Source of the DNA: Patescibacteria group bacterium UBA5147
GTDB taxonomy: Bacteria; Patescibacteriota; Saccharimonadia; UBA4664
Length of the DNA: 64,000 nucleotides
Assembly: GCA_002415345.1 (NCBI GenBank)
Contig: DHXV01000001.1
Coordinates: forward strand, 484,111-548,110
Direction of reading: 5' to 3'
Shown: piece after piece, positions 1 to 64,000 of the stretch
Position numbering within the stretch: the stretch's first letter is position 1
Layout: every line of letters begins with the position of its first letter
Notes under the pieces: model-generated
What the model was told of the DNA's origin: nothing
Seen by the model: the letters and a program-made list of their open reading frames with translations, nothing else
Databases searched by the model: none
Made by a program: the position numbers and the translations under genes

Positions 1-735
1 TTTATCTTGGTTGGAATTTTAGGAACCACGATCTCGCCGTACTTGTTCTTCTGGCAGACCAGCGAGGTTGTCGAGGACGAAATCGCGGCCCATCGCCTGG
101 CTCAGCGCGGGGGAGTGCCAAGGCTAAGCCGTCGGTACCTTAGGATCCTGCGCCTCGACACGGCCTTCGGCATGCTGTTCAGCAACGTCACGGCCTGGTT
201 TATTATCGTGGTCGGTGCCGTGGTGCTCAACGCGGGGGGTATTACCAATATCAATTCGGCGGCTGACGCGGCCAAGGCGCTCGAACCACTGGTCCAAGGC
301 TTTCCGAACGCCGGATTAATCGCCAAATTCATTTTTAGCATCGGCATCATCGGCATCGGCCTGCTGAGCGTGCCGGTCCTGGCGGGCTCGTCGTCATACG
401 CCATAACTGAAACCTTCAACTGGCGCGAGGGGTTGTTCCGTAAATTCAAGCAGGCTCGTGCCTTCTATTTGATTATCATCGCCGCCACCCTGGCCGGGCT
501 GCTGATGAACTTCGGCGGCATCGACCCGATCAAGGCCCTTATTTACACCGCCGTATTCAACGGCCTGGCGGCCGTTCCGCTCATCGCCATGGTGGCACTG
601 ATTTCCAGCCGGACGGATGTCATGGGTGAATACAAGAGCGGCCCGTGGAGCAAATGGGGACTCTGGATAGCGTTTGCGCTGATGGCGCTGGCGGCACTCG
701 GTCTGTTTTGGAGCTTCCTTCCCGGCCGCGTTTAG
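1..735 (+). CDS. mntH: NRAMP/MntH-family divalent metal transporter, C-terminal part (5' end outside window)
   Basis: Frame stays open from the window start. Multiple hydrophobic TM segments and the GTTISPYLFFWQ and Nramp-like C-terminal helices. Confidence 0.7.
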   Translation, partial: FILVGILGTTISPYLFFWQTSEVVEDEIAAHRLAQRGGVPRLSRRYLRILRLDTAFGMLFSNVTAWFIIVVGAVVLNAGGITNINSAADAAKALEPLVQGFPNAGLIAKFIFSIGIIGIGLLSVPVLAGSSSYAITETFNWREGLFRKFKQARAFYLIIIAATLAGLLMNFGGIDPIKALIYTAVFNGLAAVPLIAMVALISSRTDVMGEYKSGPWSKWGLWIAFALMALAALGLFWSFLPGRV

Positions 736-906
736 GGGGTGGTCCAAAAGCTGGTACAGTGTCTTTCGGACTTGTCCCGCCAAAGACGACATCATATGTG
801 TACTGCTTATGCTCGGAATATAAATGCGCACAACGGATGACAAAATCCTCGTAGGTTTGGTATACTGGGCGCAATAGCAGGTAATGTGAGGGAATGAGGG
901 AGCGTT

Positions 907-1611
907 ATGATCGAACAATTGTTTGGTTCAAAGACTAGAGTAAAGCTTTTGAGCCTCTTCTTTAATAATCCCGGACGTCCGTTTTATGTCCGCGAAATAA
1001 CCCGCAAAATCGATGAACAAATAAACTCCGTCCGACGAGAGCTGGCGAATATGCTCTCCATCGGACTCGTCAGTTCCGACGGTGCCAACAACCGTCTCTA
1101 TTACGAAGTGAATCCGAAGTATGAGTACTATGAGCAGCTCCGCAGCATCTTCACCTCTATGCCCAATCGCAGCGCCGACCCGATTATGAAGGAAACGCAG
1201 GAAGAAGATCAGATCGTCAAGAAAATACGTTCGACAGGGAGCATCCAACTGGCATTCCTAACCGGCTCATTCGCCCGCGACAGCCGCACCAATGTCGATA
1301 TCTTCATCGTGGGAGACGTCAACAAGGCCCGCCTGGCAAAAGTTGTGAGTGAGATGGAGCAGGAGATGGGCCGCGAACTGAATTACAGCTGCCTGACATC
1401 CGCCGAATACGACTACCGTTTGGGTCTCAACGACCGGTTCCTTACCAATATCCTGGAAGCTAAGAAGATTATCGTGATTGACGGCCAGGATGAGAAGCCG
1501 CTGGTTCATTCCGACGTTACCTTCGGCGAATTCGCTGACCGTGCAGACGGGGCCACCGCTTTACCTATCTCAACTTACACCCGGGCCCGCGGCCGCAGCA
1601 GCCATTCGTAA
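907..1611 (+). CDS. Winged-helix plus nucleotidyltransferase-domain protein
   Basis: N-terminal HTH-like region and a GSFARDSRTNVDIFIVGD minimal nucleotidyltransferase motif. GAGGGAG RBS lies before the ATG. Confidence 0.5.
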   Translation: MIEQLFGSKTRVKLLSLFFNNPGRPFYVREITRKIDEQINSVRRELANMLSIGLVSSDGANNRLYYEVNPKYEYYEQLRSIFTSMPNRSADPIMKETQEEDQIVKKIRSTGSIQLAFLTGSFARDSRTNVDIFIVGDVNKARLAKVVSEMEQEMGRELNYSCLTSAEYDYRLGLNDRFLTNILEAKKIIVIDGQDEKPLVHSDVTFGEFADRADGATALPISTYTRARGRSSHS

Positions 1612-1673
1612 TTTTGGCTTGGTTCACGTACAATAAACGCTGACATTGGCCATTTATCAGATCAGGAGACAGT

Positions 1674-2294
1674 TTGGACATTACATATCTCGGCGCCGGA
1701 GCCGTGCGTTTATCAGGTAAGAATATTAACGTCGTGTGCGATCCATACGATGCGGGTGCAGGTTTAGGAAAAATCAACGTCCGCGCCGATGTGGTGACTA
1801 AAAGCGGGCCGGAAGGCTTTGGCGCAATCGAAGGCACCATGGTTATTGATGCTCCAGGCGAGTATGAGGTAAAAGGTGCCATGATAACCGGAGTACCGGC
1901 ACGTCTGCATATTGATGAAGACGGTATCCGTGCCTCAGTTTTCAGCCTGCTTATCGATGGCGTCAATGTGGTGGTTGCTGGTAACATCGCCGGCAAGCTC
2001 GACGACCGGGAAGTGGAAGCGTTAGGTAAAGTTGATGTCTTGGTCGTTCCTGTGGGCGGTCGTGGCCTTACCCTGGACGCCGAAGGCGCCGCGAGCGTCG
2101 TCGCCCAGCTCGAGCCAAGCTATGTCGTGCCGGTCCACTACGACGAGCCAAACACCACCTATGCCATGCCCCAGGCAAGCGTCGATGAGTTCCTGAAAGA
2201 AATGGGTTCAAGCCCTGAGCCAACCAGCAAGCTCAAGGTCAACGCCAAGGAATTCCCGGAAGAGACGCAGGTCGTTCTCCTGACCCGCGGGTAA
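1674..2294 (+). CDS. MBL-fold metal-dependent hydrolase (UPF0173-like)
   Basis: TTG start with AGGAGA RBS. Protein resembles the metal-dependent hydrolase / beta-lactamase fold (VVPVHYD motif). Confidence 0.6.
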   Translation: MDITYLGAGAVRLSGKNINVVCDPYDAGAGLGKINVRADVVTKSGPEGFGAIEGTMVIDAPGEYEVKGAMITGVPARLHIDEDGIRASVFSLLIDGVNVVVAGNIAGKLDDREVEALGKVDVLVVPVGGRGLTLDAEGAASVVAQLEPSYVVPVHYDEPNTTYAMPQASVDEFLKEMGSSPEPTSKLKVNAKEFPEETQVVLLTRG

Positions 2295-2319
2295 TCCGCA
2301 GCTTAATTATCAGGAACTA

Positions 2320-2347
2320 AAAAAGAGCCCTGAGGGGCTCTTTTTTA
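2320..2347. terminator. Bidirectional intrinsic terminator between the hydrolase gene and rpmB
   Basis: GAGCCC-tgag-GGGCTC hairpin flanked by an A-tract and a T-tract. Confidence 0.75.
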
Positions 2348-2358
2348 TGCGGGGCAAG

Positions 2359-2589
2359 CTAGGCGACTGCCGTCTCGGTCTGAGCAACCTTAGCGGCCGC
2401 TTCACGCTGGTATTTCGCGAGCGTTCGGATGCACTGAGTGCAAATCTTAGCCTGAATACGCGTCGAACCAATAGTGATGCGCTGGCGCTGGAGGTTGGGT
2501 TTCCAGACCTTGTTGGTCTTTTTCAGCGAGAACGGCACGTTGTGTCCGTATTGCTTGCCCTTATTGCAGATGTCGCAGGCGTATGCCAT
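2359..2589 (-). CDS. rpmB: 50S ribosomal protein L28
   Basis: MAYACDICNKG...QRQRITIGSTRIQAKICTQCIRT carries the CxxC...CxxC L28 signature. Confidence 0.85.
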   Translation of the reverse strand: MAYACDICNKGKQYGHNVPFSLKKTNKVWKPNLQRQRITIGSTRIQAKICTQCIRTLAKYQREAAAKVAQTETAVA

Positions 2590-2697
2590 GGTGTTGCGTC
2601 CAGTTATGTAACTGTCCGATAATATCAGATATGAGCCCCAGGGTCAATGTTCGCTCGCGTCGGCGACCAAATAGCCAAAATGGGCTACAATATGCTT

Positions 2698-3336
2698 ATG
2701 AACTTAGATCCGTTATCCCTTGGAGCAGTTTTTTTTGCGCTTGTCGTGGGTTTGGTCCTGCATGAATTCATGCACGCCTATGTCGGCTATCGCCTAGGGG
2801 ACGACACCGCCCACGCCCAAGGGCGCATTACGCTGAATCCGATGGCCCACATCGACCCGTTTACGACATTGATGTTGCCGTTCTTCCTGCTTCTGGCGGG
2901 CCTACCTGTGTTTGCGGCCGCCAAACCCGTACCATTCAATCCGTGGGCGCTCAGAGGCGGGAAGTGGGGAGCAGCAGCCGTTGCGGCGGCCGGCCCGCTG
3001 ACTAACCTGAGCATCGCAATCTTCTGCGGTCTTTGGCTCCACCTATTGCCCACATCGGCCCTGGCCTTTACGATTCTGGAGTCAATGGTACTGGTCAACG
3101 TCGGTCTGTTCGTGTTTAACTCTATTCCGCTGCCCCCGCTTGACGGTTCCCGGGTCTTATACGCGGTCGTGCCGGAATCCGCGAGGGAAGTGATGGACCG
3201 GATTGAGCATGCCGGGCTAATCGTAATTTTCGGCTTCGTAGCCATTATGTGGTACACCCCGCTTGGCGCCATGCTTGGCGGCCTGATCCGAGGAATCACC
3301 GCATTCCTGTTGCCCGCTGGCACGCTTGGGATATAA
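2698..3336 (+). CDS. Site-2 protease family (M50) zinc metalloprotease
   Basis: HEFMH zinc motif in a TM helix and a downstream LDG motif. Start refined to the ATG 7 nt after a TACAAT -10 box (leaderless pattern). Confidence 0.75.
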   Translation: MNLDPLSLGAVFFALVVGLVLHEFMHAYVGYRLGDDTAHAQGRITLNPMAHIDPFTTLMLPFFLLLAGLPVFAAAKPVPFNPWALRGGKWGAAAVAAAGPLTNLSIAIFCGLWLHLLPTSALAFTILESMVLVNVGLFVFNSIPLPPLDGSRVLYAVVPESAREVMDRIEHAGLIVIFGFVAIMWYTPLGAMLGGLIRGITAFLLPAGTLGI

Positions 3337-3604
3337 TAAAGGCAGCTCTGCGGTACTGGAATCTGGCTAATCATTTTTCTCTGTACGATTACCAACGGGA
3401 GTCCAAGATTGTTCTGGCCCGTGGGCTTAGTAACTGAGGACACCCACCTGCTTATAGCAGGGAAAAGTTGGACTGTCGGGACCGTATTGCGGAGTGTCAC
3501 TTATCTAAGATATGAAAAGTCCCGGAATCTCCATTTGGAGGTTCCGGGACTTTGATTTCGGGTTATAATGGTTCTCTAACTTGGATGAAGCCGAGTGGCC
3601 ATAG

Positions 3605-4087
3605 TCAGAACGGAAGTATCACGGTCAAGAGAGGCTCTGTCCGCGTATCGCTCTTGTACACGATGTCGAGGTGATTTTCGTGAGCCTCAAGGACGTCCCG
3701 CCATGCATCCAACGCTCGGCAAACTGCCACTCGTTTGATGCATTCATCAAGGAGCATGATCTTTTCAAGATCTTCCTGTGTACTATCGCGCAGATAGATT
3801 CCAAAACGATTTGGTGACAGTTTTTTGTGAGTGCTGAACGATCGTTGGTATCGACCAAGTATAAGCAGGTTGGATGTTTCAGCCTCTACGAATCCGTAAA
3901 ACCCCCCTTTTGCTTCGGTTTCCAGAACCATCCGCCAAAATTTCAGAGCTTTGCGTAGCGTGGCCACACTGTCTACGCCGAGCAGACGGCGGGCGTAATT
4001 GAAAGTTTCGTTATCTCTGTCGTAGAGTTCTAGATTCAATCTGGGCATTTCGCAGATCCAATCCTTGAGGAAGGTGAAACGGGACAA
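3605..4087 (-). CDS. Hypothetical 160-aa protein, downstream partner of an overlapping two-gene module (toxin-like position)
   Basis: Start overlaps the stop of the upstream 70-aa gene by ATGA. About 48% GC versus about 56% in flanking DNA. No recognisable catalytic motif. Confidence 0.45.
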   Translation of the reverse strand: MSRFTFLKDWICEMPRLNLELYDRDNETFNYARRLLGVDSVATLRKALKFWRMVLETEAKGGFYGFVEAETSNLLILGRYQRSFSTHKKLSPNRFGIYLRDSTQEDLEKIMLLDECIKRVAVCRALDAWRDVLEAHENHLDIVYKSDTRTEPLLTVILPF

Positions 4088-4089
4088 GT

Positions 4090-4302
4090 TCAGAAGAAAA
4101 TGACTCGTTCCGGCTCGGTGTCTGAGTCAGAAGAAAAGATGAGGGTCTTGCCTCCATTTTTCTGTGCCTCGACAACACTGCGCAAGAGCGCGAGTGCGCG
4201 GAGAGTGGTGAGGGTAAAACTACAGCCGAGTGCAGCTTTGAGATAATCAGCATTGGCTAAACCCTTATCGGAAAGGTTCATCGATATCTTTTTGACGGCC
4301 AT
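4090..4302 (-). CDS. Small RHH-like (CopG/Arc-type) DNA-binding protein, antitoxin-like position
   Basis: AAGGAG RBS 4 nt before ATG (MAVKKISMNLSD...). N-terminal beta-strand followed by two helices. Translationally coupled to the 160-aa ORF. Confidence 0.4.
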   Translation of the reverse strand: MAVKKISMNLSDKGLANADYLKAALGCSFTLTTLRALALLRSVVEAQKNGGKTLIFSSDSDTEPERVIFF

Positions 4303-4489
4303 GATGCTCCTTCGGTAGGAATTAACTAAGGTCAAGGCTCATATAGGATCTCGAATAGCTTATTATAACCTTGATATTTGTGTTGGTCAATATTTTGAGC
4401 AGCAATCTACGTCAGACTGTTTGAGAGGTGTTGCGGCAGTGAGCTAATTAATGGATAATGCGAAGGTTAATCGCGTTCAAAACGTATAT

Positions 4490-4565
4490 CGGGGTGTGGC
4501 GCAGTTGGTAGCGCGTACGGCTGGGGGCCGTGAGGTCGCAGGTTCAAGTCCTGTCACCCCGACCA
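4490..4565 (+). tRNA. tRNA-Pro (anticodon GGG)
   Basis: Cloverleaf built by hand. The 7-bp acceptor CGGGGTG/CACCCCG, D-arm GCGC-AGTTGGTA-GCGC, anticodon loop CTGGGGG, T-arm GCAGG-TTCAAGT-CCTGT and 3' CCA are encoded. Confidence 0.88.
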
Positions 4566-4577
4566 AAGGAATTATTT

Positions 4578-4967
4578 ATGAGAACGTTCATCTTCAAGAA
4601 ATTGGTTCGAGACGGCATAGTCGTGAGCATTAAACAGCTTGGTAGTACGGCTGACACGCAGCAGCTGGAAGATTCTGCCTTCGTAGCTAAGCTCCTCGAA
4701 AAATTCCAAGAGGAACTGGCCGAAGTTGCGGAAGCCTCAGCCACGGATATTTCCGGGGAGATGGGTGACTTATACGAGTTGCTCGATTGCTTGGCTATAG
4801 CCAAAGGCACTACTCCAGAGGCAAGCCATGCGGCCCAGGCCAAGCGCAAGGCCAAGATGGGCGGGTTTGAGGAGCGCCTGTACGTTGAGAGTATAACTAT
4901 TCCCGATGATGATCCCTGGGCGCCGTACTACGCCGCGCGCCCGGAGCGTTTTCCCGAAGTTCTCTGA
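4578..4967 (+). CDS. MazG/HisE-like nucleoside triphosphate pyrophosphohydrolase (small all-alpha NTP-PPase)
   Basis: AAGGA RBS. EEL-AEVAEA...GEMGDLYELLD resembles MazG-type metal-binding helices. The listed ORF start at 4530 lies inside the tRNA, so the start was moved to 4578. Confidence 0.45.
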   Translation: MRTFIFKKLVRDGIVVSIKQLGSTADTQQLEDSAFVAKLLEKFQEELAEVAEASATDISGEMGDLYELLDCLAIAKGTTPEASHAAQAKRKAKMGGFEERLYVESITIPDDDPWAPYYAARPERFPEVL

Positions 4968-5035
4968 TTCGGTCAGGCGTTCGGCATCGAGAGAGCTTAG
5001 GCTTGCTCCTCTAGTCTGTTTAGACTATAACTTCA

Positions 5036-5956
5036 TTGTCCATCCACGTCGCTATAGCAGCGGCGCCCATGAAGGGAAGCACCATGTCTGCACAATCAAC
5101 GCCCGCAGGATCTGATCACCCGCTCATGCAGTTTCAGCCGGAATTTCCGAAAAACTGGTATTACTGGACCCAAGATTGGAAGGCGGCCGGCAATTCCCAC
5201 GTCTTACGGCAAGGACTGATCAGAACCGGCTTCGACACTGGCTTAGTGTGGGGTCACACCAATCACTCCGGCGAGCCGATCTGTTTCTATCTTGAACTGG
5301 CTGACGGCTGGTACAACGGCTTCGTGGGCATGGCGGACGACTATGTCACCTCAAACCGCAAGGAGCTCAGTCAGCTCGCCCTGAGCGTCCTGTTGGAGAA
5401 GGCTTTACGCAATACTGCACCCGACTACCGCCCTCCATCCTGGGCCGATCAACTCGATCAGGATGGGGTACTCGATAAGCTGCTCTGGTTCTTTCGTTCA
5501 GACGGGCAGTCGTCTTGGATCCCCAATCTGGGTTCGGTAAACAGCAGTCCAAGAGAGCAAGCCTTGCGGCGGTTCCTCAAGGACTTCGTCGACTACGTCT
5601 GGCTGGATCGGAGCGGGAATGCGCGATTTACTTTTAGGAATTTTCCGTCTTTCCGGCCGCAGCTTATCGCGATATTGGCCGGCACCAATCGGCTCAAGAT
5701 CCTCCTGGACCCCAAGTACATGCTCGATGAGCCTTGCTGGGAGGCACTTCGGAGCTTGGCCTATTCTGAACATCCGGATAGAGAAGGCGTATCACTTGAA
5801 GAGGCATCTTTTGAATCGAAGGGCCAGACAGCAAAGGATGCCGCCCACGTTTTGATTATGCGTGGCATTGACCGTGACCAGCAGGCTAGAGCCGATGAGC
5901 GGCACGCGCTCAAGCAGAGGCTGCGCGAAACACAGACGCGACTGGAACAGATCTAG
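5036..5956 (+). CDS. Hypothetical protein (306 aa), start uncertain (TTG 5036 or ATG 5069/5084)
   Basis: Long ORF with no recognisable motif. Lies between tRNA-Pro and rnpB. Confidence 0.4.
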   Translation: MSIHVAIAAAPMKGSTMSAQSTPAGSDHPLMQFQPEFPKNWYYWTQDWKAAGNSHVLRQGLIRTGFDTGLVWGHTNHSGEPICFYLELADGWYNGFVGMADDYVTSNRKELSQLALSVLLEKALRNTAPDYRPPSWADQLDQDGVLDKLLWFFRSDGQSSWIPNLGSVNSSPREQALRRFLKDFVDYVWLDRSGNARFTFRNFPSFRPQLIAILAGTNRLKILLDPKYMLDEPCWEALRSLAYSEHPDREGVSLEEASFESKGQTAKDAAHVLIMRGIDRDQQARADERHALKQRLRETQTRLEQI

Positions 5957-5967
5957 CCGGTTTCGAC

Positions 5968-6000
5968 AATCCCTGAGTGGCATCGCGCCACTCAGGGATT
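5968..6000 (+). terminator. Strong 14-bp hairpin after the 306-aa ORF (terminator-like, weak U-tract)
   Basis: AATCCCTGAGTGGC-atcgc-GCCACTCAGGGATT. Confidence 0.45.
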
Positions 6001-6044
6001 TATCATAAGCTTGAAAAAACGGCCTCAAAAAGGCATAATACTCT

Positions 6045-6413
6045 AGTCAGACCAGAAGATGATCGCGCTTGCCGCAAGGCAAGTGAGGAAAGTCCGGACA
6101 GCATAGAGCAGGACGATTGCTAACGGCAACCGGGGGCGACCCTAGGGAAAGTGCCACAGAAACGAGACCGCCTTCAGCAATGGAGGTAAGGGTGAAACGA
6201 GTGCGGTAAGAGCGCACAGCCAAGCCGGGTGACCGGTGAGGGAGGTAAACCCCGTTCGCTGCAAGGCTGCTCCATCACGCCGCAAGGTGGGCTGCTCGCC
6301 CGATGAAGCGTATACGCCGCTTGAGGTCGCTGGCAACAGCGACCCTAGACAGATGATCATCCCGTGCCGGCCTTGCGCCGGCCCGACAGAATCCGGCTTA
6401 CTCCTGGTCTGAC
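6045..6413 (+). ncRNA. rnpB: RNase P RNA (bacterial type A)
   Basis: P1 stem GTCAGACCAG...CTGGTCTGAC, the universally conserved P4 strands GAGGAAAGTCCGGAC and ACAGAATCCGGCTTA, and a CATAAT -10 box about 7 nt upstream. The antisense ORF 6142..6471 is spurious. Confidence 0.8.
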
Positions 6414-6463
6414 ACGTTTTTATTTCGCTTATCATGTTAGAATGAGAGCAATTATCAAAGCTT

Positions 6464-7915
6464 ATGCGCAAACGCAGTGAACTACTTTTTAGTCTAATAC
6501 TCGTCCCGCTCGACTATCTGGCGCTAGTCGCGGCTTTCGTGGCCGCCTATATCGTGCGTGTTAAAATTGACGGCCGGCCGGTCGCGCACCCCGTGGCGGC
6601 GTTGACGTTCTTGAAGCTGGCGCTCATCCTGTTGCCGATTTGGATCCTCATTTTTGCCTTGGCCGGGCTCTACAACCAGTCCAACCAACGGCGCCGTCTC
6701 GATGAGGTGGGTAAGATTTTTATCGCCGTTTCCGGCGGTGTCATGTTCATGATACTGTTGGATTTTTTACAACGGAACTCGATATTTCCGTCTAAGGCCG
6801 TGCCGATTTACGCCTACGGCTTCGGATTAATCGCCGTGTTGCTGGTGCGTACGGTGGTTCGGGCAGTCCAGCGCGCTCTGTTTCGCCTTAACATCGGCGT
6901 GCATCGCGCCCTCATCGTAGGCAGCGGGGAACTGGCGCAGCGCATTGCCGTCAGCCTGGTGCCGGCGACCGGTTACCAGATTGCCGGCTGCATCGACAGT
7001 GCCAAGGGGGCGGGCAGGCGGATGAAGGGGATACAAGTCTATAAATCCTTTGACGAAGCGCTTGATGCTCTTGGGCGCCGCGGATTCGACGAAATCATTC
7101 AGGCCGATTCTGCCTTGGGTCAGGAGGAGATTCTCAATTTGGTGACTTATGCCACCAACAACCACTTGGCTTACCGCTTTATTCCGAACCAGTTCGGTCT
7201 CTACGCCGTTAACTCCCAGATGGGTAATATGGCGGGGATTCCGGTGGTTGAAATCAAGCTCACCCCCCTTGATGGTTGGGGCCGGATCTTAAAACGTGCT
7301 TTCGACGTCATCGGTTCGGTTATCGGACTTATCCTCCTGTCGCCCGTATTCGCGGTTATTGCGCTCAGCATCAAGCTGCGTGATCCGGGTCCGGTGTTTT
7401 ATCGCCACCGCCGCCTCACTCGCATCGGCAAGGAATTGTATATGTTCAAATTCCGCTCGATGTCGCATAAATTCAGCACCAGCCCCAAATTCAAAGGCAA
7501 GACCCCGGAGGAGATATTTGAAATCCTCGGCCGACCCGAATTGGTCAAGGAGTTCAAGATTTCCCAGAAGGTGCAGAATGATCCGCGCATCAGCCAGGTT
7601 GGACGCTTCCTGCGCTCATCCAGCCTCGACGAATTGCCGCAGCTGCTGAACGTGCTCAAAGGCGACATGAGCCTGGTTGGCCCGCGCCCGGTGGTACCGG
7701 TTGAGCTTGAGCGCTACGGCGATTTTGGAGCCAGTTTCCTGGCGCTTAAACCCGGTATTACCGGCCTCTGGCAGGTCTCGGGGCGCAATGACATCAGTTA
7801 TGACGAGCGCGTTAAGCTCGATATCTTCTACGTCGAGCACTGGAGCCTGTGGCTGGATATGAAGATACTGTTCAAGACGTTACTGGTGATCCTCGGTCGC
7901 AAGGGAGCCTACTAG
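6464..7915 (+). CDS. Polyprenyl glycosylphosphotransferase (WbaP/WcaJ-like priming sugar transferase)
   Basis: N-terminal TM helices, a central Rossmann-like region, and the C-terminal bacterial sugar transferase domain with the LKGDMSLVGPRP hallmark. Confidence 0.85.
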   Translation: MRKRSELLFSLILVPLDYLALVAAFVAAYIVRVKIDGRPVAHPVAALTFLKLALILLPIWILIFALAGLYNQSNQRRRLDEVGKIFIAVSGGVMFMILLDFLQRNSIFPSKAVPIYAYGFGLIAVLLVRTVVRAVQRALFRLNIGVHRALIVGSGELAQRIAVSLVPATGYQIAGCIDSAKGAGRRMKGIQVYKSFDEALDALGRRGFDEIIQADSALGQEEILNLVTYATNNHLAYRFIPNQFGLYAVNSQMGNMAGIPVVEIKLTPLDGWGRILKRAFDVIGSVIGLILLSPVFAVIALSIKLRDPGPVFYRHRRLTRIGKELYMFKFRSMSHKFSTSPKFKGKTPEEIFEILGRPELVKEFKISQKVQNDPRISQVGRFLRSSSLDELPQLLNVLKGDMSLVGPRPVVPVELERYGDFGASFLALKPGITGLWQVSGRNDISYDERVKLDIFYVEHWSLWLDMKILFKTLLVILGRKGAY

Positions 7916-9060
7916 TGGCTGAGGGAAAAGTACGTAAGATTGCGCTGGTTCATCACTGGTTGACGTCGCCGGGCGGCGGCGAGCGGGTACTGTATGAACT
8001 TCATCTTATGTACCCTGATGCGCCCATCTACACCAGCGCCTATATCCCCGAGAAGTTTCCGGAATTTAAGGACGCTGATATCCGAACAACGTTCCTGAAC
8101 AAGATTCCCTGGTTGAAACGCAAACACCAGCTATTCCCGCTGTTTCTGGGGCTCCCGTTCAAGACCTTAAATATGGATGAATATGATCTGGTAATTTCTT
8201 CATGCGCCGCTGAGGCCAAGTACGTGCGCACTCGGCCCAGCACGCTGCATATCTGTTACTGCCATACGCCGGTCCGCTATTACTGGACCGATTATGAGTG
8301 GCGCCTCAAGAACCTGCCGTTCGGAGCGTTCAATCCGCTGGCGCGAGTCGTCTTTCCATTACTGATTGGGCCGCTGCGCCATATCGATTACGCCGCGGCG
8401 CAGGGGGTCGACGCCTTCATCGCCAATTCCAACCACATCAAAGCGCGTATAAAACAGTATTACCACCGTGATTCAACGGTAATTTATCCGCCGATTGTTA
8501 CTGAGCATTTGGAGAAGCTGCCGTCCGGATCCAGGGATTTCTACCTGATAGTCGGCCGGCAAGTGGCATCGAAACGCCTCGATATTGCGGTCGACGCCTT
8601 CAACGTGCTGGGGTTGCCGCTCAAGGTCGCTGGCAGCGGGGAGGAGATTGCCCGTCAGCGGGGCCGTGCCAAGGGTAATATCGAATTTCTAGGGCGGGTG
8701 AGTGAAGATGAGCGCGACCGGCTCTACGCTGGCGCCAAAGGTTTTATCTTCCCACCTGAGGAAGATTTCGGCATGACGCCCATCGAGTCCTTGGCCGCCG
8801 GCACGCCGGTGATCGCCTATGGCAAGGGCGGAGCGCTGGAGTACGTCGTCGAAGGCGAGACGGGAACCCTGTTTGCTGAGCAGACGCCGGAAGCGCTGGT
8901 GGAGGCCGTACGGCGGTTTGAGGGGATGACCTTTGATGTTGCAGTACTGCGGGCGGCGGCAAGGAAGTTTGACGTCAGCGTATTCCGGCAGCAGATTAGG
9001 GCGTTCGTTGAGGTTAAATGGTCTGAGTTTGAGGGTAAAAAGGGTAATTCCGGGTCATAA
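7915..9060 (+). CDS. Glycosyltransferase family 4 (GT-B)
   Basis: GTG start overlaps the previous stop (TAGTG). The KIALVHHWL N-terminus and EEDFGMTPIESLAAGTPVIA GT4 motif. Confidence 0.8.
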   Translation: MAEGKVRKIALVHHWLTSPGGGERVLYELHLMYPDAPIYTSAYIPEKFPEFKDADIRTTFLNKIPWLKRKHQLFPLFLGLPFKTLNMDEYDLVISSCAAEAKYVRTRPSTLHICYCHTPVRYYWTDYEWRLKNLPFGAFNPLARVVFPLLIGPLRHIDYAAAQGVDAFIANSNHIKARIKQYYHRDSTVIYPPIVTEHLEKLPSGSRDFYLIVGRQVASKRLDIAVDAFNVLGLPLKVAGSGEEIARQRGRAKGNIEFLGRVSEDERDRLYAGAKGFIFPPEEDFGMTPIESLAAGTPVIAYGKGGALEYVVEGETGTLFAEQTPEALVEAVRRFEGMTFDVAVLRAAARKFDVSVFRQQIRAFVEVKWSEFEGKKGNSGS

Positions 9061-9230
9061 TGTTCGCGTCCGCCTGTTGCTCGCCCCGCCGTTAGCCCGC
9101 CTAGAGCGTGGCTTTTTTGTTTGGGTATTTTCATTTAAACGGGAAATATTTTTGGTCGCTCTGATGTTTTTTACAGTCCTTCACGGCTGGAACGGTGTCC
9201 GAGCGTCCGGGAGGGGACGGTCAATTATCC

Positions 9231-9288
9231 AATAGCGGTAAAATACCGCTATTTTAAGCACTTTCAATAGCGGTATTTTACCGCTATT
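9231..9288. promoter_or_regulatory. Paired palindromic operator sites overlapping the padR promoter (likely autoregulation)
   Basis: AATAGCGGTA-aaa-TACCGCTATT at 9231-9253 and AATAGCGGTA-ttt-TACCGCTATT at 9266-9288. A TATTAT -10 box at 9285-9290 sits right before ATG 9298. Confidence 0.6.
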
Positions 9289-9297
9289 ATGGAAAGC

Positions 9298-9648
9298 ATG
9301 GCAACCTACTCTCTTATCAGTGACCAAATATCCCTTAGTCCCTTGGACGTCCACCTTTTGGTGTCCCTGCTTGATGGACGGAGCAACGGCTATGATCTGA
9401 CGCGCTCGTGCGAGATCCGCATGGCACGCACCACACCCCTGAATACGAGCAATATCTATAAATCCCTCAAATCGATGCAAAAGTTGATGCTGGTAGCCTC
9501 TGTTGCCAGTAAATCCGCCGACCGCCGCCAAAAGACCATTTACCGCATTAGTTCACTCGGTAGGATGGTGCTTGAGCAGGAGATTGCGGAGCAGGCTCGA
9601 TTTGTCGGCATAGCTCAAGCCTTGCTCGGCGAGACTAAGAAGAACTAA
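9298..9648 (+). CDS. PadR-family transcriptional regulator
   Basis: Winged-helix PadR-like sequence (LLVSLLDGRSNGYDL...). Leaderless-type start. Confidence 0.75.
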   Translation: MATYSLISDQISLSPLDVHLLVSLLDGRSNGYDLTRSCEIRMARTTPLNTSNIYKSLKSMQKLMLVASVASKSADRRQKTIYRISSLGRMVLEQEIAEQARFVGIAQALLGETKKN

Positions 9649-9676
9649 ACCCAGACCCCGCTAATCGAACAAATCT

Positions 9677-9705
9677 AAAAGACCACCTTTCGGGGGCGGT
9701 CTTTT
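9677..9705. terminator. Bidirectional terminator between padR and rplT
   Basis: AAAAGACCACC-tttcg-GGGGCGGTCTTTT, an imperfect hairpin with A/T tracts on both sides. Confidence 0.5.
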
Positions 9706-9727
9706 AGATAATAGGGGGACGCGGAGC

Positions 9728-10078
9728 CTATTTGGAGGCTTTGGCTGCCTTAACCACGGCCTCAAAGGCCTTGGGCTCATTTACGGCCAATTCAGCTAGG
9801 ATCTTGCGGTCCAAGGTGATGCTGGCTTTCTTGAGGCTGCCGATGAAGGCGGAATAGGACATTCCGAACTGGCTGACGCCGGCGTTGATGCGGGTAATCC
9901 ATAGGGCGCGGAAGTCGCGCTTCTTGTTACGGCGGTCACGATACTGGTATGACAGCGCCTTGATGATGGCCTGACGGGCCATTTTGATGCTTGAGCGGCG
10001 GACCAGGCTGTAGCCTTTGGTCTGCTCACGCAGTCGCTTGTGCTTCTTGTGGGTGGTAACCCCTCGCTTAACGCGCAT
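9728..10078 (-). CDS. rplT: 50S ribosomal protein L20
   Basis: [16 protein letters not shown]...[20 protein letters not shown] is canonical L20. Confidence 0.9.
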
Positions 10079-10274
10079 TGTAGTTTCCTAACATCTTCTT
10101 AACATTGGCGTGGTCGCCGGCTGAAATCTCAAACTCTTTAACGTAGGTACGCTTAAGGGTGTTCGACTTGTGGCCGAGCAGGTGATTGCGGTTGGCTTTA
10201 CGGTGCAGCAGTTTGCCGGTACCGGAAATCTTAATCCGCTTGGCCATTCCTTTGTGGGTCTTAATCTTTGGCAT
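10068..10274 (-). CDS. rpmI: 50S ribosomal protein L35
   Basis: [21 protein letters not shown]. The supplied track labels this ORF '+', but the peptide is only obtained from the minus strand (ATG is the reverse complement of 10272-10274, TAA of 10068-10070). Confidence 0.85.
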
Positions 10275-10764
10275 CTTTTCGTGTCCCTATAATCATATTT
10301 AGATCGCGGCCCGTCATAATGGGGGCCTGTTCTTGAACGGCGACGTCGCTCATGGTTTCCATGACGCGGTCAATAATGGCTCGGCCAAGTTGCGGCCTGG
10401 AGATTTCACGCCCGCGGAAGCGCAGGCTGATCTTTACTTTGTCGCCTTGAGCCAAGAATTTACGAGCTCGGTTGAGCTTAACGTCCAAGTCGTGCTGGCC
10501 GATTTTGAGGCCGATCCGCACTTCTTTGATTTCAACCTGCTTTTGGTTCTTGCGGCTCTTAGCCAGCTGCTTGCCCTGCTCGTAGCGGTACTTACCCCAA
10601 TCGAGAATCTTAGCTACCGGCGGCTCGGCGTTAGGAGCGATCTCGGCCAAATCCAAACCCGCTTCAGCTGCAGCATCGAGGGCCTCACTGAGGCTGACGA
10701 CACCAAGTTGAGAACCGTCGGCACCAACCAATCGCACGGACTGGGCAGTAATTTCGCGGTTCAA
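10261..10764 (-). CDS. infC: Translation initiation factor IF-3
   Basis: [14 protein letters not shown]...[24 protein letters not shown]. Sits in the classic infC-rpmI-rplT operon order. Confidence 0.85.
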
Positions 10765-10842
10765 ACGGATTTTATTGATTCTGACGTCTCCTTACAAAAG
10801 CTCCCAAGTAATATACCAGTAATTTTACCCTCGGTCAACGAT

Positions 10843-11715
10843 TTATCCGCGCAGCGCCGTTGAGGCTTTTTCGGTGATGAAGCGGACGCGACGATTGGTC
10901 AAGCGGATGGCGATCGGCGTGCGCCCAGTGACCTTACCGTCCACCATGATACCCGTGGGAGGCGTCGTTTCAATGACGATGTGCTTCGCCAGGAAGCGGC
11001 TGGTGGCGGTTTCTTCGAGCGGGGAGGTGCCGTAACGCAGTAGTTGCCAGAGGTAACTGCCGAGCTGGCGGGTACCAGGTCGGTCGCTAAGGCTGATTAC
11101 GAGCCGGTCATCAGCCAACGGGTTAAGGAACTTCTGGTTGGCGATGGAAAGGGAAAACAGGTCGCAGTCAACCTTCATCGTGCCGTCGATGATCAGCTTG
11201 GCGCGCAGGGTAGTAAAGCCGCGGGCATAGCCCAGACTTTGCCGCAGCTGAATCAGGCGCGCCCTGATCCCTGGCTTACTGGTATCGACGGTCTTATCCA
11301 GGTCGGTTTCAAAGCCCATGGTGAGTGTGGACAGGAAAAACTTTTGGCCGGCGGCAATCAGACCGTATGAAGTCAAACGTCGGGCCGCCAGTACCTCGCA
11401 GCCCTGTTGCCAGCTGGTAATACCCAGTTGTCCGGCCAGACGGTTAACATCGCCGGTCGGGATGATCCCGACGGCCACGGCGCTGTTACCGAGCCCGTTG
11501 ATAACCTCATTAACCGTGTCATCGCCGCCGACCGCCACGATGGTGGTGTGGCCGCTGGCCACGGCGGCGGCAGTCATGTTGGTGGCTTCGCCCGGACCGG
11601 TTGTCTTGGCCCATTCGCCGCGAATGCCCAGCTCATCGAGCTTCAGGCGGATCTTGTCCTGCAGGGCCTTGTTATAACCGCGCCCGGCCGCTGGATTTAC
11701 GATGTAATAATACAT
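10843..11715 (-). CDS. Diacylglycerol kinase-family lipid kinase (DAGK_cat, YegS/BmrU-like)
   Basis: MYYYIVNPAAGRG...TIVAVGGDDTVNEV...GIIPTGDVN. Confidence 0.8.
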   Translation of the reverse strand: MYYYIVNPAAGRGYNKALQDKIRLKLDELGIRGEWAKTTGPGEATNMTAAAVASGHTTIVAVGGDDTVNEVINGLGNSAVAVGIIPTGDVNRLAGQLGITSWQQGCEVLAARRLTSYGLIAAGQKFFLSTLTMGFETDLDKTVDTSKPGIRARLIQLRQSLGYARGFTTLRAKLIIDGTMKVDCDLFSLSIANQKFLNPLADDRLVISLSDRPGTRQLGSYLWQLLRYGTSPLEETATSRFLAKHIVIETTPPTGIMVDGKVTGRTPIAIRLTNRRVRFITEKASTALRG

Positions 11716-11736
11716 GCTGCTATGCCTTTGCTGACG

Positions 11737-12126
11737 CTATTTGGCGTCGGTTTCCTCAATTGGCGGGCCGAGCTTGGGCGGTACCTCCATGCGGCTGCGG
11801 CCTAAAAAGATTCCCCCGGAGGTAATCGCCAAACTGAAGGCCGAAATGTCGCCGACGACCCGTCCGGTTTCGCGGATTACGGCCTCGCCGATGGCGGTGA
11901 TATTGCCCTCGAGAACTCCGGCCACCGTCACGTTATGACCGCCGATCTTACCTTTGACGACCGCGTTGGCACCCAACGTAACGTCGCCGGCCGCTTTGAC
12001 GTCGCCGGTAAGCGTGCCGTCGATGATGACGTCACCTTCGCTTGAGAGGTTGCCTTCGGCCACTACCCCGGATCCGATGATGGTATCGGCTCCCATAACC
12101 CCCAGAACATCATCGCGTCGTGCCAT
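11737..12126 (-). CDS. Bactofilin (DUF583) cytoskeletal protein
   Basis: Repetitive beta-helix pattern GDV.IDGTLTGDVKAAGDVTLGANAVVKGKI. Confidence 0.75.
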   Translation of the reverse strand: MARRDDVLGVMGADTIIGSGVVAEGNLSSEGDVIIDGTLTGDVKAAGDVTLGANAVVKGKIGGHNVTVAGVLEGNITAIGEAVIRETGRVVGDISAFSLAITSGGIFLGRSRMEVPPKLGPPIEETDAK

Positions 12127-12127
12127 C

Positions 12128-12625
12128 TTATGCCTCCTCGGTTAATTGCGGAACGCGCTTTTCGGCCAAGCCTAAGGCCTGCTTCTCTTCAACTGACAGG
12201 GTGTGCTTGCTCTTGCCGAAGTCGATTGGCTTTACATACACCCGCGTGCCTTCGCGGCCGTGGATGCTGGTCAGAACGTAGCCGGAGTTGTGGGCGTCCA
12301 ACACGGCCAGCACAAAGCTTTGGTCGCCGCCGGTGTCGCCGAACGGGTTGAATCGCACGATGGCGATTTTTTGTGAGGCCAGGCTGTTTGAAACGGCCAG
12401 CCGCTCGTAGTCGGCATCGAGCTCCCCAAGCCGCTTGTCGACCGTCTCGACCCGCGCCAGGTGTTTAACCAACGTCATTTCGAGCGAATCGGCACTGGTT
12501 CCTCCTAAAGCTGCTTCAAACCTTTGGCTTAAGCGTCGGAATAATATCAGGGCGATGGTGGCCGTAGCGACGGCCAAGACTGCAATAACAAGCGAAATTA
12601 TTTCCACGTCACATCCTTTAAACAA
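12128..12625 (-). CDS. DUF4446-like membrane-anchored protein
   Basis: N-terminal TM followed by RFNPFGDTGGDQSFVLAVLD. Stop/start adjacent to the bactofilin gene. Confidence 0.55.
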   Translation of the reverse strand: MFKGCDVEIISLVIAVLAVATATIALILFRRLSQRFEAALGGTSADSLEMTLVKHLARVETVDKRLGELDADYERLAVSNSLASQKIAIVRFNPFGDTGGDQSFVLAVLDAHNSGYVLTSIHGREGTRVYVKPIDFGKSKHTLSVEEKQALGLAEKRVPQLTEEA

Positions 12626-12717
12626 TTGAGTTCAAGTATAGGGTGGATAGGCGCTTTGAGGCAAACGCCCGAGGTCGGTGAGGCTGAACGCTGGTGCCTT
12701 ATGCTACAATATCGGCA

Positions 12718-12999
12718 ATGACAAAGAAGAAGCATCAACCAAAGAAGCATACGTTCAAACACGCTGCACCAGCGGCCGCTCCGGTGACGGGCAGCGCGAC
12801 AGCGGCTCCCCAGACCTCGGCAACAGCAACGAGCCGTTCTGCGGCGGTCATCGATACGCGTGATTTCAGTTATGTGAACCATGATTTGAGACGCGTCATG
12901 ATCTTCGCCGCCAGCCTGATTATTCTTGAGCTCGCGTTGTGGCTTGCTATGGACTACACCGTTCTCGGCAGCATCGTTTACGGTCTCATCAAACTGTAA
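12718..12999 (+). CDS. Small membrane protein (93 aa)
   Basis: TGCTACAAT extended -10 box lies 7 nt before the ATG (leaderless). C-terminal hydrophobic helix. Confidence 0.4.
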   Translation: MTKKKHQPKKHTFKHAAPAAAPVTGSATAAPQTSATATSRSAAVIDTRDFSYVNHDLRRVMIFAASLIILELALWLAMDYTVLGSIVYGLIKL

Positions 13000-14511
13000 T
13001 CAGCCCCTGGCCCGATATTGGAGCGCCTCGGTGAAGTGTTGCCGGCTTATCTTTTGTACGCCCGCCAAATCGGCGATGGTGCGGGCTACCTTCAGGGTCC
13101 GACTATATCCTCGCGCCGACAGCCCCAAATTATTCATCGCCGTCCTGGCCAAAATCTTGGTTGCCGGGTCGAGTTGGCAATATTGATCGATATGGTGCGG
13201 CGTGAGCTGGCAATTGAGTTGGATATCAGGCTCCGAGCTGTAGCGACGGCGTTGCACGTCACGGGCGCGCCCGACCCGCTCCGCCACGAGGACAGTCGGT
13301 TCAGCGGCCGGCTTATCTATTAGCAAGTCGGTTCGAACGCGGGCAACCTCGACCACTAGGTCGATCCGGTCTAAAAACGGCCCTGATAAGCGGTGCTGGT
13401 AACGCGAGATTTCTCCGGAGGTGCAGCTGCATTTCTTGTGCGAATCGCCGGCATAGCCGCAGGGGCAGGGGTTTCTGGTTCCCACCAGCATGAACTGCGC
13501 CGGGAAGGTGGAGGCATGACTGGCGCGGGACACCGTCACGCTGCCGTCTTCCAGCGGCTGCCGCAGCACCTCGAGTACCGCCCGGGGAAACTCGGGCAGC
13601 TCATCAAGAAACAGGATGCCGCGGTGGCTCAAGCTGATTTCGCCGGGTTTTGGATGGGTACCCCCGCCGATCAGGGCGACACTCGAGGCAGTGTGGTGCG
13701 GGGAGCGAAAGGGGCGTCTGGATATGATTCCATCAAAATTGAGGCCAGCCAAGCTATAGATACGTGTGACTTCAACCATCTCGTCGAACTCCAAGGGCGG
13801 CAATAACCCGACCATGGCCTTGGCCAGCAAAGATTTACCCGCTCCGGGTGGGCCTGACAATATCAGGTTATGACCCCCGGCAGCAGCTATCTCCGCGGCC
13901 CGCTTAGGCATGTCCTGGCCGGAAATACTGCTCATATCAACCATAGCTTCAGGGGCGATAAGTGGCACTATTGTAGTTTTACTTACAACGGTTATGCTTA
14001 ACCCTCCGCTCAAATGCCGGTAAAGTTCGGCCAGGCTTGCTACCGGATACACCAGGGTATCCCCGACCAAGGCGGCCTCCATAGAATTTTCAGCGGGTAC
14101 GAAGATACGCTTGAACGCGGAGGATTGGGCCAGCTGGGCGGCCAGCAGGGCGCCCCGCACCGGCCTGACCGTGCCATCCAGCGCCAGTTCGCCCAGAAAC
14201 AGGCAGCTGCGGATTGACTCCGCGCTCAGCTGGCCGCTGGCCACCAGCACCGCCACGGCCAGCCCTAAGTCGTAGCCAGTGCCGTCTTTGGGGAGATCGG
14301 CCGGGGCGAGGTTGAGCGTCAGTCGTTTTTGGGGCAGGATGAGACCGCTGTTACGAATGGCGCTGCGCACGCGTTCCCGGGCTTCCTCGACCGCTTTGTC
14401 GGCTAGCCCCACTACGACGAAGCCGGGGAGACCGTTGGCCATATCGCACTCAATCTCAATCAGCCGGCCGTCCAGGCTGAAGAGGGCAGGGGCATAAACT
14501 TTCGAAAGCAT
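13000..14511 (-). CDS. comM: YifB/ComM-family Mg-chelatase-like AAA+ ATPase
   Basis: MLSKVYAPALFSLDG start with AGGA RBS. Lon-like N-domain, Walker A ILSGPPGAGKS, and a C-terminal ChlI-like domain. Confidence 0.85.
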   Translation of the reverse strand: MLSKVYAPALFSLDGRLIEIECDMANGLPGFVVVGLADKAVEEARERVRSAIRNSGLILPQKRLTLNLAPADLPKDGTGYDLGLAVAVLVASGQLSAESIRSCLFLGELALDGTVRPVRGALLAAQLAQSSAFKRIFVPAENSMEAALVGDTLVYPVASLAELYRHLSGGLSITVVSKTTIVPLIAPEAMVDMSSISGQDMPKRAAEIAAAGGHNLILSGPPGAGKSLLAKAMVGLLPPLEFDEMVEVTRIYSLAGLNFDGIISRRPFRSPHHTASSVALIGGGTHPKPGEISLSHRGILFLDELPEFPRAVLEVLRQPLEDGSVTVSRASHASTFPAQFMLVGTRNPCPCGYAGDSHKKCSCTSGEISRYQHRLSGPFLDRIDLVVEVARVRTDLLIDKPAAEPTVLVAERVGRARDVQRRRYSSEPDIQLNCQLTPHHIDQYCQLDPATKILARTAMNNLGLSARGYSRTLKVARTIADLAGVQKISRQHFTEALQYRARG

Positions 14512-14609
14512 GACAACGCATCCTGTTAGGTACCTAGTGATAATACCGAACATAGACCGAATGTCAAAGTTCCGCCATATTTTTTGCACTTTTTTGTTGT
14601 CAATGGTTA

Positions 14610-14647
14610 TTGACTTACTTACCTAACTAATCTATACTGCCCCCATG
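14610..14647 (+). promoter_or_regulatory. Sigma70-type promoter of the trmB-like gene, leaderless
   Basis: TTGACT, a 17-nt spacer, TATACT, then 6 nt to ATG 14645. Confidence 0.6.
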
Positions 14648-15433
14648 AACGAACAAGAACTTATCTCCCATATCGAAGAAATCGGCCTCAGCAACAAAGA
14701 GGCCAAGGTTTACGTTGCCTGCCTCAAGACCGGTCCATCACCCGTCCAGCGTATTGCCGACCAGTCTGGAATTAAGCGCGTAACCACCTATGTGATTTTA
14801 GAGTCACTAGTTGGGTTGGGCCTGGTATCCCAAAGCGTAAAAGGCAAGAAGACCTACTTCATCGCCGAAGAGCCTTCTAACTTAAGCCGTCTGCTGGAAA
14901 AGCGTGAGCTGGAACTTAACGATCAAAAAGCTAACTTCGAGCAGGTCTTGCCTGAGCTTTTGAGCTTGAAAACTCTGCCAAAAGAGAGTCCTAACGTTAA
15001 GTATTATGATGGTGCCGATGGTATCAAATCGGTTATGAGTACGTTTTTAGCTGCGCATAAAAATGAAGTCGCCGACGGTATTTACGGAATCAGCAATTTA
15101 GATCAGCTGTATGCATTCTTCCCCGAGTTTCGTACAAGCTCATCTAACCCGACGCGCGTGCGTCAAGGCGTGAAGAGCAAGATTATATACAACTTCAAAG
15201 ATGGTCCGGTGTTTCGAGACTCGGATGCCGAAAAGAATCGTGAATCTCGATGGGTCCCCGATGATCTCTTTCCCTTGAACGGTGATATTAACATAGTAGG
15301 GGATCACATTATCCTACTCTCCTTGACCGGCTCGAGCCCGATCGCTGTAACAATCGACAGTCATGAGCTAGCAACTGGACTGATCGGGTTCTTTAAGTTA
15401 GCTTGGGTAGCTGCCCAGCCCTATAATAAGTAG
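14645..15433 (+). CDS. TrmB-family transcriptional regulator
   Basis: N-terminal HTH (LSNKEAKVYVACLKTGPSPVQRIADQSGIKRVTTYVILESL) plus a C-terminal sugar-binding-like domain. Confidence 0.7.
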   Translation: MNEQELISHIEEIGLSNKEAKVYVACLKTGPSPVQRIADQSGIKRVTTYVILESLVGLGLVSQSVKGKKTYFIAEEPSNLSRLLEKRELELNDQKANFEQVLPELLSLKTLPKESPNVKYYDGADGIKSVMSTFLAAHKNEVADGIYGISNLDQLYAFFPEFRTSSSNPTRVRQGVKSKIIYNFKDGPVFRDSDAEKNRESRWVPDDLFPLNGDINIVGDHIILLSLTGSSPIAVTIDSHELATGLIGFFKLAWVAAQPYNK

Positions 15434-16006
15434 CCATTAGTGGTCATTTGGCAATTATAGTGTTGACTTAGAGTGTATAAGGTGTTAAGTTTGTTAGGCT
15501 TTGGTACCCGATGTGCCTTAGCCTGGCCTCGACTACTTCAGACGAGGGTTCAGTTCCAGCTAGGCAGTGCGTTAGGAGAAGGCGATGTCCACATGACTTC
15601 CATGCAGACACCAACTTCCGGATCCCTGCCAGAGAAGGTGTAGCTGATAGGCTCACCTCTGGTACAGGGACCCGGTCAATCAGTCTCCGTCGCCTCTGAC
15701 CGGGTCGCTCGGAGATAACCGGGGCAATGGTTTAGCGACCATAGTCCCAGCGGCGGCGTCGGCTCAGCTTGGCCTCGGTCGGTTGAGCCGGCACCGTTTG
15801 CATCCCACCTACAACATATTTATTTCATCGCAATCGCGGGAATAAATCGCACCTTGTACAACCGTTCATAACCATCCCACGGGATTCCATATCCCGAACC
15901 ATTCCCCAGTATCACCCTCAGTCTACGGACCAAGATGTGAACTGGGGTTTTCGCTTGTTCATTACCAAGCTCAGCTCTGATTAATGGTGTAGCAATTATC
16001 CGACAT

Positions 16007-16033
16007 CCCCTAAGTATGCTAGAAGGGGTTTTT
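16007..16033 (+). terminator. Intrinsic terminator (plus-strand oriented) overlapping the stop codon of the convergent GT4 gene
   Basis: CCCC-taagtatgctagaa-GGGG followed by TTTTT. Confidence 0.55.
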
Positions 16034-17317
16034 GATTCCAAGTAGCGGCAAACGCTGACGCGGACGTGGCTTGTGGTGTTTAACTGTGTCCTCGTAGAGG
16101 GCGATTAGCTGCTCAGCCTGGTTCTTTACGCCGTAGCCGTCGGCCAGCTTGATGCTCTGCTGACCCATGCGCTGGCGGCGGGCCGGGTCTCCCAGGACTT
16201 CCAGAATCTGATTAGCCAAACCGCGGGCGCTGTTGCGGGCGAAGATGCCGTTTTTTCCATTACGGACCACTTCTGTGACATCGCGGTCAATCATGACGAT
16301 TGGCAGGCCGGCTCTGGCCGCTTCATTTAAGACCAGGCCTTGAGTCTCACTGAGAGAAGGGAAGGCAAAGACCGTCGCGAGGGCGTAGATTGCGCCAAGA
16401 GCCAGATGGTCGATAAATCCGGTGAAAATAATACGATCTGCGTAAGGACTGGCAGCACCTTGCCGCACAAAATCATCGATGTCTTCGCCGATACCTACAA
16501 GTATTAGCTTGGCGTGCTCGTCGCGCTGGGCGATGATATCGAACGAGCTGATTAAGAGGCCGACGTTCTTTTCGGTGCCCATACGACCCACGAACAACAC
16601 CACGTGGTCATCTATTGTAATGCCATATTGCTGGCGCCGCTTGGTGATATTCTCCTCAGTTGTAGTAATCTTGTCTACACCTGTAGGCAAAACGACAATC
16701 TTCGTCTTTGTTTTCCAGCCTGTCAGTTGTTGTTTGATTTTTTTAGACGGTGATATGACGACGTCGCAGTGGTTATGGATCATCGTTACGCTGCGGGCGA
16801 CGATCTTCTGGTTCCATTTGTCGATGCTGCTCTCAGGCTTGATTGAGCTCAGACCCGTGCGGAATTCGTCCATGCCGCCGCCGGTTATGGCCGGAACCAG
16901 CATCGACAGCGCGATGGTGCCCGGCAAGACGGCCGGGTAGTGTTTAACGTATTCAAATAAGTCGGTGTGGTAGGTTGTGACTAGTGGAATATCGTGACGT
17001 AGGGCAAAAAACGCCCCCAGCAAGCCTAATTGGCCCGGGGTGTGGTAATGAATGATGTCCAGTTTAAGCTTTTCGAGCTTTCGTTCTGCTTGAGGCGGAA
17101 AAAAGATGCTTGTCAGGTAGTCGTCAAAGAAGAGGCCCTTAACCGCCGGGAACCGGATGATTCGCTTAGATGGCTCTTTGAACCTAAGATTCGGCCGCGC
17201 CGTAATCACGTACACTTCATGACCCATTGCTTCAAGTTCGGTGCGGAAACTCTCAATGGAAAAAGCGATGCCGTCCGCCCGGGGTAAGTAGTTGTCGCTG
17301 AAAAATCCTATTCTCAT
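16019..17317 (-). CDS. Glycosyltransferase family 4
   Basis: GT-B fold with the MRIGFFSDNYLPRADG N-terminus and an EG..VLEA.A.G.P motif. ATGA overlap with the upstream GT4. Confidence 0.8.
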   Translation of the reverse strand: MRIGFFSDNYLPRADGIAFSIESFRTELEAMGHEVYVITARPNLRFKEPSKRIIRFPAVKGLFFDDYLTSIFFPPQAERKLEKLKLDIIHYHTPGQLGLLGAFFALRHDIPLVTTYHTDLFEYVKHYPAVLPGTIALSMLVPAITGGGMDEFRTGLSSIKPESSIDKWNQKIVARSVTMIHNHCDVVISPSKKIKQQLTGWKTKTKIVVLPTGVDKITTTEENITKRRQQYGITIDDHVVLFVGRMGTEKNVGLLISSFDIIAQRDEHAKLILVGIGEDIDDFVRQGAASPYADRIIFTGFIDHLALGAIYALATVFAFPSLSETQGLVLNEAARAGLPIVMIDRDVTEVVRNGKNGIFARNSARGLANQILEVLGDPARRQRMGQQSIKLADGYGVKNQAEQLIALYEDTVKHHKPRPRQRLPLLGIKNPF

Positions 17318-18498
17318 GCTGTCTTTCCGGCTTCGAGAATGGTGCGTTTGTAGGCGGTTTCGTAAGCCTCAAACATGTGATTAGTGCTGTGAGACGACTG
17401 AACAATAGAAATACTCTTGGCACCAAAACGTTTCTGCAAAGCCTTATCCTCCAAAATAATCATTAATTTCTGAGCCATAACCTTAAAATCGTCCTTCGGG
17501 AACAAGTAACCGTTCCTGCCGTCATGACAGAGCTCCGCCAGGGCGGCCACATCAACTGCCACCACCGGCAGGCCGCTCGCCATGGCTTCCAATGTCACGA
17601 TGCTCTGTAACTCGGCCGGTGACGAGATGGCAAAAACCGTGGCGGTGTTGTAAATAAGTGGTTTGTCGGCCTCGTCGATGAAGCCGGTAAAGACAACGTC
17701 TCCGGCTATGCCCAAACGTTTGGCCTGGGCCTTGAGCGCGCCGGTCGCTTTGCCATACCCAACCAGTACGAGCTGCGCCGACACGCCGGCTTGCTTAATC
17801 TGACCCATGGCCGCAACCAGCAGATCTAAGCGCTTTTCACCGTCAAGACGACCGACATACAACACCACGGGGCGGTCGGTGGCTACGCCATATTTGGCAG
17901 CCACGGCGTCAGCATCCTGGCCGGGTATGAACACCGCGGTATCAATGCCGTTGGTAATCGCTTCCGACGGTACCTTGAGGCCGTGATCCAATAGCAGTTT
18001 CACCGCCGTGGGCGTCGGCGAAGTCACATAGTCGGCGCGGTTATGGAACCATACCAAAAAGCTCCAGGTCAACCGTTCCAGCGGGGTGTTGATTATTTCC
18101 GGCAGTTTGAGGTTGAGCGTGAGGTTCTCGGGCATGAAATGATTAGTGGCGATTACCGGTATCTGCATGCGATGCGCCCAGAACATTGTTGCAAGCCCCA
18201 TCCAGTAGCAGTTATGGATATGTATGACCTCCGGCCGGTCGCGCAAAATTACCTGCCTGGCCTTCAGGAAAGGGAACAGGCTCACTTTGTACTTGGTATT
18301 CGCCCATAGGGTCACGCCGCGCTCCCGGTGGATGAGGCTGCCTGCGTCCTGCTCGTCGTAGCTGGCAAAGCGGGGAGCTGGCGCCCACACCGTCACCTTA
18401 TGGCCACGACCGATGAGGCCATGAACCAGGCGCCGTTCAAACAGGGCGCCGCCGTCGGCATTGGGCCAATAACTCTCGGTCACAAGAAGCACGTTCAT
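17314..18498 (-). CDS. Glycosyltransferase family 4
   Basis: MNVLLVTESYWPNADGGA start with a TATAAT -10 box 7 nt upstream (leaderless). GT4 C-terminal motifs. Confidence 0.8.
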   Translation of the reverse strand: MNVLLVTESYWPNADGGALFERRLVHGLIGRGHKVTVWAPAPRFASYDEQDAGSLIHRERGVTLWANTKYKVSLFPFLKARQVILRDRPEVIHIHNCYWMGLATMFWAHRMQIPVIATNHFMPENLTLNLKLPEIINTPLERLTWSFLVWFHNRADYVTSPTPTAVKLLLDHGLKVPSEAITNGIDTAVFIPGQDADAVAAKYGVATDRPVVLYVGRLDGEKRLDLLVAAMGQIKQAGVSAQLVLVGYGKATGALKAQAKRLGIAGDVVFTGFIDEADKPLIYNTATVFAISSPAELQSIVTLEAMASGLPVVAVDVAALAELCHDGRNGYLFPKDDFKVMAQKLMIILEDKALQKRFGAKSISIVQSSHSTNHMFEAYETAYKRTILEAGKTA

Positions 18499-18584
18499 TA
18501 AGCCGATTATACCGCATACGCTCAAAGCAAACAAAAGCAGGCAGCCTGACCCTCCTCATGCTGCCTGCTTACCGTCAAATCAAG

Positions 18585-18950
18585 TTACTGTTCGGGCGCT
18601 TCATCCTCGTTGAGGTTGTTGTATTTCTCTCTGATTTTCTCACCCGTGGTCATATCTTCTCCCGAGGCTGACTTGTCTTCAAAGTCGCTGCCGGGATCGT
18701 CCATGCCGGCCGGTTCAGTCATGGGATCAGCCTCATCCAGGGTCTCTCGGAAGTCTTCGTCGGGGGCGGCCTCGACAACTGGCTCCAAATCATCTTCATC
18801 CTCATCGGCTTCGTCTGAGACCACATCGGCGTCCGTATCCGCCATCACCGGTTCGTCCTCATCATCACGCGATATCTTCTCTCCGAATGAATCGCGGTAG
18901 AATGACTGGTCATCATCACGGTCTAATTTATTGTCTAGTTCTTCATCCAT
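18585..18950 (-). CDS. Small, extremely acidic (D/E-rich) protein, predicted disordered
   Basis: AAGGAGG RBS 6 nt before ATG (MDEELDNK...). More than 40% Asp+Glu residues. Confidence 0.5.
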   Translation of the reverse strand: MDEELDNKLDRDDDQSFYRDSFGEKISRDDEDEPVMADTDADVVSDEADEDEDDLEPVVEAAPDEDFRETLDEADPMTEPAGMDDPGSDFEDKSASGEDMTTGEKIREKYNNLNEDEAPEQ

Positions 18951-19109
18951 GATATCCTCCTTGGCTACATTATCGATGCTACGCCCCACTCCAGGTGGCT
19001 GATACCGCCAACATTACAATTACGCCCCATGGCATTTATCCAATTTTGGGTAAATCGTCGTGTTTATTACAACAATTCTTATGCTTATGGCCTTAAAAGA
19101 CCCCTCCAA

Positions 19110-19138
19110 TTGATGCCCCAGGCGACAAATGATATAAT
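19110..19138 (+). promoter_or_regulatory. ssrA promoter
   Basis: TTGATG, a 17-nt spacer, TATAAT. The predicted TSS is about 10 nt before the mature tmRNA 5' end, implying a processed leader. Confidence 0.55.
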
Positions 19139-19154
19139 GCGGAGGTACGTATAT

Positions 19155-19532
19155 GGGGCTGATCAGCTTCGACGTTGGGAACTTTACAAGTCATGTGCGC
19201 AGGTCGCAGGTACGCGTTACCATCCAAAAGTTACCTTAACTGGCAACATTTTAAGTCGGGTGAAGGCTGCTTTTGCAGTACCTTCATTCGCTCCCGTTTA
19301 CGCTTAATCACGTAAACTATCGGCACCAGACACCTCATATGGGTTCGCCGGTATCAAATTATGAGGTTGCTCTTTGCAGCGTGTCTCCGCTGCTTAGCTA
19401 AGATCAGAGGCCGCTCCCGCCGTCAGTTTGTCTGAGAAGATGACTTCGGGCTAAGATTGAAATCAGACTAAACCTGTAGTGCACTGGCGAGTAACTCGAC
19501 GGACTGGGGTGCAATTCCCCACAGCTCCACCA
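19155..19532 (+). ncRNA. ssrA: tmRNA (SsrA); tag ORF about 19266..19307 encoding AAFAVPSFAPVYA*
   Basis: 5' GGGGCTGATCAGCTTCGACG matches the tmRNA 5' consensus. 3' end TGGGG-TGCAATT-CCCCA-CAGCTCCACCA is a T-arm plus acceptor plus CCA. The G3:U acceptor pair is the Ala identity element. Confidence 0.85.
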
Positions 19533-19587
19533 AAAACGCCTCAGTTGTTCTGGGGCTTTTTTGTATAGGTAGGAGTAAAATGAGGCC

Positions 19588-19899
19588 ATGAATAAACAAT
19601 TACTCACTACGACTTTCAGAAACACTGCCCTCGCTGCGGTGTACATATTTCTTGTTTCGCAAATCATGCAGCACGGCAGCCAATGGTTTGGCCAGAAAGA
19701 TAACTTCGTAACACCGTTCGTTGTACTCATGCTATTTTCGTTGTCAGCGGCTATGGTCGGTGGGTTGGTGCTGGGTCAAGCAGTTATCCTGGTTCTGGAG
19801 AAGAAGACTGCCGAGGGTGTGAAGTCGGCGATTTACAGCATAGGATGGCTGGCCGTGTATACGCTACTTGGGATCGTGGCGTTGGCTGCCCTGAGGTGA
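19588..19899 (+). CDS. Small membrane protein (103 aa, about 3 TM)
   Basis: Hydrophobic helices. Lies between ssrA and its partial 3' duplicate. Confidence 0.4.
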   Translation: MNKQLLTTTFRNTALAAVYIFLVSQIMQHGSQWFGQKDNFVTPFVVLMLFSLSAAMVGGLVLGQAVILVLEKKTAEGVKSAIYSIGWLAVYTLLGIVALAALR

Positions 19900-19928
19900 A
19901 CTTTTTATACTAGTGATAGATTGAAAAC

Positions 19929-20321
19929 ATGAAAGACTTGAAGAAAATTCAGAATCTGGCGGGGGATGAGTTCTGGCCAACGATGCCGGTAGTGACGGTT
20001 TCCGGTGATGATTCAGCGCCAGCTATACCGATGGACGCGACTCAGCCGGAAGGTGAGGAAGTTGTCCAGGCTTGGCAGCGTGTGGCTGTACTTGAAGTTG
20101 TGCCTGTTTCTGAGGCTTACTGGGGTTTCATGGCCGGTGACCATGTTCAGTTTATGAATGTGCCGGTCCAGCTTCTAGAGGGCAAATTTGGGGTGCGAGT
20201 AGGAGATGGGGAAGTAAAGTTCTTCGTAATTCCCGTGGATATGAAATCGCGGTTGGAATTAAAGTTAGTCGAGGTGACTGACATGAATGACGCTAAATAT
20301 TCAGATTTGCCCTTGTATTAG
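19929..20321 (+). CDS. Hypothetical protein (130 aa)
   Basis: ORF with no recognisable domain. Lies between ssrA and the duplicated ssrA 3' fragment. Confidence 0.4.
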   Translation: MKDLKKIQNLAGDEFWPTMPVVTVSGDDSAPAIPMDATQPEGEEVVQAWQRVAVLEVVPVSEAYWGFMAGDHVQFMNVPVQLLEGKFGVRVGDGEVKFFVIPVDMKSRLELKLVEVTDMNDAKYSDLPLY

Positions 20322-20359
20322 CAGCCGGTAAGCGGCTATGTCCTGCGCCACTGAGTGCA

Positions 20360-20405
20360 AAGAATCACCCCGCAGCTCCACCAAAAACGCCTCAGTTTTC
20401 TGGGT
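20360..20405 (+). repeat. Partial direct repeat of the ssrA 3' end plus about 25 nt of downstream sequence (attR-like)
   Basis: CAGCTCCACCAAAAACGCCTCAGTT(-)TTCTGGG matches 19522-19554 with one indel. Flanks are also loosely similar. Confidence 0.7.
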
Positions 20406-20707
20406 GTGATTGATAATTGGTAGGGTCGGCATTACCCCCAATGTATATAGCCGATTAATAGCTTTTATTTTCGTGATAGTCTCATCGCATGTGCGGAAGA
20501 TTCACCCCAGTCGGAGACGGCCAAGTGATCACTGAGTATTACAGTGAGCAGGGAATCGGTTGTTATCGTGGTTACAGTTACAACGATGTGCCCACATATG
20601 TTGAGACACAGTGGGGAAACATGTTTATGATTCTCCGGTACGGACTACCATCCAGATTCAACCTCTAAGTGGAGTTTTTATTGGTACTAAAGTTTTAGAA
20701 ATACTAA

Positions 20708-21520
20708 TTACAAACAAGAAACGTCGTAGTCGAGCGTGCCGGAGACGTATTGCGTAATGGTGACTTTGCCGCCAGATGTAAGAGGGGTTAGGGAGCAGTT
20801 TGATTGGGCCCCCGAGTGATTGCGGGCGCCGGGACGCCAATTGTTCAGGCCATTCAGGTTGCTGGTCGGGCTGACTGTTCCGACAATGGACTGCCACTGT
20901 GCGGTTGTCGAGTAGATGCCAGCGGTGGTTCCGATGGCTTCAAATTCGGCAATCATGCCCTCGAGGTCAGCTACGTTGCGTGCCTGTCCCCCTGTCGTAG
21001 TATCCCAGCTGTTGCCGGTCTCGACATCTAGCCACCAAGCGTAGGTGCTAGGGTCGGTAACTCCACGGTTGGTTGCGTCCTCGACGGCACGGTTCCAGCC
21101 ATACTGCCAAGCGCATGCCAAACTATTGCTGTGGTCGCAATCGCCATAAGGGTTTGCGGCCAAGTTACCTGAAGGGTCAACATTACTGGACGGCCAGGAG
21201 AGAGTGTTGAGCCCGCCAGGATTTGCAGTATTGACGTAGAGCTGAGCTTTTGGCTGAGCAGTTGCGCCAGTTGAACCCTGAGCCCAGGCTAGTTCAGCGC
21301 TGAGACAAGGATTGGTTGTGTTAGCGAGGCCATCATTGACGCCCACGATCCCAAACGCCTGGCCGGAGGGTAGGGTCTTGTTGCATTGCGGATAGGAGAC
21401 GTCATTACCAAGCAGGTAAGCTGTACCGCCGCCAGTAGGCCTAGCAGCTAGCGCTGGGCTGCCGACGATAGTGGCGGCTAGGGCGCCAATTAGTAGGGTT
21501 TGAGATAATCGCAATAACAT
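20708..21520 (-). CDS. Secreted protein with signal peptide; possible glycoside-hydrolase-like (GH25/Rv2525c-like) domain
   Basis: N-terminal signal peptide. The domain call is a weak recollection-based match on the DVSYPQC...GIVGVNDG segment. Cys-containing. Confidence 0.4.
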   Translation of the reverse strand: MLLRLSQTLLIGALAATIVGSPALAARPTGGGTAYLLGNDVSYPQCNKTLPSGQAFGIVGVNDGLANTTNPCLSAELAWAQGSTGATAQPKAQLYVNTANPGGLNTLSWPSSNVDPSGNLAANPYGDCDHSNSLACAWQYGWNRAVEDATNRGVTDPSTYAWWLDVETGNSWDTTTGGQARNVADLEGMIAEFEAIGTTAGIYSTTAQWQSIVGTVSPTSNLNGLNNWRPGARNHSGAQSNCSLTPLTSGGKVTITQYVSGTLDYDVSCL

Positions 21521-22026
21521 GGGTAAATTGTATCATGAAGCATGAATGTTACGTATGTATTTATGCCGTACGATTGAGGCTGTTTTTGTGTCGAGCGTCC
21601 TTTGTGCCTAGATAGCACCTTCAGTCTTGCACCTCGGCTATGATGGGGTGTGATGATTCAGGAGAGCATGCGGACTCCTGTGTTTTGATTGCTGATGATT
21701 TAGCGACAGTGTTTTTGTGCCATGGTGACGAGCCTCTGGATTATTCGGTTGCTTTTGAGGCGGCTAGTTTAAGAGCAAGGCTGACCGGGGAGAGGTAGGT
21801 TGCTGACTTTTCTACTCAGTTTTCTTACAGGCTAGATTATCAAACGGCATTATTTAACAGTTAGACAGGGGTTATCTATTTTGCCAATTACTCCACCCAA
21901 AATATAATGATGCATCGATGATTCAGCCTCAATTCTGAACTTGGGAACGTGGACATTGCCTTGACGAAGTGCCCATAAAATGGTATATTTCAGACTATCG
22001 TCATCCCATCTACGGAAGAAGCTAGC

Positions 22027-22263
22027 ATGTCTTCGACGCGTACATTACCGTCAGACCTTTTCCGCTGGTGGCTAAAGCCACTTCGCGCAGGAACGGCCCA
22101 ATACCAGACCTACCTCAGGCTACTCCGCAAGAAACTAGAGCAGGAGGGCTTCACACTGGAAGACATTGGCACGAGCGAGGAGGAGCTCTCCATGCTCCGC
22201 TCCAGAGGCGCTGCCAAGGCCGCCAGCCTCATGCTCGCGGATCAAGTACGCAGCCAGAATTAA
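22027..22263 (+). CDS. Hypothetical small protein (78 aa)
   Basis: TTGACG-17-TATATT promoter and GGAAGAAG RBS lie upstream. Confidence 0.35.
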   Translation: MSSTRTLPSDLFRWWLKPLRAGTAQYQTYLRLLRKKLEQEGFTLEDIGTSEEELSMLRSRGAAKAASLMLADQVRSQN

Positions 22264-22292
22264 CCCACAGCCCCGACGACCTGAGGAGACAA

Positions 22293-22607
22293 ATGGCTCG
22301 CAAACCCAGGGAGAATAAGCTGAGAGTCAACTTCAATGACCTCATTAACGTTGAGGCCGGTGCCGTTCTCCGAATCCATTTCAAAGGCTCCTCAACCGAT
22401 GGAGCTCTCAGCCTGATCGGCATGATCAGGTCCGGAATGCTAACCTCGGACAACGAAGCGCGGCTCTCCATTATTGCCGTGCTTCGGAACTGGGGAGACC
22501 GATCTAACCAGATTGTCGAAGCCGTCACGACCGAGACTTTTGACCGGACCTGGTTTGAGAGCCAGCTGGCAGACGAGATTACCCGGCTTGATGTCAAACC
22601 GCGCTAG
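22293..22607 (+). CDS. Hypothetical protein (104 aa)
   Basis: GAGGAG RBS before ATG 22293. The listed ORF 22068..22607 has a non-protein-like Arg-rich N-terminus that overlaps the previous gene, so it was trimmed. Confidence 0.4.
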   Translation: MARKPRENKLRVNFNDLINVEAGAVLRIHFKGSSTDGALSLIGMIRSGMLTSDNEARLSIIAVLRNWGDRSNQIVEAVTTETFDRTWFESQLADEITRLDVKPR

Positions 22608-22711
22608 CGGCCACACGGCTCCGTTCTTAACTGAACACCCGCCCCTACGAAACGGCAATTGCCCTCCTCGTGGGGGCATTTGCTTTGGATGGGTTGTGAA
22701 AGCTAACGCGG

Positions 22712-23518
22712 CTACTTGAGCTCGAATTCAACCGTGAACGAGTAAGTGACATCGTTGGTGCCGGGTTGGATGGTGGGGCCGCCGCTGGACTTGGTAGATT
22801 GGGGCATCGTGACGCCGCCGGATGAATCGGTAGCGTAGATCCAAGGCGAGGTGATGTCGCTGATTTTGACGACCCTGCCGACGCGGGCATCGAGCTGTTT
22901 GGCGGTGGCGGTGGCCTTGGCTTTGGCATCGTCGCTAGCTTTTGAGCGTGCAGATAGGTCTAATTTGGTCTGAGTATCTTTTGTGAACACGGCATTGGGA
23001 GTGACTTGGCCCGTAGCTTTTGTGGTGGCGAGGTAGTCGCTAACCCCTTGGGCAAGGGCTTTGTCGGTAACGGTGGCCGTGATGGTGTAGGTGGAGTCGT
23101 TCGGAATTGGGTAGGGCATGCCGTTAGGCTCACTGACGGCAATCTGCGGACTAGTCGCGCCCAGAGGTATAGGTTTGGGGTCGGAGGAAGCGAATATCGT
23201 TGTTTTTATATCAACGTCTTTGACGCCGAGCTTCTTTAATTGGGCGACAGCTTCATTACCAACAGCGGTTACCGCTTTGATATCCGTGCCAGAAAATATC
23301 GGCTGGAACTGGTACTTATCGGGGACGGCGCTCACCGTAGCTTGGCCTTGAACGGAGATGGTTCGGACGGTGCCGGACTGTTCCCATGGTTTCCAGAAGT
23401 ATGTCATGGCAGCGATAACGACTAGCAGCAGGAGCGCCAGCGTACGCCAACTGAGGCTTATACGGATTGCTGGTTTTTCCTTTGGGACAGGCGGTTGAGT
23501 GGGTGAGGTGTCATTCAT
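22712..23518 (-). CDS. SIMPL-domain (DUF541) secreted/periplasmic protein
   Basis: TATAAT -10 box 6 nt before ATG (MNDTSP...). N-terminal TM, and a C-terminal TYSFTVEFEL typical of SIMPL. Confidence 0.7.
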   Translation of the reverse strand: MNDTSPTQPPVPKEKPAIRISLSWRTLALLLLVVIAAMTYFWKPWEQSGTVRTISVQGQATVSAVPDKYQFQPIFSGTDIKAVTAVGNEAVAQLKKLGVKDVDIKTTIFASSDPKPIPLGATSPQIAVSEPNGMPYPIPNDSTYTITATVTDKALAQGVSDYLATTKATGQVTPNAVFTKDTQTKLDLSARSKASDDAKAKATATAKQLDARVGRVVKISDITSPWIYATDSSGGVTMPQSTKSSGGPTIQPGTNDVTYSFTVEFELK

Positions 23519-23597
23519 AGGCAAATTATACCAATATTGCATGAGCGTACTCAAATCAATCTGCTAAGATAACGGTAATGTTTGAAGGGAGCGGATA

Positions 23598-23759
23598 ATG
23601 GTTGGTTTAGCTGCAATTAATAATTCAGGACTAGCTCAGGCAAATTCAACAGCCTCGCCGGTGTTGTCGCCAGCGTCGGTGGGGGCATTGGGCATAGTAT
23701 TTTTGGTGATATTCGGAGGGTTCATGGTCTGGTATATGATTATGCGCCGCCGACCTTGA
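23598..23759 (+). CDS. Possible small protein (53 aa) with a hydrophobic C-terminal helix and RRRP tail (not in ORF track)
   Basis: GAAGGGAG RBS 6 nt before ATG. Ends 18 nt before the FKBP gene start. Confidence 0.25.
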   Translation: MVGLAAINNSGLAQANSTASPVLSPASVGALGIVFLVIFGGFMVWYMIMRRRP

Positions 23760-23776
23760 AGGTCAAGGTGATCAAA

Positions 23777-24403
23777 ATGGGGTCAGTGGCGGTAGGGACC
23801 GGCATCGTGGTCGGGCTGGGCGTGGTCGGCTGGATGTATCTGCACCGGCCTGAGGCGCCTTCGGCCCGTTATTCGGGAGGTCCGATGGTTCTGGATACCA
23901 GCACCACCCCAGCGCCGGCGCCGGAGGGAGCGCTGCAGGTAGCGGGGCCCGCTTCGGTAGCGGCTAATGGCGGAAACCCTGGAACGCTGCTTGGCGGGAC
24001 CACAGGCAAGGCACAGGACTCGGCGTCAAACTCGCTGCCCGGACCGAACGACTTCCGGCAGTATGAGGAACACCGTGATAAACCGACGGCGCTGTTCATC
24101 GACGTCGTCGTGGGTCAGGGTAAAGACGTTGGTGTCGGGAACCAGGTGAGCGTTATGTACCGCGGCTGGCTCACGGATGGAACGTTGTTCGATGAAAACT
24201 ACTCACGCAATCAGGTGTTTACCTTCAAAGAAGGGGATCATCGGGTGATTCCGGGCTGGGAACAAGGCTTGTTCGGCATGAAAGAAGGGGGTAAGCGCCG
24301 GCTAATTATTCCCGCATCGCAGGCTTACGGATCCGAGGTCCACGGTCCGCTTCCTGCCAACTCGATGCTCATATTCGATATCGAACTGAACAAGGTAGAG
24401 TGA
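23777..24403 (+). CDS. FKBP-type peptidyl-prolyl cis-trans isomerase, membrane-anchored
   Basis: AGGTGA RBS. N-terminal TM, and a C-terminal FKBP domain (VSVMYRGWLTDGTLFD...LIFDIELNKV). Confidence 0.8.
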   Translation: MGSVAVGTGIVVGLGVVGWMYLHRPEAPSARYSGGPMVLDTSTTPAPAPEGALQVAGPASVAANGGNPGTLLGGTTGKAQDSASNSLPGPNDFRQYEEHRDKPTALFIDVVVGQGKDVGVGNQVSVMYRGWLTDGTLFDENYSRNQVFTFKEGDHRVIPGWEQGLFGMKEGGKRRLIIPASQAYGSEVHGPLPANSMLIFDIELNKVE

Positions 24404-24463
24404 CTCGTTCAGACAAAGTCACCGCCAAAGGTTTATACTGGAAGGTATAACGAGGCTAGAGCA

Positions 24464-24727
24464 ATGGAAGAGCCTGAGATTATTCCGCCGTCGAGGAAGT
24501 CTACACACCATAAGGGTTGGGCGGCCGCCTATTTTGAATTCATCCGCAGTCCCCATGAGAACCGGATTCTTAAAATGATGCCGCTGGTACTCATGGGGGT
24601 CATCCCGATAAGCCTGTTAGATAACTTCTTTATTCCGGTCCTTGGGGTTATTGATGATATTCCTACAACGCTTTTGACGATTATAGTGGTGGTTATCACC
24701 CTCATACGAGTACGAACGTACCGTTAG
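24464..24727 (+). CDS. DUF1232 (YkvA-like) membrane protein
   Basis: FIPVLGVIDDIPTTLL motif. Confidence 0.55.
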   Translation: MEEPEIIPPSRKSTHHKGWAAAYFEFIRSPHENRILKMMPLVLMGVIPISLLDNFFIPVLGVIDDIPTTLLTIIVVVITLIRVRTYR

Positions 24728-24730
24728 GAC

Positions 24731-24765
24731 AACAAAAACCCCGCCAATGTGAATTGACGGGGCTG
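24731..24765 (-). terminator. Intrinsic terminator for the minus-strand membrane protein gene
   Basis: CCCCGcCAAT-gtga-ATTGaCGGGG hairpin, followed on the minus strand by TTTTTGTT. Confidence 0.55.
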
Positions 24766-24771
24766 CCTCAG

Positions 24772-25221
24772 TTACTTGTCCAGTAGCTGAGGGTTGTCTT
24801 TGAACATTTGCCTCAAGAAGCGCACGTCGCGCCGGAATGTGAACCGCTCCCATATCATCAAGGCGATAATGACGATCGTGGCCGCAAATTCCGCGATGGT
24901 GTAGTAGGCGAAGAACTTCATGGCAATGACGGCAGCCTGGATATGGAGTTGGCCGGCGGCGATGGCTTCGACGGGTGCCACTACCGGATCGAGCAGCGAT
25001 GGAACGTCGAAGTTGAGCGGGGTTTGCTGATCGGGCGGCAGCCACCATAGCTCGGTAACATTGAATACGATAGCCACCATGACGGCGAACGAGCCAATGG
25101 CTACTCCAGCAGCCGTGCCCATGAGACTACTGCGCCAGCCGCCTCGCCAAAATATGGCCCCAAGGAGTAGGGCTAGTATTACTACGAACGGCAGCCGGTG
25201 GATGGCGATGAACTGGAGCAT
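24772..25221 (-). CDS. Hypothetical membrane protein (149 aa)
   Basis: Four predicted TM helices. Confidence 0.45.
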   Translation of the reverse strand: MLQFIAIHRLPFVVILALLLGAIFWRGGWRSSLMGTAAGVAIGSFAVMVAIVFNVTELWWLPPDQQTPLNFDVPSLLDPVVAPVEAIAAGQLHIQAAVIAMKFFAYYTIAEFAATIVIIALMIWERFTFRRDVRFLRQMFKDNPQLLDK

Positions 25222-25321
25222 TGCTGACCCCTTTGCCTAAGGTACTGTTGGGAGCGGATTTAGTGTACTCTACCCGGCTCTAACTCGTCTAGATAGAATA
25301 TTCTAAAGACAAGTAGATGTT

Positions 25322-26038
25322 TTATACCTTGCGACAGACAAAATACACGCGTCCCGCCCGGTCGGACGGCGGGGTATCGTCCGAGGTGAAGGTATCGATG
25401 ATCTCAAAATACGGTTTTAGGGCTGCTTCAACGTCTACAAGTGGGAAGGCGGCCTCGTGGAGCTCTTCCTCAAAAACCTGAATCAGACCGTCGGGCTGGG
25501 TCTCCTGGAAGACGATATCATTTGACACTTCATTGTCGTTGATGCCGGTGGTCGTTATCTCAAGCGATCCGTTGGTGTAAGTTTCCGTATAAGTTGGCAT
25601 CACCGTTTCGGCGCGGAGACGGCCGGTGGTAAGGGTATCGAACAGGAACAGGCCGCCGTCGTTAAGGTGAGCGGCAGCCATACGGAATGTGTTATCCCAT
25701 AGCTTGAGGGTGAGCAAGTGATTGATGGTGTCGAATATGCAAATGACGACGTCGAAACGCTTGTTTAGGTCAAATTCCGCGATATCGCCCTGATGAAGAG
25801 CTATATTTGGCAGTTTTTGTTGTGCTATTTTCAACATTTCGGGCGATATATCCACGCCTTCTACTTCGAAGAAACCTGCAAGTCCCTGGAGAATGCTACC
25901 AGTACCGCATCCAAGCTCAAGCAGAGTTAGTGCATCGGGTGAATGGTGATGAAGGTGGCGATTAACCAGACGGATAACATCCGACCGGTCGCCCATGACC
26001 GCATCGTAGAAGTGCGAAAAGCTGTGGTAGTTACTCAT
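25322..26038 (-). CDS. Class I SAM-dependent methyltransferase
   Basis: LLELGCGTGS motif I and DVVICIFD motif. Start moved to MSNYHS. Confidence 0.75.
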   Translation of the reverse strand: MSNYHSFSHFYDAVMGDRSDVIRLVNRHLHHHSPDALTLLELGCGTGSILQGLAGFFEVEGVDISPEMLKIAQQKLPNIALHQGDIAEFDLNKRFDVVICIFDTINHLLTLKLWDNTFRMAAAHLNDGGLFLFDTLTTGRLRAETVMPTYTETYTNGSLEITTTGINDNEVSNDIVFQETQPDGLIQVFEEELHEAAFPLVDVEAALKPYFEIIDTFTSDDTPPSDRAGRVYFVCRKV

Positions 26039-26146
26039 AGGACTAATTCTATACCTTTTACAGCTCGGACGCCTGAGATGGTGGTACACTCACTAAGGCA
26101 GTCCATATTTAAGCACCGATCGCCGTATTAATACTGATAATGGGCT

Positions 26147-26599
26147 ATGGATTCGAAGCGATTAATCATAAATCTTATAATGTTGACAGAAAGTGAGGCT
26201 ATAGTGGCCAATGAATCGACAAATTCTAGCAATAATTCAATTGCGGATTTCGCAAAATATGAAGAGTCAAAAAATGCTGAAAAGGTACTTATCGAGGATA
26301 TCGTCGTTGGAACGGGCCCGGAGGTTAAGGTGGGCAGCCAGGTCAGCGTCCATTATCGCGGTTGGCTGACAAACGGCCAAGTGTTCGATGAGTCTTACGG
26401 GCGGGGGGAGCCATTTAGCTTTATCCCCGGTGAGCGCCGGGTGATTACCGGTTGGGAAGAAGGTACGATCGGGATGCAACCCGGCGGGAAGCGTCGCCTG
26501 GTAGTGCCGCCAGTCGCCGGATACGGCAGCAGACCTGTTGGTACGATCCCGGCCAACTCCGTCTTGGTGTTTGATATCGAGTTACTCGAAGTCCGATAA
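26147..26599 (+). CDS. FKBP-type peptidyl-prolyl cis-trans isomerase (second paralog)
   Basis: GATAAT -10 box 5 nt before the ATG. VSVHYRGWLTNGQVFDESY...LVFDIELLEV. Confidence 0.8.
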   Translation: MDSKRLIINLIMLTESEAIVANESTNSSNNSIADFAKYEESKNAEKVLIEDIVVGTGPEVKVGSQVSVHYRGWLTNGQVFDESYGRGEPFSFIPGERRVITGWEEGTIGMQPGGKRRLVVPPVAGYGSRPVGTIPANSVLVFDIELLEVR

Positions 26600-26609
26600 C
26601 AACGGGTAA

Positions 26610-26645
26610 AAAAGAACAGCGCCCCGACAAATCGTCGGGGCGCTT
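26610..26645. terminator. Terminator with an 11-bp perfect stem, mainly for the minus-strand lipoprotein gene
   Basis: AGCGCCCCGAC-aaatc-GTCGGGGCGCT with an A-tract on the plus side (T-tract on the minus strand). Confidence 0.7.
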
Positions 26646-26660
26646 GGCCGTAACTGGATG

Positions 26661-27467
26661 TTACGGGCAGAGATCAATTGTTCGGCAGCTGCCGGCAATG
26701 ATGGCCGAGTACCAGGTATCCCTGAATACCAGCCATTGCTTATCGCGGGTGGCTCGTTGCAGGTCGGCACCGGGATGCGCCAAATGGAAGCTGTTGAGCC
26801 GGTCGGTTTGGCGGAAGAAGTCGTCGATTGCGAACGAGTCCCCGTTGTCAAAACTGGCTTGCTGCAAGAAGAATGCAGCAAAGGTTCCGTTTTGGTAGGT
26901 GTGGAAAGCCGTATTGGTGTACTGCTGGTAGACCAGCTTGGAATCCGTCCACCAAACCAGAGCCGAAGTAGGGTCTGTGACTGCTCTGAATAGTTCATGC
27001 CCAGTGGGGTCCTTGTAACTGAAATTGCGCGGACCATTGTCAATCACCGTGCGGCAGAGGCTTTGGGACCGCCAGGCGGATCCGCTCCATCTGTACAAGC
27101 AACCACGACTGTTCCAGGCAAGCCTTCCCACAGCGATGCTGGGGAAATGCTTGGTGGGAGCCGCCTTCGGCGCCGCCGACGGGGCGGAAGGAGCAGGCGT
27201 TAACACCCTCGCCGTCGGCTTGGGCGTAGCTTTGGGCGTGACCTTGGGCTTGGGCGTGACCTTGGGTTTGGGGGTTGCCGTCGAAGTCGGAGCGGCAGTA
27301 GCTGGGCTAGTGGCTGCCGGAGCCGACGTAACAGTGGCGAACGGGTGCGGGTTGATGGTATGTCCGCTGCTCGCCTTTGGTGCATTATCCACGTGACAGG
27401 CGCTAAGAAGAACGCCAAGCACAGTAACAAACAACAGGCTCTTTACGAGCCGCTTGAACAGGGGCAT
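26661..27467 (-). CDS. Predicted lipoprotein with a Pro/Thr/Lys-rich repetitive linker and a C-terminal Trp/Cys-containing domain
   Basis: Signal peptide with LLSAC lipobox. Peptide repeats TPKPKVTPKPKVTPKATPKPT. Confidence 0.55.
   Translation of the reverse strand: MPLFKRLVKSLLFVTVLGVLLSACHVDNAPKASSGHTINPHPFATVTSAPAATSPATAAPTSTATPKPKVTPKPKVTPKATPKPTARVLTPAPSAPSAAPKAAPTKHFPSIAVGRLAWNSRGCLYRWSGSAWRSQSLCRTVIDNGPRNFSYKDPTGHELFRAVTDPTSALVWWTDSKLVYQQYTNTAFHTYQNGTFAAFFLQQASFDNGDSFAIDDFFRQTDRLNSFHLAHPGADLQRATRDKQWLVFRDTWYSAIIAGSCRTIDLCP
27215..27290. repeat. Imperfect tandem nucleotide repeats encoding the (TPKPKV)n linker
   Basis: gtgaccttgggcttgggc repeated units. Confidence 0.6.
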
Positions 27468-27573
27468 GGCGTCTCCAGAGGTCGAAAAAGTGAATGAACG
27501 ATTGAACTGCGCATATAATACCAGTTTTTAGAAATATGTCAATATAATTCGTAGCATAAGGTATAATGCAGGC

Positions 27574-27777
27574 ATGGATTTTTTTGGCCCCAGCGATCGA
27601 GACAGGCAGCGACGTGTAACCGGTTGTCTGAGTAAACTAACCTGGCAATCCAGGGAAGAGGCGATAGCAGCCCGCGCTTACGCCGACTGGCAGCATGGAG
27701 GCTCGGGCGGACGACCGCAGCCGTACGAGTGCCGGTACTGCCATAAATGGCATCTAGCCCGCCATGTGGAACAATAA
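27574..27777 (+). CDS. Small Cys/His-containing protein (67 aa, C-terminal ECRYCHKWH zinc-ribbon-like motif)
   Basis: TATAAT -10 box 6 nt before the ATG (leaderless). Stop lies 3 nt before the LCP gene TTG start. Confidence 0.4.
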   Translation: MDFFGPSDRDRQRRVTGCLSKLTWQSREEAIAARAYADWQHGGSGGRPQPYECRYCHKWHLARHVEQ

Positions 27778-27780
27778 GAT

Positions 27781-28878
27781 TTGTCGGAGCAGGCTGGATA
27801 CGCCTACAATAAGCCCAAGATGACAGACAATGAACGCCGCCCATATATGCCCACACCCGACGAGTACGTAACCGCGCTCGGCGGAAATCAGCCGTTGCCG
27901 ACTCAGCCACCCCTGCGGGCACCCCGCCGCAAACGCGGGCGCCGAATTGTTGTGGCAATTCTGCTGGTCATACTAGTTGGATTCCTGTGTTACGCGCTGT
28001 ATATCGCGTCAATCGTTGCGAAAATTTCAACACAACCGTTCGATATAACGCCGTTGTCACGTGATTCTAACGGCCGCACCAACGTCCTGATATTGGGAAT
28101 GGGGGATCCGGGTCATGCGGGTGAAGGTCTGACCGATACGATGATGATTCTGAGTTACGACATCCCCGGCCACCGGGTCGCCCAAATCAGTATTCCTCGA
28201 GATTTGAGGGTGAAAATACCTGATTTCGGTTACGCCAAAATTAATTCGGCCAACGTTTATGGCGGAACCAAAGTAGCCGAACAGACGGTGAGCAATACCT
28301 TGGGAATCCCGGTACATTATTTTGTTCAGACTGATTTCTCGGGACTGGTCGGTTTGGTCGATGCCGTCGGTGGCATCGAGGTGAACGTTAAGGACCGCCT
28401 GGTCGACAGTGAATATCCCTGCGATGACAATCAGTACAAGTCCTGCGGGCTGGACATAAAGCCGGGCCAGCAGCACATGGACGGTGCCTTGGCGCTCAAG
28501 TACGTCCGCTGCCGAAAGGGCACCTGCGGGGATGATTTCGGCCGCGCGGCGCGCCAACAGGAGGTTATCGGCCTAGTGCGGGATAAGATGGTGAAATGGC
28601 AGAACCTGGTGAACCCGGTGGTGCTGGTTCCCTTGGTCGACGCCCTGCGTCACAGTCTGAAGACCGATATGGGTTCCATTCAGCTCCTGCAACTGGCTCA
28701 AGGCTGGCAGAAGGCCAAGGGAAATAACCCCGTGAACTTGGTGCTCTCGACGGCTGCGGGCGGTTATCTGCGGAACGCCGGCGGGTCAAGCGACCTGATA
28801 CCGCTGGACGGAACCTTCGCAGCCATTCAGGAGCGGGTGAAGAATATCTTTACCCAACCGGATGACGCGGCCAAGTAA
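27781..28878 (+). CDS. LCP-family (LytR-CpsA-Psr) cell-wall polymer ligase
   Basis: N-terminal TM, then NVLILGMGD...TDTMMILS and the LCP core. TTG 27781 or ATG 27820 start. Confidence 0.8.
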   Translation: MSEQAGYAYNKPKMTDNERRPYMPTPDEYVTALGGNQPLPTQPPLRAPRRKRGRRIVVAILLVILVGFLCYALYIASIVAKISTQPFDITPLSRDSNGRTNVLILGMGDPGHAGEGLTDTMMILSYDIPGHRVAQISIPRDLRVKIPDFGYAKINSANVYGGTKVAEQTVSNTLGIPVHYFVQTDFSGLVGLVDAVGGIEVNVKDRLVDSEYPCDDNQYKSCGLDIKPGQQHMDGALALKYVRCRKGTCGDDFGRAARQQEVIGLVRDKMVKWQNLVNPVVLVPLVDALRHSLKTDMGSIQLLQLAQGWQKAKGNNPVNLVLSTAAGGYLRNAGGSSDLIPLDGTFAAIQERVKNIFTQPDDAAK

Positions 28879-28898
28879 CCATATATTGCTCCCACCGC

Positions 28899-28941
28899 AA
28901 ACACCCGGCTCGCCACCAAAGCGAAGCCGGGTGTTTTGTTG
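28899..28941 (+). terminator. Intrinsic terminator after the LCP gene
   Basis: AACACCCGGCT...AGCCGGGTGTT followed by TTTGTT. Confidence 0.65.
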
Positions 28942-29051
28942 GTTGTAGTTTGGGCTGTTCTACACCGCCATAGACTAGCTTGCTGTAGGCATATTATGAA
29001 ACTTATCCGAGTCGAAAGGAGGGCTATCTGTAGCATTGCTGGGAAAACTTA

Positions 29052-29102
29052 TGTCATAAAGCTTATGACAAGTTTGACACAATCAAAATCGTGGTTTATA
29101 AA
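29052..29102 (+). promoter_or_regulatory. Palindromic operator plus near-consensus sigma70 promoter
   Basis: TGTCATAA-agc-TTATGACA at 29052-29070. TTGACA at 29074-29079, a 17-nt spacer, then TATAAA at 29097-29102. Confidence 0.55.
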
Positions 29103-29140
29103 GGAACGTATACCCTAAATTAGCATAAGTAGTTTAGTCT

Positions 29141-29160
29141 GCCGGCACAGCCGGTTTTTT
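29141..29160 (+). terminator. Intrinsic terminator about 50 nt downstream of the promoter above (attenuator or small RNA end)
   Basis: GCCGGC-aca-GCCGG followed by TTTTTT. Confidence 0.55.
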
Positions 29161-29220
29161 GTATCTTTACAGGTAAGAGTAGCCAGCATATGCTTGAAGC
29201 ATAACCGCTAAGAAACTCCT

Positions 29221-30555
29221 ATGCGCCTCTCGCAGCTCGGCCCCCAATTTACACCTCACCAGACCGCTCCGGCTATCGAATATGTTGATGCTTACTGGCG
29301 GCAGCTGGAGCGCTTGCACCCCAGAGATGAAGGAACGCTAGTCGGGGTGCCACGGCCGTACTTTGTGCCCAGTGCCGCGAACGTCTCGGGGTTTGCCTTC
29401 GAGGAACTCTACTATTGGGATACTTATTTCATAGCTCGGGGGTTAATTGGTACATCCCGGGAACGGTTGGTGAAAGGTCTGGCCGACGACCTGATTTCCC
29501 TCATGAAACGCTATCACATGATTCCGAACGCGGGGCGCACTTATTTCACGAGCCGCTCACAGCCGCCATTCCTGACGAGCCTGATCCTGGAAGTTTATGC
29601 CCTGGAAGGCGATAAGCGGTGGTTGGAGCATGCTATGGACGTGGCCAAGGACGAATACCGCACCGTCTGGATGGGGACGAACCAGCCCAACTGGCGGCAG
29701 GTCTTTAACGGCTTGTCGCGTTATTACGATATCAACGTCCTCGACGATCTGGCCGAGGCCGAGAGCGGCTGGGACATGACAACGCGCTTTAACCGCGAAT
29801 GTCTCAGCTACATTCCGGTGGACCTGAACGCCTTGCTCTACAAGTATGAAGCCGATTTTGCCGCCGCCGCACTGGTGCTGGGTGAACCCGAGGAAGCACG
29901 CGAATGGAAAAAGCGGGCCGCACGGCGAAAAGCCATGATGCGCAAATACCTGTGGAACGAAGATAAGGGGTATTATTTCGACTATAACTTCATGACCGGC
30001 CGGCAAAGCGAAATTTGGTCGTTGGCTGGTTTTTATCCAATGTGGGCCGGAATGGACAGTCAAAATACGGCCGCCCGTGTCTACGAGCACCTGGACCGCT
30101 TTGAAGCGCCCGGGGGTCTGACTACCACCGCCAAGCAGCGCCTCCCGCACAGCACGTTCCCGACCCAATGGGCCTACCCTAACGGCTGGGCGCCCTTGCA
30201 GCTCATCGTCACCGAAGGGCTGGAGCGCAGCGGCTATCACACGGCAGCCGAGCGCCTGGCCCGTAAATGGCTGCGCTCAAACCTGACCAAGTTCGAACAA
30301 GGGGGGCAATTCTACGAAAAGTACAACGTCATTGATCCGACAGGGGAGCCGTCGCCTGGTGTGTACCCGGCTCAGGTGGGCTTTGGCTGGACTAACGCCG
30401 TGTTCTCGCAGCTGGTAAGGCGGTATCTCCGACCGGAAGAGTATCCGGTTACCCGGCACACTCCGGCAGCGCGTTTGAGGGCGTTTGTTTGGCCGAACAA
30501 ATCGTTTATACCGATCCCGACACTGAAACTTATTGCCAAACGCGTCAAAACGTAG
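29221..30555 (+). CDS. treA: Alpha,alpha-trehalase (GH37)
   Basis: YYWDTYF, QPPFLTSLI and WAYPNGWAPLQ trehalase signature regions. Confidence 0.75.
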   Translation: MRLSQLGPQFTPHQTAPAIEYVDAYWRQLERLHPRDEGTLVGVPRPYFVPSAANVSGFAFEELYYWDTYFIARGLIGTSRERLVKGLADDLISLMKRYHMIPNAGRTYFTSRSQPPFLTSLILEVYALEGDKRWLEHAMDVAKDEYRTVWMGTNQPNWRQVFNGLSRYYDINVLDDLAEAESGWDMTTRFNRECLSYIPVDLNALLYKYEADFAAAALVLGEPEEAREWKKRAARRKAMMRKYLWNEDKGYYFDYNFMTGRQSEIWSLAGFYPMWAGMDSQNTAARVYEHLDRFEAPGGLTTTAKQRLPHSTFPTQWAYPNGWAPLQLIVTEGLERSGYHTAAERLARKWLRSNLTKFEQGGQFYEKYNVIDPTGEPSPGVYPAQVGFGWTNAVFSQLVRRYLRPEEYPVTRHTPAARLRAFVWPNKSFIPIPTLKLIAKRVKT

Positions 30556-30558
30556 TGA

Positions 30559-32214
30559 TTGATACAACGAATGCTATCAAATAATCTTCCCGAACCCTGG
30601 TATCGCAAAGCGGTGATCTACCAGATCTATCCCTTGAGCTTCGCCGATTCCAACGCCGACGGTTACGGTGACATCCGCGGGATTATCGAGCACCTGGATT
30701 ACCTGAACGACGGTACTGCCAAGTCGCTGGGCGTTACTGCGCTGTGGATATCGCCGATATATGCCTCGCCAATGGCGGATTTTGGTTACGACGTGTCCGA
30801 TTACGAGAGCGTAAATCCGGTGTTCGGAACCTTAAACGACTTCGATGAACTCCTGAGGGAGGCACACAAGCGGGGCATGAAATTGATGATGGATTTCGTG
30901 CCTAATCATACCTCGGATAAGCACGACTGGTTCAGGGAGGCGAGAAGGAGTAAGACGAGCGATAAGCGCGATTGGTATATTTGGGCCGATCCGGCGCCGG
31001 ATGGCGGAGCGCCGAACAACTGGCTGGCGCAATTTGGCGGGTCGGCCTGGAGTCTGGACGAAGGCACAGGCCAATATTACCTGCATACCTTCTTGCCGGA
31101 GCAGCCGGACCTTAACTGGCGCAACCCCCTGGTTCGCGACGCCATGCTCGGGGTGTTGAAGTTCTGGTTGGCGCGTGGAGTTGACGGCTTCCGCACCGAT
31201 GCTGCCTGGTCGCTCCTTAAAGATGAGCAATTACGGGATAACCCGCCGAATCCCAGCTACGTGCCGGGCGTAAGCGATCCCTCCGATGCTTTACTGCGAG
31301 TTTACAGTGCCGTTGCGGCTGACGTGGGAGAGATTCTCGGTTCGTTCTGTGAAGTGTTGACGCAGTCAGGCGGCGACCAGCTATTAGTGAGCGAGGTAAC
31401 CTTGGGCATTCCAAGCCTGACTGCGCTCTACCGGGCGTGTGACGCCCACCCGGTCCATGCGCCGTTGAATTTCAATTTGTTCACCCTGCCATGGGATGCG
31501 CCCGCCTACCGGTCGTTCATCGACGAGTATGAGGCCTCCCTCAGACCGCAGGATTGGCCGAATTATGTCTTGGGTAATCACGACAAGAAACGGCTTGCGA
31601 GTCGCTTAGAACCGCTCCAGGCGCGTCTGGCGGCCATGCTGCAGCTGACGCTGCGCGGACTTCCGGTGGTGTACTACGGAGACGAGTTGGGACTCCCGGA
31701 TGCCGAGGTCACCCCGGACCAGTTGCGAGACCCGTGGGAAAAGCGGGTTCCAGGCCTTGGATTGGGTCGTGACCCCGAACGAAGTCCCATGCCCTGGGAT
31801 ACTACCGCCGGCTACGGGTTCACTCAGGCCAGTCCCTGGCTGCCGTTCGTAACCGGAGCGGCCGGGCTGAGTGTCGCCGCTCAGGAGAGGCAACCTGATT
31901 CCTCCTGGCAGCTCTATCGGCATTTAATTCATCTGCGACAGACGATGCCCGCCCTGATGGAGGGAGAGTACCGATCGCTGGATGCCGGCAGTGCACAGAT
32001 CTTTGCCTTCATGCGTGAAACCGGAGCGCATCGGGTCTGTGTGGTCCTGAACTTCTCTAATCAACCGCAATCAGCCCGCCTCGGAAAGCTTGGGACCTGG
32101 ATTGCGGGGACGATAGCCGTCGACGGCGACGGGCGCGGCCATGACGGAGGTGACATAGAATTGGCTGGTTATGAAGGCCGGGTTTACGAATTACGGCGAG
32201 GAGCTGAGAAATGA
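30559..32214 (+). CDS. GH13 alpha-glucosidase / trehalose-synthase-like enzyme
   Basis: AVIYQIYPLSFADSNADGYGDIRGI, DFVPNHTSDKHDWF and GVDGFRTDAA catalytic regions of the alpha-amylase family. Confidence 0.8.
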   Translation: MIQRMLSNNLPEPWYRKAVIYQIYPLSFADSNADGYGDIRGIIEHLDYLNDGTAKSLGVTALWISPIYASPMADFGYDVSDYESVNPVFGTLNDFDELLREAHKRGMKLMMDFVPNHTSDKHDWFREARRSKTSDKRDWYIWADPAPDGGAPNNWLAQFGGSAWSLDEGTGQYYLHTFLPEQPDLNWRNPLVRDAMLGVLKFWLARGVDGFRTDAAWSLLKDEQLRDNPPNPSYVPGVSDPSDALLRVYSAVAADVGEILGSFCEVLTQSGGDQLLVSEVTLGIPSLTALYRACDAHPVHAPLNFNLFTLPWDAPAYRSFIDEYEASLRPQDWPNYVLGNHDKKRLASRLEPLQARLAAMLQLTLRGLPVVYYGDELGLPDAEVTPDQLRDPWEKRVPGLGLGRDPERSPMPWDTTAGYGFTQASPWLPFVTGAAGLSVAAQERQPDSSWQLYRHLIHLRQTMPALMEGEYRSLDAGSAQIFAFMRETGAHRVCVVLNFSNQPQSARLGKLGTWIAGTIAVDGDGRGHDGGDIELAGYEGRVYELRRGAEK

Positions 32215-33014
32215 AATTAGTATTTGACATCGGAGCAACGACAACGCGATTGGCACTCACGGATGGCAAATCGTTGCAAAATATACAACGTTTCGAGACT
32301 GAAACTGGTGCCAAAGGAGTCGAAATGTTGCTTGAACAGGTCGAAGAATACCTTGACGGCCAAAAAATTTCCGAAGCCGCCGGCGGGATGCCGGGACAAC
32401 TCGACAGTGACTCCGGCCGTCTGGTTCACACTCCTAATTTACCAGGCTGGGCGGGCCAGCGGGTGGGGCGCCAAATTTCCCAACACCTGGATGTGCCGGT
32501 CACGATTCGCAATGATACCGAGGTCGTCGGCTTAGGCGAAGCGATCCATGGGGCCGGTCAAGGGCATCGCATCGTGGTGTATATTACGGTGAGTACCGGG
32601 GTCAACGGTGCGCGCATCGTGGACGGCACCATCGAATCGAGCTCACGCGGATTCGAGATGGGCGCGCAGCTGATTATCGGCAGCGACGGCAAAATGCATC
32701 AGTTGGAAGAGCTGACCGGCGGAGCGGCGCTCGAGCGCAAGTTCGGCAAACCCCCGCAAGACCTACATGATGCCCGCCTGTGGCGAAATGAAACGCTGTA
32801 TTTGGCCAACGGGCTATACAACACCATCCTGCACTGGTCGCCGGATATCGTCGTGATGGGCGGCAGCATGATGCTTGATATCGACATATCGGAAATTGCC
32901 ACGCGGCTGCGCCGGCTACCTAAAGTATATGAGTCGTGGCCGCCGCTTGTCAGGAGCCGCCTGGGTGACGACGGCGGTTTATACGGTGCTATGGCACTGC
33001 TAAAACAAAAATAG
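32211..33014 (+). CDS. ROK-family sugar kinase (glucokinase-like)
   Basis: ATGA overlap with the GH13 gene. MKLVFDIGATTTRLAL N-terminus and GGGM...G ROK motifs. Confidence 0.75.
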   Translation: MKLVFDIGATTTRLALTDGKSLQNIQRFETETGAKGVEMLLEQVEEYLDGQKISEAAGGMPGQLDSDSGRLVHTPNLPGWAGQRVGRQISQHLDVPVTIRNDTEVVGLGEAIHGAGQGHRIVVYITVSTGVNGARIVDGTIESSSRGFEMGAQLIIGSDGKMHQLEELTGGAALERKFGKPPQDLHDARLWRNETLYLANGLYNTILHWSPDIVVMGGSMMLDIDISEIATRLRRLPKVYESWPPLVRSRLGDDGGLYGAMALLKQK

Positions 33015-33040
33015 CCGGCAGCTGCCGGCTATTTTTATTG
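33005..33040. terminator. Bidirectional terminator between the ROK kinase and pilB
   Basis: ATAGCCGGCAGCTGCCGGCTAT palindrome with A/T tracts on both sides. Confidence 0.75.
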
Positions 33041-33047
33041 CGTCTGA

Positions 33048-34625
33048 TTATTCGCCGACGGCCGTGTAGACCTCTTCGAGAGTGGTCTTGCCGGCCAGAA
33101 CCTTCCCAATGCCGTCTTGGAGCAGGGTTTCCATCCCGTCCTTGATGGCGGCCTGTTCGATAGCCTGGGTTGTGGTGGCGGCGCTGCTGCGGCTGATAAG
33201 CGCTTCCATGGCGGGGGTAACTACGAGTTGTTCCAGAATGCTGATGCGGCCCCGGAATCCGAACCGATGGCACTTGTCGCAGCCGACGGCTTTGTAGAGC
33301 TTGAGCGAATCATAGTTGGGCTGCGATACTTCCGGCAGGCCGCTCAGGGCCGTCTTAATTTCCAACAGCTCGTGTTTGTCGGGCTTATATGGTTTTTTGC
33401 AATCGTCGCAGAGCTGTCTGACCAGGCGCTGAGCCATGATCAGCCGGATGGAAGAGGCGAGCAGCGGGTTCTCCCCGATCATATCCATCAGCCTCGTTAC
33501 GGCGGCCGAGCTGGAAGAGGCGTGGAAGGTCGACAGGACCAGGTGCCCGGTCAGGGAGGCCTGTAAAGCGGTCTTGGCCGTATCGGCATCACGGATCTCG
33601 CCGATCATGATGATGTTGGGATCTTCCCGCAGCACGGCGCGGAGCTTCTCCATGAACATCTGTTGGTCCTCCGAGTGGACGGGAATCTGGGAAACGTCGT
33701 CCAGCTCGTATTCCACCGGGTCTTCCAGGGTGACGATTTTGACCTGATCGTTGTTGAGGTGGTTCAGGAGGGAATACAAGGTTGATGTTTTACCGGACCC
33801 GGTCGGGCCGACGGTTAGAACCATGCCGCGCGGGTGCGCGACGGCGCGGGATAGAGCTTCGGCTTGCTTGGGTGAAAGGTGCAAGTTATCCAGGTTCAAA
33901 TACTGCATACTCAGGTTGAATATCCGGATCACCACGTCCTGGCCATGGAGCGAAGGTATGGTCTCAAGGCGCATGTTGACGTCGATTTCGTCGCCCTCGG
34001 CGTTAATGGCGTGGATATTGATGCGCCCGCCCTGGGGGGTATCAGAGCCCCATTTGACCCCGGCCCGCATCTGCAGGTCGCTGGTGAACAAGTCGTAGCG
34101 GTCCTTGGGAATGGTGATGATGGGGTGCAGGGTGCCGTCCAGCCGGAACCGGATGCGCGCGTCATCCGCCGAGGGTTCGATATGGATGTCCGACGCCCCA
34201 AGCTGATAGGCGAGTTGGGCGACCGGTTCGAACATATATTTGGGCTCCAGGGTAGCAACCTGTTCGGCAAAGGCCTCAAAATCGCCCGATTCCAGTATGT
34301 CCTGGTTGGCCGCGATCGTGAATCGGTTAAAGATCCGCTGCCAGCCGATATCAGAGGTCAGGACGAAGGTCACCTCATATCCGCTGAGCCGCTGGCGCAG
34401 CGGCTCCAACAGGCTGCGGTTGGATTGGGAGTTGATGCCGATGAGCAGTTTGTTGTCCTCTATGGACACTGGCACGATGCCGTACGCCCGCATACCTTCG
34501 ACGGTGAGCTTGCCGATCAGCGGGGTGATATCGATTTTGGGCCGGGTATCAAAATAGCCTACGCTGAGCTGCTGGGCGAATTCCTGTGAGGCTGTTTCGA
34601 TTTGGTCGCGTTCTTGTGTTGTCAT
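33048..34625 (-). CDS. pilB: Type II/IV secretion ATPase GspE/PilB family (type IV pilus assembly ATPase)
   Basis: N-terminal GSPII-like domain. Walker A VGPTGSGKTST, Asp/His boxes and a tetra-Cys motif (CDDCKK...CDKC). Confidence 0.85.
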   Translation of the reverse strand: MTTQERDQIETASQEFAQQLSVGYFDTRPKIDITPLIGKLTVEGMRAYGIVPVSIEDNKLLIGINSQSNRSLLEPLRQRLSGYEVTFVLTSDIGWQRIFNRFTIAANQDILESGDFEAFAEQVATLEPKYMFEPVAQLAYQLGASDIHIEPSADDARIRFRLDGTLHPIITIPKDRYDLFTSDLQMRAGVKWGSDTPQGGRINIHAINAEGDEIDVNMRLETIPSLHGQDVVIRIFNLSMQYLNLDNLHLSPKQAEALSRAVAHPRGMVLTVGPTGSGKTSTLYSLLNHLNNDQVKIVTLEDPVEYELDDVSQIPVHSEDQQMFMEKLRAVLREDPNIIMIGEIRDADTAKTALQASLTGHLVLSTFHASSSSAAVTRLMDMIGENPLLASSIRLIMAQRLVRQLCDDCKKPYKPDKHELLEIKTALSGLPEVSQPNYDSLKLYKAVGCDKCHRFGFRGRISILEQLVVTPAMEALISRSSAATTTQAIEQAAIKDGMETLLQDGIGKVLAGKTTLEEVYTAVGE

Positions 34626-34664
34626 ATTTCTTATGTTAGCCGATTTTGCGGCTAGATTCCATCG

Positions 34665-36056
34665 TTAGCGCCAGCTCCGCAACCACATCCGCTCGGCCAG
34701 TCCCGATGGGCTGAGAAGGGTGCCGTAAGTAAGAGGAGCAAAGTAGAGGAAAGCCAGCAGCATGATAATCAGAACCCCGGAGTATACGACCCGGGAAGCC
34801 CCTGTTTCGAGCTGATGCCTGCCATCCCGATCGGCGCTCAGGTCGTTCCACAGGAGGACCACGAAAGCCAAGCTGAAAATAAAGGAAAAGAAGTAGTGGT
34901 ACAGGAACATCACCCGGGGTACCCCGGCGAAGGGCAGGAAGTTAACCAGGTAGGCTACGCCCAGCAAAGAAAGGGCGGCAATCGTGGTGGGGCGCAGTTC
35001 GATGCGACGGGCACGGGCGTAGACGAGGCCGACGATGCCGGCCAGCAGGACTCCCCACCACACGGCCGGGTTACCGAGCAGGTAGATATTGCCTTGGCGG
35101 CCGTCGTCCTGGGTTTGACCTTGCCAGTAGTAGATCGGCCGGAGCTCCAACGGCCAGGTGTACCAGCGGGAGCCGTAGGGGTGGGTTGCGGTCAAGGTCT
35201 GGTTTCGATCGTACATTTCCTGATTGAGTTCGACGAATTTGTCCAGGAAAGTCATATGGACGCTTGGGTCAGAATAGTTGCTGCCGCGAAGACTGGCCTG
35301 GAAGTTGGGTGTCATGTACGCGTCGCCCTCGCCCGACAGCGGCAGCAGCTGGAAATGCACCCAGAAGGCGCCTGTGTAGAGGGATAGCGGCACTAGCACC
35401 AGTATCGCCAGGCTGCCGAGCGCCCGCCGGAGGCGGAAGCGGTGGTAGCGAAGATCGACCAGCCACATGAGCCCCACCAGGCCAAGCGCGGTAGCCCCGG
35501 TCCACTTGGTGCTTAAGGCCGCGCCCCCGGCGACTGCCGCCAACACCATCCAGAGCCAATACCAGCGCGTCGCGCTGCGACGTGCTACCAGGTAGAAGTA
35601 GATACTGGAAAGACCGAATAAGATCAGGAGTGAATCCATGACGATGAGGCGCGACTCAACGATAAGCGCGTTTTCGACCACGAGGGCGAATGCCCCCAGG
35701 AACGCAAACGCCCGGCTGGCGCCGAACCGTCGCAATAACGCCCAAAACACGGGGATAATCAATATCCCGGCAACGGCGGGTAAGACCCGCAGCCCTACCG
35801 TTGGCGTAGTTTTAGTTACCAGATCAATGGCGGGAATATTGAGCAGGGACGACCATCCGGCCATGAGGAGCTTGACGAGCGGGGGATGGATGTCAAAAAA
35901 ATAGTGATGATCCAGGTAATGCCCGGCAAATTCTTTGAAATATACCTCGTCAAAAATGACGGCGCTCGGAGTAAACAGGTTCCAGAGCCTGGTAGCGGCG
36001 GCCGCCAGGATAAGCAAGATAAGTTCAGGACGGACACGGCCGATTAGCTTTTCCAT
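34665..36056 (-). CDS. GT39/PMT-like (ArnT-like) integral membrane glycosyltransferase
   Basis: The AVIFDEVYF DE motif in the first loop and more than 10 TM helices. Confidence 0.7.
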   Translation of the reverse strand: MEKLIGRVRPELILLILAAAATRLWNLFTPSAVIFDEVYFKEFAGHYLDHHYFFDIHPPLVKLLMAGWSSLLNIPAIDLVTKTTPTVGLRVLPAVAGILIIPVFWALLRRFGASRAFAFLGAFALVVENALIVESRLIVMDSLLILFGLSSIYFYLVARRSATRWYWLWMVLAAVAGGAALSTKWTGATALGLVGLMWLVDLRYHRFRLRRALGSLAILVLVPLSLYTGAFWVHFQLLPLSGEGDAYMTPNFQASLRGSNYSDPSVHMTFLDKFVELNQEMYDRNQTLTATHPYGSRWYTWPLELRPIYYWQGQTQDDGRQGNIYLLGNPAVWWGVLLAGIVGLVYARARRIELRPTTIAALSLLGVAYLVNFLPFAGVPRVMFLYHYFFSFIFSLAFVVLLWNDLSADRDGRHQLETGASRVVYSGVLIIMLLAFLYFAPLTYGTLLSPSGLAERMWLRSWR

Positions 36057-36082
36057 GCCATAAGCATAATGGTTTAGGAAAT

Positions 36083-36724
36083 TTAGTAAATATACTTGAA
36101 GCTTGAGGCGGCCACCCAGCGATGATCCATTCGGTAGGCACCAAGATAATTCATTTCTGATATCTGGATGGTGGAGCCTTCGATAGCCTCTACTAACGCC
36201 ACGTGGCCATAGTATCCGCTAGGGGTCCAAGCGACGGCTCCGATTGCCGGCGCCGTGCCGGTGGGCCATCCGGCCGCAACTGCGCGAGAGTACCAAGTCC
36301 TGGCATTGCCCCAACCACGGGGTATTTGCCGACGGCCGGCGACATACCAAGTACACTGACCGCCGCTGTAAGTGTTGTTAAAGGTGTAGGGAGCGGCCAT
36401 GGCTCCCGGAGGCAGTAATTGGCCGGTTGGGCCACCTGGAAGCGTAGGGGCGGCGACAGCGGTTGTGAGGCGTGCCGCTGCGGAAGCTTCACGCTTGTTG
36501 GCCGCGTAGAGGCTGCTCGTCGGCGACAACAGCGTGCTCGTACTGAGCGAGCCGGTAATAATAAAGGCCAGGACGACCCAAGATCCAAGCTGAAAGTTGG
36601 TTTTGGCGCTCGGGCGCGGGAGCAGCCAGAGCAGTAGGATAAATCGCCGCCGCCACAGCTGTCGGTGTCGTGGGGAGGCCGGTTTCGGCACAAGATATGG
36701 TGATAGGGTGGAGTGTCGCGTCAT
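36083..36724 (-). CDS. CHAP-domain amidase/peptidase, membrane-anchored
   Basis: GQCTWYVAGRR (catalytic Cys) ... YGHVALVE (His). Confidence 0.65.
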   Translation of the reverse strand: MTRHSTLSPYLVPKPASPRHRQLWRRRFILLLWLLPRPSAKTNFQLGSWVVLAFIITGSLSTSTLLSPTSSLYAANKREASAAARLTTAVAAPTLPGGPTGQLLPPGAMAAPYTFNNTYSGGQCTWYVAGRRQIPRGWGNARTWYSRAVAAGWPTGTAPAIGAVAWTPSGYYGHVALVEAIEGSTIQISEMNYLGAYRMDHRWVAASSFKYIY

Positions 36725-36844
36725 AAGATTGGAGAGGCTTATTATTGAGCCAATGAAACATCGTACTACCGCCCAAGACTATTGCAAGCATAAGCTGTGC
36801 CAAGGCTTGTTAGTAAGCGGGCCGTAACGTAAAGTGAGCGCATA

Positions 36845-37747
36845 ATGACACGGACATCATCAGTAATCAGCACAACCGTTAAACTGGCATTTATGGCCGG
36901 CATAGTTGCGGCGGCGTTGAACTATCAGCAGCTGTTGGATCAGTATGCTTTGGCGACTTATCACCCGGCGCCCGATGTCGCCAGTATCGAGTCGCGGATA
37001 GGGCTAACGGACTACGCCCGCGGTGTTTTTTACCGTACCGACCCCCAGGTCGCATCAAAGTCCGCCTTCAACACCGACTGTGAAACCACTAGGGGTGAGC
37101 TGGAGCTGGGCTGTTATTACCGCAATAGTATCTATATCCTGCATATCGATAACCAAAGCTTGGCGCCCGAGATGGATGTCGTCACCGCGCACGAACTGCT
37201 GCATGCAGCCTGGGCGCGCCTGTCGTCGGATGAAAAGACCAAACTGACCTCCCAGCTGGAGCAGGCCTTTACAAGTCTGGCCGATGCCGATTTGCGTGAC
37301 CGGATGGCCCAGTACGCCCAGAGCGAGCCCGGACAACAAGCCAACGAGCTCCATTCCATTCTCGGCACCGAATACGTCACCCTGCCTCCGGAGCTCGAGG
37401 CCTATTATGCCCGTTACTTTACCAGCCGCGCTCAGATCGTCGCCGCCCATGAGAAGTATCAAACTGTCTTCACTACGCGAAAGGCGGAATTGGAAAATCA
37501 ACTGGCCACCATCCGCAATCTTAAAGCGCAACTTAACGTCGTAAACCGGCAGCTCGAGTCGTATCGATCCAGCGGAAATATTCCGGCATATAATTCGTTG
37601 GTTCCCAAACAAAACAGTTTGGTCGACGGCATTAATACGAGGATCGATAATTACCAATCCGGCGTCGACGAATACAACGCCTTGTCCAAGTCTTTGGACT
37701 CCCAGTTGATTACCGATACGGAAGCCGGAGTCGGCGCATCGCACTAG
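36845..37747 (+). CDS. Hypothetical HExxH (zincin-like) protein with a coiled-coil C-terminus
   Basis: VVTAHELLHAAW motif, an N-terminal TM, and a C-terminal heptad-like region. Confidence 0.4.
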   Translation: MTRTSSVISTTVKLAFMAGIVAAALNYQQLLDQYALATYHPAPDVASIESRIGLTDYARGVFYRTDPQVASKSAFNTDCETTRGELELGCYYRNSIYILHIDNQSLAPEMDVVTAHELLHAAWARLSSDEKTKLTSQLEQAFTSLADADLRDRMAQYAQSEPGQQANELHSILGTEYVTLPPELEAYYARYFTSRAQIVAAHEKYQTVFTTRKAELENQLATIRNLKAQLNVVNRQLESYRSSGNIPAYNSLVPKQNSLVDGINTRIDNYQSGVDEYNALSKSLDSQLITDTEAGVGASH

Positions 37748-37989
37748 CTTGCGCCCTTCTTAATCCGATGGTCTAGTTATACACAGGCCGCTTAAATATC
37801 TGTATTCTGGGTCAGCGGCTGGAAAATTATGCCTACAAAAAGAAGAAAGGGCTTTGGCAAGCCCTTTCTAAGGTAATGGAGTATGTTCTTTTTTGTGTTG
37901 AGTACTTTTTGTGTGCAGGTACCTGTAAGTAGAATAACGCTCACGCTTACACTCGTCAAGCAGTTTTACCCACCTTTTTGTGCTTATGC

Positions 37990-38430
37990 TTATCGGCGGA
38001 CAGTGCGGGCCAAATCGCGATCGTTTTCACGACGTTTTATGGTCTCCCGTTTGTCGTATTGTTTCTTGCCGCGGCCGATGCCGATTTCCAATTTTAAGAG
38101 CCCTCGCTCCAGAAGCAGGGCCGTCGGAACAACGCTGTATCCATCCTTTTTTTGTTCCACCAAATGGCTTAATTGTTTGCGATGGAGCAGCAGTTTGCGA
38201 TTGCGCAGCGGGTCGATATCGGCTTTGTTATATGCGTTGGCATATGGGGTAATGTGGGCGTTGGTTAAGAAAGCTTCGCCGTCCCTCAGGAAAACGAAGG
38301 AGCCTTTAAGGCTGGCATGGCCCGCTTTGACGCTTTTGACTTCGTCGCCGCTCAGCACTAAGCCGGCCACGAGCCGCTCGATGAGCTCGTAGTCGTAAGT
38401 GGCCCGCTTATTTTTGGCGAGTAGTTTCAT
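37990..38430 (-). CDS. smpB: SsrA-binding protein SmpB
   Basis: NKRATYDYELIERLVAGLVLSGDEVKS...C-terminal KRRENDRDLAR tail. TAGGAT -10 box 6 nt before the ATG. Confidence 0.9.
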   Translation of the reverse strand: MKLLAKNKRATYDYELIERLVAGLVLSGDEVKSVKAGHASLKGSFVFLRDGEAFLTNAHITPYANAYNKADIDPLRNRKLLLHRKQLSHLVEQKKDGYSVVPTALLLERGLLKLEIGIGRGKKQYDKRETIKRRENDRDLARTVRR

Positions 38431-38492
38431 GCTGTTATCCTAGCAGATTGGCGAGGGAAGCGGCTAAAATTGGTTCACCCCTGCGAAAGCGC

Positions 38493-38507
38493 TATAATAA
38501 GCCAATG
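38493..38507 (+). promoter_or_regulatory. Leaderless promoter of argS (TATAAT, 6 nt, ATG)
   Basis: gcTATAATaagccaATG. Confidence 0.55.
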
Positions 38508-40334
38508 ACTACCAACCCCAGCCAACCCAGTTTCATAGGTTACTCCGGCCTCACAGCCCAACTGGAAGCCTGGCGGGGCACAAACCTCCCACAAACGGCG
38601 CCGCAGTGGCAAACCCCGCCGGACCTGATCCGCGGCATCTTGACCTCGAATCTCGCCTTTCGGGCGGCCAAGGACAGCGGCAAAAATCCCGTTACACTGG
38701 CAACCGAACTTGCGGCCGACCTCGGCGCCTTTATTGCCCAATCCAAACTGCCTGTGACGGCCGAAGCGGTAGGACCGTATCTGAATATCCGGCTGGAAGC
38801 AGAATTTTACCCCGCTCTCCTTACGGCGGAACTGACAACAAACCTGATGGAAACCGATTCCCGGTCCGTCATGCTGGAATACATCGGCGCCAACGTAGCC
38901 AAGCGGCTCCATGCCGGCCACATGCGCAACCTCAATATCGGTGACGCTCTGCGACGTATCCTGGAGCTGAAATACCCGAATCTCATCACCGACAACCACT
39001 GGGGCGACTGGGGGGTTCAGTTCGGCGTGCTGTTATGGGCCTACCGGCAGAATGTCGATCAGGCGGCGTATAAGGCCAGTCCTCTCGATGAACTCCAACG
39101 GCTCTATGTCTGGGGAAACGCCCAGGAAGATACTGTCCCGAACTGGGCGCAACTGGTACGCGCTGAATTCGTGAAACTGGAGCAGGGCGACGCGGGGAGC
39201 CGGGCGCTGTGGGAAGAATTCGTTACCATATCCAAGCGGGAGCTGGCCCACGACCTGGAGCTCTTCGGAGTCCCTCCAACCGACCTGGAGCAAGGTGAAA
39301 GCTTTTATGAGTCCGACATGCAAAGCCTGCGCGAGTTCATGGATACTCGTAATTTGTGGCATTCGGAAGGGGAAGCCCGGTATGTCGATTTTGAGGAACT
39401 GGCGGATTTATGGGAAGGCATCGATAAGCCCCTTCAGGCGAGCGTCGCGACTTTTGGCCGGTGCTACCTTATCAGCTCCAACGGGTACACGACCTATGCC
39501 TTCCGTGACGTGGCCGCCAGGCTCCAATGGGCGCGCGATCACAAAATAGATTTGGCCATCACTGTCACCGATAAGACCCAGGCCCATAACTTCAATCAGG
39601 CGTTTGCGATAATCTGTTATCTGGCAACCTTGCCGGCCTTCGCCGAGCGCTATGGTGCAGTAACGGCCGCACGGCTGAAGTGGGACCGGCTGGTCCATAT
39701 CGGCTACGGGTTCCTCCAATTAGCTAGTGGCAAGATGAGTACCCGGCTTGGCAACGTTCTGGGACTTCCCGAACTGGTGGGTGAGGTCAGCCAAGCCGCC
39801 GCCGCCGCCATCAGTACCCGTTCTCCGGAGCTTCCGGCAAGCCAACGCGACCAGCGTGCGCACGCGGTAGCATTGGCCTCTCTCAAATGGGCCGATCTTA
39901 ACCGGGATCCGCTCACCGACGTAACCTTAGACCCTGAGGCCATAACCCGCTTCGAGGGTAATACCGGGACTTATGAGCTCTATACCTACGCTCGTCTGCG
40001 GAATGTCCTGCGTCGCGCCGGATTCGCACCCAATCTTAAACTGACAGGGGAGAATCAACTGAGCGCTGATCAATACCATCTGTTGGATATCCTATACACA
40101 TTCCCGGGTGTCATCAAGGTTGCCGCGGCCGAATACCGACCCAATCTTATCGCCGCATACGTCTACAATCTGTCGGATGTTGCCAACCGCTGGTACGTGG
40201 CTTCGCCGAAGATCCTGGAATTGGGCCAAGACGATAGCCGGCGTGCGGCTTCATTGCTCCTAATCGATCAAGTCACGACACAATTGGCATTCGGTTTGTC
40301 GCTTCTAGGCATCAACACGGTTGAAGAGCTGTAG
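38505..40334 (+). CDS. argS: Arginine--tRNA ligase
   Basis: HAGH (HIGH variant), GDWGVQFG, and a C-terminal anticodon-binding domain. Start moved to MTTNPS. Confidence 0.85.
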   Translation: MTTNPSQPSFIGYSGLTAQLEAWRGTNLPQTAPQWQTPPDLIRGILTSNLAFRAAKDSGKNPVTLATELAADLGAFIAQSKLPVTAEAVGPYLNIRLEAEFYPALLTAELTTNLMETDSRSVMLEYIGANVAKRLHAGHMRNLNIGDALRRILELKYPNLITDNHWGDWGVQFGVLLWAYRQNVDQAAYKASPLDELQRLYVWGNAQEDTVPNWAQLVRAEFVKLEQGDAGSRALWEEFVTISKRELAHDLELFGVPPTDLEQGESFYESDMQSLREFMDTRNLWHSEGEARYVDFEELADLWEGIDKPLQASVATFGRCYLISSNGYTTYAFRDVAARLQWARDHKIDLAITVTDKTQAHNFNQAFAIICYLATLPAFAERYGAVTAARLKWDRLVHIGYGFLQLASGKMSTRLGNVLGLPELVGEVSQAAAAAISTRSPELPASQRDQRAHAVALASLKWADLNRDPLTDVTLDPEAITRFEGNTGTYELYTYARLRNVLRRAGFAPNLKLTGENQLSADQYHLLDILYTFPGVIKVAAAEYRPNLIAAYVYNLSDVANRWYVASPKILELGQDDSRRAASLLLIDQVTTQLAFGLSLLGINTVEEL

Positions 40335-40384
40335 AACCCGAAAAATGATGTAGGTCGCACAACGTAATCATCAGACGATGAGTA

Positions 40385-42427
40385 TTACTCTGTTTTAAAG
40401 CTGACCAGCCGACCGTCCACCAAGGCATACCCGGTTTGGAGTGCGCTATCATAGGCGGCATCGTATACTTCCTTGGTGCCGTTGAACGCGTACTGGCGGA
40501 TGAACAACAGACCGCTGGCGGTTGACCAGGTGCCGACATGCTTGGTTGATGGGGATACGGCAATGATAGAGTTCCCATCGGCGGATAGCTTGAGGATAGT
40601 ACTGCCGGATAATCCCGGAGGAACAACGACAGTCGTCTTGAGTACTCCTGCCAAGTATTGGGTCAGCTCCTTGTCCTTGAGTGTGTAGACATTGCCGTCG
40701 ATGGCCATTGCTTTGGAGTCCGCCAGGGTACGCGACTGGGCCACGGACAAGTAAACGATCTTTGGAGAAAACCCACTTAATGTTTTGACATGCTTATATA
40801 TTCCGTCGGAGGAGAGGATGTATAAGTTGCCCACATACGAGGCGATGGCCGACCCGCTTTCCCATTGATTGAGAGCCACCGCTTGAGCCGTCAGGGAATC
40901 GTCGGAGAAGCGGTAATACCAAACGGACGGTTCAGATGTGAGGAGGTACATGCCCAGGTTGTCACTGGATAGCGTTGTAGCTACAACAGCGCCTAATTTA
41001 GAAGTGTCTGCTAGGCTTTTTTTGATAGATTTTGTAGTAATGTTAACAACATAAATCATGGAATCGTTGTTTTTATCGATGAGGTAGGCATGGCCGCCAG
41101 ATACCTCCATGTGGGTCGGGTTAGCATTCTTTTGGCTTGATAGAGATATTATCGTTGAGACTTCGACTCGGTTCAACCCATCGAAACGATCGGCCAAGTC
41201 GCTCATTTGGGCGATTAGCGCTTCAACGGTCGAAGGCTCGCCGGCACTGAGGGTTGCGTGCTTAAGCCGGGTATTAAGACGTGACTTATCGCGGCCTGAT
41301 AACCCCGATATATCTTGTTGGGCCTGCTGCAGACTGGACTTGGCCGACACTGCGTCGGAACTGATAGCCGCCGCCTCGTACGTCTTATAGGCAGCCTCAT
41401 ATCGGGTCAGCAGCTTGGCACTCGCCGCCGAATCCAATGATTGTGAGGCCAGGACACTGCCGACAGCCAGCAGGGTTATCATGACGATGGCGGTTACACG
41501 CCGCCGGCGGGTAGTCGACAGGCTGCTACGCAACGTACCGGCGGCCGCGTATCCGGCGTGCTGCAAGTGCGGCTTGGTCTTGTTCCATCCGGCTTTAGCG
41601 GTGCTGCCGACAAGCTTGGTTGAGGCGATGGTCGCATCTTTAATCGGCACGGCGGCAAAACGGGCAGCTTCCAAGGTGGTTTCAGGAGTTCCCAGCTGGA
41701 TTTCACTTGGTTCGTCGCTGCGTACCTGAAGTGCGGCCTGTTCCGGCGTGGTCAGACCGATTATAAGGGCGGCAACCCGTTCGGTCGAAGCGTCCTTTAG
41801 CAGGTCGGTCAGTTCATTGATTGCGCGGGTCGGACTGTTGGTTGAGACGACCTCCTGGAGCCGCTTCAGTGGCAGCTGGTGGAACAGGGCGGGAGTCGCG
41901 ATGAGCAAACGGTCATCATCCTCCAGATTGCCGCTGGCGATGGAGCCGAAAGTCTTGGCGGGCCCACCGCTGCGTTCGGACGGATGAGCGGTGATGCGGG
42001 TACCGGATTTGCCGCGGTAAAGATATGCCTCTGAGGAACCGGTATGGCTGATATGAAGCTCCGACTCGTGCTGGACGGCGATGACGGCGCTCAGTTTGCC
42101 TATCCAGGCGGCGTTGCCCTGATTTATGTACTCCAGAAGTTCTCGGTTGACTATCTTGGTGGCCGTCTCGAAACGCGATAGGGGGTCGGCCGCCTGATTC
42201 TCCTCGTTGTAATACTGCTGGCCGAAGGACTCGATGATAAGATCCGCCACTTCTTCACTCTGGCGGCCGCCGGCAACCACTTCGATAACGACATAAAAAT
42301 TGCCGTAGGCGGCGGCCCGTTCGTCGCTCAGGGGTTCATAGGCATAGGCAGTAACAAAACTCGGCACTTGCTTCGGCCGTTTGGCGTAGGGGACGAGCTT
42401 AGCTGTTCGGGTAATAAGGTCTGCCAA
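40385..42427 (-). CDS. Large membrane-anchored protein: N-terminal cytoplasmic PP2C/SpoIIE-like domain (tentative), one TM, and an extracytoplasmic beta-rich region
   Basis: 680 aa with a central TM (VTAIVMITLLAVGSVLA). The N-terminal about 250 aa has Asp-rich motifs reminiscent of PPM phosphatases. Confidence 0.45.
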   Translation of the reverse strand: MADLITRTAKLVPYAKRPKQVPSFVTAYAYEPLSDERAAAYGNFYVVIEVVAGGRQSEEVADLIIESFGQQYYNEENQAADPLSRFETATKIVNRELLEYINQGNAAWIGKLSAVIAVQHESELHISHTGSSEAYLYRGKSGTRITAHPSERSGGPAKTFGSIASGNLEDDDRLLIATPALFHQLPLKRLQEVVSTNSPTRAINELTDLLKDASTERVAALIIGLTTPEQAALQVRSDEPSEIQLGTPETTLEAARFAAVPIKDATIASTKLVGSTAKAGWNKTKPHLQHAGYAAAGTLRSSLSTTRRRRVTAIVMITLLAVGSVLASQSLDSAASAKLLTRYEAAYKTYEAAAISSDAVSAKSSLQQAQQDISGLSGRDKSRLNTRLKHATLSAGEPSTVEALIAQMSDLADRFDGLNRVEVSTIISLSSQKNANPTHMEVSGGHAYLIDKNNDSMIYVVNITTKSIKKSLADTSKLGAVVATTLSSDNLGMYLLTSEPSVWYYRFSDDSLTAQAVALNQWESGSAIASYVGNLYILSSDGIYKHVKTLSGFSPKIVYLSVAQSRTLADSKAMAIDGNVYTLKDKELTQYLAGVLKTTVVVPPGLSGSTILKLSADGNSIIAVSPSTKHVGTWSTASGLLFIRQYAFNGTKEVYDAAYDSALQTGYALVDGRLVSFKTE

Positions 42428-42506
42428 GTCATAATTCTCTTTTCCATATTATACCACTTATGGTTGGTTTCCGTGCAAACATTCTGACGGCTGGTACAAT
42501 ACGGGT

Positions 42507-45425
42507 ATGGATATCACCCAAGCCCTTAATCAGCAGCAGAAAACCGCCGTGGAGCATGTTGATGGGCCTCAGTTGGTCGTTGCCGGGGCCGGCACGGGCA
42601 AGACTGCCGTCATTACCCAGCGGATAGCGAATTTGATTGCTCGGGGGAATGCCAAACCCACGCAAATTCTGGCCCTCACTTTCACGGAGAAGGCGGCACG
42701 GGAAATGGCCGACCGGTTGTACAGTCTGATAGGCTGGCAATCATTCAGTGTCGCAGTCATGACGTTCAATGCCTTCGGAAGTGCGGTCTTGAGTGAGTAT
42801 GCGGGGCATATTGGACGGAGCACCCGTGGTGGATTAATCAACGATACGCAAAAAGCGTTGTTCCTACAACAACGGTTTCACGAACTTGACCTGAAATATT
42901 ATGGCCTGCACAGCGATGTATTTGAATTCATGACAAAAATAGTCGGTTATATCGGCCGGTTGCAGAATGCAGGCATCACAACGGAGAAGTACCGCAGCTA
43001 CGTTGACGGGCTCGCGACCGACCCGGGAGAGCTGCATGCCACCGACGTATTGGAGCAACAGGATCTGGCCGCCATTTATGAGTTATATGAGACGATAAAA
43101 CGCGACACGGCTACCTTTGACTATTACGACCAATTGGCGCTGCCCCTGCATATATTGCAGGAGCGGCCGAACATCGCGGCGCGGCTGTCGTCCCGGTACA
43201 AGTTCGTCTTGGTTGATGAATATCAGGACACTAGCCCCGTTCAGGATGCACTGCTAAGGTGCATGGTACCACCGGATGGCAATCTGTTCGCGGTCGGCGA
43301 TGACGATCAAGCGATATACGGCTTTCGCGGGGCGGACATCGCCAACATCCTGCGCTTCACCGAGCACTTCAACGTGGAACGCCCGCTGGCGCTGATTCAG
43401 AACTACCGTAGCGGCCAGCCGATTCTGGACGCCGCTTATCGCCTGATCAAGGGCAATGACCCGGAGCGGCTTGAGGCCAAGCTGCATATCGACAAGCGGC
43501 TTATCGCCCAAACACCGGAGGCGACGGTGTTATTTCGGCCCTACGGTTCGCCGGCAGAGGAACAAACTGGCGTGGTGGGGGATATTGCGGCACGTATCGC
43601 CTCGGGCCAAAAGCCTGGCCAGCTGGCGGTTCTGGCACGTAGCAATGCTACCCTGCGGACCTATGCCAAGGCCCTGCGCGGCCGTGATGTGCCCTTTGCC
43701 ATCTCGACGGAGGTCAATATCTTTGAACAGCGCGAACTCATCAACCTGTGGTATCTCATGGAATGGATTGGTCACCGGGCTAGTGAAGAGGCCATCGCTC
43801 ACGTTGTGATGGGTCCGTTTGTCGGCTGGAAGGCCGCGAAGTGGCGGGAGGTTGTCGAGCAATCGGCCGCCGACCTATCATCCAGCGAGTCAACGCTGCG
43901 CTCACTGGCAGCGGCGGGTGACGAGGCCGCCGCCGGACTGCTGGCCAAGCTTGATACTTGGCGGGAATGGAGCGCCGCCGACAATGTCAGCAAGCTTGCC
44001 TACAACCTGGTCTTTGAACCGACCGCCGACGAGCGGACTTTGGCCGGGCGGCTGCAGGACTTGGCGAAAGCCTCCGAGGAAACGGGCAGCGAAGTTCGTG
44101 TCATGAGGGTCTTTGACGACCTGGCCCGCTTTTACGGCCAGATCGAAGATTACGTTATGGTGCAGGAACTGGCCGGTGGCGACCAATCGCTGGCCGGATA
44201 CCTAGTTCGCTTTCCTAAGCCGCCCACGTTGGAGGTGTCCGAGACCCTCGGCGACGAGGACGGGGTACAACTGCTGACGGTGCACGCCTCGAAGGGCCTG
44301 GAATTCGATACGGTGTACGTGGTTAACTCGACCGCCAAGTCATGGAGCGAGCCGCCCGGTATGGGCGGGCTGGAAGTGCCGGCCGAACTGACCTCCGGTG
44401 TCGACTTGCCGCCGGCGCATGAGCAGCGCCGCCTGATGTATGTTGCGGTTACCCGCGCCCGTAAAGAGCTCCTGTTGAGCGCACCCGTGGCTTCGCCAGG
44501 CGGTCAGCGCCAGGCGGTCAGCCCGCTTATCGAGGAGTTGCTGGGGCAGGCGCCCGATCTGGCCATTGACCGCCCTGAGGTCGACAAAGCCGACAAAATG
44601 ATGCAAAAATTACAACGATTTTACCCTCTGAAAACCGAATTGCCGGACCGATTGCCCTTTGAACGGGCCGATGGCTGGATTGAATTGGGGGTGGGCGCCC
44701 TGGAACGCTACGATACGAACCCTCACGACTTTTACCTGCAGAACGTGCTGAAAATCAGCCAACCATTCGGGCCGCAGCTGGCGTTCGGGTCGGCGATTCA
44801 CGGGACCATCCAAATGTTTTACGACGGCCAGCTCCACAGTGAAGCGGTCACGGTGGACGAGCTGTTGGCCCGGCTCGGTGAACTTTGGAGCGACCGCGGT
44901 TACGACAGCCGCGCGCAGGCAGACCTGGCACGCCGTCGTGCCGACGATACAATCCGTCGTTTCGTTGTACGCGAATCTACAACCGAGCGAACCATACGCT
45001 CCAGCGAGCAACCCATCACCTTGGAAATACCCGAGGCCAAGCTGCGGCTGCGCGGCCGGATGGATGCCACCTTTGGCGTCGGCGACGGCCTGGAAGTCCG
45101 CGATTTCAAAACCGGCTCCCTGCATGATGCCGAGAAGCTGGCCGAAAAAGCCAAGAAAAGCTTCCAATTGCGCACCTACGCCCTGGCCGTACAGGCGCTC
45201 ACCGGCACGGCGCCGGATTCAGTTACCCTGGACTACGTTGTTACGGGCGTTGAGGGCACCGCCAAACTGACACCGGCAATCCTCAAGAACCATCACGCCA
45301 AGCTTATAGACTTAGCCGCCCGCCTGCGCGCCCGCGACTTCGCCCCCAGAGCCCCGTCTGCCTTCAACCAGCCCGCCGCCTACAAGTACTACGGCAGCGA
45401 AGACGACGGAGACAGCGCGCTATGA
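42507..45425 (+). CDS. UvrD/PcrA-family helicase fused to a C-terminal PD-(D/E)xK (RecB-like) nuclease
   Basis: Walker A AGAGTGKT, motif II VLVDEYQDTS, and C-terminal GRMDA...EVRDFKTG. Confidence 0.85.
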   Translation: MDITQALNQQQKTAVEHVDGPQLVVAGAGTGKTAVITQRIANLIARGNAKPTQILALTFTEKAAREMADRLYSLIGWQSFSVAVMTFNAFGSAVLSEYAGHIGRSTRGGLINDTQKALFLQQRFHELDLKYYGLHSDVFEFMTKIVGYIGRLQNAGITTEKYRSYVDGLATDPGELHATDVLEQQDLAAIYELYETIKRDTATFDYYDQLALPLHILQERPNIAARLSSRYKFVLVDEYQDTSPVQDALLRCMVPPDGNLFAVGDDDQAIYGFRGADIANILRFTEHFNVERPLALIQNYRSGQPILDAAYRLIKGNDPERLEAKLHIDKRLIAQTPEATVLFRPYGSPAEEQTGVVGDIAARIASGQKPGQLAVLARSNATLRTYAKALRGRDVPFAISTEVNIFEQRELINLWYLMEWIGHRASEEAIAHVVMGPFVGWKAAKWREVVEQSAADLSSSESTLRSLAAAGDEAAAGLLAKLDTWREWSAADNVSKLAYNLVFEPTADERTLAGRLQDLAKASEETGSEVRVMRVFDDLARFYGQIEDYVMVQELAGGDQSLAGYLVRFPKPPTLEVSETLGDEDGVQLLTVHASKGLEFDTVYVVNSTAKSWSEPPGMGGLEVPAELTSGVDLPPAHEQRRLMYVAVTRARKELLLSAPVASPGGQRQAVSPLIEELLGQAPDLAIDRPEVDKADKMMQKLQRFYPLKTELPDRLPFERADGWIELGVGALERYDTNPHDFYLQNVLKISQPFGPQLAFGSAIHGTIQMFYDGQLHSEAVTVDELLARLGELWSDRGYDSRAQADLARRRADDTIRRFVVRESTTERTIRSSEQPITLEIPEAKLRLRGRMDATFGVGDGLEVRDFKTGSLHDAEKLAEKAKKSFQLRTYALAVQALTGTAPDSVTLDYVVTGVEGTAKLTPAILKNHHAKLIDLAARLRARDFAPRAPSAFNQPAAYKYYGSEDDGDSAL

Positions 45426-45907
45426 TCCGCGACGAAGCCTGGCTGCAGCAGCTGCTCGACGATACCTGGGATGAGCACTTCAGCGACGTGCTGCAGGAGA
45501 ATGACGTGCGGATAGTCTATGGCCGACGGGCGAAGCGCCGCCTGGGCAGCATCTCGCTGGATCCGAACGACCGGTCAACCAGCATCATCACCATGAACGG
45601 AATCTTCAAAGACGAGCGCATTCCGGAATTCGTGGTGGTGGCGACACTGGTACATGAGCTGACCCACTACGCCCACGGATTTAACTCGCCGCTGGCCCAG
45701 GCACAGACCCACCCCCACGCCGGAGGCGTTATGAGGCGGGAATACGACGAGCGCGGCCTCCTGCAGCTGTATCTGGACCAGAAAAAGTGGCTCAAGCTCA
45801 ACTGGCCGGAAGTAGTGGCCCGCGAATTCGCTCCGCGCCGGCGGACTTCTCCCGGGGTAGCGCGGATCGTCAAAGTCCCGAAGCCGTTCTGGTACATCGG
45901 CAGCTAA
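45422..45907 (+). CDS. SprT-like / DUF45-type HExxH zinc metallopeptidase-like protein
   Basis: HELTHYAH motif. ATGA overlap with the helicase gene. Confidence 0.55.
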   Translation: MIRDEAWLQQLLDDTWDEHFSDVLQENDVRIVYGRRAKRRLGSISLDPNDRSTSIITMNGIFKDERIPEFVVVATLVHELTHYAHGFNSPLAQAQTHPHAGGVMRREYDERGLLQLYLDQKKWLKLNWPEVVAREFAPRRRTSPGVARIVKVPKPFWYIGS

Positions 45908-45953
45908 GCTTGCCAGCCATGTAAGTTATCGGCTAAACTTAGTTCTGTCCTTA

Positions 45954-46029
45954 CGGGGTGTGGCGCAGTTGGTAGCGTGCTGTGTTCGGAACGCAGAGGT
46001 CGCAGGTTCAAGTCCTGTCACCCCGACCA
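45954..46029 (+). tRNA. tRNA-Pro (anticodon CGG)
   Basis: Same acceptor and T-arms as the GGG isoacceptor. Anticodon loop TTCGGAA. CCA encoded. Confidence 0.88.
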
Positions 46030-46045
46030 ATGTCTTAATACCAAT

Positions 46046-46085
46046 AAAATGCCTCTTCCCAGACTTTCGGGAAGAGGCATTTTAT
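46046..46085 (+). terminator. Terminator hairpin 1 after tRNA-Pro(CGG)
   Basis: AATGCCTCTTCCC...GGGAAGAGGCATT, a 13-bp stem. Confidence 0.6.
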
Positions 46086-46094
46086 ATAAGTAAC

Positions 46095-46125
46095 AAAAAA
46101 GACCGGTACTCATCGGTCTTTTTTC
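46095..46125. terminator. Terminator hairpin 2 (bidirectional)
   Basis: AAAAAAGACCG-gtactcat-CGGTCTTTTTT. Confidence 0.7.
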
Positions 46126-46278
46126 ACGGCCTGCACTTATCCTAGATAATAGCGGTAAATGTGATAAAACGCCAGCCCCCATTCTACGGGAAAATCCAGA
46201 AAAATATCAAAAAAACTACTCAATAAGCATAAGTAATATCGCTTTTATTGCATAAATTAGTTCTTCTAAAACTCTAAA

Positions 46279-47010
46279 TTACCGCAAACCGTTGGCGAAC
46301 TTCAGGGCGGTCAGGCGCTGCCAACGGAGTTCTTGCGGGGTTTTGGCGAACAGCGACAGCTCAGTGGGGCGGAAATCAAAGGACAGGGCCTCATCGATGA
46401 GCCGGCGTTCAAACTGCGTGGCTTCAGCGTCGGTGAGATGGTTGGAAACGGTTAGATGAGGCATGAATTGGCGATTGAGCCCGGTGAACGTATCCTGCCA
46501 CGACTCGGCTTCAACTCTTAGCAGTTGATGCACCTCGGCCAGCCAGTCGGTCTGGGACGGTTCAAGGTACAACACGTTCTGCTTGCGGGCGTGGAAGCGG
46601 CTGACACCGGAGAGCTGGATGGCAGCAGGCGCCTGGGGAAGCTCAAGCGATTGGAACAGTTCGACGGCCCGATCGTGACCGACAACCGCGGGACCCGGCG
46701 AGATGATAGTGATGTGGGGTTCTATCGTAATATGCCAGCGCTTATTTCGGTAAGTCTGCTGCAGATCCGCCAGTTTCGTGGCCAGTGGTTCGGGCATTGG
46801 AATCGCGACCATGTAGCGGGTTTCGTCCAACGGAGATGGCGCGGTCCTGATATTGGAGGAATTTAGCGCCGCCATGGTTTGTCGGATGGACTGCGGAATC
46901 GGCCGGCAGCCGCAAACGGCGGCGTGGCGGGTATGCCAGTCGATGCGCTGGGCAAGCGTCGGGCTTTTGGGCATGGGGTTGGCTTGGTGCCAGGAACGGT
47001 TGATATCCAT
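46279..47010 (-). CDS. 2H phosphoesterase superfamily protein (LigT/2'-5' RNA ligase-like), possibly starting at M67
   Basis: Two H-x-T/S-x motifs (HITIISP and HLTVSN). Confidence 0.6.
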   Translation of the reverse strand: MDINRSWHQANPMPKSPTLAQRIDWHTRHAAVCGCRPIPQSIRQTMAALNSSNIRTAPSPLDETRYMVAIPMPEPLATKLADLQQTYRNKRWHITIEPHITIISPGPAVVGHDRAVELFQSLELPQAPAAIQLSGVSRFHARKQNVLYLEPSQTDWLAEVHQLLRVEAESWQDTFTGLNRQFMPHLTVSNHLTDAEATQFERRLIDEALSFDFRPTELSLFAKTPQELRWQRLTALKFANGLR

Positions 47011-47341
47011 CGGTGATATTTTACGACATTAGGTTTAATTAGTGCCGGCTGATGTTTGAAAGGGCAGGGTGCGTACTTTCAGCAGTCTCAATTGTAATGA
47101 TAACGCCTCATGGTTGTTTTTGCGACAAGTGTTCGGGTCAGGGGAATGTCAGATGCCAGTGACAGCTGTTCGGTGCGTATGGCTGTGGATAACTAGGTGG
47201 AAAGGTTTGCTGCGCCGCAGATTCGATCAATAAAGGGGCAATATAGGGTCAGTTAGCCAGGCACAGCGGTATTAGATATTTATAAAGTGTGCTTATGCTA
47301 AGCCAAAATAGGGGATACCATAAGAATTTTAATAAAAACTG

Positions 47342-47370
47342 TTGACCCCTAAATCGTTTAGGGGTATATT
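47342..47370 (+). promoter_or_regulatory. marR promoter with an embedded perfect palindrome operator
   Basis: TTGACC, then CCCCTAAA-tcg-TTTAGGGG, then TATATT. The palindrome exactly fills the 17-nt spacer. Confidence 0.6.
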
Positions 47371-47394
47371 GTTAATGGAGTTAGTGAGTCAAAT

Positions 47395-47835
47395 GTGCAG
47401 GTAAGGAATTCTCAATTCGAGAAATCTCTTCTCAACAAAATCGCCCGGGTCACAAACGGTCTCGAGCGCGAGGTGGAAATAGAGTTAAAGGTCAGCTTTT
47501 CGCTGACCTTTTCTCAATTCAGAGTGCTGGACGCTCTGGCCGCCACTGGTGAGGTGAGTCAAAAAGATCTGGCGACCCGCCTTGAGGTCACGCCGGCTGT
47601 GGTAACACGCCAGGCGGAAGTCTTGAGCGCCAAAGGGCTGCTGGTACAGCGCGCCAATCCCCGGAGCAAGCGCGAGAATGTCTTGGTGCTGACGCCCAAG
47701 GGGGAAGCGGCCGCTATGGACGCCGCCAAAGCCGTCCAGGAGTGTCAAACGCGCTTCCTGGCACCACTCAAGGTCCAGGATGAGACGGCGCTGGAGCGGG
47801 CCATGGAAACGCTCTCCCAGGCGCTGGATAGTTAG
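47395..47835 (+). CDS. MarR-family transcriptional regulator
   Basis: wHTH LTFSQFRVLDALAATGEVSQKDLATRLEVTPAVVTRQAEVLSAKGLL. GTG start. Confidence 0.8.
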   Translation: MQVRNSQFEKSLLNKIARVTNGLEREVEIELKVSFSLTFSQFRVLDALAATGEVSQKDLATRLEVTPAVVTRQAEVLSAKGLLVQRANPRSKRENVLVLTPKGEAAAMDAAKAVQECQTRFLAPLKVQDETALERAMETLSQALDS

Positions 47836-47840
47836 ACTAT

Positions 47841-47870
47841 AAAGACCGGGCATGGTTGCCCGGTCTTTTG
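47841..47870 (+). terminator. Intrinsic terminator after marR
   Basis: GACCGGGCA-tggt-TGCCCGGTC followed by TTTT. Confidence 0.7.
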
Positions 47871-47937
47871 TTGCCGAAACGCGCAATTTGAGGGTATGAT
47901 TGCGGGGTTAATCGTACCTTCTAGCTAGGAGCGTCGC

Positions 47938-48339
47938 ATGACTGGGAGTTCACAGCCTCAACGTACGTTTTGGAGAACCGAAAAGGTACTGGTATCCGGT
48001 CGCTACGACTCCTGGACCGAGGAGAAGCGGGAACAGGTACCCGAAGACCGGGCAAACGTCATCAGTTCTTTGACCGATGATGGCCGGCATATGCCCGTGT
48101 TGGATATCGATAGACCTGCTCGTTACGTGCCATCGAGCACCCCAGGGCACGGGCATCTCTATATCGACGTCCCTATGAGCTGGTGGCGCTACCGCATGCT
48201 CCTGCGTCAGCTCTACAAGGCGGGGATCATCGAAAAAGGCTTTTATGACCTGGCCCTTCGCCGTAAACAGACCTTCCTGCGCCGACCGGGCGTTACCAAG
48301 CAGAATGAAGCGGCGTTCCACAAGGCTTCGCACCTTTAG
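47938..48339 (+). CDS. Hypothetical protein (133 aa)
   Basis: AGGAG RBS 6 nt upstream. No recognisable motif. Confidence 0.4.
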   Translation: MTGSSQPQRTFWRTEKVLVSGRYDSWTEEKREQVPEDRANVISSLTDDGRHMPVLDIDRPARYVPSSTPGHGHLYIDVPMSWWRYRMLLRQLYKAGIIEKGFYDLALRRKQTFLRRPGVTKQNEAAFHKASHL

Positions 48340-48430
48340 GCGAGATAACTGCCATTATCTCGCCCTTTTCTTGTCCTAACCGCGCCCAAGATAAAGGCCC
48401 GCTACGCAATTGCTGCGTAGCGGGCCTTGT
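48339..48430. terminator. Two convergent terminator hairpins (48339-48372 and 48393-48430) between the hypothetical gene and the PBP gene
   Basis: GGCGAGATAA...TTATCTCGCC with CTTTTCTT. GGCCCGCTACGCA-attgc-TGCGTAGCGGGCC is a 13-bp stem. Confidence 0.65.
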
Positions 48431-48431
48431 G

Positions 48432-50588
48432 TCAGTCTGTGACTGTCGAAGTGGGTAAGGGAGTCTCCGAGGGTGGAGCTTGATTCCCTGGTTCCTGGGT
48501 GGGGGTAGTTTCAGGCGGCACCGTGGTCGGTTCCGCCGTTACGGTTGGGTCCGGGGTCGTAATCGTGTCCGGAGGCTGGTCCGGGGTCGGAGTGTCGGCC
48601 GGCGTCGTCGGCGCGGGGGGAGGTGGCGCCAACATATTGGTGCCGTTTGAACTCGGAGCGCTGAAATAGTGGACCGCTATGTTGCGATGGGCCACTTCCA
48701 TGAAATCGCGCCACATGATGGCGGCCGAGCTGCCACCGAATACCTGTCGCCCGCTCACCGTTAGGTTGCGGTTGTCCAGGTAGCCGGTCCAGGCTGCCGC
48801 CACGTAATCGGGCGTGTAACCGGCGAACCAGGCGTCAAACAGGGTGGTGCCGGTTTTGCCGGCCGCCGGCCGTCCGAAGTCGGCGCGGTTGGCCGTACCT
48901 GACGGGCTGTGAATGACCGACTGCATCACTTTGGTGAGCTGGGCAGTCGCTTCGGCATCCATGACCGGCGTTGTCTGAACCTGATGCTGGTACAGAACGG
49001 TACCGTCGGCTGCGGTGATGCTGCTGACGATGAAGCTTTCGGCATGGTTTCCGTTGTTAGCCCAAGTGCCGTAGGCCGAAGCCATCTGCAAGGGGGTAAT
49101 GGAACTGGTTCCCAGGGCCAGTTCCGGAACAGCGTCGAGATGAGGCGGCGCGTCACCGCTCATCAATTCAGCTGTACCGTAAAGAGTGTCGTCGATGCCC
49201 AGTTTATGAGCCAGATCGGCGACGCTCTGCGGGCTTACCGGGTCATTCGGGATAGGGAAGGTGTTGCTCGGGCTCCCGGGATCTGCCTGGGTACCGTTGA
49301 TGAGCTGCATGTGCCACGGGTTGTTGGACGTTGCCAGGGCGCGTGTCATATCCAGATAGCCGTGAGCCGTGCGGTCATCATTGTAGACCTTGGTCCCGCC
49401 GATGAGCGCGTAGGCCGGAGCCGGCAAGACGGCGTCGGTAGAAACGCCCTTGGAAATGGCGTCAGCTAACACGAACGGTTTCATGGCCGAGCCGACTTGC
49501 CTGGTGCCCTGAACGGCAATATCGAACTGCAGTTTGGCGTGGGACGTGGAGTTGGCCAAAGCCACCACGGCTCCGGTCTTGGGACTGATTACCGCCATGG
49601 CCGCAACCAGCTTGGGGCTGGAAAGGTTGGATACGAGTGACCGTTTGGCTGCCTGTTGGAGCTTCCAATTGATCGTGGTGTATATCCGGAACCCGCCCTG
49701 CGCCACGGCAGCTTCGCCCCTGGTTTTGACCAGGTATTGCCGGACGAGGTCGGTGATGTACGGTTCCAACGGCATTGAAGCCTTGGCTGCCGCTTTTTCC
49801 TTGATGAATCCCAGCGGCTGTTTGGCCACAAGGGCTGCTTCTTCGGGCGCGATGTTGCCGAGCTCTTGCATCGTGGCAAGAACGTGGGAGTTGCGCCGTC
49901 TGAGCAGATTGGGAGCGTACTTGGCCATGGCATAGTTGCAGGGCTGTTGCACCATGGCGGCCAACGTGGCCGCTTCCGCAACGGATAGCTTAGTTGCGCC
50001 GTGGCCGAAATAGGCCCGTGCGGCCGCATCTATTCCGTAGGCATTGCGGCAGAAGAACACCGTGTTCAGGTACAGGCCAAGGACTTGGTCCTTGGTGTAC
50101 TCTCTGTCCAGGTGTTGGGCCATGCCCATATCCTTGAATTTGCGGCCACCTGTCTGATCGAGCGTGAGCAGGGCGTTTTTGGCGTATTGCTGCTCCAAGG
50201 TTGAACCGCTAGCGAGCTGAAGGCTGCCATGGGTCAACGATTTCGCAATCGTAAGGAATGAACGGTACATCCCGGTATATGACACGCCGTTTTCAGCGTA
50301 AAAGTCCTTATCTTCCGAGGCGATGATGGCCTGCTTCATAACCATGGGTATTTCAGTTTTGGGATCCAGGTCATGGCGGTTTTCCGAAGCCGGAATCACA
50401 CCAATAACCGTTGTGCGGTCGCTGGCATACACGATGGAGTCTTGCGGATTCGGTGGTATGGGCGGCAGGGCAACGATACTCTGGGCAGCGTAGGCAAGGG
50501 CAGGCGGACCGGCCCCAACGACGATAACTCCGAGAACAATCATCCAGCCGACGAATTTTCGAAAACCATGTCTTTGTTGTACGCTCAC
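48432..50588 (-). CDS. Class A penicillin-binding protein (transglycosylase plus transpeptidase) with a Pro/Thr-rich C-terminal tail
   Basis: GGAGGTG RBS before the GTG start. GT51 motif ASEDKDFY and the TPase SxxK (SAMKPF). Confidence 0.85.
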   Translation of the reverse strand: MSVQQRHGFRKFVGWMIVLGVIVVGAGPPALAYAAQSIVALPPIPPNPQDSIVYASDRTTVIGVIPASENRHDLDPKTEIPMVMKQAIIASEDKDFYAENGVSYTGMYRSFLTIAKSLTHGSLQLASGSTLEQQYAKNALLTLDQTGGRKFKDMGMAQHLDREYTKDQVLGLYLNTVFFCRNAYGIDAAARAYFGHGATKLSVAEAATLAAMVQQPCNYAMAKYAPNLLRRRNSHVLATMQELGNIAPEEAALVAKQPLGFIKEKAAAKASMPLEPYITDLVRQYLVKTRGEAAVAQGGFRIYTTINWKLQQAAKRSLVSNLSSPKLVAAMAVISPKTGAVVALANSTSHAKLQFDIAVQGTRQVGSAMKPFVLADAISKGVSTDAVLPAPAYALIGGTKVYNDDRTAHGYLDMTRALATSNNPWHMQLINGTQADPGSPSNTFPIPNDPVSPQSVADLAHKLGIDDTLYGTAELMSGDAPPHLDAVPELALGTSSITPLQMASAYGTWANNGNHAESFIVSSITAADGTVLYQHQVQTTPVMDAEATAQLTKVMQSVIHSPSGTANRADFGRPAAGKTGTTLFDAWFAGYTPDYVAAAWTGYLDNRNLTVSGRQVFGGSSAAIMWRDFMEVAHRNIAVHYFSAPSSNGTNMLAPPPPAPTTPADTPTPDQPPDTITTPDPTVTAEPTTVPPETTPTQEPGNQAPPSETPLPTSTVTD

Positions 50589-50749
50589 GGCGCACCTCCA
50601 AGAGTAGGAATGTGAAAGAACGAAATATTCTACATCACGCTATCACTTTTGGCTGATTTTTCAAGCTTGAGCGGTATCGCTTGACCCCCTTAGTAGGCAG
50701 TTCATGTTCGTACCTTGTTCGGTTATGGTTAGCCTGATATACTATTGCT

Positions 50750-51817
50750 ATGGATATAACACTTCTCATTCTCGTGCTCGCAGCCGTTCTCATTGGGTTC
50801 GGGGTCATGGTTCTGTTGCTTAACAGGCAGCTCTCCAGCCTCAAAACCGGGATGAAGGACGATACGGCATTCGGCCTGATCAAGCAGGACCTGCAGGGGA
50901 TTCATCAAACCCTGAACGACCGCTTGGATAAAAATAGCACGAGCATGAATGAGGCCATGCAGCGTCAGTTCGCCGCTTCGAGCCGCCTCATCGGCGAAGT
51001 GACCCGTGACCTCACTGAGCTCAAAGAGAGCAATAAGCAGGTGTTGTCGATAACGGATGACCTGAAGCTGTTACAGAACACGCTTCAAAACCCGAAACAG
51101 CGAGGAGTGCTCGGCGAATATTTCCTGCAGAACGTCTTGGAGAACGTGTTGCCGCCTGACAGGTTCGAACTGCAGTATAAGTTTGCCGACGGCGACATCG
51201 TCGACGCTATCATTCGACTCGACCGGGGCTTGATCCTGCCGGTCGATTCCAAATTCAGCTTGGAAAACTATAACCGCCTCATGGATGAGAAGGATAAGAC
51301 CAGACAGGACGCCCTCATCAAGGCAATCAAGGTTGACCTCAAAGCCCGCATCGATGAAACCTCCAAATACATCCGCCCGGGCGAGGATACGATGGACTTC
51401 GCCTTTATGTTCATCCCCAGCGAGGCAATTTACTACGACCTGCTGATCAACAAGGTCGGTACGCTGCAATCGAACTCGCGCGACTTGATTGAGTACGCTT
51501 TCCGCGACAAACACGTCATTATCGTGAGCCCGACTTCGTTCATGGCATACCTCCAGACCGTAATGCAGGGGCTGCGCAGCCTGCAGATCGAAGAGAAGGC
51601 CAAGGACATTCAAAAGCGGGTGGGGGAGCTGGGGCGGCATATCACTGCCCATGAAATCTACATGCAGAAAATGGGGTCGTCGCTCGGTACGACGGTGAGC
51701 CACTATAACAACGCCCATAAATCGCTGGCCCATGTCGATAAGGATGTCGTGCGCATCGCCGATGTTTCGCCGGGAGTAGAGGCTATCTTGCTCGACAAAC
51801 CTACGGCCGAGGACTAA
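50750..51817 (+). CDS. rmuC: DNA recombination protein RmuC
   Basis: TATACT -10 box 6 nt before the ATG. N-terminal TM plus coiled coil, and the RmuC C-terminal domain. Confidence 0.85.
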   Translation: MDITLLILVLAAVLIGFGVMVLLLNRQLSSLKTGMKDDTAFGLIKQDLQGIHQTLNDRLDKNSTSMNEAMQRQFAASSRLIGEVTRDLTELKESNKQVLSITDDLKLLQNTLQNPKQRGVLGEYFLQNVLENVLPPDRFELQYKFADGDIVDAIIRLDRGLILPVDSKFSLENYNRLMDEKDKTRQDALIKAIKVDLKARIDETSKYIRPGEDTMDFAFMFIPSEAIYYDLLINKVGTLQSNSRDLIEYAFRDKHVIIVSPTSFMAYLQTVMQGLRSLQIEEKAKDIQKRVGELGRHITAHEIYMQKMGSSLGTTVSHYNNAHKSLAHVDKDVVRIADVSPGVEAILLDKPTAED

Positions 51818-52110
51818 GCTTGGGCGGTTGCCAGGGCAACGGCCGCAAGCAAAGGAATTATTATCGGCTGCGCCAGCTCGTAGGTTGGTGTCCGTCCTGT
51901 CGGCTGAACTAGTAAAAGACCTTCATCTCGGAGCACAATCAAATGCCGGTGAAGGTCTTGCTTTGATACCGCGATTACGGCGTTGAACTGCCCGGCGTGC
52001 ATGGGGCCGTTATCAGCGGCCAGCTGGAGTATTTCCAGGCGAACTGGGTGAGCCAGTGCTTTGAGGGTGGCGGCTAGGGTTTGGTGGTCGTTCAGCTGGG
52101 GATGTTTCAT
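51814..52110 (-). CDS. ArsR/SmtB-family transcriptional regulator
   Basis: LAHPVRLEILQLAADNGPMHAGQ...DLHRHLIVLRDEGLL wHTH. Confidence 0.75.
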   Translation of the reverse strand: MKHPQLNDHQTLAATLKALAHPVRLEILQLAADNGPMHAGQFNAVIAVSKQDLHRHLIVLRDEGLLLVQPTGRTPTYELAQPIIIPLLAAVALATAQA

Positions 52111-52401
52111 GGTGGTGGCTGGTCCTGGAGGTTCGTTAGGGGGTTTGGGTTGTTCTTCTAAGGGGGAATGGGTTTTTATTGTCTGGTGTGGGCCTCATCT
52201 ATTACGATGGGGTTGTGAAATCGGGTGGCTGGGCGCGCGAGTTGATGTGGTCGGCTGGCTCTGGGTGTCTGCATCTAAAGGGGAGTGTAGTCCTTTAAAT
52301 GTTCCAAGTAAACATTTTCGTTTACTTACGTAGTAGGCTTTTAAATGACAGTTTTATGGCTTCGTGGAGGCATAATAATTGATAAATTTGACTAATGCAT
52401 T

Positions 52402-52423
52402 TAGTAAACAAAAATGTTTACTA
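52402..52423. promoter_or_regulatory. Perfect 9-bp inverted repeat (candidate operator) in the 610-bp arsR-trpS intergenic region
   Basis: TAGTAAACA-aaaa-TGTTTACTA. Confidence 0.35.
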
Positions 52424-52723
52424 CCTAGTTTTAAACAACTAACCTGTTCCTTATTTAGTGGGTACATGAGGGCTACCTAAACTAGCAGATCACGTGTCAG
52501 CAAAGGAAGATGCCGCTCTATAAGCGAGCATAGGCCATTAATCGACGGAAAAAACAACTGGAGACGGTAACAATATAAGCTAAGTGTCAAATGGAAGGCA
52601 CCTAAGCTTAAGGGAAAGTTCAAAACCTCCTAACAATCATCTAAAGCCCCATATGCTACACTGAACACAAGAACTAAGCAGCAAAATTACTGCTAAAATA
52701 AACACCATGAAGAAAGGTCTGCA

Positions 52724-53716
52724 ATGAAACGAGTGCTCTCAGGCGTAAAGCCAACCGGTGATCTGACCCTAGGTAATTATATTGGCGCCATGAAGCGTTG
52801 GGCTACTATGAGCCGCCAGGAAGGCGTTGAGCACTTCTGGTTCGTACCAAACCTCCACGCCCTGACTATTCGCCCCAACCCCGCAGAGCTTAAGCACAAC
52901 ACGCGCAGCGCGGTCGCTTGGCTGATGGCCGCCGGCATTGACCCGGCAACGTCGTATATCTTTGTGCAGAGTCAGATTCCGGCGCACTCGGAGCTCACTT
53001 GGATCCTCAACAACTACGCTACCTTAGGGGAGCTGAACCGGATGACCACGTTCAAGGACAAGTCGTCCAAAATGGGGAGCGAGGGCCAACTCGTGGGTCT
53101 GTTCGATTACCCCGTGCTGATGGCGGCGGATATCCTGTTGTACGACGCGGACGAAGTACCGATTGGAGAAGACCAGAAACAGCATGTGGAACTTACGCGT
53201 GACATTGCGACCCGCTTTAACAACCTTCACGGTGAGACGTTCAGGGTACCCGAGCCAACGATTCAGGCTGCCGGCGCACGTATCATGGACTTGCAGGATC
53301 CGACGAAGAAGATGAGTAAGAGTGATGAGGATACCGGCGGTTGTATCCTCTTGAGTGACGAGCCGGCCGTGATTGTGAAAAAGATCATGCGGGCCGTTAC
53401 CGACAGCGGCAGTCAGATAAGCGGAGGCGCCGATAAGCCGGCGCTCAGCAACCTGCTGGTAATTTACTCGACGCTGTCCGGCAAGACGGTAGCTTCCATT
53501 GAGGAAGACTATGCCGGGCGTGGTTACGGCGAATTCAAGAAGGACCTTGCCAAGGTCGTAGCCGACGAGCTGGCTCCACTCCAGGCCAAGCACGCCCAGC
53601 TTATGAAACCGGGTAACGATAAGATCGACCAGGCTCTGGAGCACGGCTGGTGGAGGGCGAGCGAGCTCGCGAACGCCAAGCTGGCCCAAGTAAAGGAGTT
53701 GCTCGGGCTATTGTAA
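52724..53716 (+). CDS. trpS: Tryptophan--tRNA ligase
   Basis: VLSGVKPTGDLTLGNYIGA (HIGH-like TLGN) and KMSKS. Confidence 0.9.
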   Translation: MKRVLSGVKPTGDLTLGNYIGAMKRWATMSRQEGVEHFWFVPNLHALTIRPNPAELKHNTRSAVAWLMAAGIDPATSYIFVQSQIPAHSELTWILNNYATLGELNRMTTFKDKSSKMGSEGQLVGLFDYPVLMAADILLYDADEVPIGEDQKQHVELTRDIATRFNNLHGETFRVPEPTIQAAGARIMDLQDPTKKMSKSDEDTGGCILLSDEPAVIVKKIMRAVTDSGSQISGGADKPALSNLLVIYSTLSGKTVASIEEDYAGRGYGEFKKDLAKVVADELAPLQAKHAQLMKPGNDKIDQALEHGWWRASELANAKLAQVKELLGLL

Positions 53717-53737
53717 AAGCTCCTGAAACTGTGATGA

Positions 53738-53758
53738 AACCGCCTTCGGGCGGTTTTT
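53738..53758 (+). terminator. Intrinsic terminator after trpS
   Basis: AAACCGCCTTCGGGCGGTTTTT. Confidence 0.8.
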
Positions 53759-53973
53759 AGTTATCGGCTGGCTCAGGCAATAATTGACTTATATCAATAC
53801 CATCGTATAACCGAGCATATTGTAGCTTTTACAACGATAAACTTTGTGCATAACCGTTGATTTTATCACAACACCACGTCAATGTGAGCTGGTCGATGAT
53901 AGGGCAGTAGTACTCACATAATACCTTTGTAAAGGCAATAACAGCAATATCACAATCAGTTAACATAAGGGTA

Positions 53974-54002
53974 TTGACATATCAAAGCGCTTGTGCTAAA
54001 TT
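53974..54002 (+). promoter_or_regulatory. Sigma70-type promoter with no ORF for about 500 nt downstream
   Basis: TTGACA, a 17-nt spacer, TAAATT. Confidence 0.5.
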
Positions 54003-54008
54003 ATAGAC

Positions 54009-54523
54009 AGTTCACACAGACCGAAGTCCATTCACAACCCGACCACCGATTGACACCCCATAAAGCCGACAAGGTTAGACGGTAGGGCAAATCCCGGTTA
54101 GAAGTACCCCCTTACTATCTAACCTGGGTTCGCCCTACGGTCACCAGGAGCTCCAAGTAAGGTCCAAACTTGCTTGCCACGCCTGCTCCGCCATGAAGTT
54201 TCTGGAAGGCACTCGGCTACGACTTATGTCGTGGTCGGTTGCCTTCCAGAAATACGATTCTGGTAGGGAATGTCACATCAACTAAGAGCCTCAGGCTCAA
54301 TTCACCGAGCACAAGCCAACCTACGCCAGTCGCACCAAGCACCGGCCAAACCAAGGCCAAGCTCACACTCCCATCATATCTCTTACCTCTGGTAGGAAAT
54401 ATATACGGGGCGACAAGCGCCAATTTACATACATTGGGCGGGTTTGTTCGCCCCGTAACTCTTTGGAATTATTCCGTAGCCGCCACCGGCCGTCGCGAGA
54501 CGCCCCGCAGGCGGCTTTTTAAA
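54009..54523 (+). ncRNA. Candidate roughly 0.5-kb structured noncoding RNA or long leader upstream of the pheST operon (unclassified)
   Basis: Bounded by the promoter above and an intrinsic terminator at 54481-54523. Contains several long hairpins (for example ACGGGGCGACAA...TTGTTCGCCCCGT). Only short low-complexity ORFs overlap it. Confidence 0.3.
54481..54523 (+). terminator. Intrinsic terminator before the pheST operon
   Basis: GCCGCC...GGCGGC followed by TTTTT. Confidence 0.55.
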
Positions 54524-54589
54524 TTCTCCCGTTTGCCTGATATGTCGTATGAGTGGCATAATGGTGACAAGTAAGCGTGAGAAGTTTAA

Positions 54590-54964
54590 GTGACGACCAA
54601 GCGATATATTATAGCGCTGAGTGTGTGGGCCTCCGGTACGGGAGTGGCGCTTATTGCGTCGCTAATTTTTACCACTCCCGTGGCGATTGGGCCGGTGGGA
54701 GTGACGATTTGGTTCGTCGTCCTGTTAACTGAGGCTGCCGCGGCCGCTACCTTGGCATTATATGGCATCAAGACCTACCTGCACCTTCACGCCACGGAGG
54801 CGCTACGTCTGCGGTATTCATGGCGCCAGGGCTGGCTGATCGGCGGCTGGGCGGCCGGTCTGCTGGCGCTCAATTCGTTGCAGCAGCTTGGCATAAAAGA
54901 CGCTATCCTGCTAGGATTACTATTATCGATTGTTGAGGTGTATGTGAGGCTGCGATGGCCATGA
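54590..54964 (+). CDS. Small membrane protein (124 aa, 4 TM) translationally coupled to pheS
   Basis: GTG start. CATAAT -10 box about 30 nt upstream. Overlaps the pheS start by 10 nt. Confidence 0.45.
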   Translation: MTTKRYIIALSVWASGTGVALIASLIFTTPVAIGPVGVTIWFVVLLTEAAAAATLALYGIKTYLHLHATEALRLRYSWRQGWLIGGWAAGLLALNSLQQLGIKDAILLGLLLSIVEVYVRLRWP

Positions 54965-55983
54965 GTCAAACCGAATATGTCGCTCGTATCAAGGCCGCCA
55001 AGACTCTGGCGGAGCTTGAGGCTGTGCGCGTGGAATTGCTGGGCCGCCAAGGCGAGTTGACCAAGGAGCTCAAAAGCATCGGTTCGCTGCCGGCGGACGA
55101 GCGGGCAGGGAAGGGTGCCAGCCTGAACGCACTGCGAACTGTCATTGAGCAGGGTCTGACGGAGCGACAAAGGGCGCTGGCGGTCAGCGCGGCCAAGGAT
55201 GAATTATCGACGCCTCTGGATGTTACGGCACCTGGCGTGATACCGCCGCTGGGCCATCGTCATCCGGTCAGCATGGTGCTTGATGAGTTGGTCGAACTGT
55301 TCTGGCAAATGGGCTACCAGGTAGCCGACGGTCCGGAAGTCGAGACGGAATGGCATATTTTTGAAGCGCTCAATATCCCGGCTGATCATCCGGCTCGTGA
55401 CATGCAGGACACGTTCTATCTGGAAAACGGCCTGGTTCCGCGTACCCATACCTCGGGAATTCAGATCCGCCATATGTTGGAGAATCGCGACAACCTCCCG
55501 ATCCGCATTGTGGCACCCGGCAAAGTCTACCGTAATGAAGATGAGGATTCGCGCCATTCCTGGAGTTTCTATCAGATAGAAGGTCTGGTCGTTGACGAGG
55601 GGATCAGCCTGGGCGATCTCAAGGGGACGCTCGAGATTATGCTTCGGGGGCTGCTCGGCGAAGAAACCAAAATCCGCCTGCGGTCCAATTACTTTCCGTA
55701 TACCGAGCCGAGCGTGGAAATGGACGCGACCTGCGTAGTGTGCGGCGGGAGTGGCCAATTTGAAGCCAAAACCTGTCACTTGTGTGGCGGTACGGGTTGG
55801 TTGGAGCTCGGCGGAGCGGGAATGGTTCATCCGCAGGTCCTGCGCAATGTCGGAATAGATCCGGAGCGATACAGCGGATTTGCCTTTGGGTTTGGGCCCG
55901 AGCGGATTGCGGCAATTAAATACGGCGTTGATGACGTCCGTGAATTCTGGCGTCCGGATTTCAAATTTCTCGAGCAGTTTTAA
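54955..55983 (+). CDS. pheS: Phenylalanine--tRNA ligase alpha subunit
   Basis: Class II motifs and FPYTEPS...GWLELGGAGMVHP. Confidence 0.9.
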   Translation: MAMSQTEYVARIKAAKTLAELEAVRVELLGRQGELTKELKSIGSLPADERAGKGASLNALRTVIEQGLTERQRALAVSAAKDELSTPLDVTAPGVIPPLGHRHPVSMVLDELVELFWQMGYQVADGPEVETEWHIFEALNIPADHPARDMQDTFYLENGLVPRTHTSGIQIRHMLENRDNLPIRIVAPGKVYRNEDEDSRHSWSFYQIEGLVVDEGISLGDLKGTLEIMLRGLLGEETKIRLRSNYFPYTEPSVEMDATCVVCGGSGQFEAKTCHLCGGTGWLELGGAGMVHPQVLRNVGIDPERYSGFAFGFGPERIAAIKYGVDDVREFWRPDFKFLEQF

Positions 55984-56130
55984 AATGAAACATAGGAATG
56001 TTGTAGAAATAACACTTTTGCTCGATGGCGTCGAAGAGGCATGGACTTCTTCGAAGCCGCTAAGTATAGCAGGGGGTTGGATTAGTACGTTAGTCCCCGT
56101 TGGTCAGAGTTGGAATAAAGAGGTCTTATC

Positions 56131-59010
56131 ATGAGGGTTTCCACGTCTTGGATTAAAGAATGGCTATGTCGCACAATGTCTGATAAAGATATTGTTCAGG
56201 CAATGGAGCAGGCCGGTATCGAAGTTGAACAATATATTGCGTCAACGCAGCTAGACAAAAAAGTTGTTGTAGGGCTGGTTAAAAAAGTTATTCAACATCC
56301 CGGAGCGGATAGGCTGCATATCGTTGACGTCACGACCGGCGAGACTGAACTATCGATAGTCTGCGGTGCGCCGAATGTTCGAGCAGGTTTGAAAGTGGCG
56401 GTCGCCCAGGTTGGGTCCACTCTTCCGGACGGTACGGTAATTAAAAAGTCCAAACTGAGAGGCGAGGTGAGTGAGGGGATGCTTTGCAGCGCCAGCGAGC
56501 TGGGATTGGGCAACGATCACGACGGCTTGATTGAGCTCGACGAGGAAGCGGGACTCGGGACATCATTGTGCGACATGTACGAAAACCACGGCATCGTGGA
56601 CGTGAAGACGGCTGCCAACCGGTCTGATTTGCAGTCGGTTGTCGGTTTGAGCCGCGAAGTCGCGGCAATCGCCAATATCGATCTAAAGGATATGGTGGAA
56701 GCGGCAGAATCTAAAGGCAGTGGCCCGGCCGTCGAGATTGAGGCCTCCCCCTCTTTGGTCAGCCAGTTGGTGTTGGCAGAGTTTAAGCTGGGGGCGTCCG
56801 GTAAGATTGACCCCAAGTTGCTACAACTTATGGCCGAGCGTTTGCGGGCTAGCGGGATACGTCCGATTTCCCCTGTCGTTGACGTGACGAATTACGTCAT
56901 GCTGGAGTACGGCCAGCCATTGCACGCTTATGATGCGGATAAGGTTACTTTGCCGCTGGGCTCAAGGCTCGCCAAGGCCGGCGAAACCCTGGTGACACTT
57001 GATGGCGTAAAGTGTGTCTTAACCGTCGATGATCTGGTAATAACCGATAAGACCGGCGTAATCGGCCTGGCGGGAGTCATGGGCGGCGCCCAAACCGAAA
57101 TTACGGCCGGCACGAACCGGATATATCTGGAAGCGGCAACTTTTGACGGCGGTCGAATAAGGAAGACCGCTAAACGGTTCGGGCTCAGAAGCGAGGCCAG
57201 CGCCAGGTTTGAACGCGGGCTTCCGGTGCAGTTGGCTCCGCTGGGCTTGGCTCGGGCGGCTGAGCTGTTGAACCGTGCGGCCGGGGCCGAACTCCAGGGC
57301 GGCGTTACTGATGTGCTGAGGATTTGGCCGTGGACGCAACGAATCGGCTTGAAGATACCGGTACTCAATCAGCTGTTGGGCTACGAGCTGACCGCCAAAG
57401 AAGCCTGCCAGGCTCTGTCCCGGTTTGGCATTTCGGCAGTACCCTTTGACATCGCCCGTGAGGCGCGGAGCCACTTGGGAAAGCCCTACGTCTGGGGCGC
57501 ATCATTTAAGAAGAACGGCACAAACGACTTTGATTGCAGTTATTTTACCGACTACCTCTATTCTCTTATCGGCCTGCGTATCGGTTATACTTCGTTGGCT
57601 CAATTCGAAATTGGAACGCCGGTTGAGGTGGATGATCTGAAGCCCGGTGATATTTTGTTCTACAATGGTCATCACGACCATGTATCCAAAGATTATGGCT
57701 TGTCAGAGGTACAAAACGGCGATCAGCACCACTCGATCGAGGGTTATTACTTCCTGTGGAGCGACGCCGACAACAAGTACGTCAGGGTGGAAAGCAAGCT
57801 CGGCCAACATGTCGGGCATAACGGTTTGTACGTGGGCGACGGACGCGTGGTGCATGCCGTGAAAATGGAGGCTGACGGCGAGACATGGCGGGAGCGCGAG
57901 GCAACCGGTGTCGTTGAAGAAGACGTTGAAACCTTCACGAAAAATGCCGGCTTCCTAGGAGCCCGCCGCTTTGATGACAATCTTGATACATATGTCTCAG
58001 TCGCCGCAGTTCCCTGGTGGCGGACCGATCTGAAGCTGGCCGTGGACTTGGTAGAGGAGATTGTCCGGGTCCTTGGGTATGACCGGGTGCCATCAACGAT
58101 CCCGGTTTGGCGTCCTACTACCCTGAAGTTTGACAAGACCCACCGACTCAACAGCCGTGTTAAGAATCTGCTCAGCGGCGCCGGATTGTTTGAAATTATG
58201 ACATATTCGTTCGTGGGCGAAGACCAGCTGGCAGCGGTTGGTTTGAAGCCCGAAAATCACTTGAAGCTGCAGAACCCGCTGTCGAGCGAGCAGGCGTTCT
58301 TGCGCACTTCGTTGCTGCCGAGTCACCTGCAGGTATTGGTCCGCAATCGCACCTATGCCAAAGCCATTGGCTTTTACGAATTGAGCAAGGTGTTTGTTCC
58401 GGTCGAGGGCGACGGACAACCCGACGAGCCCCTACGGCTGGCGATCTTGGTCGCCCGCCCCCAAGACTCGTACCGTCATCTCAAAGGCCTGCTGGACGCA
58501 CTGAATTTGGAATTTAACGTAGCATTTGCGCTCACCCCCGTTGACGAACCCAATGCTTTTGCCCCCGGGCGTGTCGCTCAAATCAGCTTGGCAAAGAAGG
58601 TCATCGGCACCGTCGGGCAGCTTAATCCGGCCCTTCTGAGAGCCAACAAAATAGGCGGCGAAGCCGCCTATTTGGAACTCGATATCGAGCCGATTCTGGC
58701 GGCGGCTGCCCCTAAGAAGTTCGCCGGCCTCAACCGCTTCCCCGGTACGAGCCGTGACATTTCTTTTGTTGCCGGCAGCGATGTCAGCTGGTCGGAGGTA
58801 TTGGCAGCGCTCAAAGGTTTGCATCATGCAACCGTCACTTACGTGGGTGAATATGCCGGAGCAAACGTGCCCGTTGGAAATCGTAGCCTGAGCTTGCGTC
58901 TGACTCTGAGCTATCCCGACCGTACGCCAACCGAGGAAGAGGCCGGGCGGATGGAAGCTCAAGCCTGGTCCGTGTTGGAACGAAAATTCGGTATCAAGCC
59001 TAACCTGTGA
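56131..59010 (+). CDS. pheT: Phenylalanine--tRNA ligase beta subunit carrying an NlpC/P60-like domain insertion (about 57451-57975) inside the B5 region
   Basis: N-terminal MRVSTSWIKEWL, tRNA-binding OB (EGMLCSASELGL), B5 halves (SRFGISAVPFD ... AAVPWWRTDLKLAVDLVEEIVRVLGYDRVP), and a C-terminal FDX-ACB. The insert has GKPYVWGA...FDCSYF...PGDILFY...HVGHNGLYVGDGRVVHA. Confidence 0.85.
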   Translation: MRVSTSWIKEWLCRTMSDKDIVQAMEQAGIEVEQYIASTQLDKKVVVGLVKKVIQHPGADRLHIVDVTTGETELSIVCGAPNVRAGLKVAVAQVGSTLPDGTVIKKSKLRGEVSEGMLCSASELGLGNDHDGLIELDEEAGLGTSLCDMYENHGIVDVKTAANRSDLQSVVGLSREVAAIANIDLKDMVEAAESKGSGPAVEIEASPSLVSQLVLAEFKLGASGKIDPKLLQLMAERLRASGIRPISPVVDVTNYVMLEYGQPLHAYDADKVTLPLGSRLAKAGETLVTLDGVKCVLTVDDLVITDKTGVIGLAGVMGGAQTEITAGTNRIYLEAATFDGGRIRKTAKRFGLRSEASARFERGLPVQLAPLGLARAAELLNRAAGAELQGGVTDVLRIWPWTQRIGLKIPVLNQLLGYELTAKEACQALSRFGISAVPFDIAREARSHLGKPYVWGASFKKNGTNDFDCSYFTDYLYSLIGLRIGYTSLAQFEIGTPVEVDDLKPGDILFYNGHHDHVSKDYGLSEVQNGDQHHSIEGYYFLWSDADNKYVRVESKLGQHVGHNGLYVGDGRVVHAVKMEADGETWREREATGVVEEDVETFTKNAGFLGARRFDDNLDTYVSVAAVPWWRTDLKLAVDLVEEIVRVLGYDRVPSTIPVWRPTTLKFDKTHRLNSRVKNLLSGAGLFEIMTYSFVGEDQLAAVGLKPENHLKLQNPLSSEQAFLRTSLLPSHLQVLVRNRTYAKAIGFYELSKVFVPVEGDGQPDEPLRLAILVARPQDSYRHLKGLLDALNLEFNVAFALTPVDEPNAFAPGRVAQISLAKKVIGTVGQLNPALLRANKIGGEAAYLELDIEPILAAAAPKKFAGLNRFPGTSRDISFVAGSDVSWSEVLAALKGLHHATVTYVGEYAGANVPVGNRSLSLRLTLSYPDRTPTEEEAGRMEAQAWSVLERKFGIKPNL

Positions 59011-59072
59011 GCTTGGGCCAGCAAGGCAAAACCAGCTATTTTATGTAAAGCATTAGCGGTATAATAGTCCAC

Positions 59073-60509
59073 ATGGTAGGAGTTACAAACCTAAGCGTCT
59101 TCCGAACCGGCATCTGGGCGTCGGTTGGTCGCGGCGTGGTATTCATTGCCGGGATCGGCACGGTGATAGTGCTAGGTGCTCAGCTGGTCCTGCAAGGATA
59201 TTACGCGGACAAGATACTGCCGGGGGTTACAGTCGCCGGGAAAGACATCGGGTCCCTGACTTTGGCTCAGGCACGCGAAAAAATCACCGGAATTACTCGC
59301 AACTATACGCTGAAGCTAAGCATCGACGATAAGCAGTTTTCCGCAACGCCAGCCGATATCGGATTAAAATATTCTGTTGAAACAACCATCAAGACGGCCT
59401 ACGATGCCCGCCGTGATCTACTGCTTCCTACCCCTGAAGCCCGCCTGCCTTTGACTTATTCCTTAGATAATAACCGGCTTAAATCTTACGTGGCATCGAT
59501 TGCGGCCCGTATCGGCACCGAGGCAACCGACGCGACCCTGGTCGTCAAAGGCACGGACGTCCAAGTAGTACCCGACAAGGATGGATGGTCGATTGATCCG
59601 GTACGTCTGGCCGGGCTGATCAGGGCGGATGCATCCGTGCCTTCGGCGACCGCCGTGAGGCTTGCTGCGACCCAGCAGCCGGCCCGCATCCTGGCCTCAA
59701 GCGTTACCCCAGCTATTGAGCAGGCCAACCACTTTATGGCCGTACCTATAACGCTGACCTATCAGGACCGGGCTTTCGTGCCGTCGGCCGCGGAAATAGG
59801 CAGTTGGCTCACTTTCAACGGACGGGTCGAGGGTGACAAATCGAGGCTGGTGGCCGGTGTGGATATCGCCAAGATTCGCGGCTATGTCCAACTGGTGGCG
59901 GGCAAGGTTAACGTGCCGCCGGTCGACAAGAAAATAATCATCGAAAACGGCGTCACACGAGTGGAGCGTGAAGGCACCGACGGTATGGCAATCGATCAGG
60001 ATCCCGCCGTGGCGGCCGTGCAGCAAGCAGTGACCGATCAACAGCCGCTGGTTTTCCCGGTCACGACGCACGTGGTGCCGTTCAAGACCCTCTCAACTTC
60101 GCTGGTCAGCCTGGACTACGGGCGATACATTGAAATCAACCTGTCTAAGCAGCACCTGTGGGTGTGGCAGGATCATGCCGTAATTTATGACGCGCCGATT
60201 ACCAGCGGTGCGACCGGAGCCGGGTTCCCGACCGTAACCGGGCTGTTCAGCGTCTACTACAAGGCGACCAATACCCATTTGCGCGGGTACGCCTACGGGC
60301 CGCAATACAACTATGACGTCCAGGTGGATTATTGGATGCCCTTTTACTCAGGCTTCGGCATGCACGACGCCAGTTGGCGCAACGGCAATTTCGGCGGTCA
60401 GGATTATTACTACGGCGGCTCCCATGGATGCGTTAATCTTCCCGATGACGCGGCGGCGTTCATCTATAATTGGGTTGAAGTCGGCACGCCGGTCTGGGTG
60501 CATAAATAA
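59073..60509 (+). CDS. L,D-transpeptidase (YkuD domain) with an N-terminal VanW/YoaR-like region
   Basis: C-terminal GGSHGCVNL catalytic motif. N-terminal TM. Confidence 0.8.
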   Translation: MVGVTNLSVFRTGIWASVGRGVVFIAGIGTVIVLGAQLVLQGYYADKILPGVTVAGKDIGSLTLAQAREKITGITRNYTLKLSIDDKQFSATPADIGLKYSVETTIKTAYDARRDLLLPTPEARLPLTYSLDNNRLKSYVASIAARIGTEATDATLVVKGTDVQVVPDKDGWSIDPVRLAGLIRADASVPSATAVRLAATQQPARILASSVTPAIEQANHFMAVPITLTYQDRAFVPSAAEIGSWLTFNGRVEGDKSRLVAGVDIAKIRGYVQLVAGKVNVPPVDKKIIIENGVTRVEREGTDGMAIDQDPAVAAVQQAVTDQQPLVFPVTTHVVPFKTLSTSLVSLDYGRYIEINLSKQHLWVWQDHAVIYDAPITSGATGAGFPTVTGLFSVYYKATNTHLRGYAYGPQYNYDVQVDYWMPFYSGFGMHDASWRNGNFGGQDYYYGGSHGCVNLPDDAAAFIYNWVEVGTPVWVHK

Positions 60510-60565
60510 ACGTTAGCAGTTTTATTACCAAGCTTTGAGCACAAGTGGTATAATTTAAGGTAATT

Positions 60566-60970
60566 ATGAACCCGCAAACCCCCCAATCACCCCAACCAAG
60601 TTCCGAGCAGCTGCCAGTACAGTCTCCCGAGCAGACCGTAACTGCCGCCGGAGTTGAGCTACCGGCTCAAACCGTTCCGGCCGCGGACGGTGCGCCGGCT
60701 GCTTCTTCACCGAAATTGAATGCCAGCGACGTTGCCGCGGCCATCGCTTCCATGCCCGCGCCCAACGCTGCCGTCACCCCGACCTTGCCCCTTCCGGCCA
60801 TCGCGGCGGACGAGGATCTTATCGAGCCGGAGTGGGTTGATAAAACAGAAGAAGTAATAGCCCAAACATCGGGCAATCCGTATGCTGAGGAAGAAGCCAT
60901 TGAGGATTTACAGGTCGATTACCTGCAGAAGAGGTATGGCCACCAGGTAAAGAAGCCGGAAGATAAATAA
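60566..60970 (+). CDS. Hypothetical Pro/Ala/Gln-rich protein (134 aa)
   Basis: Low-complexity N-terminus and an acidic C-terminus. Confidence 0.35.
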   Translation: MNPQTPQSPQPSSEQLPVQSPEQTVTAAGVELPAQTVPAADGAPAASSPKLNASDVAAAIASMPAPNAAVTPTLPLPAIAADEDLIEPEWVDKTEEVIAQTSGNPYAEEEAIEDLQVDYLQKRYGHQVKKPEDK

Positions 60971-60999
60971 ACAAATTCGCGTGGTCGGAGGGTGTTAAA

Positions 61000-63900
61000 G
61001 TGAACGGAATTCTGGTCGTAGTCATGGTCTTCCTGCTGCTTGCAGCGAGTCTCGGCGTGGTCGCGTACCTGGTGTACCAGCGGAAGTTGAGACGTGCCAA
61101 GGCCATTGAGCGCGGCCTGAAAATGGTACCCATCCAAATCCACTTGCCGCCGCCCAGCGCCGATACGGTCGCGGGCAGCCGTGACATCCGCGACGTGATG
61201 CGCGAAAAGACCGCTCAGGCCGAAGTTCTTTATAACCTACTCGCCGGGACTGCCAGCGAAGGCTTTAAGAGTAAGTTTTATGGCCAGCGGCATATCGCTC
61301 TGGAAATCGTGGCCTCCGACGGCCTGGTCCATTTTTACGCGGCAGTGCCAGTGGCGATGGTGAGCGTGGTTGAAAAGTCGATTCAGACCGCCTACCCCGG
61401 TGCCCTGCTCGAGGAGGTTGAGGATCATAATATTTTCAACCAGGAAGGTCGACTGGCCGCCACGATGGGCGGGGAGATTGTCCTGAAAGCCGACAGTTCA
61501 TACCCGATTTCAACTTACGAGGAGCTCGACCGGGATCCCCTGGAAGCAATAATTACGACTCTCTCCAGCATGGGCAAGGACGATGGTGCGGCCATTCAGG
61601 TGATGGTGCGTCCGGCGACGTCCGGTTGGGTGAAGCGCTCGACCAGCCTAGTCGAGCACCTGCGCAAGGGCAAGAGCAAGGGCTTGGGCTTTAATGCCAT
61701 GGACGTCGCGCGCGCGGTCGTTACTCCCCCTACTACCGCCGCCGCGGACGCTGCCAAACAGGCCCCCGGACAATCCCTGACGAACTTGCAGCTAGGTACA
61801 ATCGAACGCATTGAAAACAAGACCAAACAGCCAGGTTTCGAAGTGCTCGTGCGGCTGGTGGTATCGACCCAGACCGTGGCGACGTCGCAGCAGTTGTTGC
61901 GGGATCTGGCCACCGCTTTCGCGCTGTTTGAAGCACCAGGTCTGAACGGGTTTAAATTTTTGCCGGCCATCGACGTTCAAGGGCTGGTAACGGCTTTTAT
62001 CCTGAGGTTTTTCCCCCCCGAGATGCATTCGAGCATTTTAAACAGCGCGGAACTGGCGACTTTGTTCCACTTGCCGGATTCCCAGTTCGTACCCACGGCC
62101 AACGTCGAACGCCAGGCCTCCAAGGAAGTTGACGGTCCGGTCAGCCTGCCATCAAGCGGGCTGCTCTTCGGCTTTAATGAGTTTCGCGGGGTCAAGAAAG
62201 AAATCCGCCTGAGCACCGAAGACCGGCGCCGTCACACCTATGTTTTGGGGCAGACAGGGACGGGTAAGTCGACATTGCTGGAGAATCTGGCCGTCCAGGA
62301 CATGCTCGCTGGCAACGGCTTCGCTTTTATTGACCCTCACGGCGATACCGCCGAGAAGTTGCTCAGTCTGGTGCCCAAGGAACGGGCCGAAGACGTCATT
62401 TATTTTAATCCGGCCGATACCGAGTACCCGTTGGGCCTCAACTTGTTTGAGTTTAACGATCCGGCACAAAAGGACTTCCTGATCCAGGAAACCATCAGCA
62501 TGCTCTATAAGCTGTACGACCCCAACGGTACCGGCGTCATCGGTCCCCGGTTCGAGCAATGGTACCGAAACGCGGCTCTGACGCTGATGAGCGACCCTGC
62601 GGGGGCCACCTTCCTGGAAATTCCCAAGGTCTTTACCGATACTGAGTATCTGAAGCAGAAGTTCCGCTATTTGAAGGACCCGACCGTAATTGATTTCTGG
62701 ACCAAGGAAATGGGCCAGACCAGCGATTATCACAAAAGTGAGATGCTGGGGTATTTCGTGAGCAAGTTCGGCGCCTTCCAGCAGAATGAGATCATGCGCA
62801 ATATCATTGGTCAGACCAAGAGTGCCTTCGACCTACGCGATATCATGGACAATAAGAAAATTCTCATCGTTAACTTGAGTAAGGGCCAGATTGGTGAGCT
62901 CAACTCCAAATTGCTTGGTATGATGTTCGTCATCAAGTTCCAGGCCGCCGCCATGAGCCGGGCCGACATGCCGGAGGCGGACCGTACAGATTTCTCCCTG
63001 TACGTGGATGAGTTTCAAAACTTCTCGACCGACAGTTTCGCCAGCATTCTCAGTGAGGCGCGCAAGTATCGTCTCAACCTCATCGTCGCCAACCAGTTCA
63101 TCGGCCAGCTCACGAACGAGATTCGCGACGCGGTGTTCGGCAACATCGGGACGATTCTCGGCATGCGCATGGGACCAGAGGACGCTGAATTCATGGTCAA
63201 GCAATTCACCCCGATCTTTGACGCCAGAGATCTAGTGAACCTGCCTAATGGTCATGCGGCCATCCGGATGATGCTGGGTGGAGTGCCGAGCCAACCCTTT
63301 ACCATCCGTGGGCTGCCGCCGCTAAGTACGACTAATCCCGAATTGGGGCTGGCTATCAAGCAATTGAGCGCGGCCAAATTCGGTGCCTCGAAGGCGGTTA
63401 TAGAGGCTGATATCACCGCCCGACTGTCGGGCCGCATGGCATCCGTTGCGCCGCCTGCCCCTGTGGAACCGGCGCCCGCCACGGTCGCGATTCCAGTCAC
63501 TCTGCCGACTGATCCGGTTAACGTCTCGGCTCCGGCGGTCACCCCTGCGGTTATGTCTCAGCCGTCCGCCCCGGCTCCTGCACCCGCGGTAGAAGTCCCG
63601 ATGCCGACTGAGCCTCAGCAGGTTGCCCCCGCCGCCGCGTTTATCACGAGCCCGCCACCCATTGGCGCACCCCCGGTCGATGGGCTTTCGGCCCCGGCGC
63701 CGGTTGAGCAGATTGCACCTCAGGCCGCGCCCCCCATGGTACCGGTCGCACCTATTATCCCCGAACCTACCGATGAGCCCATGTCTCGAGCGGACGTACA
63801 GCCGGCGGCGGCATCCGAGCCGGGCGGCCTTTCAATTACCGACATTACGGGTGGGCGTAAGCTCCCGACCGCTCCGGCCTCTCCGCCCGCGGTAGGTATC

Positions 63901-64000
63901 CCGCCTATCGGTGCCCCTCCCATTGATCTGCCCTTTGCTCCGTCACCGGTGCTATCGGTCAATGAAGCTCCTGGGCAACAGTTACAAGCTCCGGCAACTG
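61000..64000 (+). CDS. Membrane-anchored P-loop ATPase of the type IV coupling protein (VirD4/TraD/TraG-D_C-like) family with a long Pro/Ala-rich C-terminal tail; 3' end outside window
   Basis: Hand translation gives an uninterrupted frame from GTG 61000 (GGAGGG RBS) to the window end. It is absent from the ORF track because there is no stop. N-terminal TM, Walker A GQTGTGKST, Walker B LYVDEFQNF, and an LIVANQFIGQL TraG-D_C-like motif. Confidence 0.6.
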   Translation, partial: MNGILVVVMVFLLLAASLGVVAYLVYQRKLRRAKAIERGLKMVPIQIHLPPPSADTVAGSRDIRDVMREKTAQAEVLYNLLAGTASEGFKSKFYGQRHIALEIVASDGLVHFYAAVPVAMVSVVEKSIQTAYPGALLEEVEDHNIFNQEGRLAATMGGEIVLKADSSYPISTYEELDRDPLEAIITTLSSMGKDDGAAIQVMVRPATSGWVKRSTSLVEHLRKGKSKGLGFNAMDVARAVVTPPTTAAADAAKQAPGQSLTNLQLGTIERIENKTKQPGFEVLVRLVVSTQTVATSQQLLRDLATAFALFEAPGLNGFKFLPAIDVQGLVTAFILRFFPPEMHSSILNSAELATLFHLPDSQFVPTANVERQASKEVDGPVSLPSSGLLFGFNEFRGVKKEIRLSTEDRRRHTYVLGQTGTGKSTLLENLAVQDMLAGNGFAFIDPHGDTAEKLLSLVPKERAEDVIYFNPADTEYPLGLNLFEFNDPAQKDFLIQETISMLYKLYDPNGTGVIGPRFEQWYRNAALTLMSDPAGATFLEIPKVFTDTEYLKQKFRYLKDPTVIDFWTKEMGQTSDYHKSEMLGYFVSKFGAFQQNEIMRNIIGQTKSAFDLRDIMDNKKILIVNLSKGQIGELNSKLLGMMFVIKFQAAAMSRADMPEADRTDFSLYVDEFQNFSTDSFASILSEARKYRLNLIVANQFIGQLTNEIRDAVFGNIGTILGMRMGPEDAEFMVKQFTPIFDARDLVNLPNGHAAIRMMLGGVPSQPFTIRGLPPLSTTNPELGLAIKQLSAAKFGASKAVIEADITARLSGRMASVAPPAPVEPAPATVAIPVTLPTDPVNVSAPAVTPAVMSQPSAPAPAPAVEVPMPTEPQQVAPAAAFITSPPPIGAPPVDGLSAPAPVEQIAPQAAPPMVPVAPIIPEPTDEPMSRADVQPAAASEPGGLSITDITGGRKLPTAPASPPAVGIPPIGAPPIDLPFAPSPVLSVNEAPGQQLQAPAT

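Follow-up and report, generated by a model that had tools for sequence, protein, structure and literature searches.

The window analyzed here is a stretch of 64,000 nucleotides assigned to Patescibacteria group bacterium UBA5147, with positions counted from its first letter, and its host is a Saccharimonadia (TM7) genome. The locus of interest lies among genes for an M50 peptidase, L28, glycosyltransferases and similar proteins. At its center is tRNA-Pro(GGG), on the plus strand at 4490 to 4565 (ARAGORN; Rfam, 63.3 bits), which is followed on the same strand by the class A RNase P RNA at 6047 to 6416 (RF00010, 264 bits); both had been placed correctly in an earlier reading of the DNA made from the sequence alone (here, the sequence-only reading). 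The minus strand before the tRNA carries a pair of small genes, at 4302 to 4090 and ending at 3605, and the plus strand after it carries a MazG/HisE-like gene and a gene for an all-alpha protein. Comparison across the Saccharimonadia showed that the order M50 peptidase, 6S RNA, tRNA-Pro, RNase P RNA forms a conserved backbone with two slots of variable content that mostly hold ordinary genes. The tRNA gene lies downstream of the M50 peptidase and the 6S element in most Saccharimonadia loci, and the RNase P RNA, which bounds the second slot on the right, is kept downstream of the tRNA in relatives.

The left edge of the first slot is formed by a probable 6S RNA on the plus strand at 3342 to 3498, which the sequence-only reading did not mention. 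Its Rfam score (RF00013, 41.2 bits; local E value, 1.3e-6) falls below the gathering cutoff of 46.4. Its positional orthologs in loci L018, L024 and L026 pass that cutoff with 48.7 to 53.2 bits, and an nhmmer search located the element in about 25 loci of the Saccharimonadia, immediately following the gene for the M50 peptidase. The element is 97 to 100% identical to that in L013 and is preceded by a promoter-like sequence, TTGCCC-16-TATAAT, at 3310 to 3337. Scores below the Rfam threshold are common for 6S RNA in the reduced genomes of the Saccharimonadia. The conserved order of noncoding RNAs, with the spacers between them acting as slots for gene gain and loss, may serve as an aid to the annotation of such genomes.

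Between the probable 6S RNA and the tRNA lies a 985-bp segment, 3501 to 4485, that comprises a hairpin, the two minus-strand genes and their promoter region. Its edges were set by alignment to L014, whose slot is empty and whose tRNA-Pro begins 11 nt after the 6S element. The same slot is also empty in L017, L018, L020, L024, L027 to L030 and L094, and the gene pair was found in it in only three close species. The GC content of the segment is 46.6%, within the bottom 0.3% for windows of 985 nt, whereas the mean of the whole stretch is 55%. The sequence-only reading had described a low-GC islet extending from 3605 to 5960 and including the two genes beyond the tRNA. The low GC content holds for 3501 to 4485 but does not extend to the MazG-like gene (54.1%) or to the gene for the all-alpha protein (55.6%). 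The view that all four genes entered as one islet at the tRNA likewise finds no support in their distribution: they have independent patterns of presence and absence, and the last of them is conserved in position and, in its distant carriers, is as well conserved as the housekeeping genes that flank it. The region is accessory to the extent that close relatives are missing some or all of the four genes: L014, with flanks 84 to 90% identical, has none of them, whereas L097 has two. Of the features expected of a tRNA-linked island, atypical GC and absence from relatives were thus found only at 3501 to 4485, and an integrase or tRNA-derived, att-like repeats were found nowhere at the locus: the neighborhood contained no integrase-like open reading frame or Pfam family, and a repeat search recovered no flanking direct repeats of at least 12 nt around the insertion, only short pairs at the level of chance.

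The gene directly after the tRNA (4578 to 4967, plus strand) encodes 129 amino acids and probably specifies an all-alpha NTP pyrophosphohydrolase of the MazG/HisE type, as had been proposed. It matches the Pfam family PRA-PH (PF01503) at 16 bits (E value, 0.017; cutoff, 21.3) and the NCBIfam MazG model at 14.7 bits (E value, 0.017; cutoff, 208), both below threshold. In an alignment of the window, L097 and L051 proteins (n = 3; 35 to 70% identity), E45, E46, E49, E61 and D64 are invariant, as is a KLVRD motif; the acidic residues make up the metal-binding motif EExxE...ExxD, which we take as defining the MazG/HisE family. The assignment is plausible on these grounds. The ortholog in L097 is 71% identical, with a dN/dS of 0.05 that points to strong purifying selection, and a 34% identical homolog adjoins the M50 peptidase gene in L051. 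Searches of GenBank phages and IMG/VR with this protein, the 147-amino-acid protein of the minus-strand pair and the 306-amino-acid form of the all-alpha protein returned no match. With a dN/dS this low, the gene behaves like a chromosomal gene under constraint and not like island cargo; the sequence-only reading had noted that such enzymes are often borne by phages or islands.

The second gene beyond the tRNA lies on the plus strand at 5084 to 5956, just upstream of the RNase P RNA, and encodes 290 amino acids (306 if translation begins at TTG 5036). Seven homolog clusters with 55 to 100% identity were recovered, whose starts align with ATG 5084, together with a distant homolog (24%) in L105. 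L094, L095 and L096 have the gene at the equivalent position; its identity in distant carriers is 66% and 58%, within a range of 53 to 81% for flanking genes. The claim that the protein has no detectable motifs held in Pfam, NCBIfam, PADLOC and PHROGs. Searches against PDB sequences found no meaningful match for this protein or for the MazG-like protein. An AlphaFold2 (AF2) model of the 306-residue form was all-helical (pLDDT, 66), and a Foldseek search of the PDB with that model returned only generic helical-repeat matches (best E value, 0.33; TM score, 0.3 or lower). The protein represents a lineage-specific all-alpha family that is always encoded just upstream of the RNase P RNA, and this constant association is one of the smaller points of value of the locus.

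The two genes of the low-GC segment had been located correctly in part. The 70-amino-acid gene (4302 to 4090) begins with an ATG preceded by GAAGGAG and ends with a TGA at 4092 to 4090, and a second open reading frame follows it on the same minus strand, opposite to tRNA-Pro, as had been stated. Translation of the second frame could open at TTG 4087, giving 160 amino acids, or, as appears likelier, at ATG 4048, which is shared by the three species known to have the gene and gives a protein of 147 amino acids (3605 to 4048). The spacer between the stop codon of the first gene and the start of the second is then 41 nt (2 nt with the TTG start), and the ATGA overlap and coupled geometry previously described for the pair are absent. 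Exact look-ups with the TTG-start protein forms gave no match because gene callers used the ATG starts. Word-indexed searches recovered only the clusters of the window itself and one ortholog for each gene of the pair, the only ortholog of the 70-amino-acid gene being that in L013 (96%), and a scan of metagenome contigs with an alignment of the 147-amino-acid protein found no match. The dN/dS ratios are 0.15 for the 70-amino-acid gene and 0.30 and 0.21 for its partner, compared with 0.03 to 0.08 for neighboring genes. Both are real, intact genes on which purifying selection acts in two or three species.

A near-consensus candidate promoter of the sigma-70 type upstream of the 70-amino-acid gene (minus strand, 4390 to 4362) probably drives transcription of the pair. 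This site, TTGACC-17-TATAAT, agrees with 11 of 12 consensus positions and was the top-scoring site in 3300 to 6500; its -10 hexamer is kept in L013. Inspection by eye revealed no operator repeats common to the window and L013 in the promoter region. At the other end, an 18-bp inverted repeat at 3516 to 3553 (94% complementary, with a 2-nt loop) separates the 6S RNA from the 3' end of the 147-amino-acid gene and probably terminates transcription in both directions; a similar hairpin is present at the equivalent place in L097. A 12-nt complementarity between the ribosome-binding site of the 70-amino-acid gene and the interior of its partner was taken as chance.

The protein encoded by the first gene proved to be homologous to each half of the protein encoded by the second, a relation that the sequence-only reading had missed. 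BLASTP gave E values of 6e-6 and 3e-4 for the two halves, and in a shuffle test the alignments had z scores of 8.6 and 9.6, with none of 2,000 shuffles scoring as well. A hidden Markov model (HMM) of the family found two domains in the 147-amino-acid protein, of 73 and 81 bits, at residues ~1 to 65 and 76 to 147, and two full-length domains in every one of its orthologs; the linker between the modules, QRSF[SN]THKKLSP, is conserved. As judged from this homology, the 147-amino-acid protein is shown to be a tandem duplication of the 70-amino-acid domain. In L097 and L098 a tandem ortholog of 149 amino acids (51% identity in L097; dN/dS, 0.21) occurs with no 70-amino-acid gene, and so the two proteins do not form an obligate pair.

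These results bear directly on the proposal that the locus is a type II toxin-antitoxin system or small defense module in which the 70-amino-acid protein, with its ribbon-helix-helix (RHH)-like profile, is the antitoxin and the 147- or 160-amino-acid partner is a new toxin. Two small codirectional genes behind a single strong promoter-like site, an RHH-like first gene such as many antitoxins have, and the low GC and patchy distribution of the segment would all fit such a module. However, the putative toxin consists of two copies of the domain of its own putative antitoxin and is maintained under purifying selection in L097 where that antitoxin is missing, the genes do not overlap, and no credible match to a toxin or defense model was found in Pfam, NCBIfam, PADLOC or PHROGs. 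The small genes that adjoin distant members of the family also match no toxin family. We therefore consider a toxin-antitoxin function highly improbable, and the idea that the partner founds a new toxin family is not borne out. The sole match of the 160-amino-acid form, to HEC-01B in PADLOC (E value, 0.021), was treated as noise.

Exhaustive profile searches extended the single domain to 17 further small relatives of 66 to 97 amino acids. A domain family of 19 clusters, including the single-chain tandem form, was found that has no Pfam model of its own. Most of its members match no library model, and the 70- and 147-amino-acid proteins themselves had no credible direct match to RHH_1 or to any other model in Pfam, NCBIfam, PADLOC or PHROGs. 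The RHH assignment of the proteins in the window is accordingly transitive, running through the profile of their distant relatives to RHH_1 and CopG. Five of 20 family members match RHH_1, with P0021 alone passing the gathering threshold (25.3 versus 20.5 bits). Searched against the PDB, the family profile matched the CopG structures 2cpg and 1b01 with an E value of 0.0023 over the entire RHH, and hhalign aligned it to CopG over 40 columns with a probability of 93.8%. By this profile evidence the N-terminal ~40 residues of the family are shown to be of the CopG RHH type, in support of the earlier description of the 70-amino-acid protein as RHH-like. In NCBIfam, family members gave 13 weak matches (E values of 1e-4 to 0.1), among which the shared or strongest were to NikR, aCcr1, BrnA, VapB and RelB, models that we recognize as RHH-type; the other eight were scattered over unrelated families. 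The top PDB matches of the family profile were de novo TIM barrels, which were dismissed as an artifact of repeated helix-strand motifs. An AF2 model of the 147-amino-acid protein, built from an alignment of two sequences, placed helices where helix A and helix B of each module would be expected and formed no strands; at a pLDDT of 39 it is unusable, so that neither the pseudo-dimer discussed below nor a C-terminal hairpin has support from a model.

A segment with these properties could also be the remnant of a mobile element, with the pair representing stranded regulatory proteins, partition proteins like ParG or Omega, or relaxosome proteins like TraY that are decaying or have been domesticated. 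The 985-bp insert is low in GC and confined to three close species, its tandem RHH architecture is common to TraY, and the distant family member P0016 is encoded in a block with ParB, DUF6551, AAA_25 and Rad52 genes that is typical of a phage or plasmid replication module. In the neighborhood of the locus, by comparison, genes for an integrase, a relaxase, a partition ATPase or replication functions are absent, as are flanking repeats, and the 147-amino-acid protein had no relatives in GenBank phages or IMG/VR. Another distant member, P0023, which was the only query run against PLSDB plasmids and phages, was unmatched there, and P0018 is a solitary chromosomal gene. The intactness of both genes and the selection on them in two or three species also argue against such a remnant. 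We regard a mobile remnant as unlikely.

The 70-amino-acid gene has a further property that could point away from its protein product. Over its first 51 codons, dS relative to L013 is 0.028, compared with 0.69 to 0.88 in the flanking genes, and nucleotide identity there is 98 to 100%, compared with 60 to 65% in the adjacent promoter. It is conceivable that the proteins of the pair have no important role and that the conserved feature is an RNA or cis element within this region, tied to the expression of tRNA-Pro. The antisense strand folds with a z score of -2.2, and the insertion has separated tRNA-Pro from the 6S promoter, its probable driver in relatives. However, only two sequences are compared, a short recombination tract would produce the same pattern, and dS is likewise low in L28 (0.15). 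The region has no Rfam match, the fold of the sense strand is unremarkable (z score, -0.8), L097 retains tRNA-Pro in the absence of the region, and the 70-amino-acid protein has clear homologs at the protein level. An explanation by a nucleic acid element is quite improbable. A more elaborate proposal, which we find very improbable, would join the two functions: the RHH pair would be a lineage-specific regulator wired into the 6S RNA, tRNA-Pro and RNase P RNA cluster, and the nearly frozen synonymous sites in the first 150 nt of the 70-amino-acid gene would mark an embedded element through which expression of the RHH proteins and of the tRNA is coupled, either acting in cis (an array of operators, for example) or transcribed from the tRNA strand as a leader or antisense RNA.

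The explanation that we favor, with a probability of roughly 60%, is that the minus-strand pair encodes paralogous RHH DNA-binding proteins rather than a toxin and an antitoxin. The 70-amino-acid protein would contribute one CopG-like beta-alpha-alpha module and act as a homodimer, as other RHH proteins do. In the 147-amino-acid protein the module would have been duplicated and fused into a single-chain pseudo-dimer with the architecture of TraY, which may allow it to recognize an asymmetric DNA site. Going by fold class only, both are most likely sequence-specific transcriptional regulators. They may repress their own promoter and perhaps also the divergent promoter of tRNA-Pro, which would share the same 187-bp intergenic region. 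We hypothesize that three close Saccharimonadia species inherited the pair from a common ancestor, into which it had come, presumably by horizontal transfer, as the low-GC segment of 985 bp that entered between the 6S RNA and tRNA-Pro; the MazG-like and all-alpha genes beyond the tRNA, which have native composition, are separate from it. Many antitoxins also bind DNA through an RHH module, and the pair may conceivably have an antitoxin ancestry.

The chief value of these results is negative, in that an apparent new toxin family appears to be a duplicated DNA-binding module, and nothing at the locus challenges current understanding. Episymbionts of this kind have few transcription factors, and regulators specific to one lineage are for that reason of some interest.

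Among known systems, the closest in fold would be the CopG/Arc/MetJ superfamily (RHH_1, PF01402), with which the beta-strand, helix A and helix B of the family all align over ~40 residues and with which the small size and the expected dimeric mode of DNA binding also agree. The modules of the window differ in adding a C-terminal extension of ~25 residues (GG-hhhh-x-D-G-xxx-hhhh) that lies outside RHH_1, and are themselves below detection by that model. RHH antitoxins (RelB, VapB/Rv0623-like proteins, BrnA and DUF6290) share the fold class, the small size and the position as first gene of what is here a putative two-gene operon, and individual family members match them weakly (E values of 0.02 to 0.05); they differ in having a toxin partner, whereas here the downstream gene is a duplication of the same domain that is found alone in L097. 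Beyond the tRNA, the 129-amino-acid protein resembles the MazG/HisE enzymes in its acidic motif and its subthreshold PRA-PH and MazG matches, and departs from them in falling below the curated cutoffs and in matching no solved structure by sequence. For the tandem protein the nearest parallel in architecture is TraY of the F plasmid, for which an RHH dimer within a single polypeptide has been described (bioRxiv 10.1101/2024.12.19.629322). Like TraY, the 147-amino-acid protein has two RHH repeats per polypeptide, and a monomer could supply the whole two-stranded ribbon. The two have no detectable sequence relation, the protein has no Pfam match, and no relaxase, oriT or conjugation genes lie near the locus; here, unlike in the TraY system, a single-module paralog is encoded directly upstream of the tandem gene.

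The sequence-only observation holds in part. The genes and RNAs that it placed in the 3605-5960 region are present as described, and several metagenome assemblies contain identical contigs. The two minus-strand genes of interest are a 70-aa open reading frame (4302-4090), with GAAGGAG ahead of its ATG, and a second one that ends at 3605 and starts at TTG 4087 (160 aa) or ATG 4048. The ATGA overlap previously assigned to them is absent. The first gene stops at TGA 4092-4090, and the ATG at 4048 is kept as the start in all three species carrying the second gene, giving a product of 147 aa and a 41-nt spacer, although TTG 4087 is also possible. An 18-bp inverted repeat at 3516-3553 forms a strong hairpin 3' of the pair.

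The pair was taken to be a toxin-antitoxin module whose larger member belonged to no recognizable family and might be a new toxin. Comparison of the two proteins shows instead that the "toxin" is built from duplicated "antitoxin" domains. In BLASTP, the 70-aa protein matched the C-terminal half of its partner with an E value of 6e-6 and the N-terminal half at 3e-4; shuffle tests gave z scores of 9.6 and 8.6, with the real score reached in 0 of 2,000 shuffles. In all modules a short strand is followed by two helices, a GG turn, and a pair of short hydrophobic stretches, and the two modules of the 147-aa protein are linked by a conserved QRSF[SN]THKKLSP. Neither protein had a direct match in Pfam, NCBIfam, PADLOC, or PHROGs, except for a PADLOC HEC-01B match of the 160-aa form (E value of 0.021) that was weak and was taken as noise.

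An exhaustive search of 1.84 billion representative proteins, using a profile of six domain copies, recovered 17 further small proteins (66 to 97 aa, E values of 2.7e-8 to 1e-3) and one additional tandem protein, P0011; two other matches, P0013 and P0015, were repetitive and spurious. In the resulting family alignment of 20 sequences, 5 members matched the Pfam ribbon-helix-helix (RHH) model RHH_1, one of them, P0021, above its gathering threshold (25.3 versus 20.5 bits). The family profile matched two crystal structures of CopG, 2cpg and 1b01, across the whole RHH unit (E value of 0.0023). An hhalign alignment of the profile to the CopG sequence, corroborated by the structure match, reached 93.8% probability over 40 columns. 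Among 13 weak NCBIfam matches, those that were shared or strongest were NikR, aCcr1, BrnA, VapB, and RelB, which are RHH-type families; the other eight were scattered among unrelated families. AF2 gave an unusable model of the 147-aa protein (pLDDT of 39), though its helices fall at the positions expected for helix A and helix B in each module. These profile matches support the RHH-like character first proposed for the 70-aa protein, and its partner is a single-chain tandem RHH. A distant family member, P0016, sits on a metagenome contig (L102, 5285-8915) in a block with ParB_N-like, DUF6551, weak GIY-YIG, AAA_25, and Rad52/Rad22 genes, which resembles a module for replication and recombination from a phage or plasmid.

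Synonymous and nonsynonymous divergence bears on the same question. Relative to the sister locus L013, neighboring genes had dS of 0.72 to 0.88 and dN/dS of 0.04 to 0.08, the 147-aa gene had 0.69 and 0.30, and the 70-aa gene had 0.13 and 0.15; relative to a second locus, L097, the 147-aa gene had a dN/dS of 0.21 and the MazG-like gene one of 0.05. These values mark the tandem gene as a real coding gene on which purifying selection is relaxed but clear. Its constraint persists in L097, a genome without the 70-aa gene, which is difficult to square with a toxin dependent on its antitoxin. We consider the pair to be RHH paralogs rather than a toxin-antitoxin system, with a probability of roughly 0.85, and the toxin-antitoxin and new-toxin reading to be refuted.

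The first 51 codons of the 70-aa gene (4150-4302, minus strand) differ from L013 258-410 by a single synonymous change (dS of 0.028, versus 0.7 to 0.9 in the flanking genes). The promoter just upstream is only 60 to 65% identical to that of L013, and the downstream gene has a normal dS. The pattern is most simply explained by a short recombination tract. Constraint at the nucleotide level could also produce this pattern, which comes from two compared sequences; folding z scores for the 51-codon region were -0.8 (sense) and -2.2 (antisense). The L28 gene (2359-2589, minus strand) also has an unusually low dS against L013 compared with its neighbors (0.15, with 97 to 98% nucleotide identity).

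The wider context was examined by running tblastn, ARAGORN, Rfam, and nhmmer on the surroundings of the M50 peptidase gene in 80 GTDB loci. Across Saccharimonadia the conserved backbone consists, in order, of an HTH-nucleotidyltransferase-like protein, a metallo-beta-lactamase-fold protein, L28, the M50 peptidase (2647-3336, plus strand), 6S RNA, tRNA-Pro(GGG) (4490-4565, plus strand; ARAGORN), RNase P RNA (6047-6416, plus strand; Rfam), a sugar transferase, a glycosyltransferase, and L20. The first of these is a 234-aa protein in the window (907-1611, plus strand) with weak HTH and nucleotidyltransferase (Polbeta/NTP_transf_2) matches and no family match above threshold; it is 44 to 94% identical, and its position is kept, in nearly all Saccharimonadia loci examined. 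The 6S RNA lies directly 3' of the peptidase gene, and the cluster that it forms with the two following RNAs is kept across Saccharimonadia (6S RNA at L014 823-975, L024 10583-10739, and L094 7888-8036, among others). The probable window copy (3342-3498, plus strand; local E value of 1.3e-6) scores 41.2 bits against a gathering threshold of 46.4 and would thus escape standard annotation.

Two slots in this backbone are variable. Slot A, between 6S RNA and tRNA-Pro, is empty (5 to 100 nt) in L014, L017, L018, L020, L024, L027 to L030, and L094 and elsewhere holds 0.35 to 3.9 kb of unrelated genes, such as an EamA transporter and a dUTPase in L026. The contents of slot B, which separates tRNA-Pro from RNase P RNA, run from nothing (L028) to several ordinary genes: L014 has the membrane proteins DUF2177 and DUF1295; L026 has an FAD-binding oxidase, histidine phosphatase, GNAT, and peptide deformylase; and L094 has a patatin and an ASCH-RNase H protein. 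In L013 (flanks ~89 to 96% identical), the 70-aa and 147-aa proteins are 95% and 65% identical, and the other two genes are off the contig. L097 (flanks 81 to 94%) has the 147-aa (51%) and MazG-like (71%) proteins, no 70-aa gene, and an FAD oxidase instead of the 306-aa gene. All four are absent from L014 (flanks 84 to 90%), and L094 (flanks 53 to 81%) has only the 306-aa protein (66%). In L096 (flanks 57 to 81%), the side carrying the pair is off the contig, the MazG-like protein has no tblastn match, and the 306-aa protein is 58% identical. This distribution is not that of a single four-gene islet. When six-frame open reading frames from all loci were searched with an HMM of the RHH family, the window species, L013, and L097/L098 were the only Saccharimonadia with a member. 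The accessory label holds for the pair and, in a weaker, gene-by-gene sense, for the MazG-like and 306-aa genes.

Low GC is confined to the insertion. Alignment to the empty site of L014 set its limits at 3501-4485, a segment whose 46.6% GC ranks in the bottom 0.3% for windows of 985 nt (mean of 54.9%, SD of 3.3), and GC3 is 51 to 55% in the pair versus 65 to 70% in neighboring genes. The low-GC insert on which the pair sits is present in three sister species. The low GC once ascribed to the whole islet does not extend to the MazG-like gene (54.1%) or the 306-aa gene (55.6%), which look native. A repeat search found no direct repeats flanking the insertion, and no integrase was present in the neighborhood. 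Further stretches of 45 to 47% GC (985-nt windows) occur at ~14400-15600, ~18850, ~25300, and ~51800-53100; by eye, the first comprises an intergenic region and a 262-aa open reading frame resembling an HTH regulator (14645-15433), and the last includes a 98-aa ArsR-like one (51814-52110, minus strand).

The 129-aa product of the MazG-like gene (4578-4967, plus strand) had only subthreshold PRA-PH and MazG matches (E value of 0.017). Residues E45, E46, E49, E61, and D64 and an N-terminal KLVRD are invariant in homologs of 70% and 35% identity, which fits an all-alpha NTP pyrophosphohydrolase of the MazG/HisE-like kind first proposed. Strong constraint, native GC, and the lack of phage relatives do not support its being phage or island borne; phage and IMG/VR searches found no relatives of the 147-aa, MazG-like, or 306-aa proteins. 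The 306-aa protein is probably 290 aa (5084-5956, plus strand), as ATG 5084 agrees with gene calls and homolog starts. It is predicted to be all helical (pLDDT of 66), and fold and sequence searches gave no match. Its family comprises seven clusters (55 to 100% identity); a distant relative (24% identity) lies beside secF on another contig, L105, where open reading frames at 4173-4934 and 5951-6409 resemble LAGLIDADG homing endonucleases by eye. In all genomes with visible context, the gene precedes RNase P RNA on the same strand by ~90 to 160 nt, directly so in L094 (10001-10855), L095, and L096 (301-1110); in the window, a hairpin (5968-6000) followed by a promoter-like site (6011-6039) lies between them. 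This fixed position is the only lead to its function.

The best promoter-like site of the region, TTGACC-17-TATAAT (4390-4362, 11 of 12 matches), lies ahead of the pair, in a 187-bp intergenic region common to the pair's promoter and the divergent tRNA-Pro gene. The 70-aa protein would form a dimer and the 147-aa protein an intramolecular pseudo-dimer, and both may bind DNA as transcriptional regulators, most simply by repressing their own promoter, a specific role to which we give about even odds. In several empty-slot relatives, tRNA-Pro starts 5 to 11 nt past 6S RNA, a spacing that makes cotranscription of the two probable there, in which case the insertion must have brought a new tRNA promoter. 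A conserved candidate, TTGCGG-17-GATAAT (~4430-4458, plus strand), was seen by eye under the promoter-scan threshold.

The pair is classed as new members of the already known RHH superfamily; their family, RHH proteins with a C-terminal extension, lacks a dedicated model in both Pfam and NCBIfam. Profile comparisons support membership in the superfamily but not in any antitoxin family or toxin-antitoxin system. The pair would work like CopG/Arc-type repressors, and the tandem 147-aa protein resembles TraY in architecture, although membership in TraY is not supported.

Follow-up and report, generated by a model that had tools for sequence, protein, structure and literature searches.

The 64-kb stretch of DNA analysed here (the window) belongs to the genome of an uncultured soil and permafrost bacterium of the Saccharimonadales (CPR) and carries a tmRNA gene (ssrA) whose 3' end is repeated beyond two small open reading frames. 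The features of the locus are listed below; the DNA bounded by the two repeat copies is called the bracket.

19110–19138, + strand: promoter-like site for ssrA (TTGATG, 17 nt, TATAAT, extended −10 TG)
19155–19532, + strand: ssrA, one-piece tmRNA gene (Rfam RF00023, full model)
19242–19307, + strand: tag reading frame, GNILSRVKAAFAVPSFAPVYA then stop, 21 codons, resume codon predicted
19517–19554, + strand: repeat copy 1 (attL-like), final 16 nt of ssrA and 22 nt of terminator, exact core 19522–19546
19538–19562, + strand: ssrA intrinsic terminator (hairpin 19538–19556 and T-run), GCCTCAG-TTGTT-CTGGGGC then TTTTTT
19588–19899, + strand: ORF1, 103-aa membrane protein with three hydrophobic segments, homologs in Saccharimonadales
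19929–20321, + strand: ORF2, 130-aa soluble beta-rich protein, narrow distribution, changing genomic contexts
20368–20404, + strand: repeat copy 2 (attR-like), CCCCGCAGCTCCACCAAAAACGCCTCAGTT-TTCTGGG, exact core 20373–20397

The Rfam model RF00023 matches the + strand at 19155–19532 over model positions 1–374 of 374 with 89.7 bits (gathering score 47, E 1.6e-33), which is exactly the span given for ssrA in the initial annotation. The tRNA-Ala-like domain is present, with an acceptor stem in which 5' GGGGCUG pairs with 3' CAGCUCC-ACCA to give the G3-U wobble, a T arm with the stem UGGGG/CCCCA and an encoded 3' CCA. The T-loop (UGCAAUU) is non-canonical, yet it is kept in 54 related loci, and this is why ARAGORN makes no call for ssrA at 19155–19532; as the tmRNA of the clade is missed in this way, annotation pipelines may miss both ssrA and the islands anchored there. 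The gene aligns end to end with the tmRNAs of relatives and is, judged by its sequence, a functional, working tmRNA gene. A promoter-like site, recognized by consensus match alone (10/12 positions), ends 17 nt before the tmRNA 5' end, and terminators similar to that in the window lie directly after the tmRNA CCA in L055, L038 and L032. None of the scanned window ORFs was recognized as smpB.

A covariance-model run with RF00023 upholds the tag frame first proposed and gives GGC at 19242 as the consensus resume codon, which was placed by the consensus of the Rfam alignment and is, as an exact codon, a prediction. The tag codons read GGC AAC ATT TTA AGT CGG GTG AAG GCT GCT TTT GCA GTA CCT TCA TTC GCT CCC GTT TAC GCT TAA. 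The frame was right but the length of 13 codons probably was not, since relatives keep the longer tag: the 21-codon frame is found in L021, L056, L038, L071 and L061 with the ending P-[V/A]-Y-A, and third-position changes are synonymous in the relatives for which the peptide is given here (L021 SNFLARVKAAFTLPTFAPVYA, L071 ANFISRVKAAFTVPSFAPAYA and L038 GNLLSRVKAAFQVSSFVPVYA). The tag is thus probably 21 codons long and not 13, and the lineage tag sequence (…PSFAPVYA) is now backed by comparison with relatives.

The 25-nt exact core of the repeat (CAGCTCCACCAAAAACGCCTCAGTT) has only two occurrences in the 64 kb, at 19522–19546 and 20373–20397, and none was found in 100 shuffles even with up to 3 mismatches. 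The copies are spaced 851 bp apart and in full (19517–19554 and 20368–20404, 38 and 37 nt) show 36 matches, one A/G mismatch and one indel. The repeat with its one indel had been described before and is real, although its extent has changed from 11 nt of ssrA plus about 25 nt of flank (20372–20403) to 16 nt of ssrA plus 21–22 nt of terminator. Extension rightward through TTCTGGG, past the 1-nt indel, is supported (17/5000 anchored-alignment shuffles); the similarity is no better than chance beyond CTGGG on the right (578/5000) or to the left of CCCC (2861/5000). The leftward CCCC with one mismatch is non-significant inside the window alone (658/5000 shuffles); copy 2 from 20368 to 20395 is 28/28 identical to the true tmRNA 3' end and flank of the sister species L071, and it is this match that sets the true repeat at 19517–19554 against 20368–20404. 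The looser similarity of about 15 nt on each side that had been reported does not rise above chance in the shuffle tests. The edges are sharp, and they match an att identity block, not a decayed long duplication. A longer reading of copy 2, with a decayed T arm on its left and the beginning of the ORF1 leader (GGTAGG) on its right, would have pointed to a tandem duplication of 850 bp like that of ORF1 in L071 (two copies 868 bp apart); it was dropped because the shuffles put these flanking similarities at chance level.

Because the sequences are all from metagenomes, chance and misassembly have to be weighed as sources of the repeat, but their probability is close to nil: besides the absence of the 25-mer from the shuffles, the arrangement is 100% identical in six independent assemblies of the species from ENA, JGI and Logan, both copies being spanned in four of them, so that it is not an assembly artefact, and the reading is already effectively refuted. 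A transposable element with target-site duplication, which would have a target duplication of 2–14 bp, terminal inverted repeats and a transposase, does not agree with a repeat of 37–38 nt, with the lack of inverted repeats at the bracket ends or with the lack of a transposase.

The two ORFs in the bracket are as first listed (103 aa at 19588–19899 and 130 aa at 19929–20321) and both have conserved homologs, but their description as two small hypothetical cargo ORFs was too simple, ORF1 being conserved in Saccharimonadales. It has 73 homologs at 54–100% identity, some of them labelled at source as Candidatus Saccharimonadales or Saccharimonadaceae (the labels from which the organism was placed), with 16 invariant alignment columns and no significant Pfam, PHROG or PADLOC family. 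In three species the ORF1 leader starts with the descending arm (and T-run) of the ssrA terminator, and the leader is kept in L071 and L073. This conservation, together with the leader drawn from the terminator arm, makes the ssrA–terminator–ORF1 junction look ancestral for the genus, and ORF1 may be a long-standing neighbour of ssrA instead of recent cargo. ORF2 has 19 homologs at 52–100% identity, with nine invariant columns; its AlphaFold2 model (pLDDT 95.2) gave no significant match in PDB or BFVD. Elsewhere the homologs of ORF2 lie in unrelated neighbourhoods, directly behind a tRNA gene in two cases, and in L071 and L073 ORF2 is not at the position downstream of ssrA; it is the variable part of the bracket. 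A 101-aa ORF that precedes ORF2 in L067 was considered as an ORF1 homolog and rejected as not homologous.

From copy 2 to the next conserved gene the window continues as follows.

20405–23755, strand not applicable: rest of the lineage-variable region, from ssrA to the conserved FKBP gene, content differing between relatives
20708–21520, − strand: 270-aa protein with hydrophobic N-terminus
22027–22263, + strand: 78-aa ORF
22293–22607, + strand: 104-aa ORF
22712–23554, − strand: SIMPL/DUF541 gene
23756–24403: conserved FKBP gene, ortholog in L059/L061

A 59-aa ORF at 20489–20668 that starts MCGRF was tried as an SRAP/YedK-like protein and dropped, Pfam giving no match even at E <= 1. In the related genus of L059 and L061 the distance from ssrA to the start of the FKBP ortholog is 138 nt, against about 4.2 kb in the window, and upstream synteny is kept (window 11504–17321). 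The variable region thus measures about 4.2 kb (19533–23755), not the 0.8 kb first given for the islet; neither a third att copy nor homology to the ssrA–FKBP spacer of L059 was found at its distal edge. While the whole 4.2 kb is absent from L059/L061, the sister species L071 and L073 keep ORF1 and here lack both ORF2 and copy 2 of the repeat, so that the locus is not conserved core synteny, although ORF1 is shared. L071 has a 448-aa gene and a PIN toxin gene between ssrA and ORF1, and L073 has RHH-PIN and Phd-ParE modules upstream of ORF1; the insertions in both map to the terminator hairpin loop. SIMPL is common to the two, and the genes between ORF1 and SIMPL differ in each. The stop codon of ORF1 is the exact limit of homology, and the gene that comes next is one of four different ones; near ORF1 homology between species ends abruptly at gene boundaries. 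As far as sequence comparison can tell, the DNA 3' of ssrA is a hot spot of recombination, with gene turnover between related genomes. Repeats of the ssrA end around short inserts recur in distant clade members, and in L074/L075 the ssrA 3' end directly adjoins a gene for a large serine recombinase. Of the roughly 55 ssrA loci of the clade that were inspected, just one has a recombinase next to it.

We read the repeat as an attL/attR-type pair left where DNA entered the 3' end of ssrA and its terminator by Campbell-type insertion, a reading to which we give a probability of about 0.55. The insertion event is inferred from the repeat and the relatives; it would have passed through a circular intermediate, with a site-specific recombinase and not RecA at work. 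A circular DNA carrying the ssrA 3' end and terminator of a related bacterium would have met the resident ssrA 3' end and recombined with it inside the 25-nt identical core, the left product being an intact ssrA with the incoming terminator and the right product a displaced, non-functional copy of the ssrA end. At the A/G mismatch on the left edge of the repeat copy 2 has G, as do the tmRNAs of all relatives, and the window tmRNA has A, which forms a compensated U-A pair; this G, with the 28/28 identity to L071, is what one would see if a related donor had supplied the left arm of copy 2. The insertion would have an empty-site junction running from tmRNA...CCTCAGTT into TTCTGGGTGTGATTGATAATTGG, that is ...CAGCTCCACCAAAAACGCCTCAGTT followed directly by TTCTGGGTGTGATTGATAATTGGTAGGG, and a circular junction of ...AAGAATCACCCCG-core-GTTCTGGGGCTTTTTTGTATAGG, or, written out, ...GAGTGCAAAGAATCACCCCGCAGCTCCACCAAAAACGCCTCAGTTGTTCTGGGGCTTTTTTGTATAGG. 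Several points count against it. The greater part of the identity block (21–22 of 37–38 nt) lies outside the gene, which is unusual for elements that target tRNA or tmRNA genes; no recombinase was found among the window ORFs scanned, an adjacent recombinase is rare in the clade, the composition of the bracket is ordinary, ORF1 and ORF2 have no relatives in IMG/VR and ORF1 is conserved. Neither an empty site nor a circular junction was seen, the six assemblies of the species being identical. ORF1 would on the simple model have arrived with the insertion, yet either the insertion predates the genus or ORF1 was resident and only ORF2 and copy 2 are new, and the second case is not one that simple insertion predicts. 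The att-type islet of the initial annotation fits as regards the repeat, the hot spot and the placement of ORF2, is too simple as regards ORF1 as cargo and, at 0.8 kb, falls short of the variable region.

The conservation of ORF1 bears also on the explanation that there was no insertion. ORF1 and ORF2 would then be resident, and copy 2 would be a small piece of the ssrA end and terminator duplicated locally, through template switching or illegitimate recombination perhaps, and possibly retained behind ORF2 as a signal for termination or processing. In three species ORF1, its leader drawn from the terminator arm, adjoins the terminator, the composition of the bracket is unremarkable, and copy 2 starts 46 nt past the ORF2 stop and still has a 5-bp hairpin inside. 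However, copy 2 is neither followed by a T-run nor preceded by a paired T-stem, and with part of the stem missing it would make a poor terminator, for which its 16 nt of tmRNA are in any case needless; it has the G of the relatives and not the resident A, and ORF2 is missing from this position in sister species. Slippage is, to our knowledge, not the usual source of dispersed 37-nt duplications 851 bp apart. We consider a local duplication unlikely, if still worth weighing.

The search for a recombinase has a bearing on who made the repeat. No integrase or recombinase was found in the bracket, as had been stated at first, nor in the annotated surrounding 20 kb or the other scanned ORFs of the 64-kb window. 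This would agree with an event of the same Campbell-type topology in which host homologous recombination over the 25–37 nt of identity did the work, with no integrase and no mobile element at any time. The identity block is mostly conserved non-coding flank common to relatives (28/28 with L071), the abrupt ends of homology at gene boundaries near ORF1 suggest frequent patchwise replacement, and uptake of related Saccharimonadales DNA, for example, would be compatible with the type IV pilus/T2SSE-type ATPase encoded at 33048–34625, an enzyme of a kind compatible with DNA uptake. Identities of about 25–37 nt are, on the other hand, at the lower limit of substrate length for RecA-mediated exchange, and the ssrA-end repeats around short inserts in distant clade members and the serine recombinase at ssrA in L074 point to site-specific activity at this locus. 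Homologous recombination as the sole agent therefore seems to us improbable.

On the preferred reading, site-specific insertion, the unit has the direct repeat of an ssrA-integrated island. No integrase lies inside it; its GC (0.49–0.52, against 0.45–0.58 around) is not distinct; PHROG and PADLOC gave no phage- or plasmid-type cargo in the bracket; and the att core, ORF1 and ORF2 had no matches in viral contigs, ORF1 and ORF2 being absent from IMG/VR contigs. The unit is bounded by two almost identical att-like copies and encodes neither a recombinase nor a transfer gene, as is the case for a cis-mobilizable element (CIME; PMC5704250), and the lack of a recombinase among the scanned window ORFs makes this an integrase-less unit that resembles one. 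The 0.85-kb unit (ORF1 and ORF2) would today be at best a CIME-like remnant, movable only by an integrase in trans, at the proximal end of the turnover stretch of about 4.2 kb 3' of ssrA. Like CIMEs it has attL/attR-like bounds containing the 3' end of the target gene and no integration or transfer genes (PMC5704250), and it is proximal to further variable DNA, as in accretion tandems. Unlike them it has a lineage-conserved ORF1 that is not typical cargo, and the likeness to CIMEs, which derive from decayed ICEs or IMEs, is one of sequence layout; CIMEs are described mainly in Firmicutes, not in CPR bacteria.

The closest parallel at ssrA itself is given by the ssrA-GIs of Dehalococcoides, tandem arrays in which the ssrA 3' end recurs as a 20-bp repeat; some of their units have no integration genes and were interpreted as cis-mobilizable elements (PMC3146451). 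Both there and here ssrA is single-copy and its 3' end recurs downstream as a direct repeat, with strain-variable DNA in between (PMC3146451); both have units without an integration module, and in both a small, streamlined genome has its chief site of plasticity 3' of ssrA. The Dehalococcoides islands are 10–30 kb, half of them with the large serine recombinase DsiB beside attL (PMC3146451), whereas the unit here has 0.85 kb, two small genes, one repeat rather than an array and no recombinase in the scanned ORFs, and its repeat is 37–38 nt and mostly terminator, where theirs is 20 bp within ssrA. In cases of tRNA/tmRNA-gene integration by tyrosine integrases, too, the gene stays intact on one side of the insert and a piece of its 3' part lies on the opposite side, although in the classic ones the block runs from a crossover within the gene to its 3' end and here 16 nt lie in the gene and 21–22 nt in the terminator. 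Williams is said to have set out sublocation classes for such integration by tyrosine-integrase prophages and islands. ssrA is a favoured integration site, and island-made fragments of tmRNA genes are a recognized annotation problem (PMC4131195). The signature is an ordinary, well-known mark of DNA insertion beside ssrA, and as integration into tRNA and tmRNA genes with a copy of the 3' end is textbook knowledge no concept is changed.

A further and quite speculative reading, to which we attach little weight, is that the ssrA terminator hairpin, and not the tmRNA body, might serve as a reusable docking site at which small promoterless genes are added or swapped, read-through from the strong ssrA promoter expressing them, in the manner of an integron-like platform without a linked integrase. 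Hints of this are the start of the ORF1 leader in the terminator arm in three species, whatever the upstream gene, the L071/L073 insertions at the hairpin loop, the stop of homology at the ORF1 stop codon with its four followers, and the repeat after ORF2. The likeness to integron cassettes is a loose one: the ORFs are small and apparently promoterless, the repeat after ORF2 contains a hairpin and the L071/L073 insertions lie at the terminator hairpin. Unlike an integron array, the locus has a single repeat and no hairpin repeat after ORF1, and it lacks an integron integrase among the ORFs scanned, an attI site and any imperfect palindrome of the attC type, with its R and L boxes.

The value of the locus lies in documenting an ssrA-repeat signature and a small turnover hot spot in the tiny genomes of Saccharibacteria (CPR), in which mobile elements at ssrA are little described; a full-text literature search combining Saccharibacteria and tmRNA returned no paper with either term in its title or abstract. 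If excision does take place, few att-bounded units on record would be as small as this one. In about 20 clade loci the ORFs just 3' of ssrA, judged by eye, are mostly housekeeping genes.

The region around the tmRNA gene (ssrA) holds the following features:

18585-18989, minus strand: 134-aa ORF rich in Asp/Glu, between a GT4 glycosyltransferase pair and ssrA
ending 17 nt before the tmRNA 5' end, plus strand: sigma-70-like promoter TTGATG-17-TATAAT with upstream TG (consensus match)
19155-19532, plus strand: tmRNA gene (ssrA)
19242-19307, plus strand: tag reading frame, GNILSRVKAAFAVPSFAPVYA*
19588-19899, plus strand: ORF1, 103 aa
19929-20321, plus strand: ORF2, 130 aa

The span that the initial annotation had given for ssrA was returned unchanged by the Rfam covariance model RF00023 (full-length match, 89.7 bits against a gathering score of 47, E 1.6e-33). 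Despite this score ARAGORN made no call at 19155-19532, likely because the T-loop is atypical (UGCAAUU between GGGG and CCCC against the usual UUCRANU, with a G at the usual T54 position). The same T arm, GGGG-UGCAAUU-CCCC, is present in 54 loci (L013-L066) from a scan of metagenome contigs with the tmRNA 3' end (further loci came from protein-based look-ups), and ssrA of the whole clade may escape ARAGORN-based annotation. The T-stem closing pair is U-A in the window (CTGGGG/CCCCA, 19505-19521) and C-G in every relative (CCGGGG/CCCCG, L020-L071), which is a compensatory double change. As read from the sequence, the acceptor stem has a G3-U wobble and the CCA is encoded; a 7-bp GC-rich hairpin and a T-run come after it. 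The tag frame first proposed for this tmRNA was correct, agreeing with the Rfam alignment and being the single frame kept as peptide among the relatives' metagenome tmRNAs, with many synonymous third-position differences in the tmRNA alignment (tags SNFLARVKAAFTLPTFAPVYA in L021 and L056, ANFISRVKAAFTVPSFAPAYA in L071 and GNLLSRVKAAFQVSSFVPVYA in L038). The uncommon -VYA ending also held up, P-[V/A]-Y-A being a lineage trait. The consensus resume codon in the Rfam alignment is GGC at 19242, which we infer to be the exact one, and the tag probably has 21 codons rather than 13.

The further copy of the ssrA 3' end that the initial annotation noticed downstream of the gene is real: the 64 kb contain two exact copies of the 25-mer CAGCTCCACCAAAAACGCCTCAGTT (19522-19546 and 20373-20397), with no third copy even when three mismatches are allowed, and it was matched in 0/100 shuffles. 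The full repeat, 19517-19554 against 20368-20404 (36 matches, one A/G mismatch and one indel), joins the last 16 nt of ssrA to 21-22 nt of its terminator and has sharp edges, as tested by alignments anchored at the edges of this exact core (5000 shuffles). Rightward extension through TTCTGGG after the 1-nt indel was significant (17/5000), but similarity to the right of CTGGG (578/5000), similarity to the left of CCCC (2861/5000) and the five left bases CCCC[A/G] alone (658/5000) were not. The looser similarity previously described on both sides is thus not above chance, and unconstrained local alignments of the flanks agreed (observed scores reached in 1000/5000 and 1213/5000 shuffles); a similarity over about 57-80 nt, suggested by repeat search and MAFFT, was likewise ruled out by shuffling. 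Copy 2 carries the relatives' G where the window tmRNA has A, and 20368-20395 agrees at 28/28 positions with the genuine tmRNA end and flank of L071, a sister species. We regard a local duplication as an unlikely origin of the repeat.

The bracketed DNA holds, as originally described, two small ORFs and no integrase. Both are real genes, with no significant match in Pfam, none in PHROGs or PADLOC, and no occurrence on IMG/VR contigs. For ORF1 there are 73 homologs (54-100% identity), nearly all 102-105 aa long; their alignment has 16 invariant columns and three hydrophobic segments, and ORF1 is a small membrane protein conserved in Saccharimonadales. Some homologs come from sources named as Candidatus Saccharimonadales and Saccharimonadaceae bacterium, and contigs with the same sequence come from permafrost and soil metagenomes, which points indirectly to an uncultured member of Saccharimonadales (Saccharibacteria/TM7, CPR) as the host. 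ORF2 has only 19 homologs at 52-100% identity (9 invariant columns). Its AlphaFold2 model is a small beta-rich domain of seven strands and one longer helix (pLDDT 95.2, pTM 0.86). Foldseek gave nothing significant for it in PDB or BFVD, and it may represent an undescribed small fold. ORF2 homologs lie elsewhere in a NUDIX / Pterin-4a / EPSP-synthase / Mur-ligase neighbourhood (L007, L067) or in contexts sharing only a nearby NUDIX gene (L070, P0011). In two further cases, at 52% identity, they come right after a tRNA gene in the same orientation, namely tRNA-Met in L011 (5690-6234) and L012 (3589-4133) and a 5'-truncated gene with a GCA anticodon by eye in L010 (1-530), with no detectable flanking repeat around these tRNA-adjacent homologs.

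In two loci of a related genus (L059/L061), which keep the synteny upstream of ssrA (window 11504-17321, with TrmB and a GT4 gene among the genes, 50-70% identical in amino acids), the ortholog of the FKBP gene at 23756-24403 starts 138 nt after ssrA, so that about 4.2 kb of the window (19533-23755) is missing there. In L071 (tmRNA 76% identical, ORF1 87-95% at the DNA level) ssrA and its terminator are followed by a 448-aa gene and a PIN toxin gene, then by ORF1 copies A and B with an 89-aa gene between them, and finally by three other genes and SIMPL; the two ORF1 copies (2556-3757) are 868 bp apart and 97% and 93% identical in amino acids to that of the window. In L073 (GCA_038245115.1) the order is RHH-PIN, a 364-aa gene, Phd-ParE, ORF1, two other genes and SIMPL. 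The repeat with its two ORFs is therefore not conserved core synteny among the relatives compared. In the species of the window, L071 and L073 alike, the descending arm of the ssrA terminator and its T-run form the start of the ORF1 leader (CTGGGGCTTTTT..TAGGTAGGAGTAAAATGAGGCC-ATG), between-species DNA homology begins at window 19544-19550 and breaks off precisely at the stop codon of ORF1 (window 19544-19899; L073 2849-3204), and the gene after ORF1 differs in each of the four instances. In the genus ORF1 thus seems to have long stood next to the ssrA terminator, while ORF2 and copy 2 appear specific to the species of the window, whose six assemblies are 100% identical over 19000-20800. That the terminator hairpin is a docking site for cassettes expressed by read-through is a reading to which we give very little credence.

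The L071 terminator diverges from that of the window right after CCTCAG. Just upstream of the leader of its ORF1 copy A (2495-2570) lie CTACAGCTCC, 24 nt, TCCCAGG, 11 nt and CTGGGGCTTTT, which may be what is left of a second att copy that closed the 448-aa/PIN insertion. An isolated 45-nt stretch is shared at 85% identity by window 20694-20738 (3' end of a 270-aa gene) and L071 3339-3386, in the spacer without genes that immediately precedes ORF1 copy B, and is possibly a deleted-gene remnant.

A sharp-edged direct repeat of the ssrA end, around DNA that relatives lack there, is the classic product of a Campbell-type insertion, and we put the probability that the locus is an integrase-type insertion scar at a little over one half (about 0.55). 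DNA of a donor related to the host but different from it would have supplied the left arm of copy 2, the crossover falling inside the 25-nt core. The G in copy 2 would then be expected, since its left arm would derive from a related, non-identical donor, as would a perfect core between unrelated flanks, the core being conserved in donor and host alike and the flanks differing between species. Homologous recombination across the shared 25-37 nt, which could also have made the repeat, seems to us quite unlikely. Several points weaken a simple insertion: the identity block lies mostly outside the ssrA gene, the base composition of the bracket is not distinctive, and the conservation of ORF1 with its terminator-arm leader in three species means either that the insertion is older than the genus or that only ORF2 and copy 2 are new, which is not a direct product of a single crossover at ssrA. 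The observation originally made is confirmed, and its reading as an integration footprint is supported in part. Neither the bracket and the 20 kb annotated around it nor the other window ORFs scanned yielded a recombinase, and the unit therefore fits the definition of a cis-mobilizable element, in which att sites are kept and integration and transfer genes lost (PMC5704250); like such elements it keeps att-like copies, with no integration gene among the scanned ORFs. The closest documented system is the ssrA islands of Dehalococcoides, tandem arrays with 20-bp repeats of the ssrA end, half with a serine recombinase next to attL and otherwise integrase-less (PMC3146451). Features of this kind are well known, and the locus adds a case from a CPR bacterium.

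The same signature occurs elsewhere in the clade. At seven loci (L014, L019, L046, L052, L037, L058 and L038) ssrA and its terminator are followed, within 200 nt of the tmRNA, by a 125-170-nt insert ending in a second ssrA 3'-end copy (15-24 nt by BLAST) and then a second terminator; these inserts give sub-threshold matches to the permuted-tmRNA model RF04321, and for the L014 type, whose duplicated stretch is about 33 nt, the corresponding empty site is L062. In more distant Saccharimonadales (L074, 2218-4081, and L075) a gene for a 507-aa large serine recombinase (Resolvase, Recombinase and zinc-ribbon domains), with HTH and DUF5659 genes beyond, converges on the ssrA 3' end and overlaps it by about 50 nt, probably as an integrated element with ssrA as its attachment site. 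Recombinases adjoining ssrA are otherwise rare, the downstream ORFs being housekeeping-like by eye in about 20 further loci.

The 134-aa ORF at 18585-18989 matched no family. A 59-aa ORF at 20489-20668 starts with MCGRF, the hallmark N-terminus of SRAP/YedK, but was rejected as such as it has no Pfam match even at E <= 1; the resemblance is probably coincidence. Otherwise the window consists of ordinary chromosomal DNA (aminoacyl-tRNA synthetases, class A PBP, T2SSE-type ATPase, PMT-type mannosyltransferase, RmuC) and includes these RNA genes:

4490-4565: tRNA-Pro, GGG anticodon
6047-6416: bacterial class A RNase P RNA, 264 bits
45954-46029: tRNA-Pro, CGG anticodon

Follow-up and report, generated by a model that had tools for sequence, protein, structure and literature searches.

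The question raised by this locus is what fills the apparent gap between trpS and pheS in a member of the Saccharibacteria/Patescibacteria, a huge and mostly uncultured radiation of bacteria with tiny genomes. A preliminary description of the 64,000-nt stretch of DNA analysed here (the window) had singled out an ORF-poor interval upstream of pheST with a promoter and a terminator of its own, and had left three options for it: a long leader with a regulatory role, a novel large ncRNA, or a gene in decay. Comparison with related genomes points to the second. The gap is filled by an element of about 510 nt (54009-54520, + strand), which we take, with a probability of roughly 0.8, to be a structured, trans-acting ncRNA encoded by a gene of its own and belonging to a new family, in a phylum with no known RNA of the OLE/ROOL/GOLLD size class. 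To our knowledge, few bacterial ncRNAs both exceed about 400 nt and have a conserved complex fold, and they make up only a handful of classes. The large bacterial RNAs that have been studied include ribozymes, ribonucleoprotein machines, and unexpected RNA-only assemblies. "New" here refers to the RNA family, or its class.

Distribution and transcription signals

A PheS query led to 21 loci from metagenome-assembled genomes of Saccharimonadia/Patescibacteria, and in 18 of these, searches with the region itself (blastn and nhmmer) detected a homologue of about 0.5-0.65 kb, with E-values down to 1e-128; the match to one locus (L021), partial by search, proved on inspection to be a full-length copy of the RNA. 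All copies obtained through PheS have trpS on one side and, on the other, a small membrane gene overlapping pheS. Five further true loci, with identical neighbours, were found by scanning metagenomes with the most conserved 26-nt pattern, and contigs reached via homologues of the membrane protein contributed seven more; another metagenome match (L026) lies inside a coding region and was discarded as a chance hit. The gene order trpS – RNA – small membrane gene – pheST is common to 32 Saccharimonadia loci, which include a few near-identical ones and all come from metagenome-assembled genomes of one clade, and the length of the RNA across them is 423-605 nt. Synteny is kept down to the lowest PheS identity among RNA-bearing loci, which is 57%. 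As far as sampled, the RNA family is restricted to one Saccharimonadia clade. Each locus carries a single copy, as does the window, according to both a profile search and a filter-free search with a covariance model of hairpin H1 (see below); the sole other match of the H1 model in the window (9228-9291, 22 bits) is an unrelated palindromic hairpin and not a paralogue. The chromosomal position of the RNA, between housekeeping genes, is stable, and a search of viral contigs gave no match, indicating that the RNA is not phage-associated.

The promoter proposed in the preliminary description, TTGACA-17-TAAATT at 53974-54002 (+ strand), was borne out by a promoter scan. It is of the sigma-70 type, with the -35 element TTGACA at 53974-53979, a 17-nt spacer and the hexamer TAAATT at 53997-54002, i.e., 10 of 12 matches, plus the TG of an extended -10 (TGc-TAAATT; TG at 53994-53995). 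TTGAC and CTTGTGCTAA show no or almost no variation among 19 sequences, and every one of the 32 loci has TTGACA/T, a spacer of 17 or 18 nt, TG, and then TAnnnT. The spacing from the -10 element and a conserved ACAGU place the predicted 5' end at A54009; this start site, the existence of a discrete transcript and its abundance are what we infer from the DNA. Further upstream, an alignment of the 32 upstream regions brought out a conserved motif, TTTGTGCATAA (53843-53853), directly followed on its 3' side by an inverted repeat, CGTTG-N9-CAACA (53855-53873), that is kept even in the most divergent loci, at a variable distance from the -35 element. The motif and the repeat are candidate regulator-binding sites for the RNA promoter. 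A palindromic motif, ATACCTTTGTAAAGGCAAT (53921-53939), also lies upstream of the -35 element and is partly conserved, as GSCT-N-AGSC, in most main-clade loci. Together, the conserved motifs and the palindrome suggest that transcription of the RNA is regulated. YGTTG-N9-CAACA occurs four times in the window versus 0.25 expected; the other three sites fall inside ORFs, and the idea of a regulon of this palindrome was dropped.

At the other end, the GC-rich hairpin followed by five T residues noted previously is read here as an intrinsic terminator at 54479-54520 (+ strand), about 510 nt after the promoter: GCCGCC (54479-54484) pairs with GGCGGC (54510-54515), immediately before TTTTT (54516-54520). 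The MFE fold is a bipartite hairpin with a 4-bp inner stem (54491-54494/54499-54502) and a GNRA-type loop, GCGA, and a simple terminator scan misses it because what such a scan takes for the loop is a nested hairpin. The sequence of the outer stem differs between genomes; the inner stem covaries, in three of its four pairs, and its cap is mostly GNGA/GNAA. A hairpin and a U-run end nearly all homologues, the atypical ones being L027 and L028. The comparison across loci shows a conserved extended -10 promoter and an intrinsic terminator that belong to the RNA itself, both as predicted elements.

The downstream genes have signals of their own. A second promoter, TTGCCT-18-TGgCATAAT, and a 5' UTR motif, UAAGCGUGAG, occupy 54533-54589 (+ strand) and are not part of the RNA; they precede the 124-aa membrane gene (54590-54964, + strand), which overlaps the start of pheS (54955). 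An extended -10 of the GTGcGATAAT type and TAAGCGTGAG come directly after the RNA terminator in approximately 85% of 30 loci, and the 5' UTR motif of the membrane-gene-pheST operon is likewise conserved in about 85% of loci. The operon is hence predicted to have a conserved promoter of its own, separate from that of the RNA.

A conserved multi-helix fold

The interval was described as GC-rich relative to the AT-rich promoter region and as containing multiple long hairpins, and both statements hold: GC content rises from 0.39 (53725-54024) to 0.51-0.55 (54025-54549), and the + strand of 54008-54525 folds with an MFE of -206 kcal/mol versus -145 ± 6 for shuffles (z = -9.7; z = -5.1 for the - strand of the same interval). 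A comparative alignment for covariation, as proposed at the time, was analysed with RNAalifold for 19 full-length sequences. It yields 80 consensus pairs, over which 96.8% of cells are paired, versus 85.9% in shuffles. Compensatory changes, on both sides of the pair, are seen in 41 of the 80 versus 24.6 ± 2.5 in shuffles (0 of 500 shuffles reach 41) and versus 10-18 after displacing the 3' partners by 1-3 columns, these counts not being of independent events, as the sequences are related and belong to one clade (PheS identity at least 57%). Since the element recurs in 31 other loci with covariation, the signal goes beyond chance. The + strand is favoured by roughly 160 G-U cells among the 1490 paired ones, each of which turns into an A-C mismatch when the opposite strand is read, by the score of the H1 covariance model (78.9 bits on the + strand versus 50.6 on the - strand), and by the agreeing orientation of promoter and terminator. 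That this is a real conserved structured RNA is, on this evidence, almost certain.

At the DNA level, H1 (76.7%) and H3 (74.6%) are more conserved than pheS (67.3%); the function is implied to be important, as about 0.5 kb of non-coding sequence is kept under a constraint above that of the gene for an essential synthetase. The alignments show at least seven conserved predicted helices, namely H1, P2/P2a, H2, P3, P5, H3, and the GNRA-capped terminator hairpin, which alternate with variable unstructured stretches.

From 5' to 3' (all on the + strand), the RNA is predicted to begin with a G-poor, single-stranded leader (54009-54077) that starts with AGUUCGUUGAAAGUUyAGUUC and carries AGUUC/AGUCC/GACC repeats. 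AGUUC occurs 48 times in 32 leaders (2 expected) in a copy number that varies, and the leader of several genomes is longer by up to about eight further AGUUC/AGUCC/GACC units. It is followed by the 65-nt hairpin H1 (54078-54142; C5 run at 54107-54111), of whose 26 pairs 10 show compensatory changes in 25 sequences, divergent loci included. The lower stem of H1 covaries freely; the distal stem and apical loop are nearly invariant in the 25 sequences (GGUUAGArGUAyCCCCCUUAyUnUCUAACC), and within the loop, AUCCCCCUUA, the 7-nt C-rich UCCCCCU is fully invariant among them. Next, P2 (54148-54152 with 54184-54188) encloses the hairpin P2a (54154-54161 with 54169-54176), whose loop carries GGUCCAAAC; all 13 pairs of P2/P2a have compensatory changes. 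The long hairpin H2 (54201-54250; strands UCUGGAAGGCAcuCGGCUACGAC and GUCGUGGUCGguUGCCUUCCAGA) has 20 pairs in the 19-sequence consensus, 12 of them compensatory and 97.9% paired, and 19 pairs, 15 of them compensatory, in a domain alignment of 25 sequences that includes the divergent ones. In most homologues, a small hairpin of variable sequence (P3) lies 3' of H2; together with the purine-rich element GGUAGGGAAUGUCACAUC (54262-54279) it makes up 54251-54279 in the window copy.

The 3' half starts with a C/A-rich linker (54280-54375) that varies in length and composition and is poorly alignable, and in place of which other clades have a hairpin (P4) and an A-rich insert. P5 (54376-54402; AUAUCUCUUACC with GGUAGGAAAUAU) is a local hairpin in the window copy and encloses an A-rich insert of 45-71 nt in other clades; an anchor-based duplex analysis recovered the P5 duplex with matched changes in about 26 of the 32 sequences. 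H3 (54404-54457) is formed by UACGGGGCGA...UCGCCCCGUA and has a conserved CAAUUUACA loop region; 8 of its 17 pairs show compensatory changes in 23 sequences. It has an inner stem (54415-54421 with about 54437-54443) and is represented by helices 6-7 of the 19-sequence consensus. A conserved, single-stranded 3' tail, GUAACUCuuuGGAAUUAUU (54455-54473), leads to the terminator; its CCCGTAACTC part is invariant in 19 sequences and less conserved in the five most divergent loci.

A long-range helix, P1, may tentatively be added, in which the CU-rich 3' part of the leader (about 54048-54059, the proposed 5' strand) would pair with the purine-rich element after P3 (the proposed 3' strand). Leader:purine-rich duplexes are stronger for cognate (mean -12.8 kcal/mol) than for non-cognate combinations (-11.3 kcal/mol; p = 0.0065), and matched changes are found in the forms CUUCC:GGAAG, CUUUUC:GGAAAG, CUUCU:AGAAG, and CUUCUUGU:ACAGGAAG. 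The proposed P1 would resemble a Shine-Dalgarno:anti-Shine-Dalgarno duplex. Single-pair and stacked-pair covariation scans for pseudoknots and long-range pairs recovered only local helices, plus an ambiguous similarity between strands of H1 and P5. A switch between H1 and the downstream GGUAGG motifs was also considered and rejected, these motifs not being consistently complementary to the 3' strand of H1 across homologues.

Protein gene, leader or known RNA family

Could the locus be a degraded or unrecognised protein-coding gene, or encode a small peptide? Mechanical ORFs of 41-111 aa do exist in the window copy, so that "ORF-poor" holds in the sense that no ORF is credible or conserved, and not in the sense that none is present: neither the 111-aa ORF on the + strand (54239-54574) nor the 68-aa ORF on the - strand is conserved. 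In addition, the region is partly taken up by an extended membrane gene in one public annotation and is given a 70-aa ORF in another. Against these stand the results of the frame-conservation check that had been put forward earlier. No shared open frame was found across homologues, the longest one shifting in both frame and place from one to the next; divergence is flat over the codon positions (0.269/0.264/0.273), i.e., triplet periodicity is absent; indels sorted by length modulo 3 number 97/195/168, or 97 multiples of three versus 363 others; and conservation tracks base pairing instead of codons. Public gene callers leave the stretch of about 0.9 kb empty, except for two evident mis-calls in L035. 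As judged from these comparisons, the results show that the RNA locus encodes no protein; the signals of a coding or decayed CDS are absent, and the probability left for any of the protein-coding options is negligible. The RNA family explains why a 0.9-kb gap recurs in these genomes, either unannotated or at times wrongly annotated as protein.

The reading as a cis-acting leader or attenuator deserves more attention. According to it, the RNA would be a leader of the membrane-gene-pheST operon that senses a tRNA (in the manner of a T-box or otherwise), an amino acid or a protein, and its terminator would control read-through into pheS. Its placement fits: an aminoacyl-tRNA synthetase operon comes immediately after it, and a terminator closes it; the RNA directly adjoins the membrane gene and pheS in 29 of the 32 loci, its terminator abutting the next promoter at 60-110 nt from the operon, and the synteny with the operon persists to 57% PheS identity. 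Like a T-box leader (RF00230), it consists of long hairpins followed by an intrinsic terminator. Unlike one, it is about twice as long and lacks the defining elements, as already stated in the preliminary description: RF00230 has no match at E ≤ 10 in the region or in the L006 copy, and neither the T-box core GGGTGGNACCRCG nor GGGUGGNACCGCG, the T-box sequence of the antiterminator that competes with the terminator, occurs in 53760-54590 with up to two mismatches. No specifier loop presenting the Phe codon UUC was found either, the sole UUC at an internal position of H1 varying between UUC, UUU, UCC and CUC across homologues and UUC being conserved in no loop. Neither the terminator stem, outer stem included, nor what precedes it on the 5' side keeps its sequence from one homologue to another, and no conserved antiterminator pairing was seen.

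The leader option is contradicted by the conserved extended -10 promoter between terminator and operon, and by genomes in which the RNA is detached from pheS. The membrane-gene-pheS operon of L010 is separated from the RNA by a 395-aa opposite-strand gene and that of L027 by other ORFs, and in both the RNA is intact. The same is true on the trpS side, where six loci (L003, L005, L006, L033, L034, L037) have an opposite-strand Orn/DAP-decarboxylase gene, and L027 an ORF, between trpS and an intact RNA. These arrangements show that the predicted RNA has no fixed cis link to pheS or trpS; its being intact despite intervening genes indicates that it travels as a unit of its own, which argues for action in trans. 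The leader reading therefore appears quite improbable, although a local regulatory role is conceivable in view of the tight synteny (direct adjacency in 29 of 32 loci). An independent, trans-acting gene is, on the same comparative grounds, very probable.

As to the identity of this gene, the Rfam covariance-model scan advocated earlier matched no family. With Rfam 15 (4227 models), the window gave only RNase P, tmRNA and two tRNAs at the gathering score, all of them elsewhere; at E ≤ 10, the region gave only scattered chance matches, to terminators and microRNA/lncRNA models; 12 homologous loci gave only tRNAs, and the L006 copy nothing consistent at E ≤ 10. A literature search turned up nothing on such an RNA in Saccharibacteria or Patescibacteria. 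The novel large ncRNA is the option selected, by covariation, by the absence of coding signals and by what contradicts a leader. Comparison with better known RNAs is nonetheless instructive. With CsrB/RsmZ, RNAs that sequester proteins multivalently, and with 6S RNA, an abundant housekeeping RNA, it shares a gene of its own, delimited by a strong conserved promoter and a terminator. Csr/Rsm RNAs of the CsrB/RsmZ type present a repeated GGA motif in hairpin loops; both there and here, a short motif (GGA there, AGUYC here) recurs in variable copy number in an unstructured part. In contrast to CsrB/RsmZ, AGUYC is placed in a single-stranded leader, and the large structured core has no Csr/Rsm counterpart. 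6S RNA differs more clearly: its model matched neither the window at the gathering score nor the region at E ≤ 10, and an RNA of 423-605 nt with a single-stranded 5' end, a terminator at its 3' end and separate hairpins, without closing stem or central bubble, does not have the 6S architecture, in which the two ends of an RNA of about 180-200 nt pair into a long helix with a large bubble at its centre.

Possible modes of action

Paired positions in the distal stem of H1 are almost invariant although pairing would allow them to change, which suggests sequence-specific recognition by a partner and more than a purely structural role. Because of this sequence-invariant helix-loop and of the multivalent repeats, a protein-binding role, as scaffold or sponge, is the mode of action that we favour, tentatively and at somewhat less than even odds. 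The RNA would then act in trans as part of a ribonucleoprotein, serving as a scaffold or binding platform. The distal stem of H1 and its UCCCCCU loop would be recognised sequence-specifically by the partner, and the AGUYC repeats in the 5' leader, variable in number, might allow multivalent protein binding, while P1, between the pyrimidine-rich leader end and the purine-rich element after P3, probably forms and closes a four-helix junction. The family, as now delimited, constitutes a defined target for metatranscriptomics, for structure probing or cryo-EM, and for partner pull-downs.

The invariant C-rich loop of H1 also lends itself to another interpretation. Some sRNAs of Gram-positive bacteria, such as RsaE/RoxS, use C-rich loops to pair with G-rich ribosome-binding sites, and the RNA could be a trans base-pairing regulator of this kind, using UCCCCCU and possibly its CU-rich leader. 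The loop (AUC-CCCCC-UUA) presumably resembles the 3' end of 16S rRNA (AUCACCUCCUUA) and might be an anti-Shine-Dalgarno mimic. The invariance of its seven nucleotides in 25 sequences, the stand-alone promoter and terminator, and the conserved single-stranded 3' tail beside the terminator would all suit such a regulator. However, complements of the TAAGGGGG type number 3 in the window versus 2.1 expected, one of them being the locus itself, and no extended complement to loop or tail occurs elsewhere in the 64 kb; moreover, the stem of H1 is invariant as well, which seeds do not require, and a multi-helix body of 0.5 kb far exceeds what is needed to carry a seed. Regulation by base pairing is therefore unlikely.

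Returning to protein partners, the product of the gene next door is one candidate. The membrane gene adjoins the RNA in 29 of 32 loci and lies within 1.2 kb in the rest. Its product has 97 homologues, all at least 48% identical and confined to the same clade as the RNA, a structure predicted with confidence as four helices (pLDDT 94), and two Arg/aromatic motifs that do not vary (RLRYSWRQ, EVYVRxRWP). By analogy with OLE RNA (RF01071) and its four-TM partner OapA, whose gene is frequently adjacent to ole (PMC11332333), the RNA might be the RNA subunit of a membrane-associated particle. The likeness extends to the RNA itself, OLE being described in PMC11332333 and PMC9723947 as large (about 0.5-0.6 kb), multi-helix and lineage-restricted, with highly conserved nucleotides amid variable parts and an elusive biochemical function, and to the neighbour, a small four-helix membrane protein in both cases (PMC11332333). 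Yet RF01071 has no match, in sequence or structure, at E ≤ 10 in the region or in the L006 copy; the lineage is Patescibacteria here and Firmicutes for OLE; and the RNA has its own predicted promoter and terminator. Whereas OapA has a CNNM-like fold (PMC11332333), the protein considered here has no detectable CNNM-like similarity: it belongs to no Pfam family, a fold search of the PDB gave no significant match, CNNM/CorB-like proteins included (best E = 0.5), and no similarity to known RNA-binding membrane proteins was found. It is also translationally coupled to pheS, not to the RNA, and the adjacency may just reflect conserved gene order in small genomes. Such a particle seems improbable.

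More broadly, the RNA might represent a class of large ornate RNAs that is new and confined to the candidate phyla radiation, and be a molecular machine instead of a regulator, either as an OLE-OapA-like particle with the membrane protein or as an RNA-only self-assembly like ROOL, GOLLD and OLE; PMC12286853 describes the latter three as forming RNA-only homo-oligomers. ROOL, GOLLD and raiA-motif RNAs share with the RNA their size class, their strong covariation and their discovery by comparative genomics of intergenic regions; they differ in that the RNA matches no Rfam family and, not being phage-associated, keeps a stable place between housekeeping genes. We give the machine reading only a slim chance; if it were true, these minimal, epibiotic cells would depend on the RNA for an essential housekeeping task.

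DNA flanking the RNA gene

Upstream of its promoter, the predicted structured RNA gene is preceded by three DNA motifs that are conserved across the 32 loci carrying the RNA (window positions 53843-53873 and 53921-53939): TTTGTGCATAA, a palindrome of the CCTTTGTAAAGG type, and an inverted repeat of the form YGTTG-N9-CAACA. This inverted-repeat pattern occurs four times in the window, versus 0.25 expected, but the remaining three sites (6756, 25818, and 28014) all lie within ORFs. A second, weaker promoter-like site, TTGACT-16-TATAAC (53786-53815), precedes the main promoter by about 190 nt and is kept in only part of the clade, for instance at the homologous loci L002, L012, and L027; it could give rise to a longer isoform of the RNA transcript.

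Downstream of the RNA, the operon formed by the membrane protein gene and pheST has a promoter and 5' UTR of its own (54533-54589), with a conserved extended -10 element of the GTGcGATAAT type. In some genomes, this promoter immediately adjoins the U-run of the RNA terminator. The 5' UTR additionally contains a conserved motif, UAAGCGUGAG.

Products of the downstream operon

The first gene of this operon (54590-54964) encodes a 124-aa membrane protein, whose predicted structure displays four confident helices (pLDDT 94). Its stop codon overlaps the start of pheS, an arrangement implying that the two genes are translationally coupled. No Pfam family was found for this protein, nor any fold match in the PDB; its 97 homologues, every one annotated as "hypothetical", are all confined to the same clade. 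The invariant motifs of the protein are PxGVTxWF, RLRYSWRQ, and EVYVRxRWP. In PheT, the phenylalanyl-tRNA synthetase beta subunit (56131-59010), the B3_4 and B5 domains are separated by an inserted NlpC/P60 peptidoglycan-hydrolase-type domain (residues 450-518; PF00877, E = 4e-12). Several relatives (L031, L032, L034, and L036) have this insert as well; PheT of L033, L035, and L037 is devoid of it and shorter (771-787 aa).

Other RNAs in the window and annotation of the locus

Rfam models recognize class A RNase P RNA (6047-6416, 264 bits), tmRNA (19155-19532, 90 bits), and two tRNAs (4490-4562 and 45954-46026), so existing models can detect the genome's standard housekeeping RNAs. The covariance model built on H1, a 65-nt hairpin of the RNA, gives 22 bits (E ~0.004), on both strands, to an AT-rich palindromic hairpin of ~64 nt (9228-9291), which is probably either a long hairpin unrelated to H1 or a bidirectional terminator. 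Upstream of trpS, about 400 bp of AT-rich sequence (52300-52720; GC 0.30-0.44) are without a credible ORF.

At L035, two public gene calls overlap the RNA (2785-3594): an "extended" form of the membrane protein, 197 aa long, and an ORF of 70 aa on the minus strand. These calls are probably artefacts that arose because the RNA gene was not recognized during annotation.
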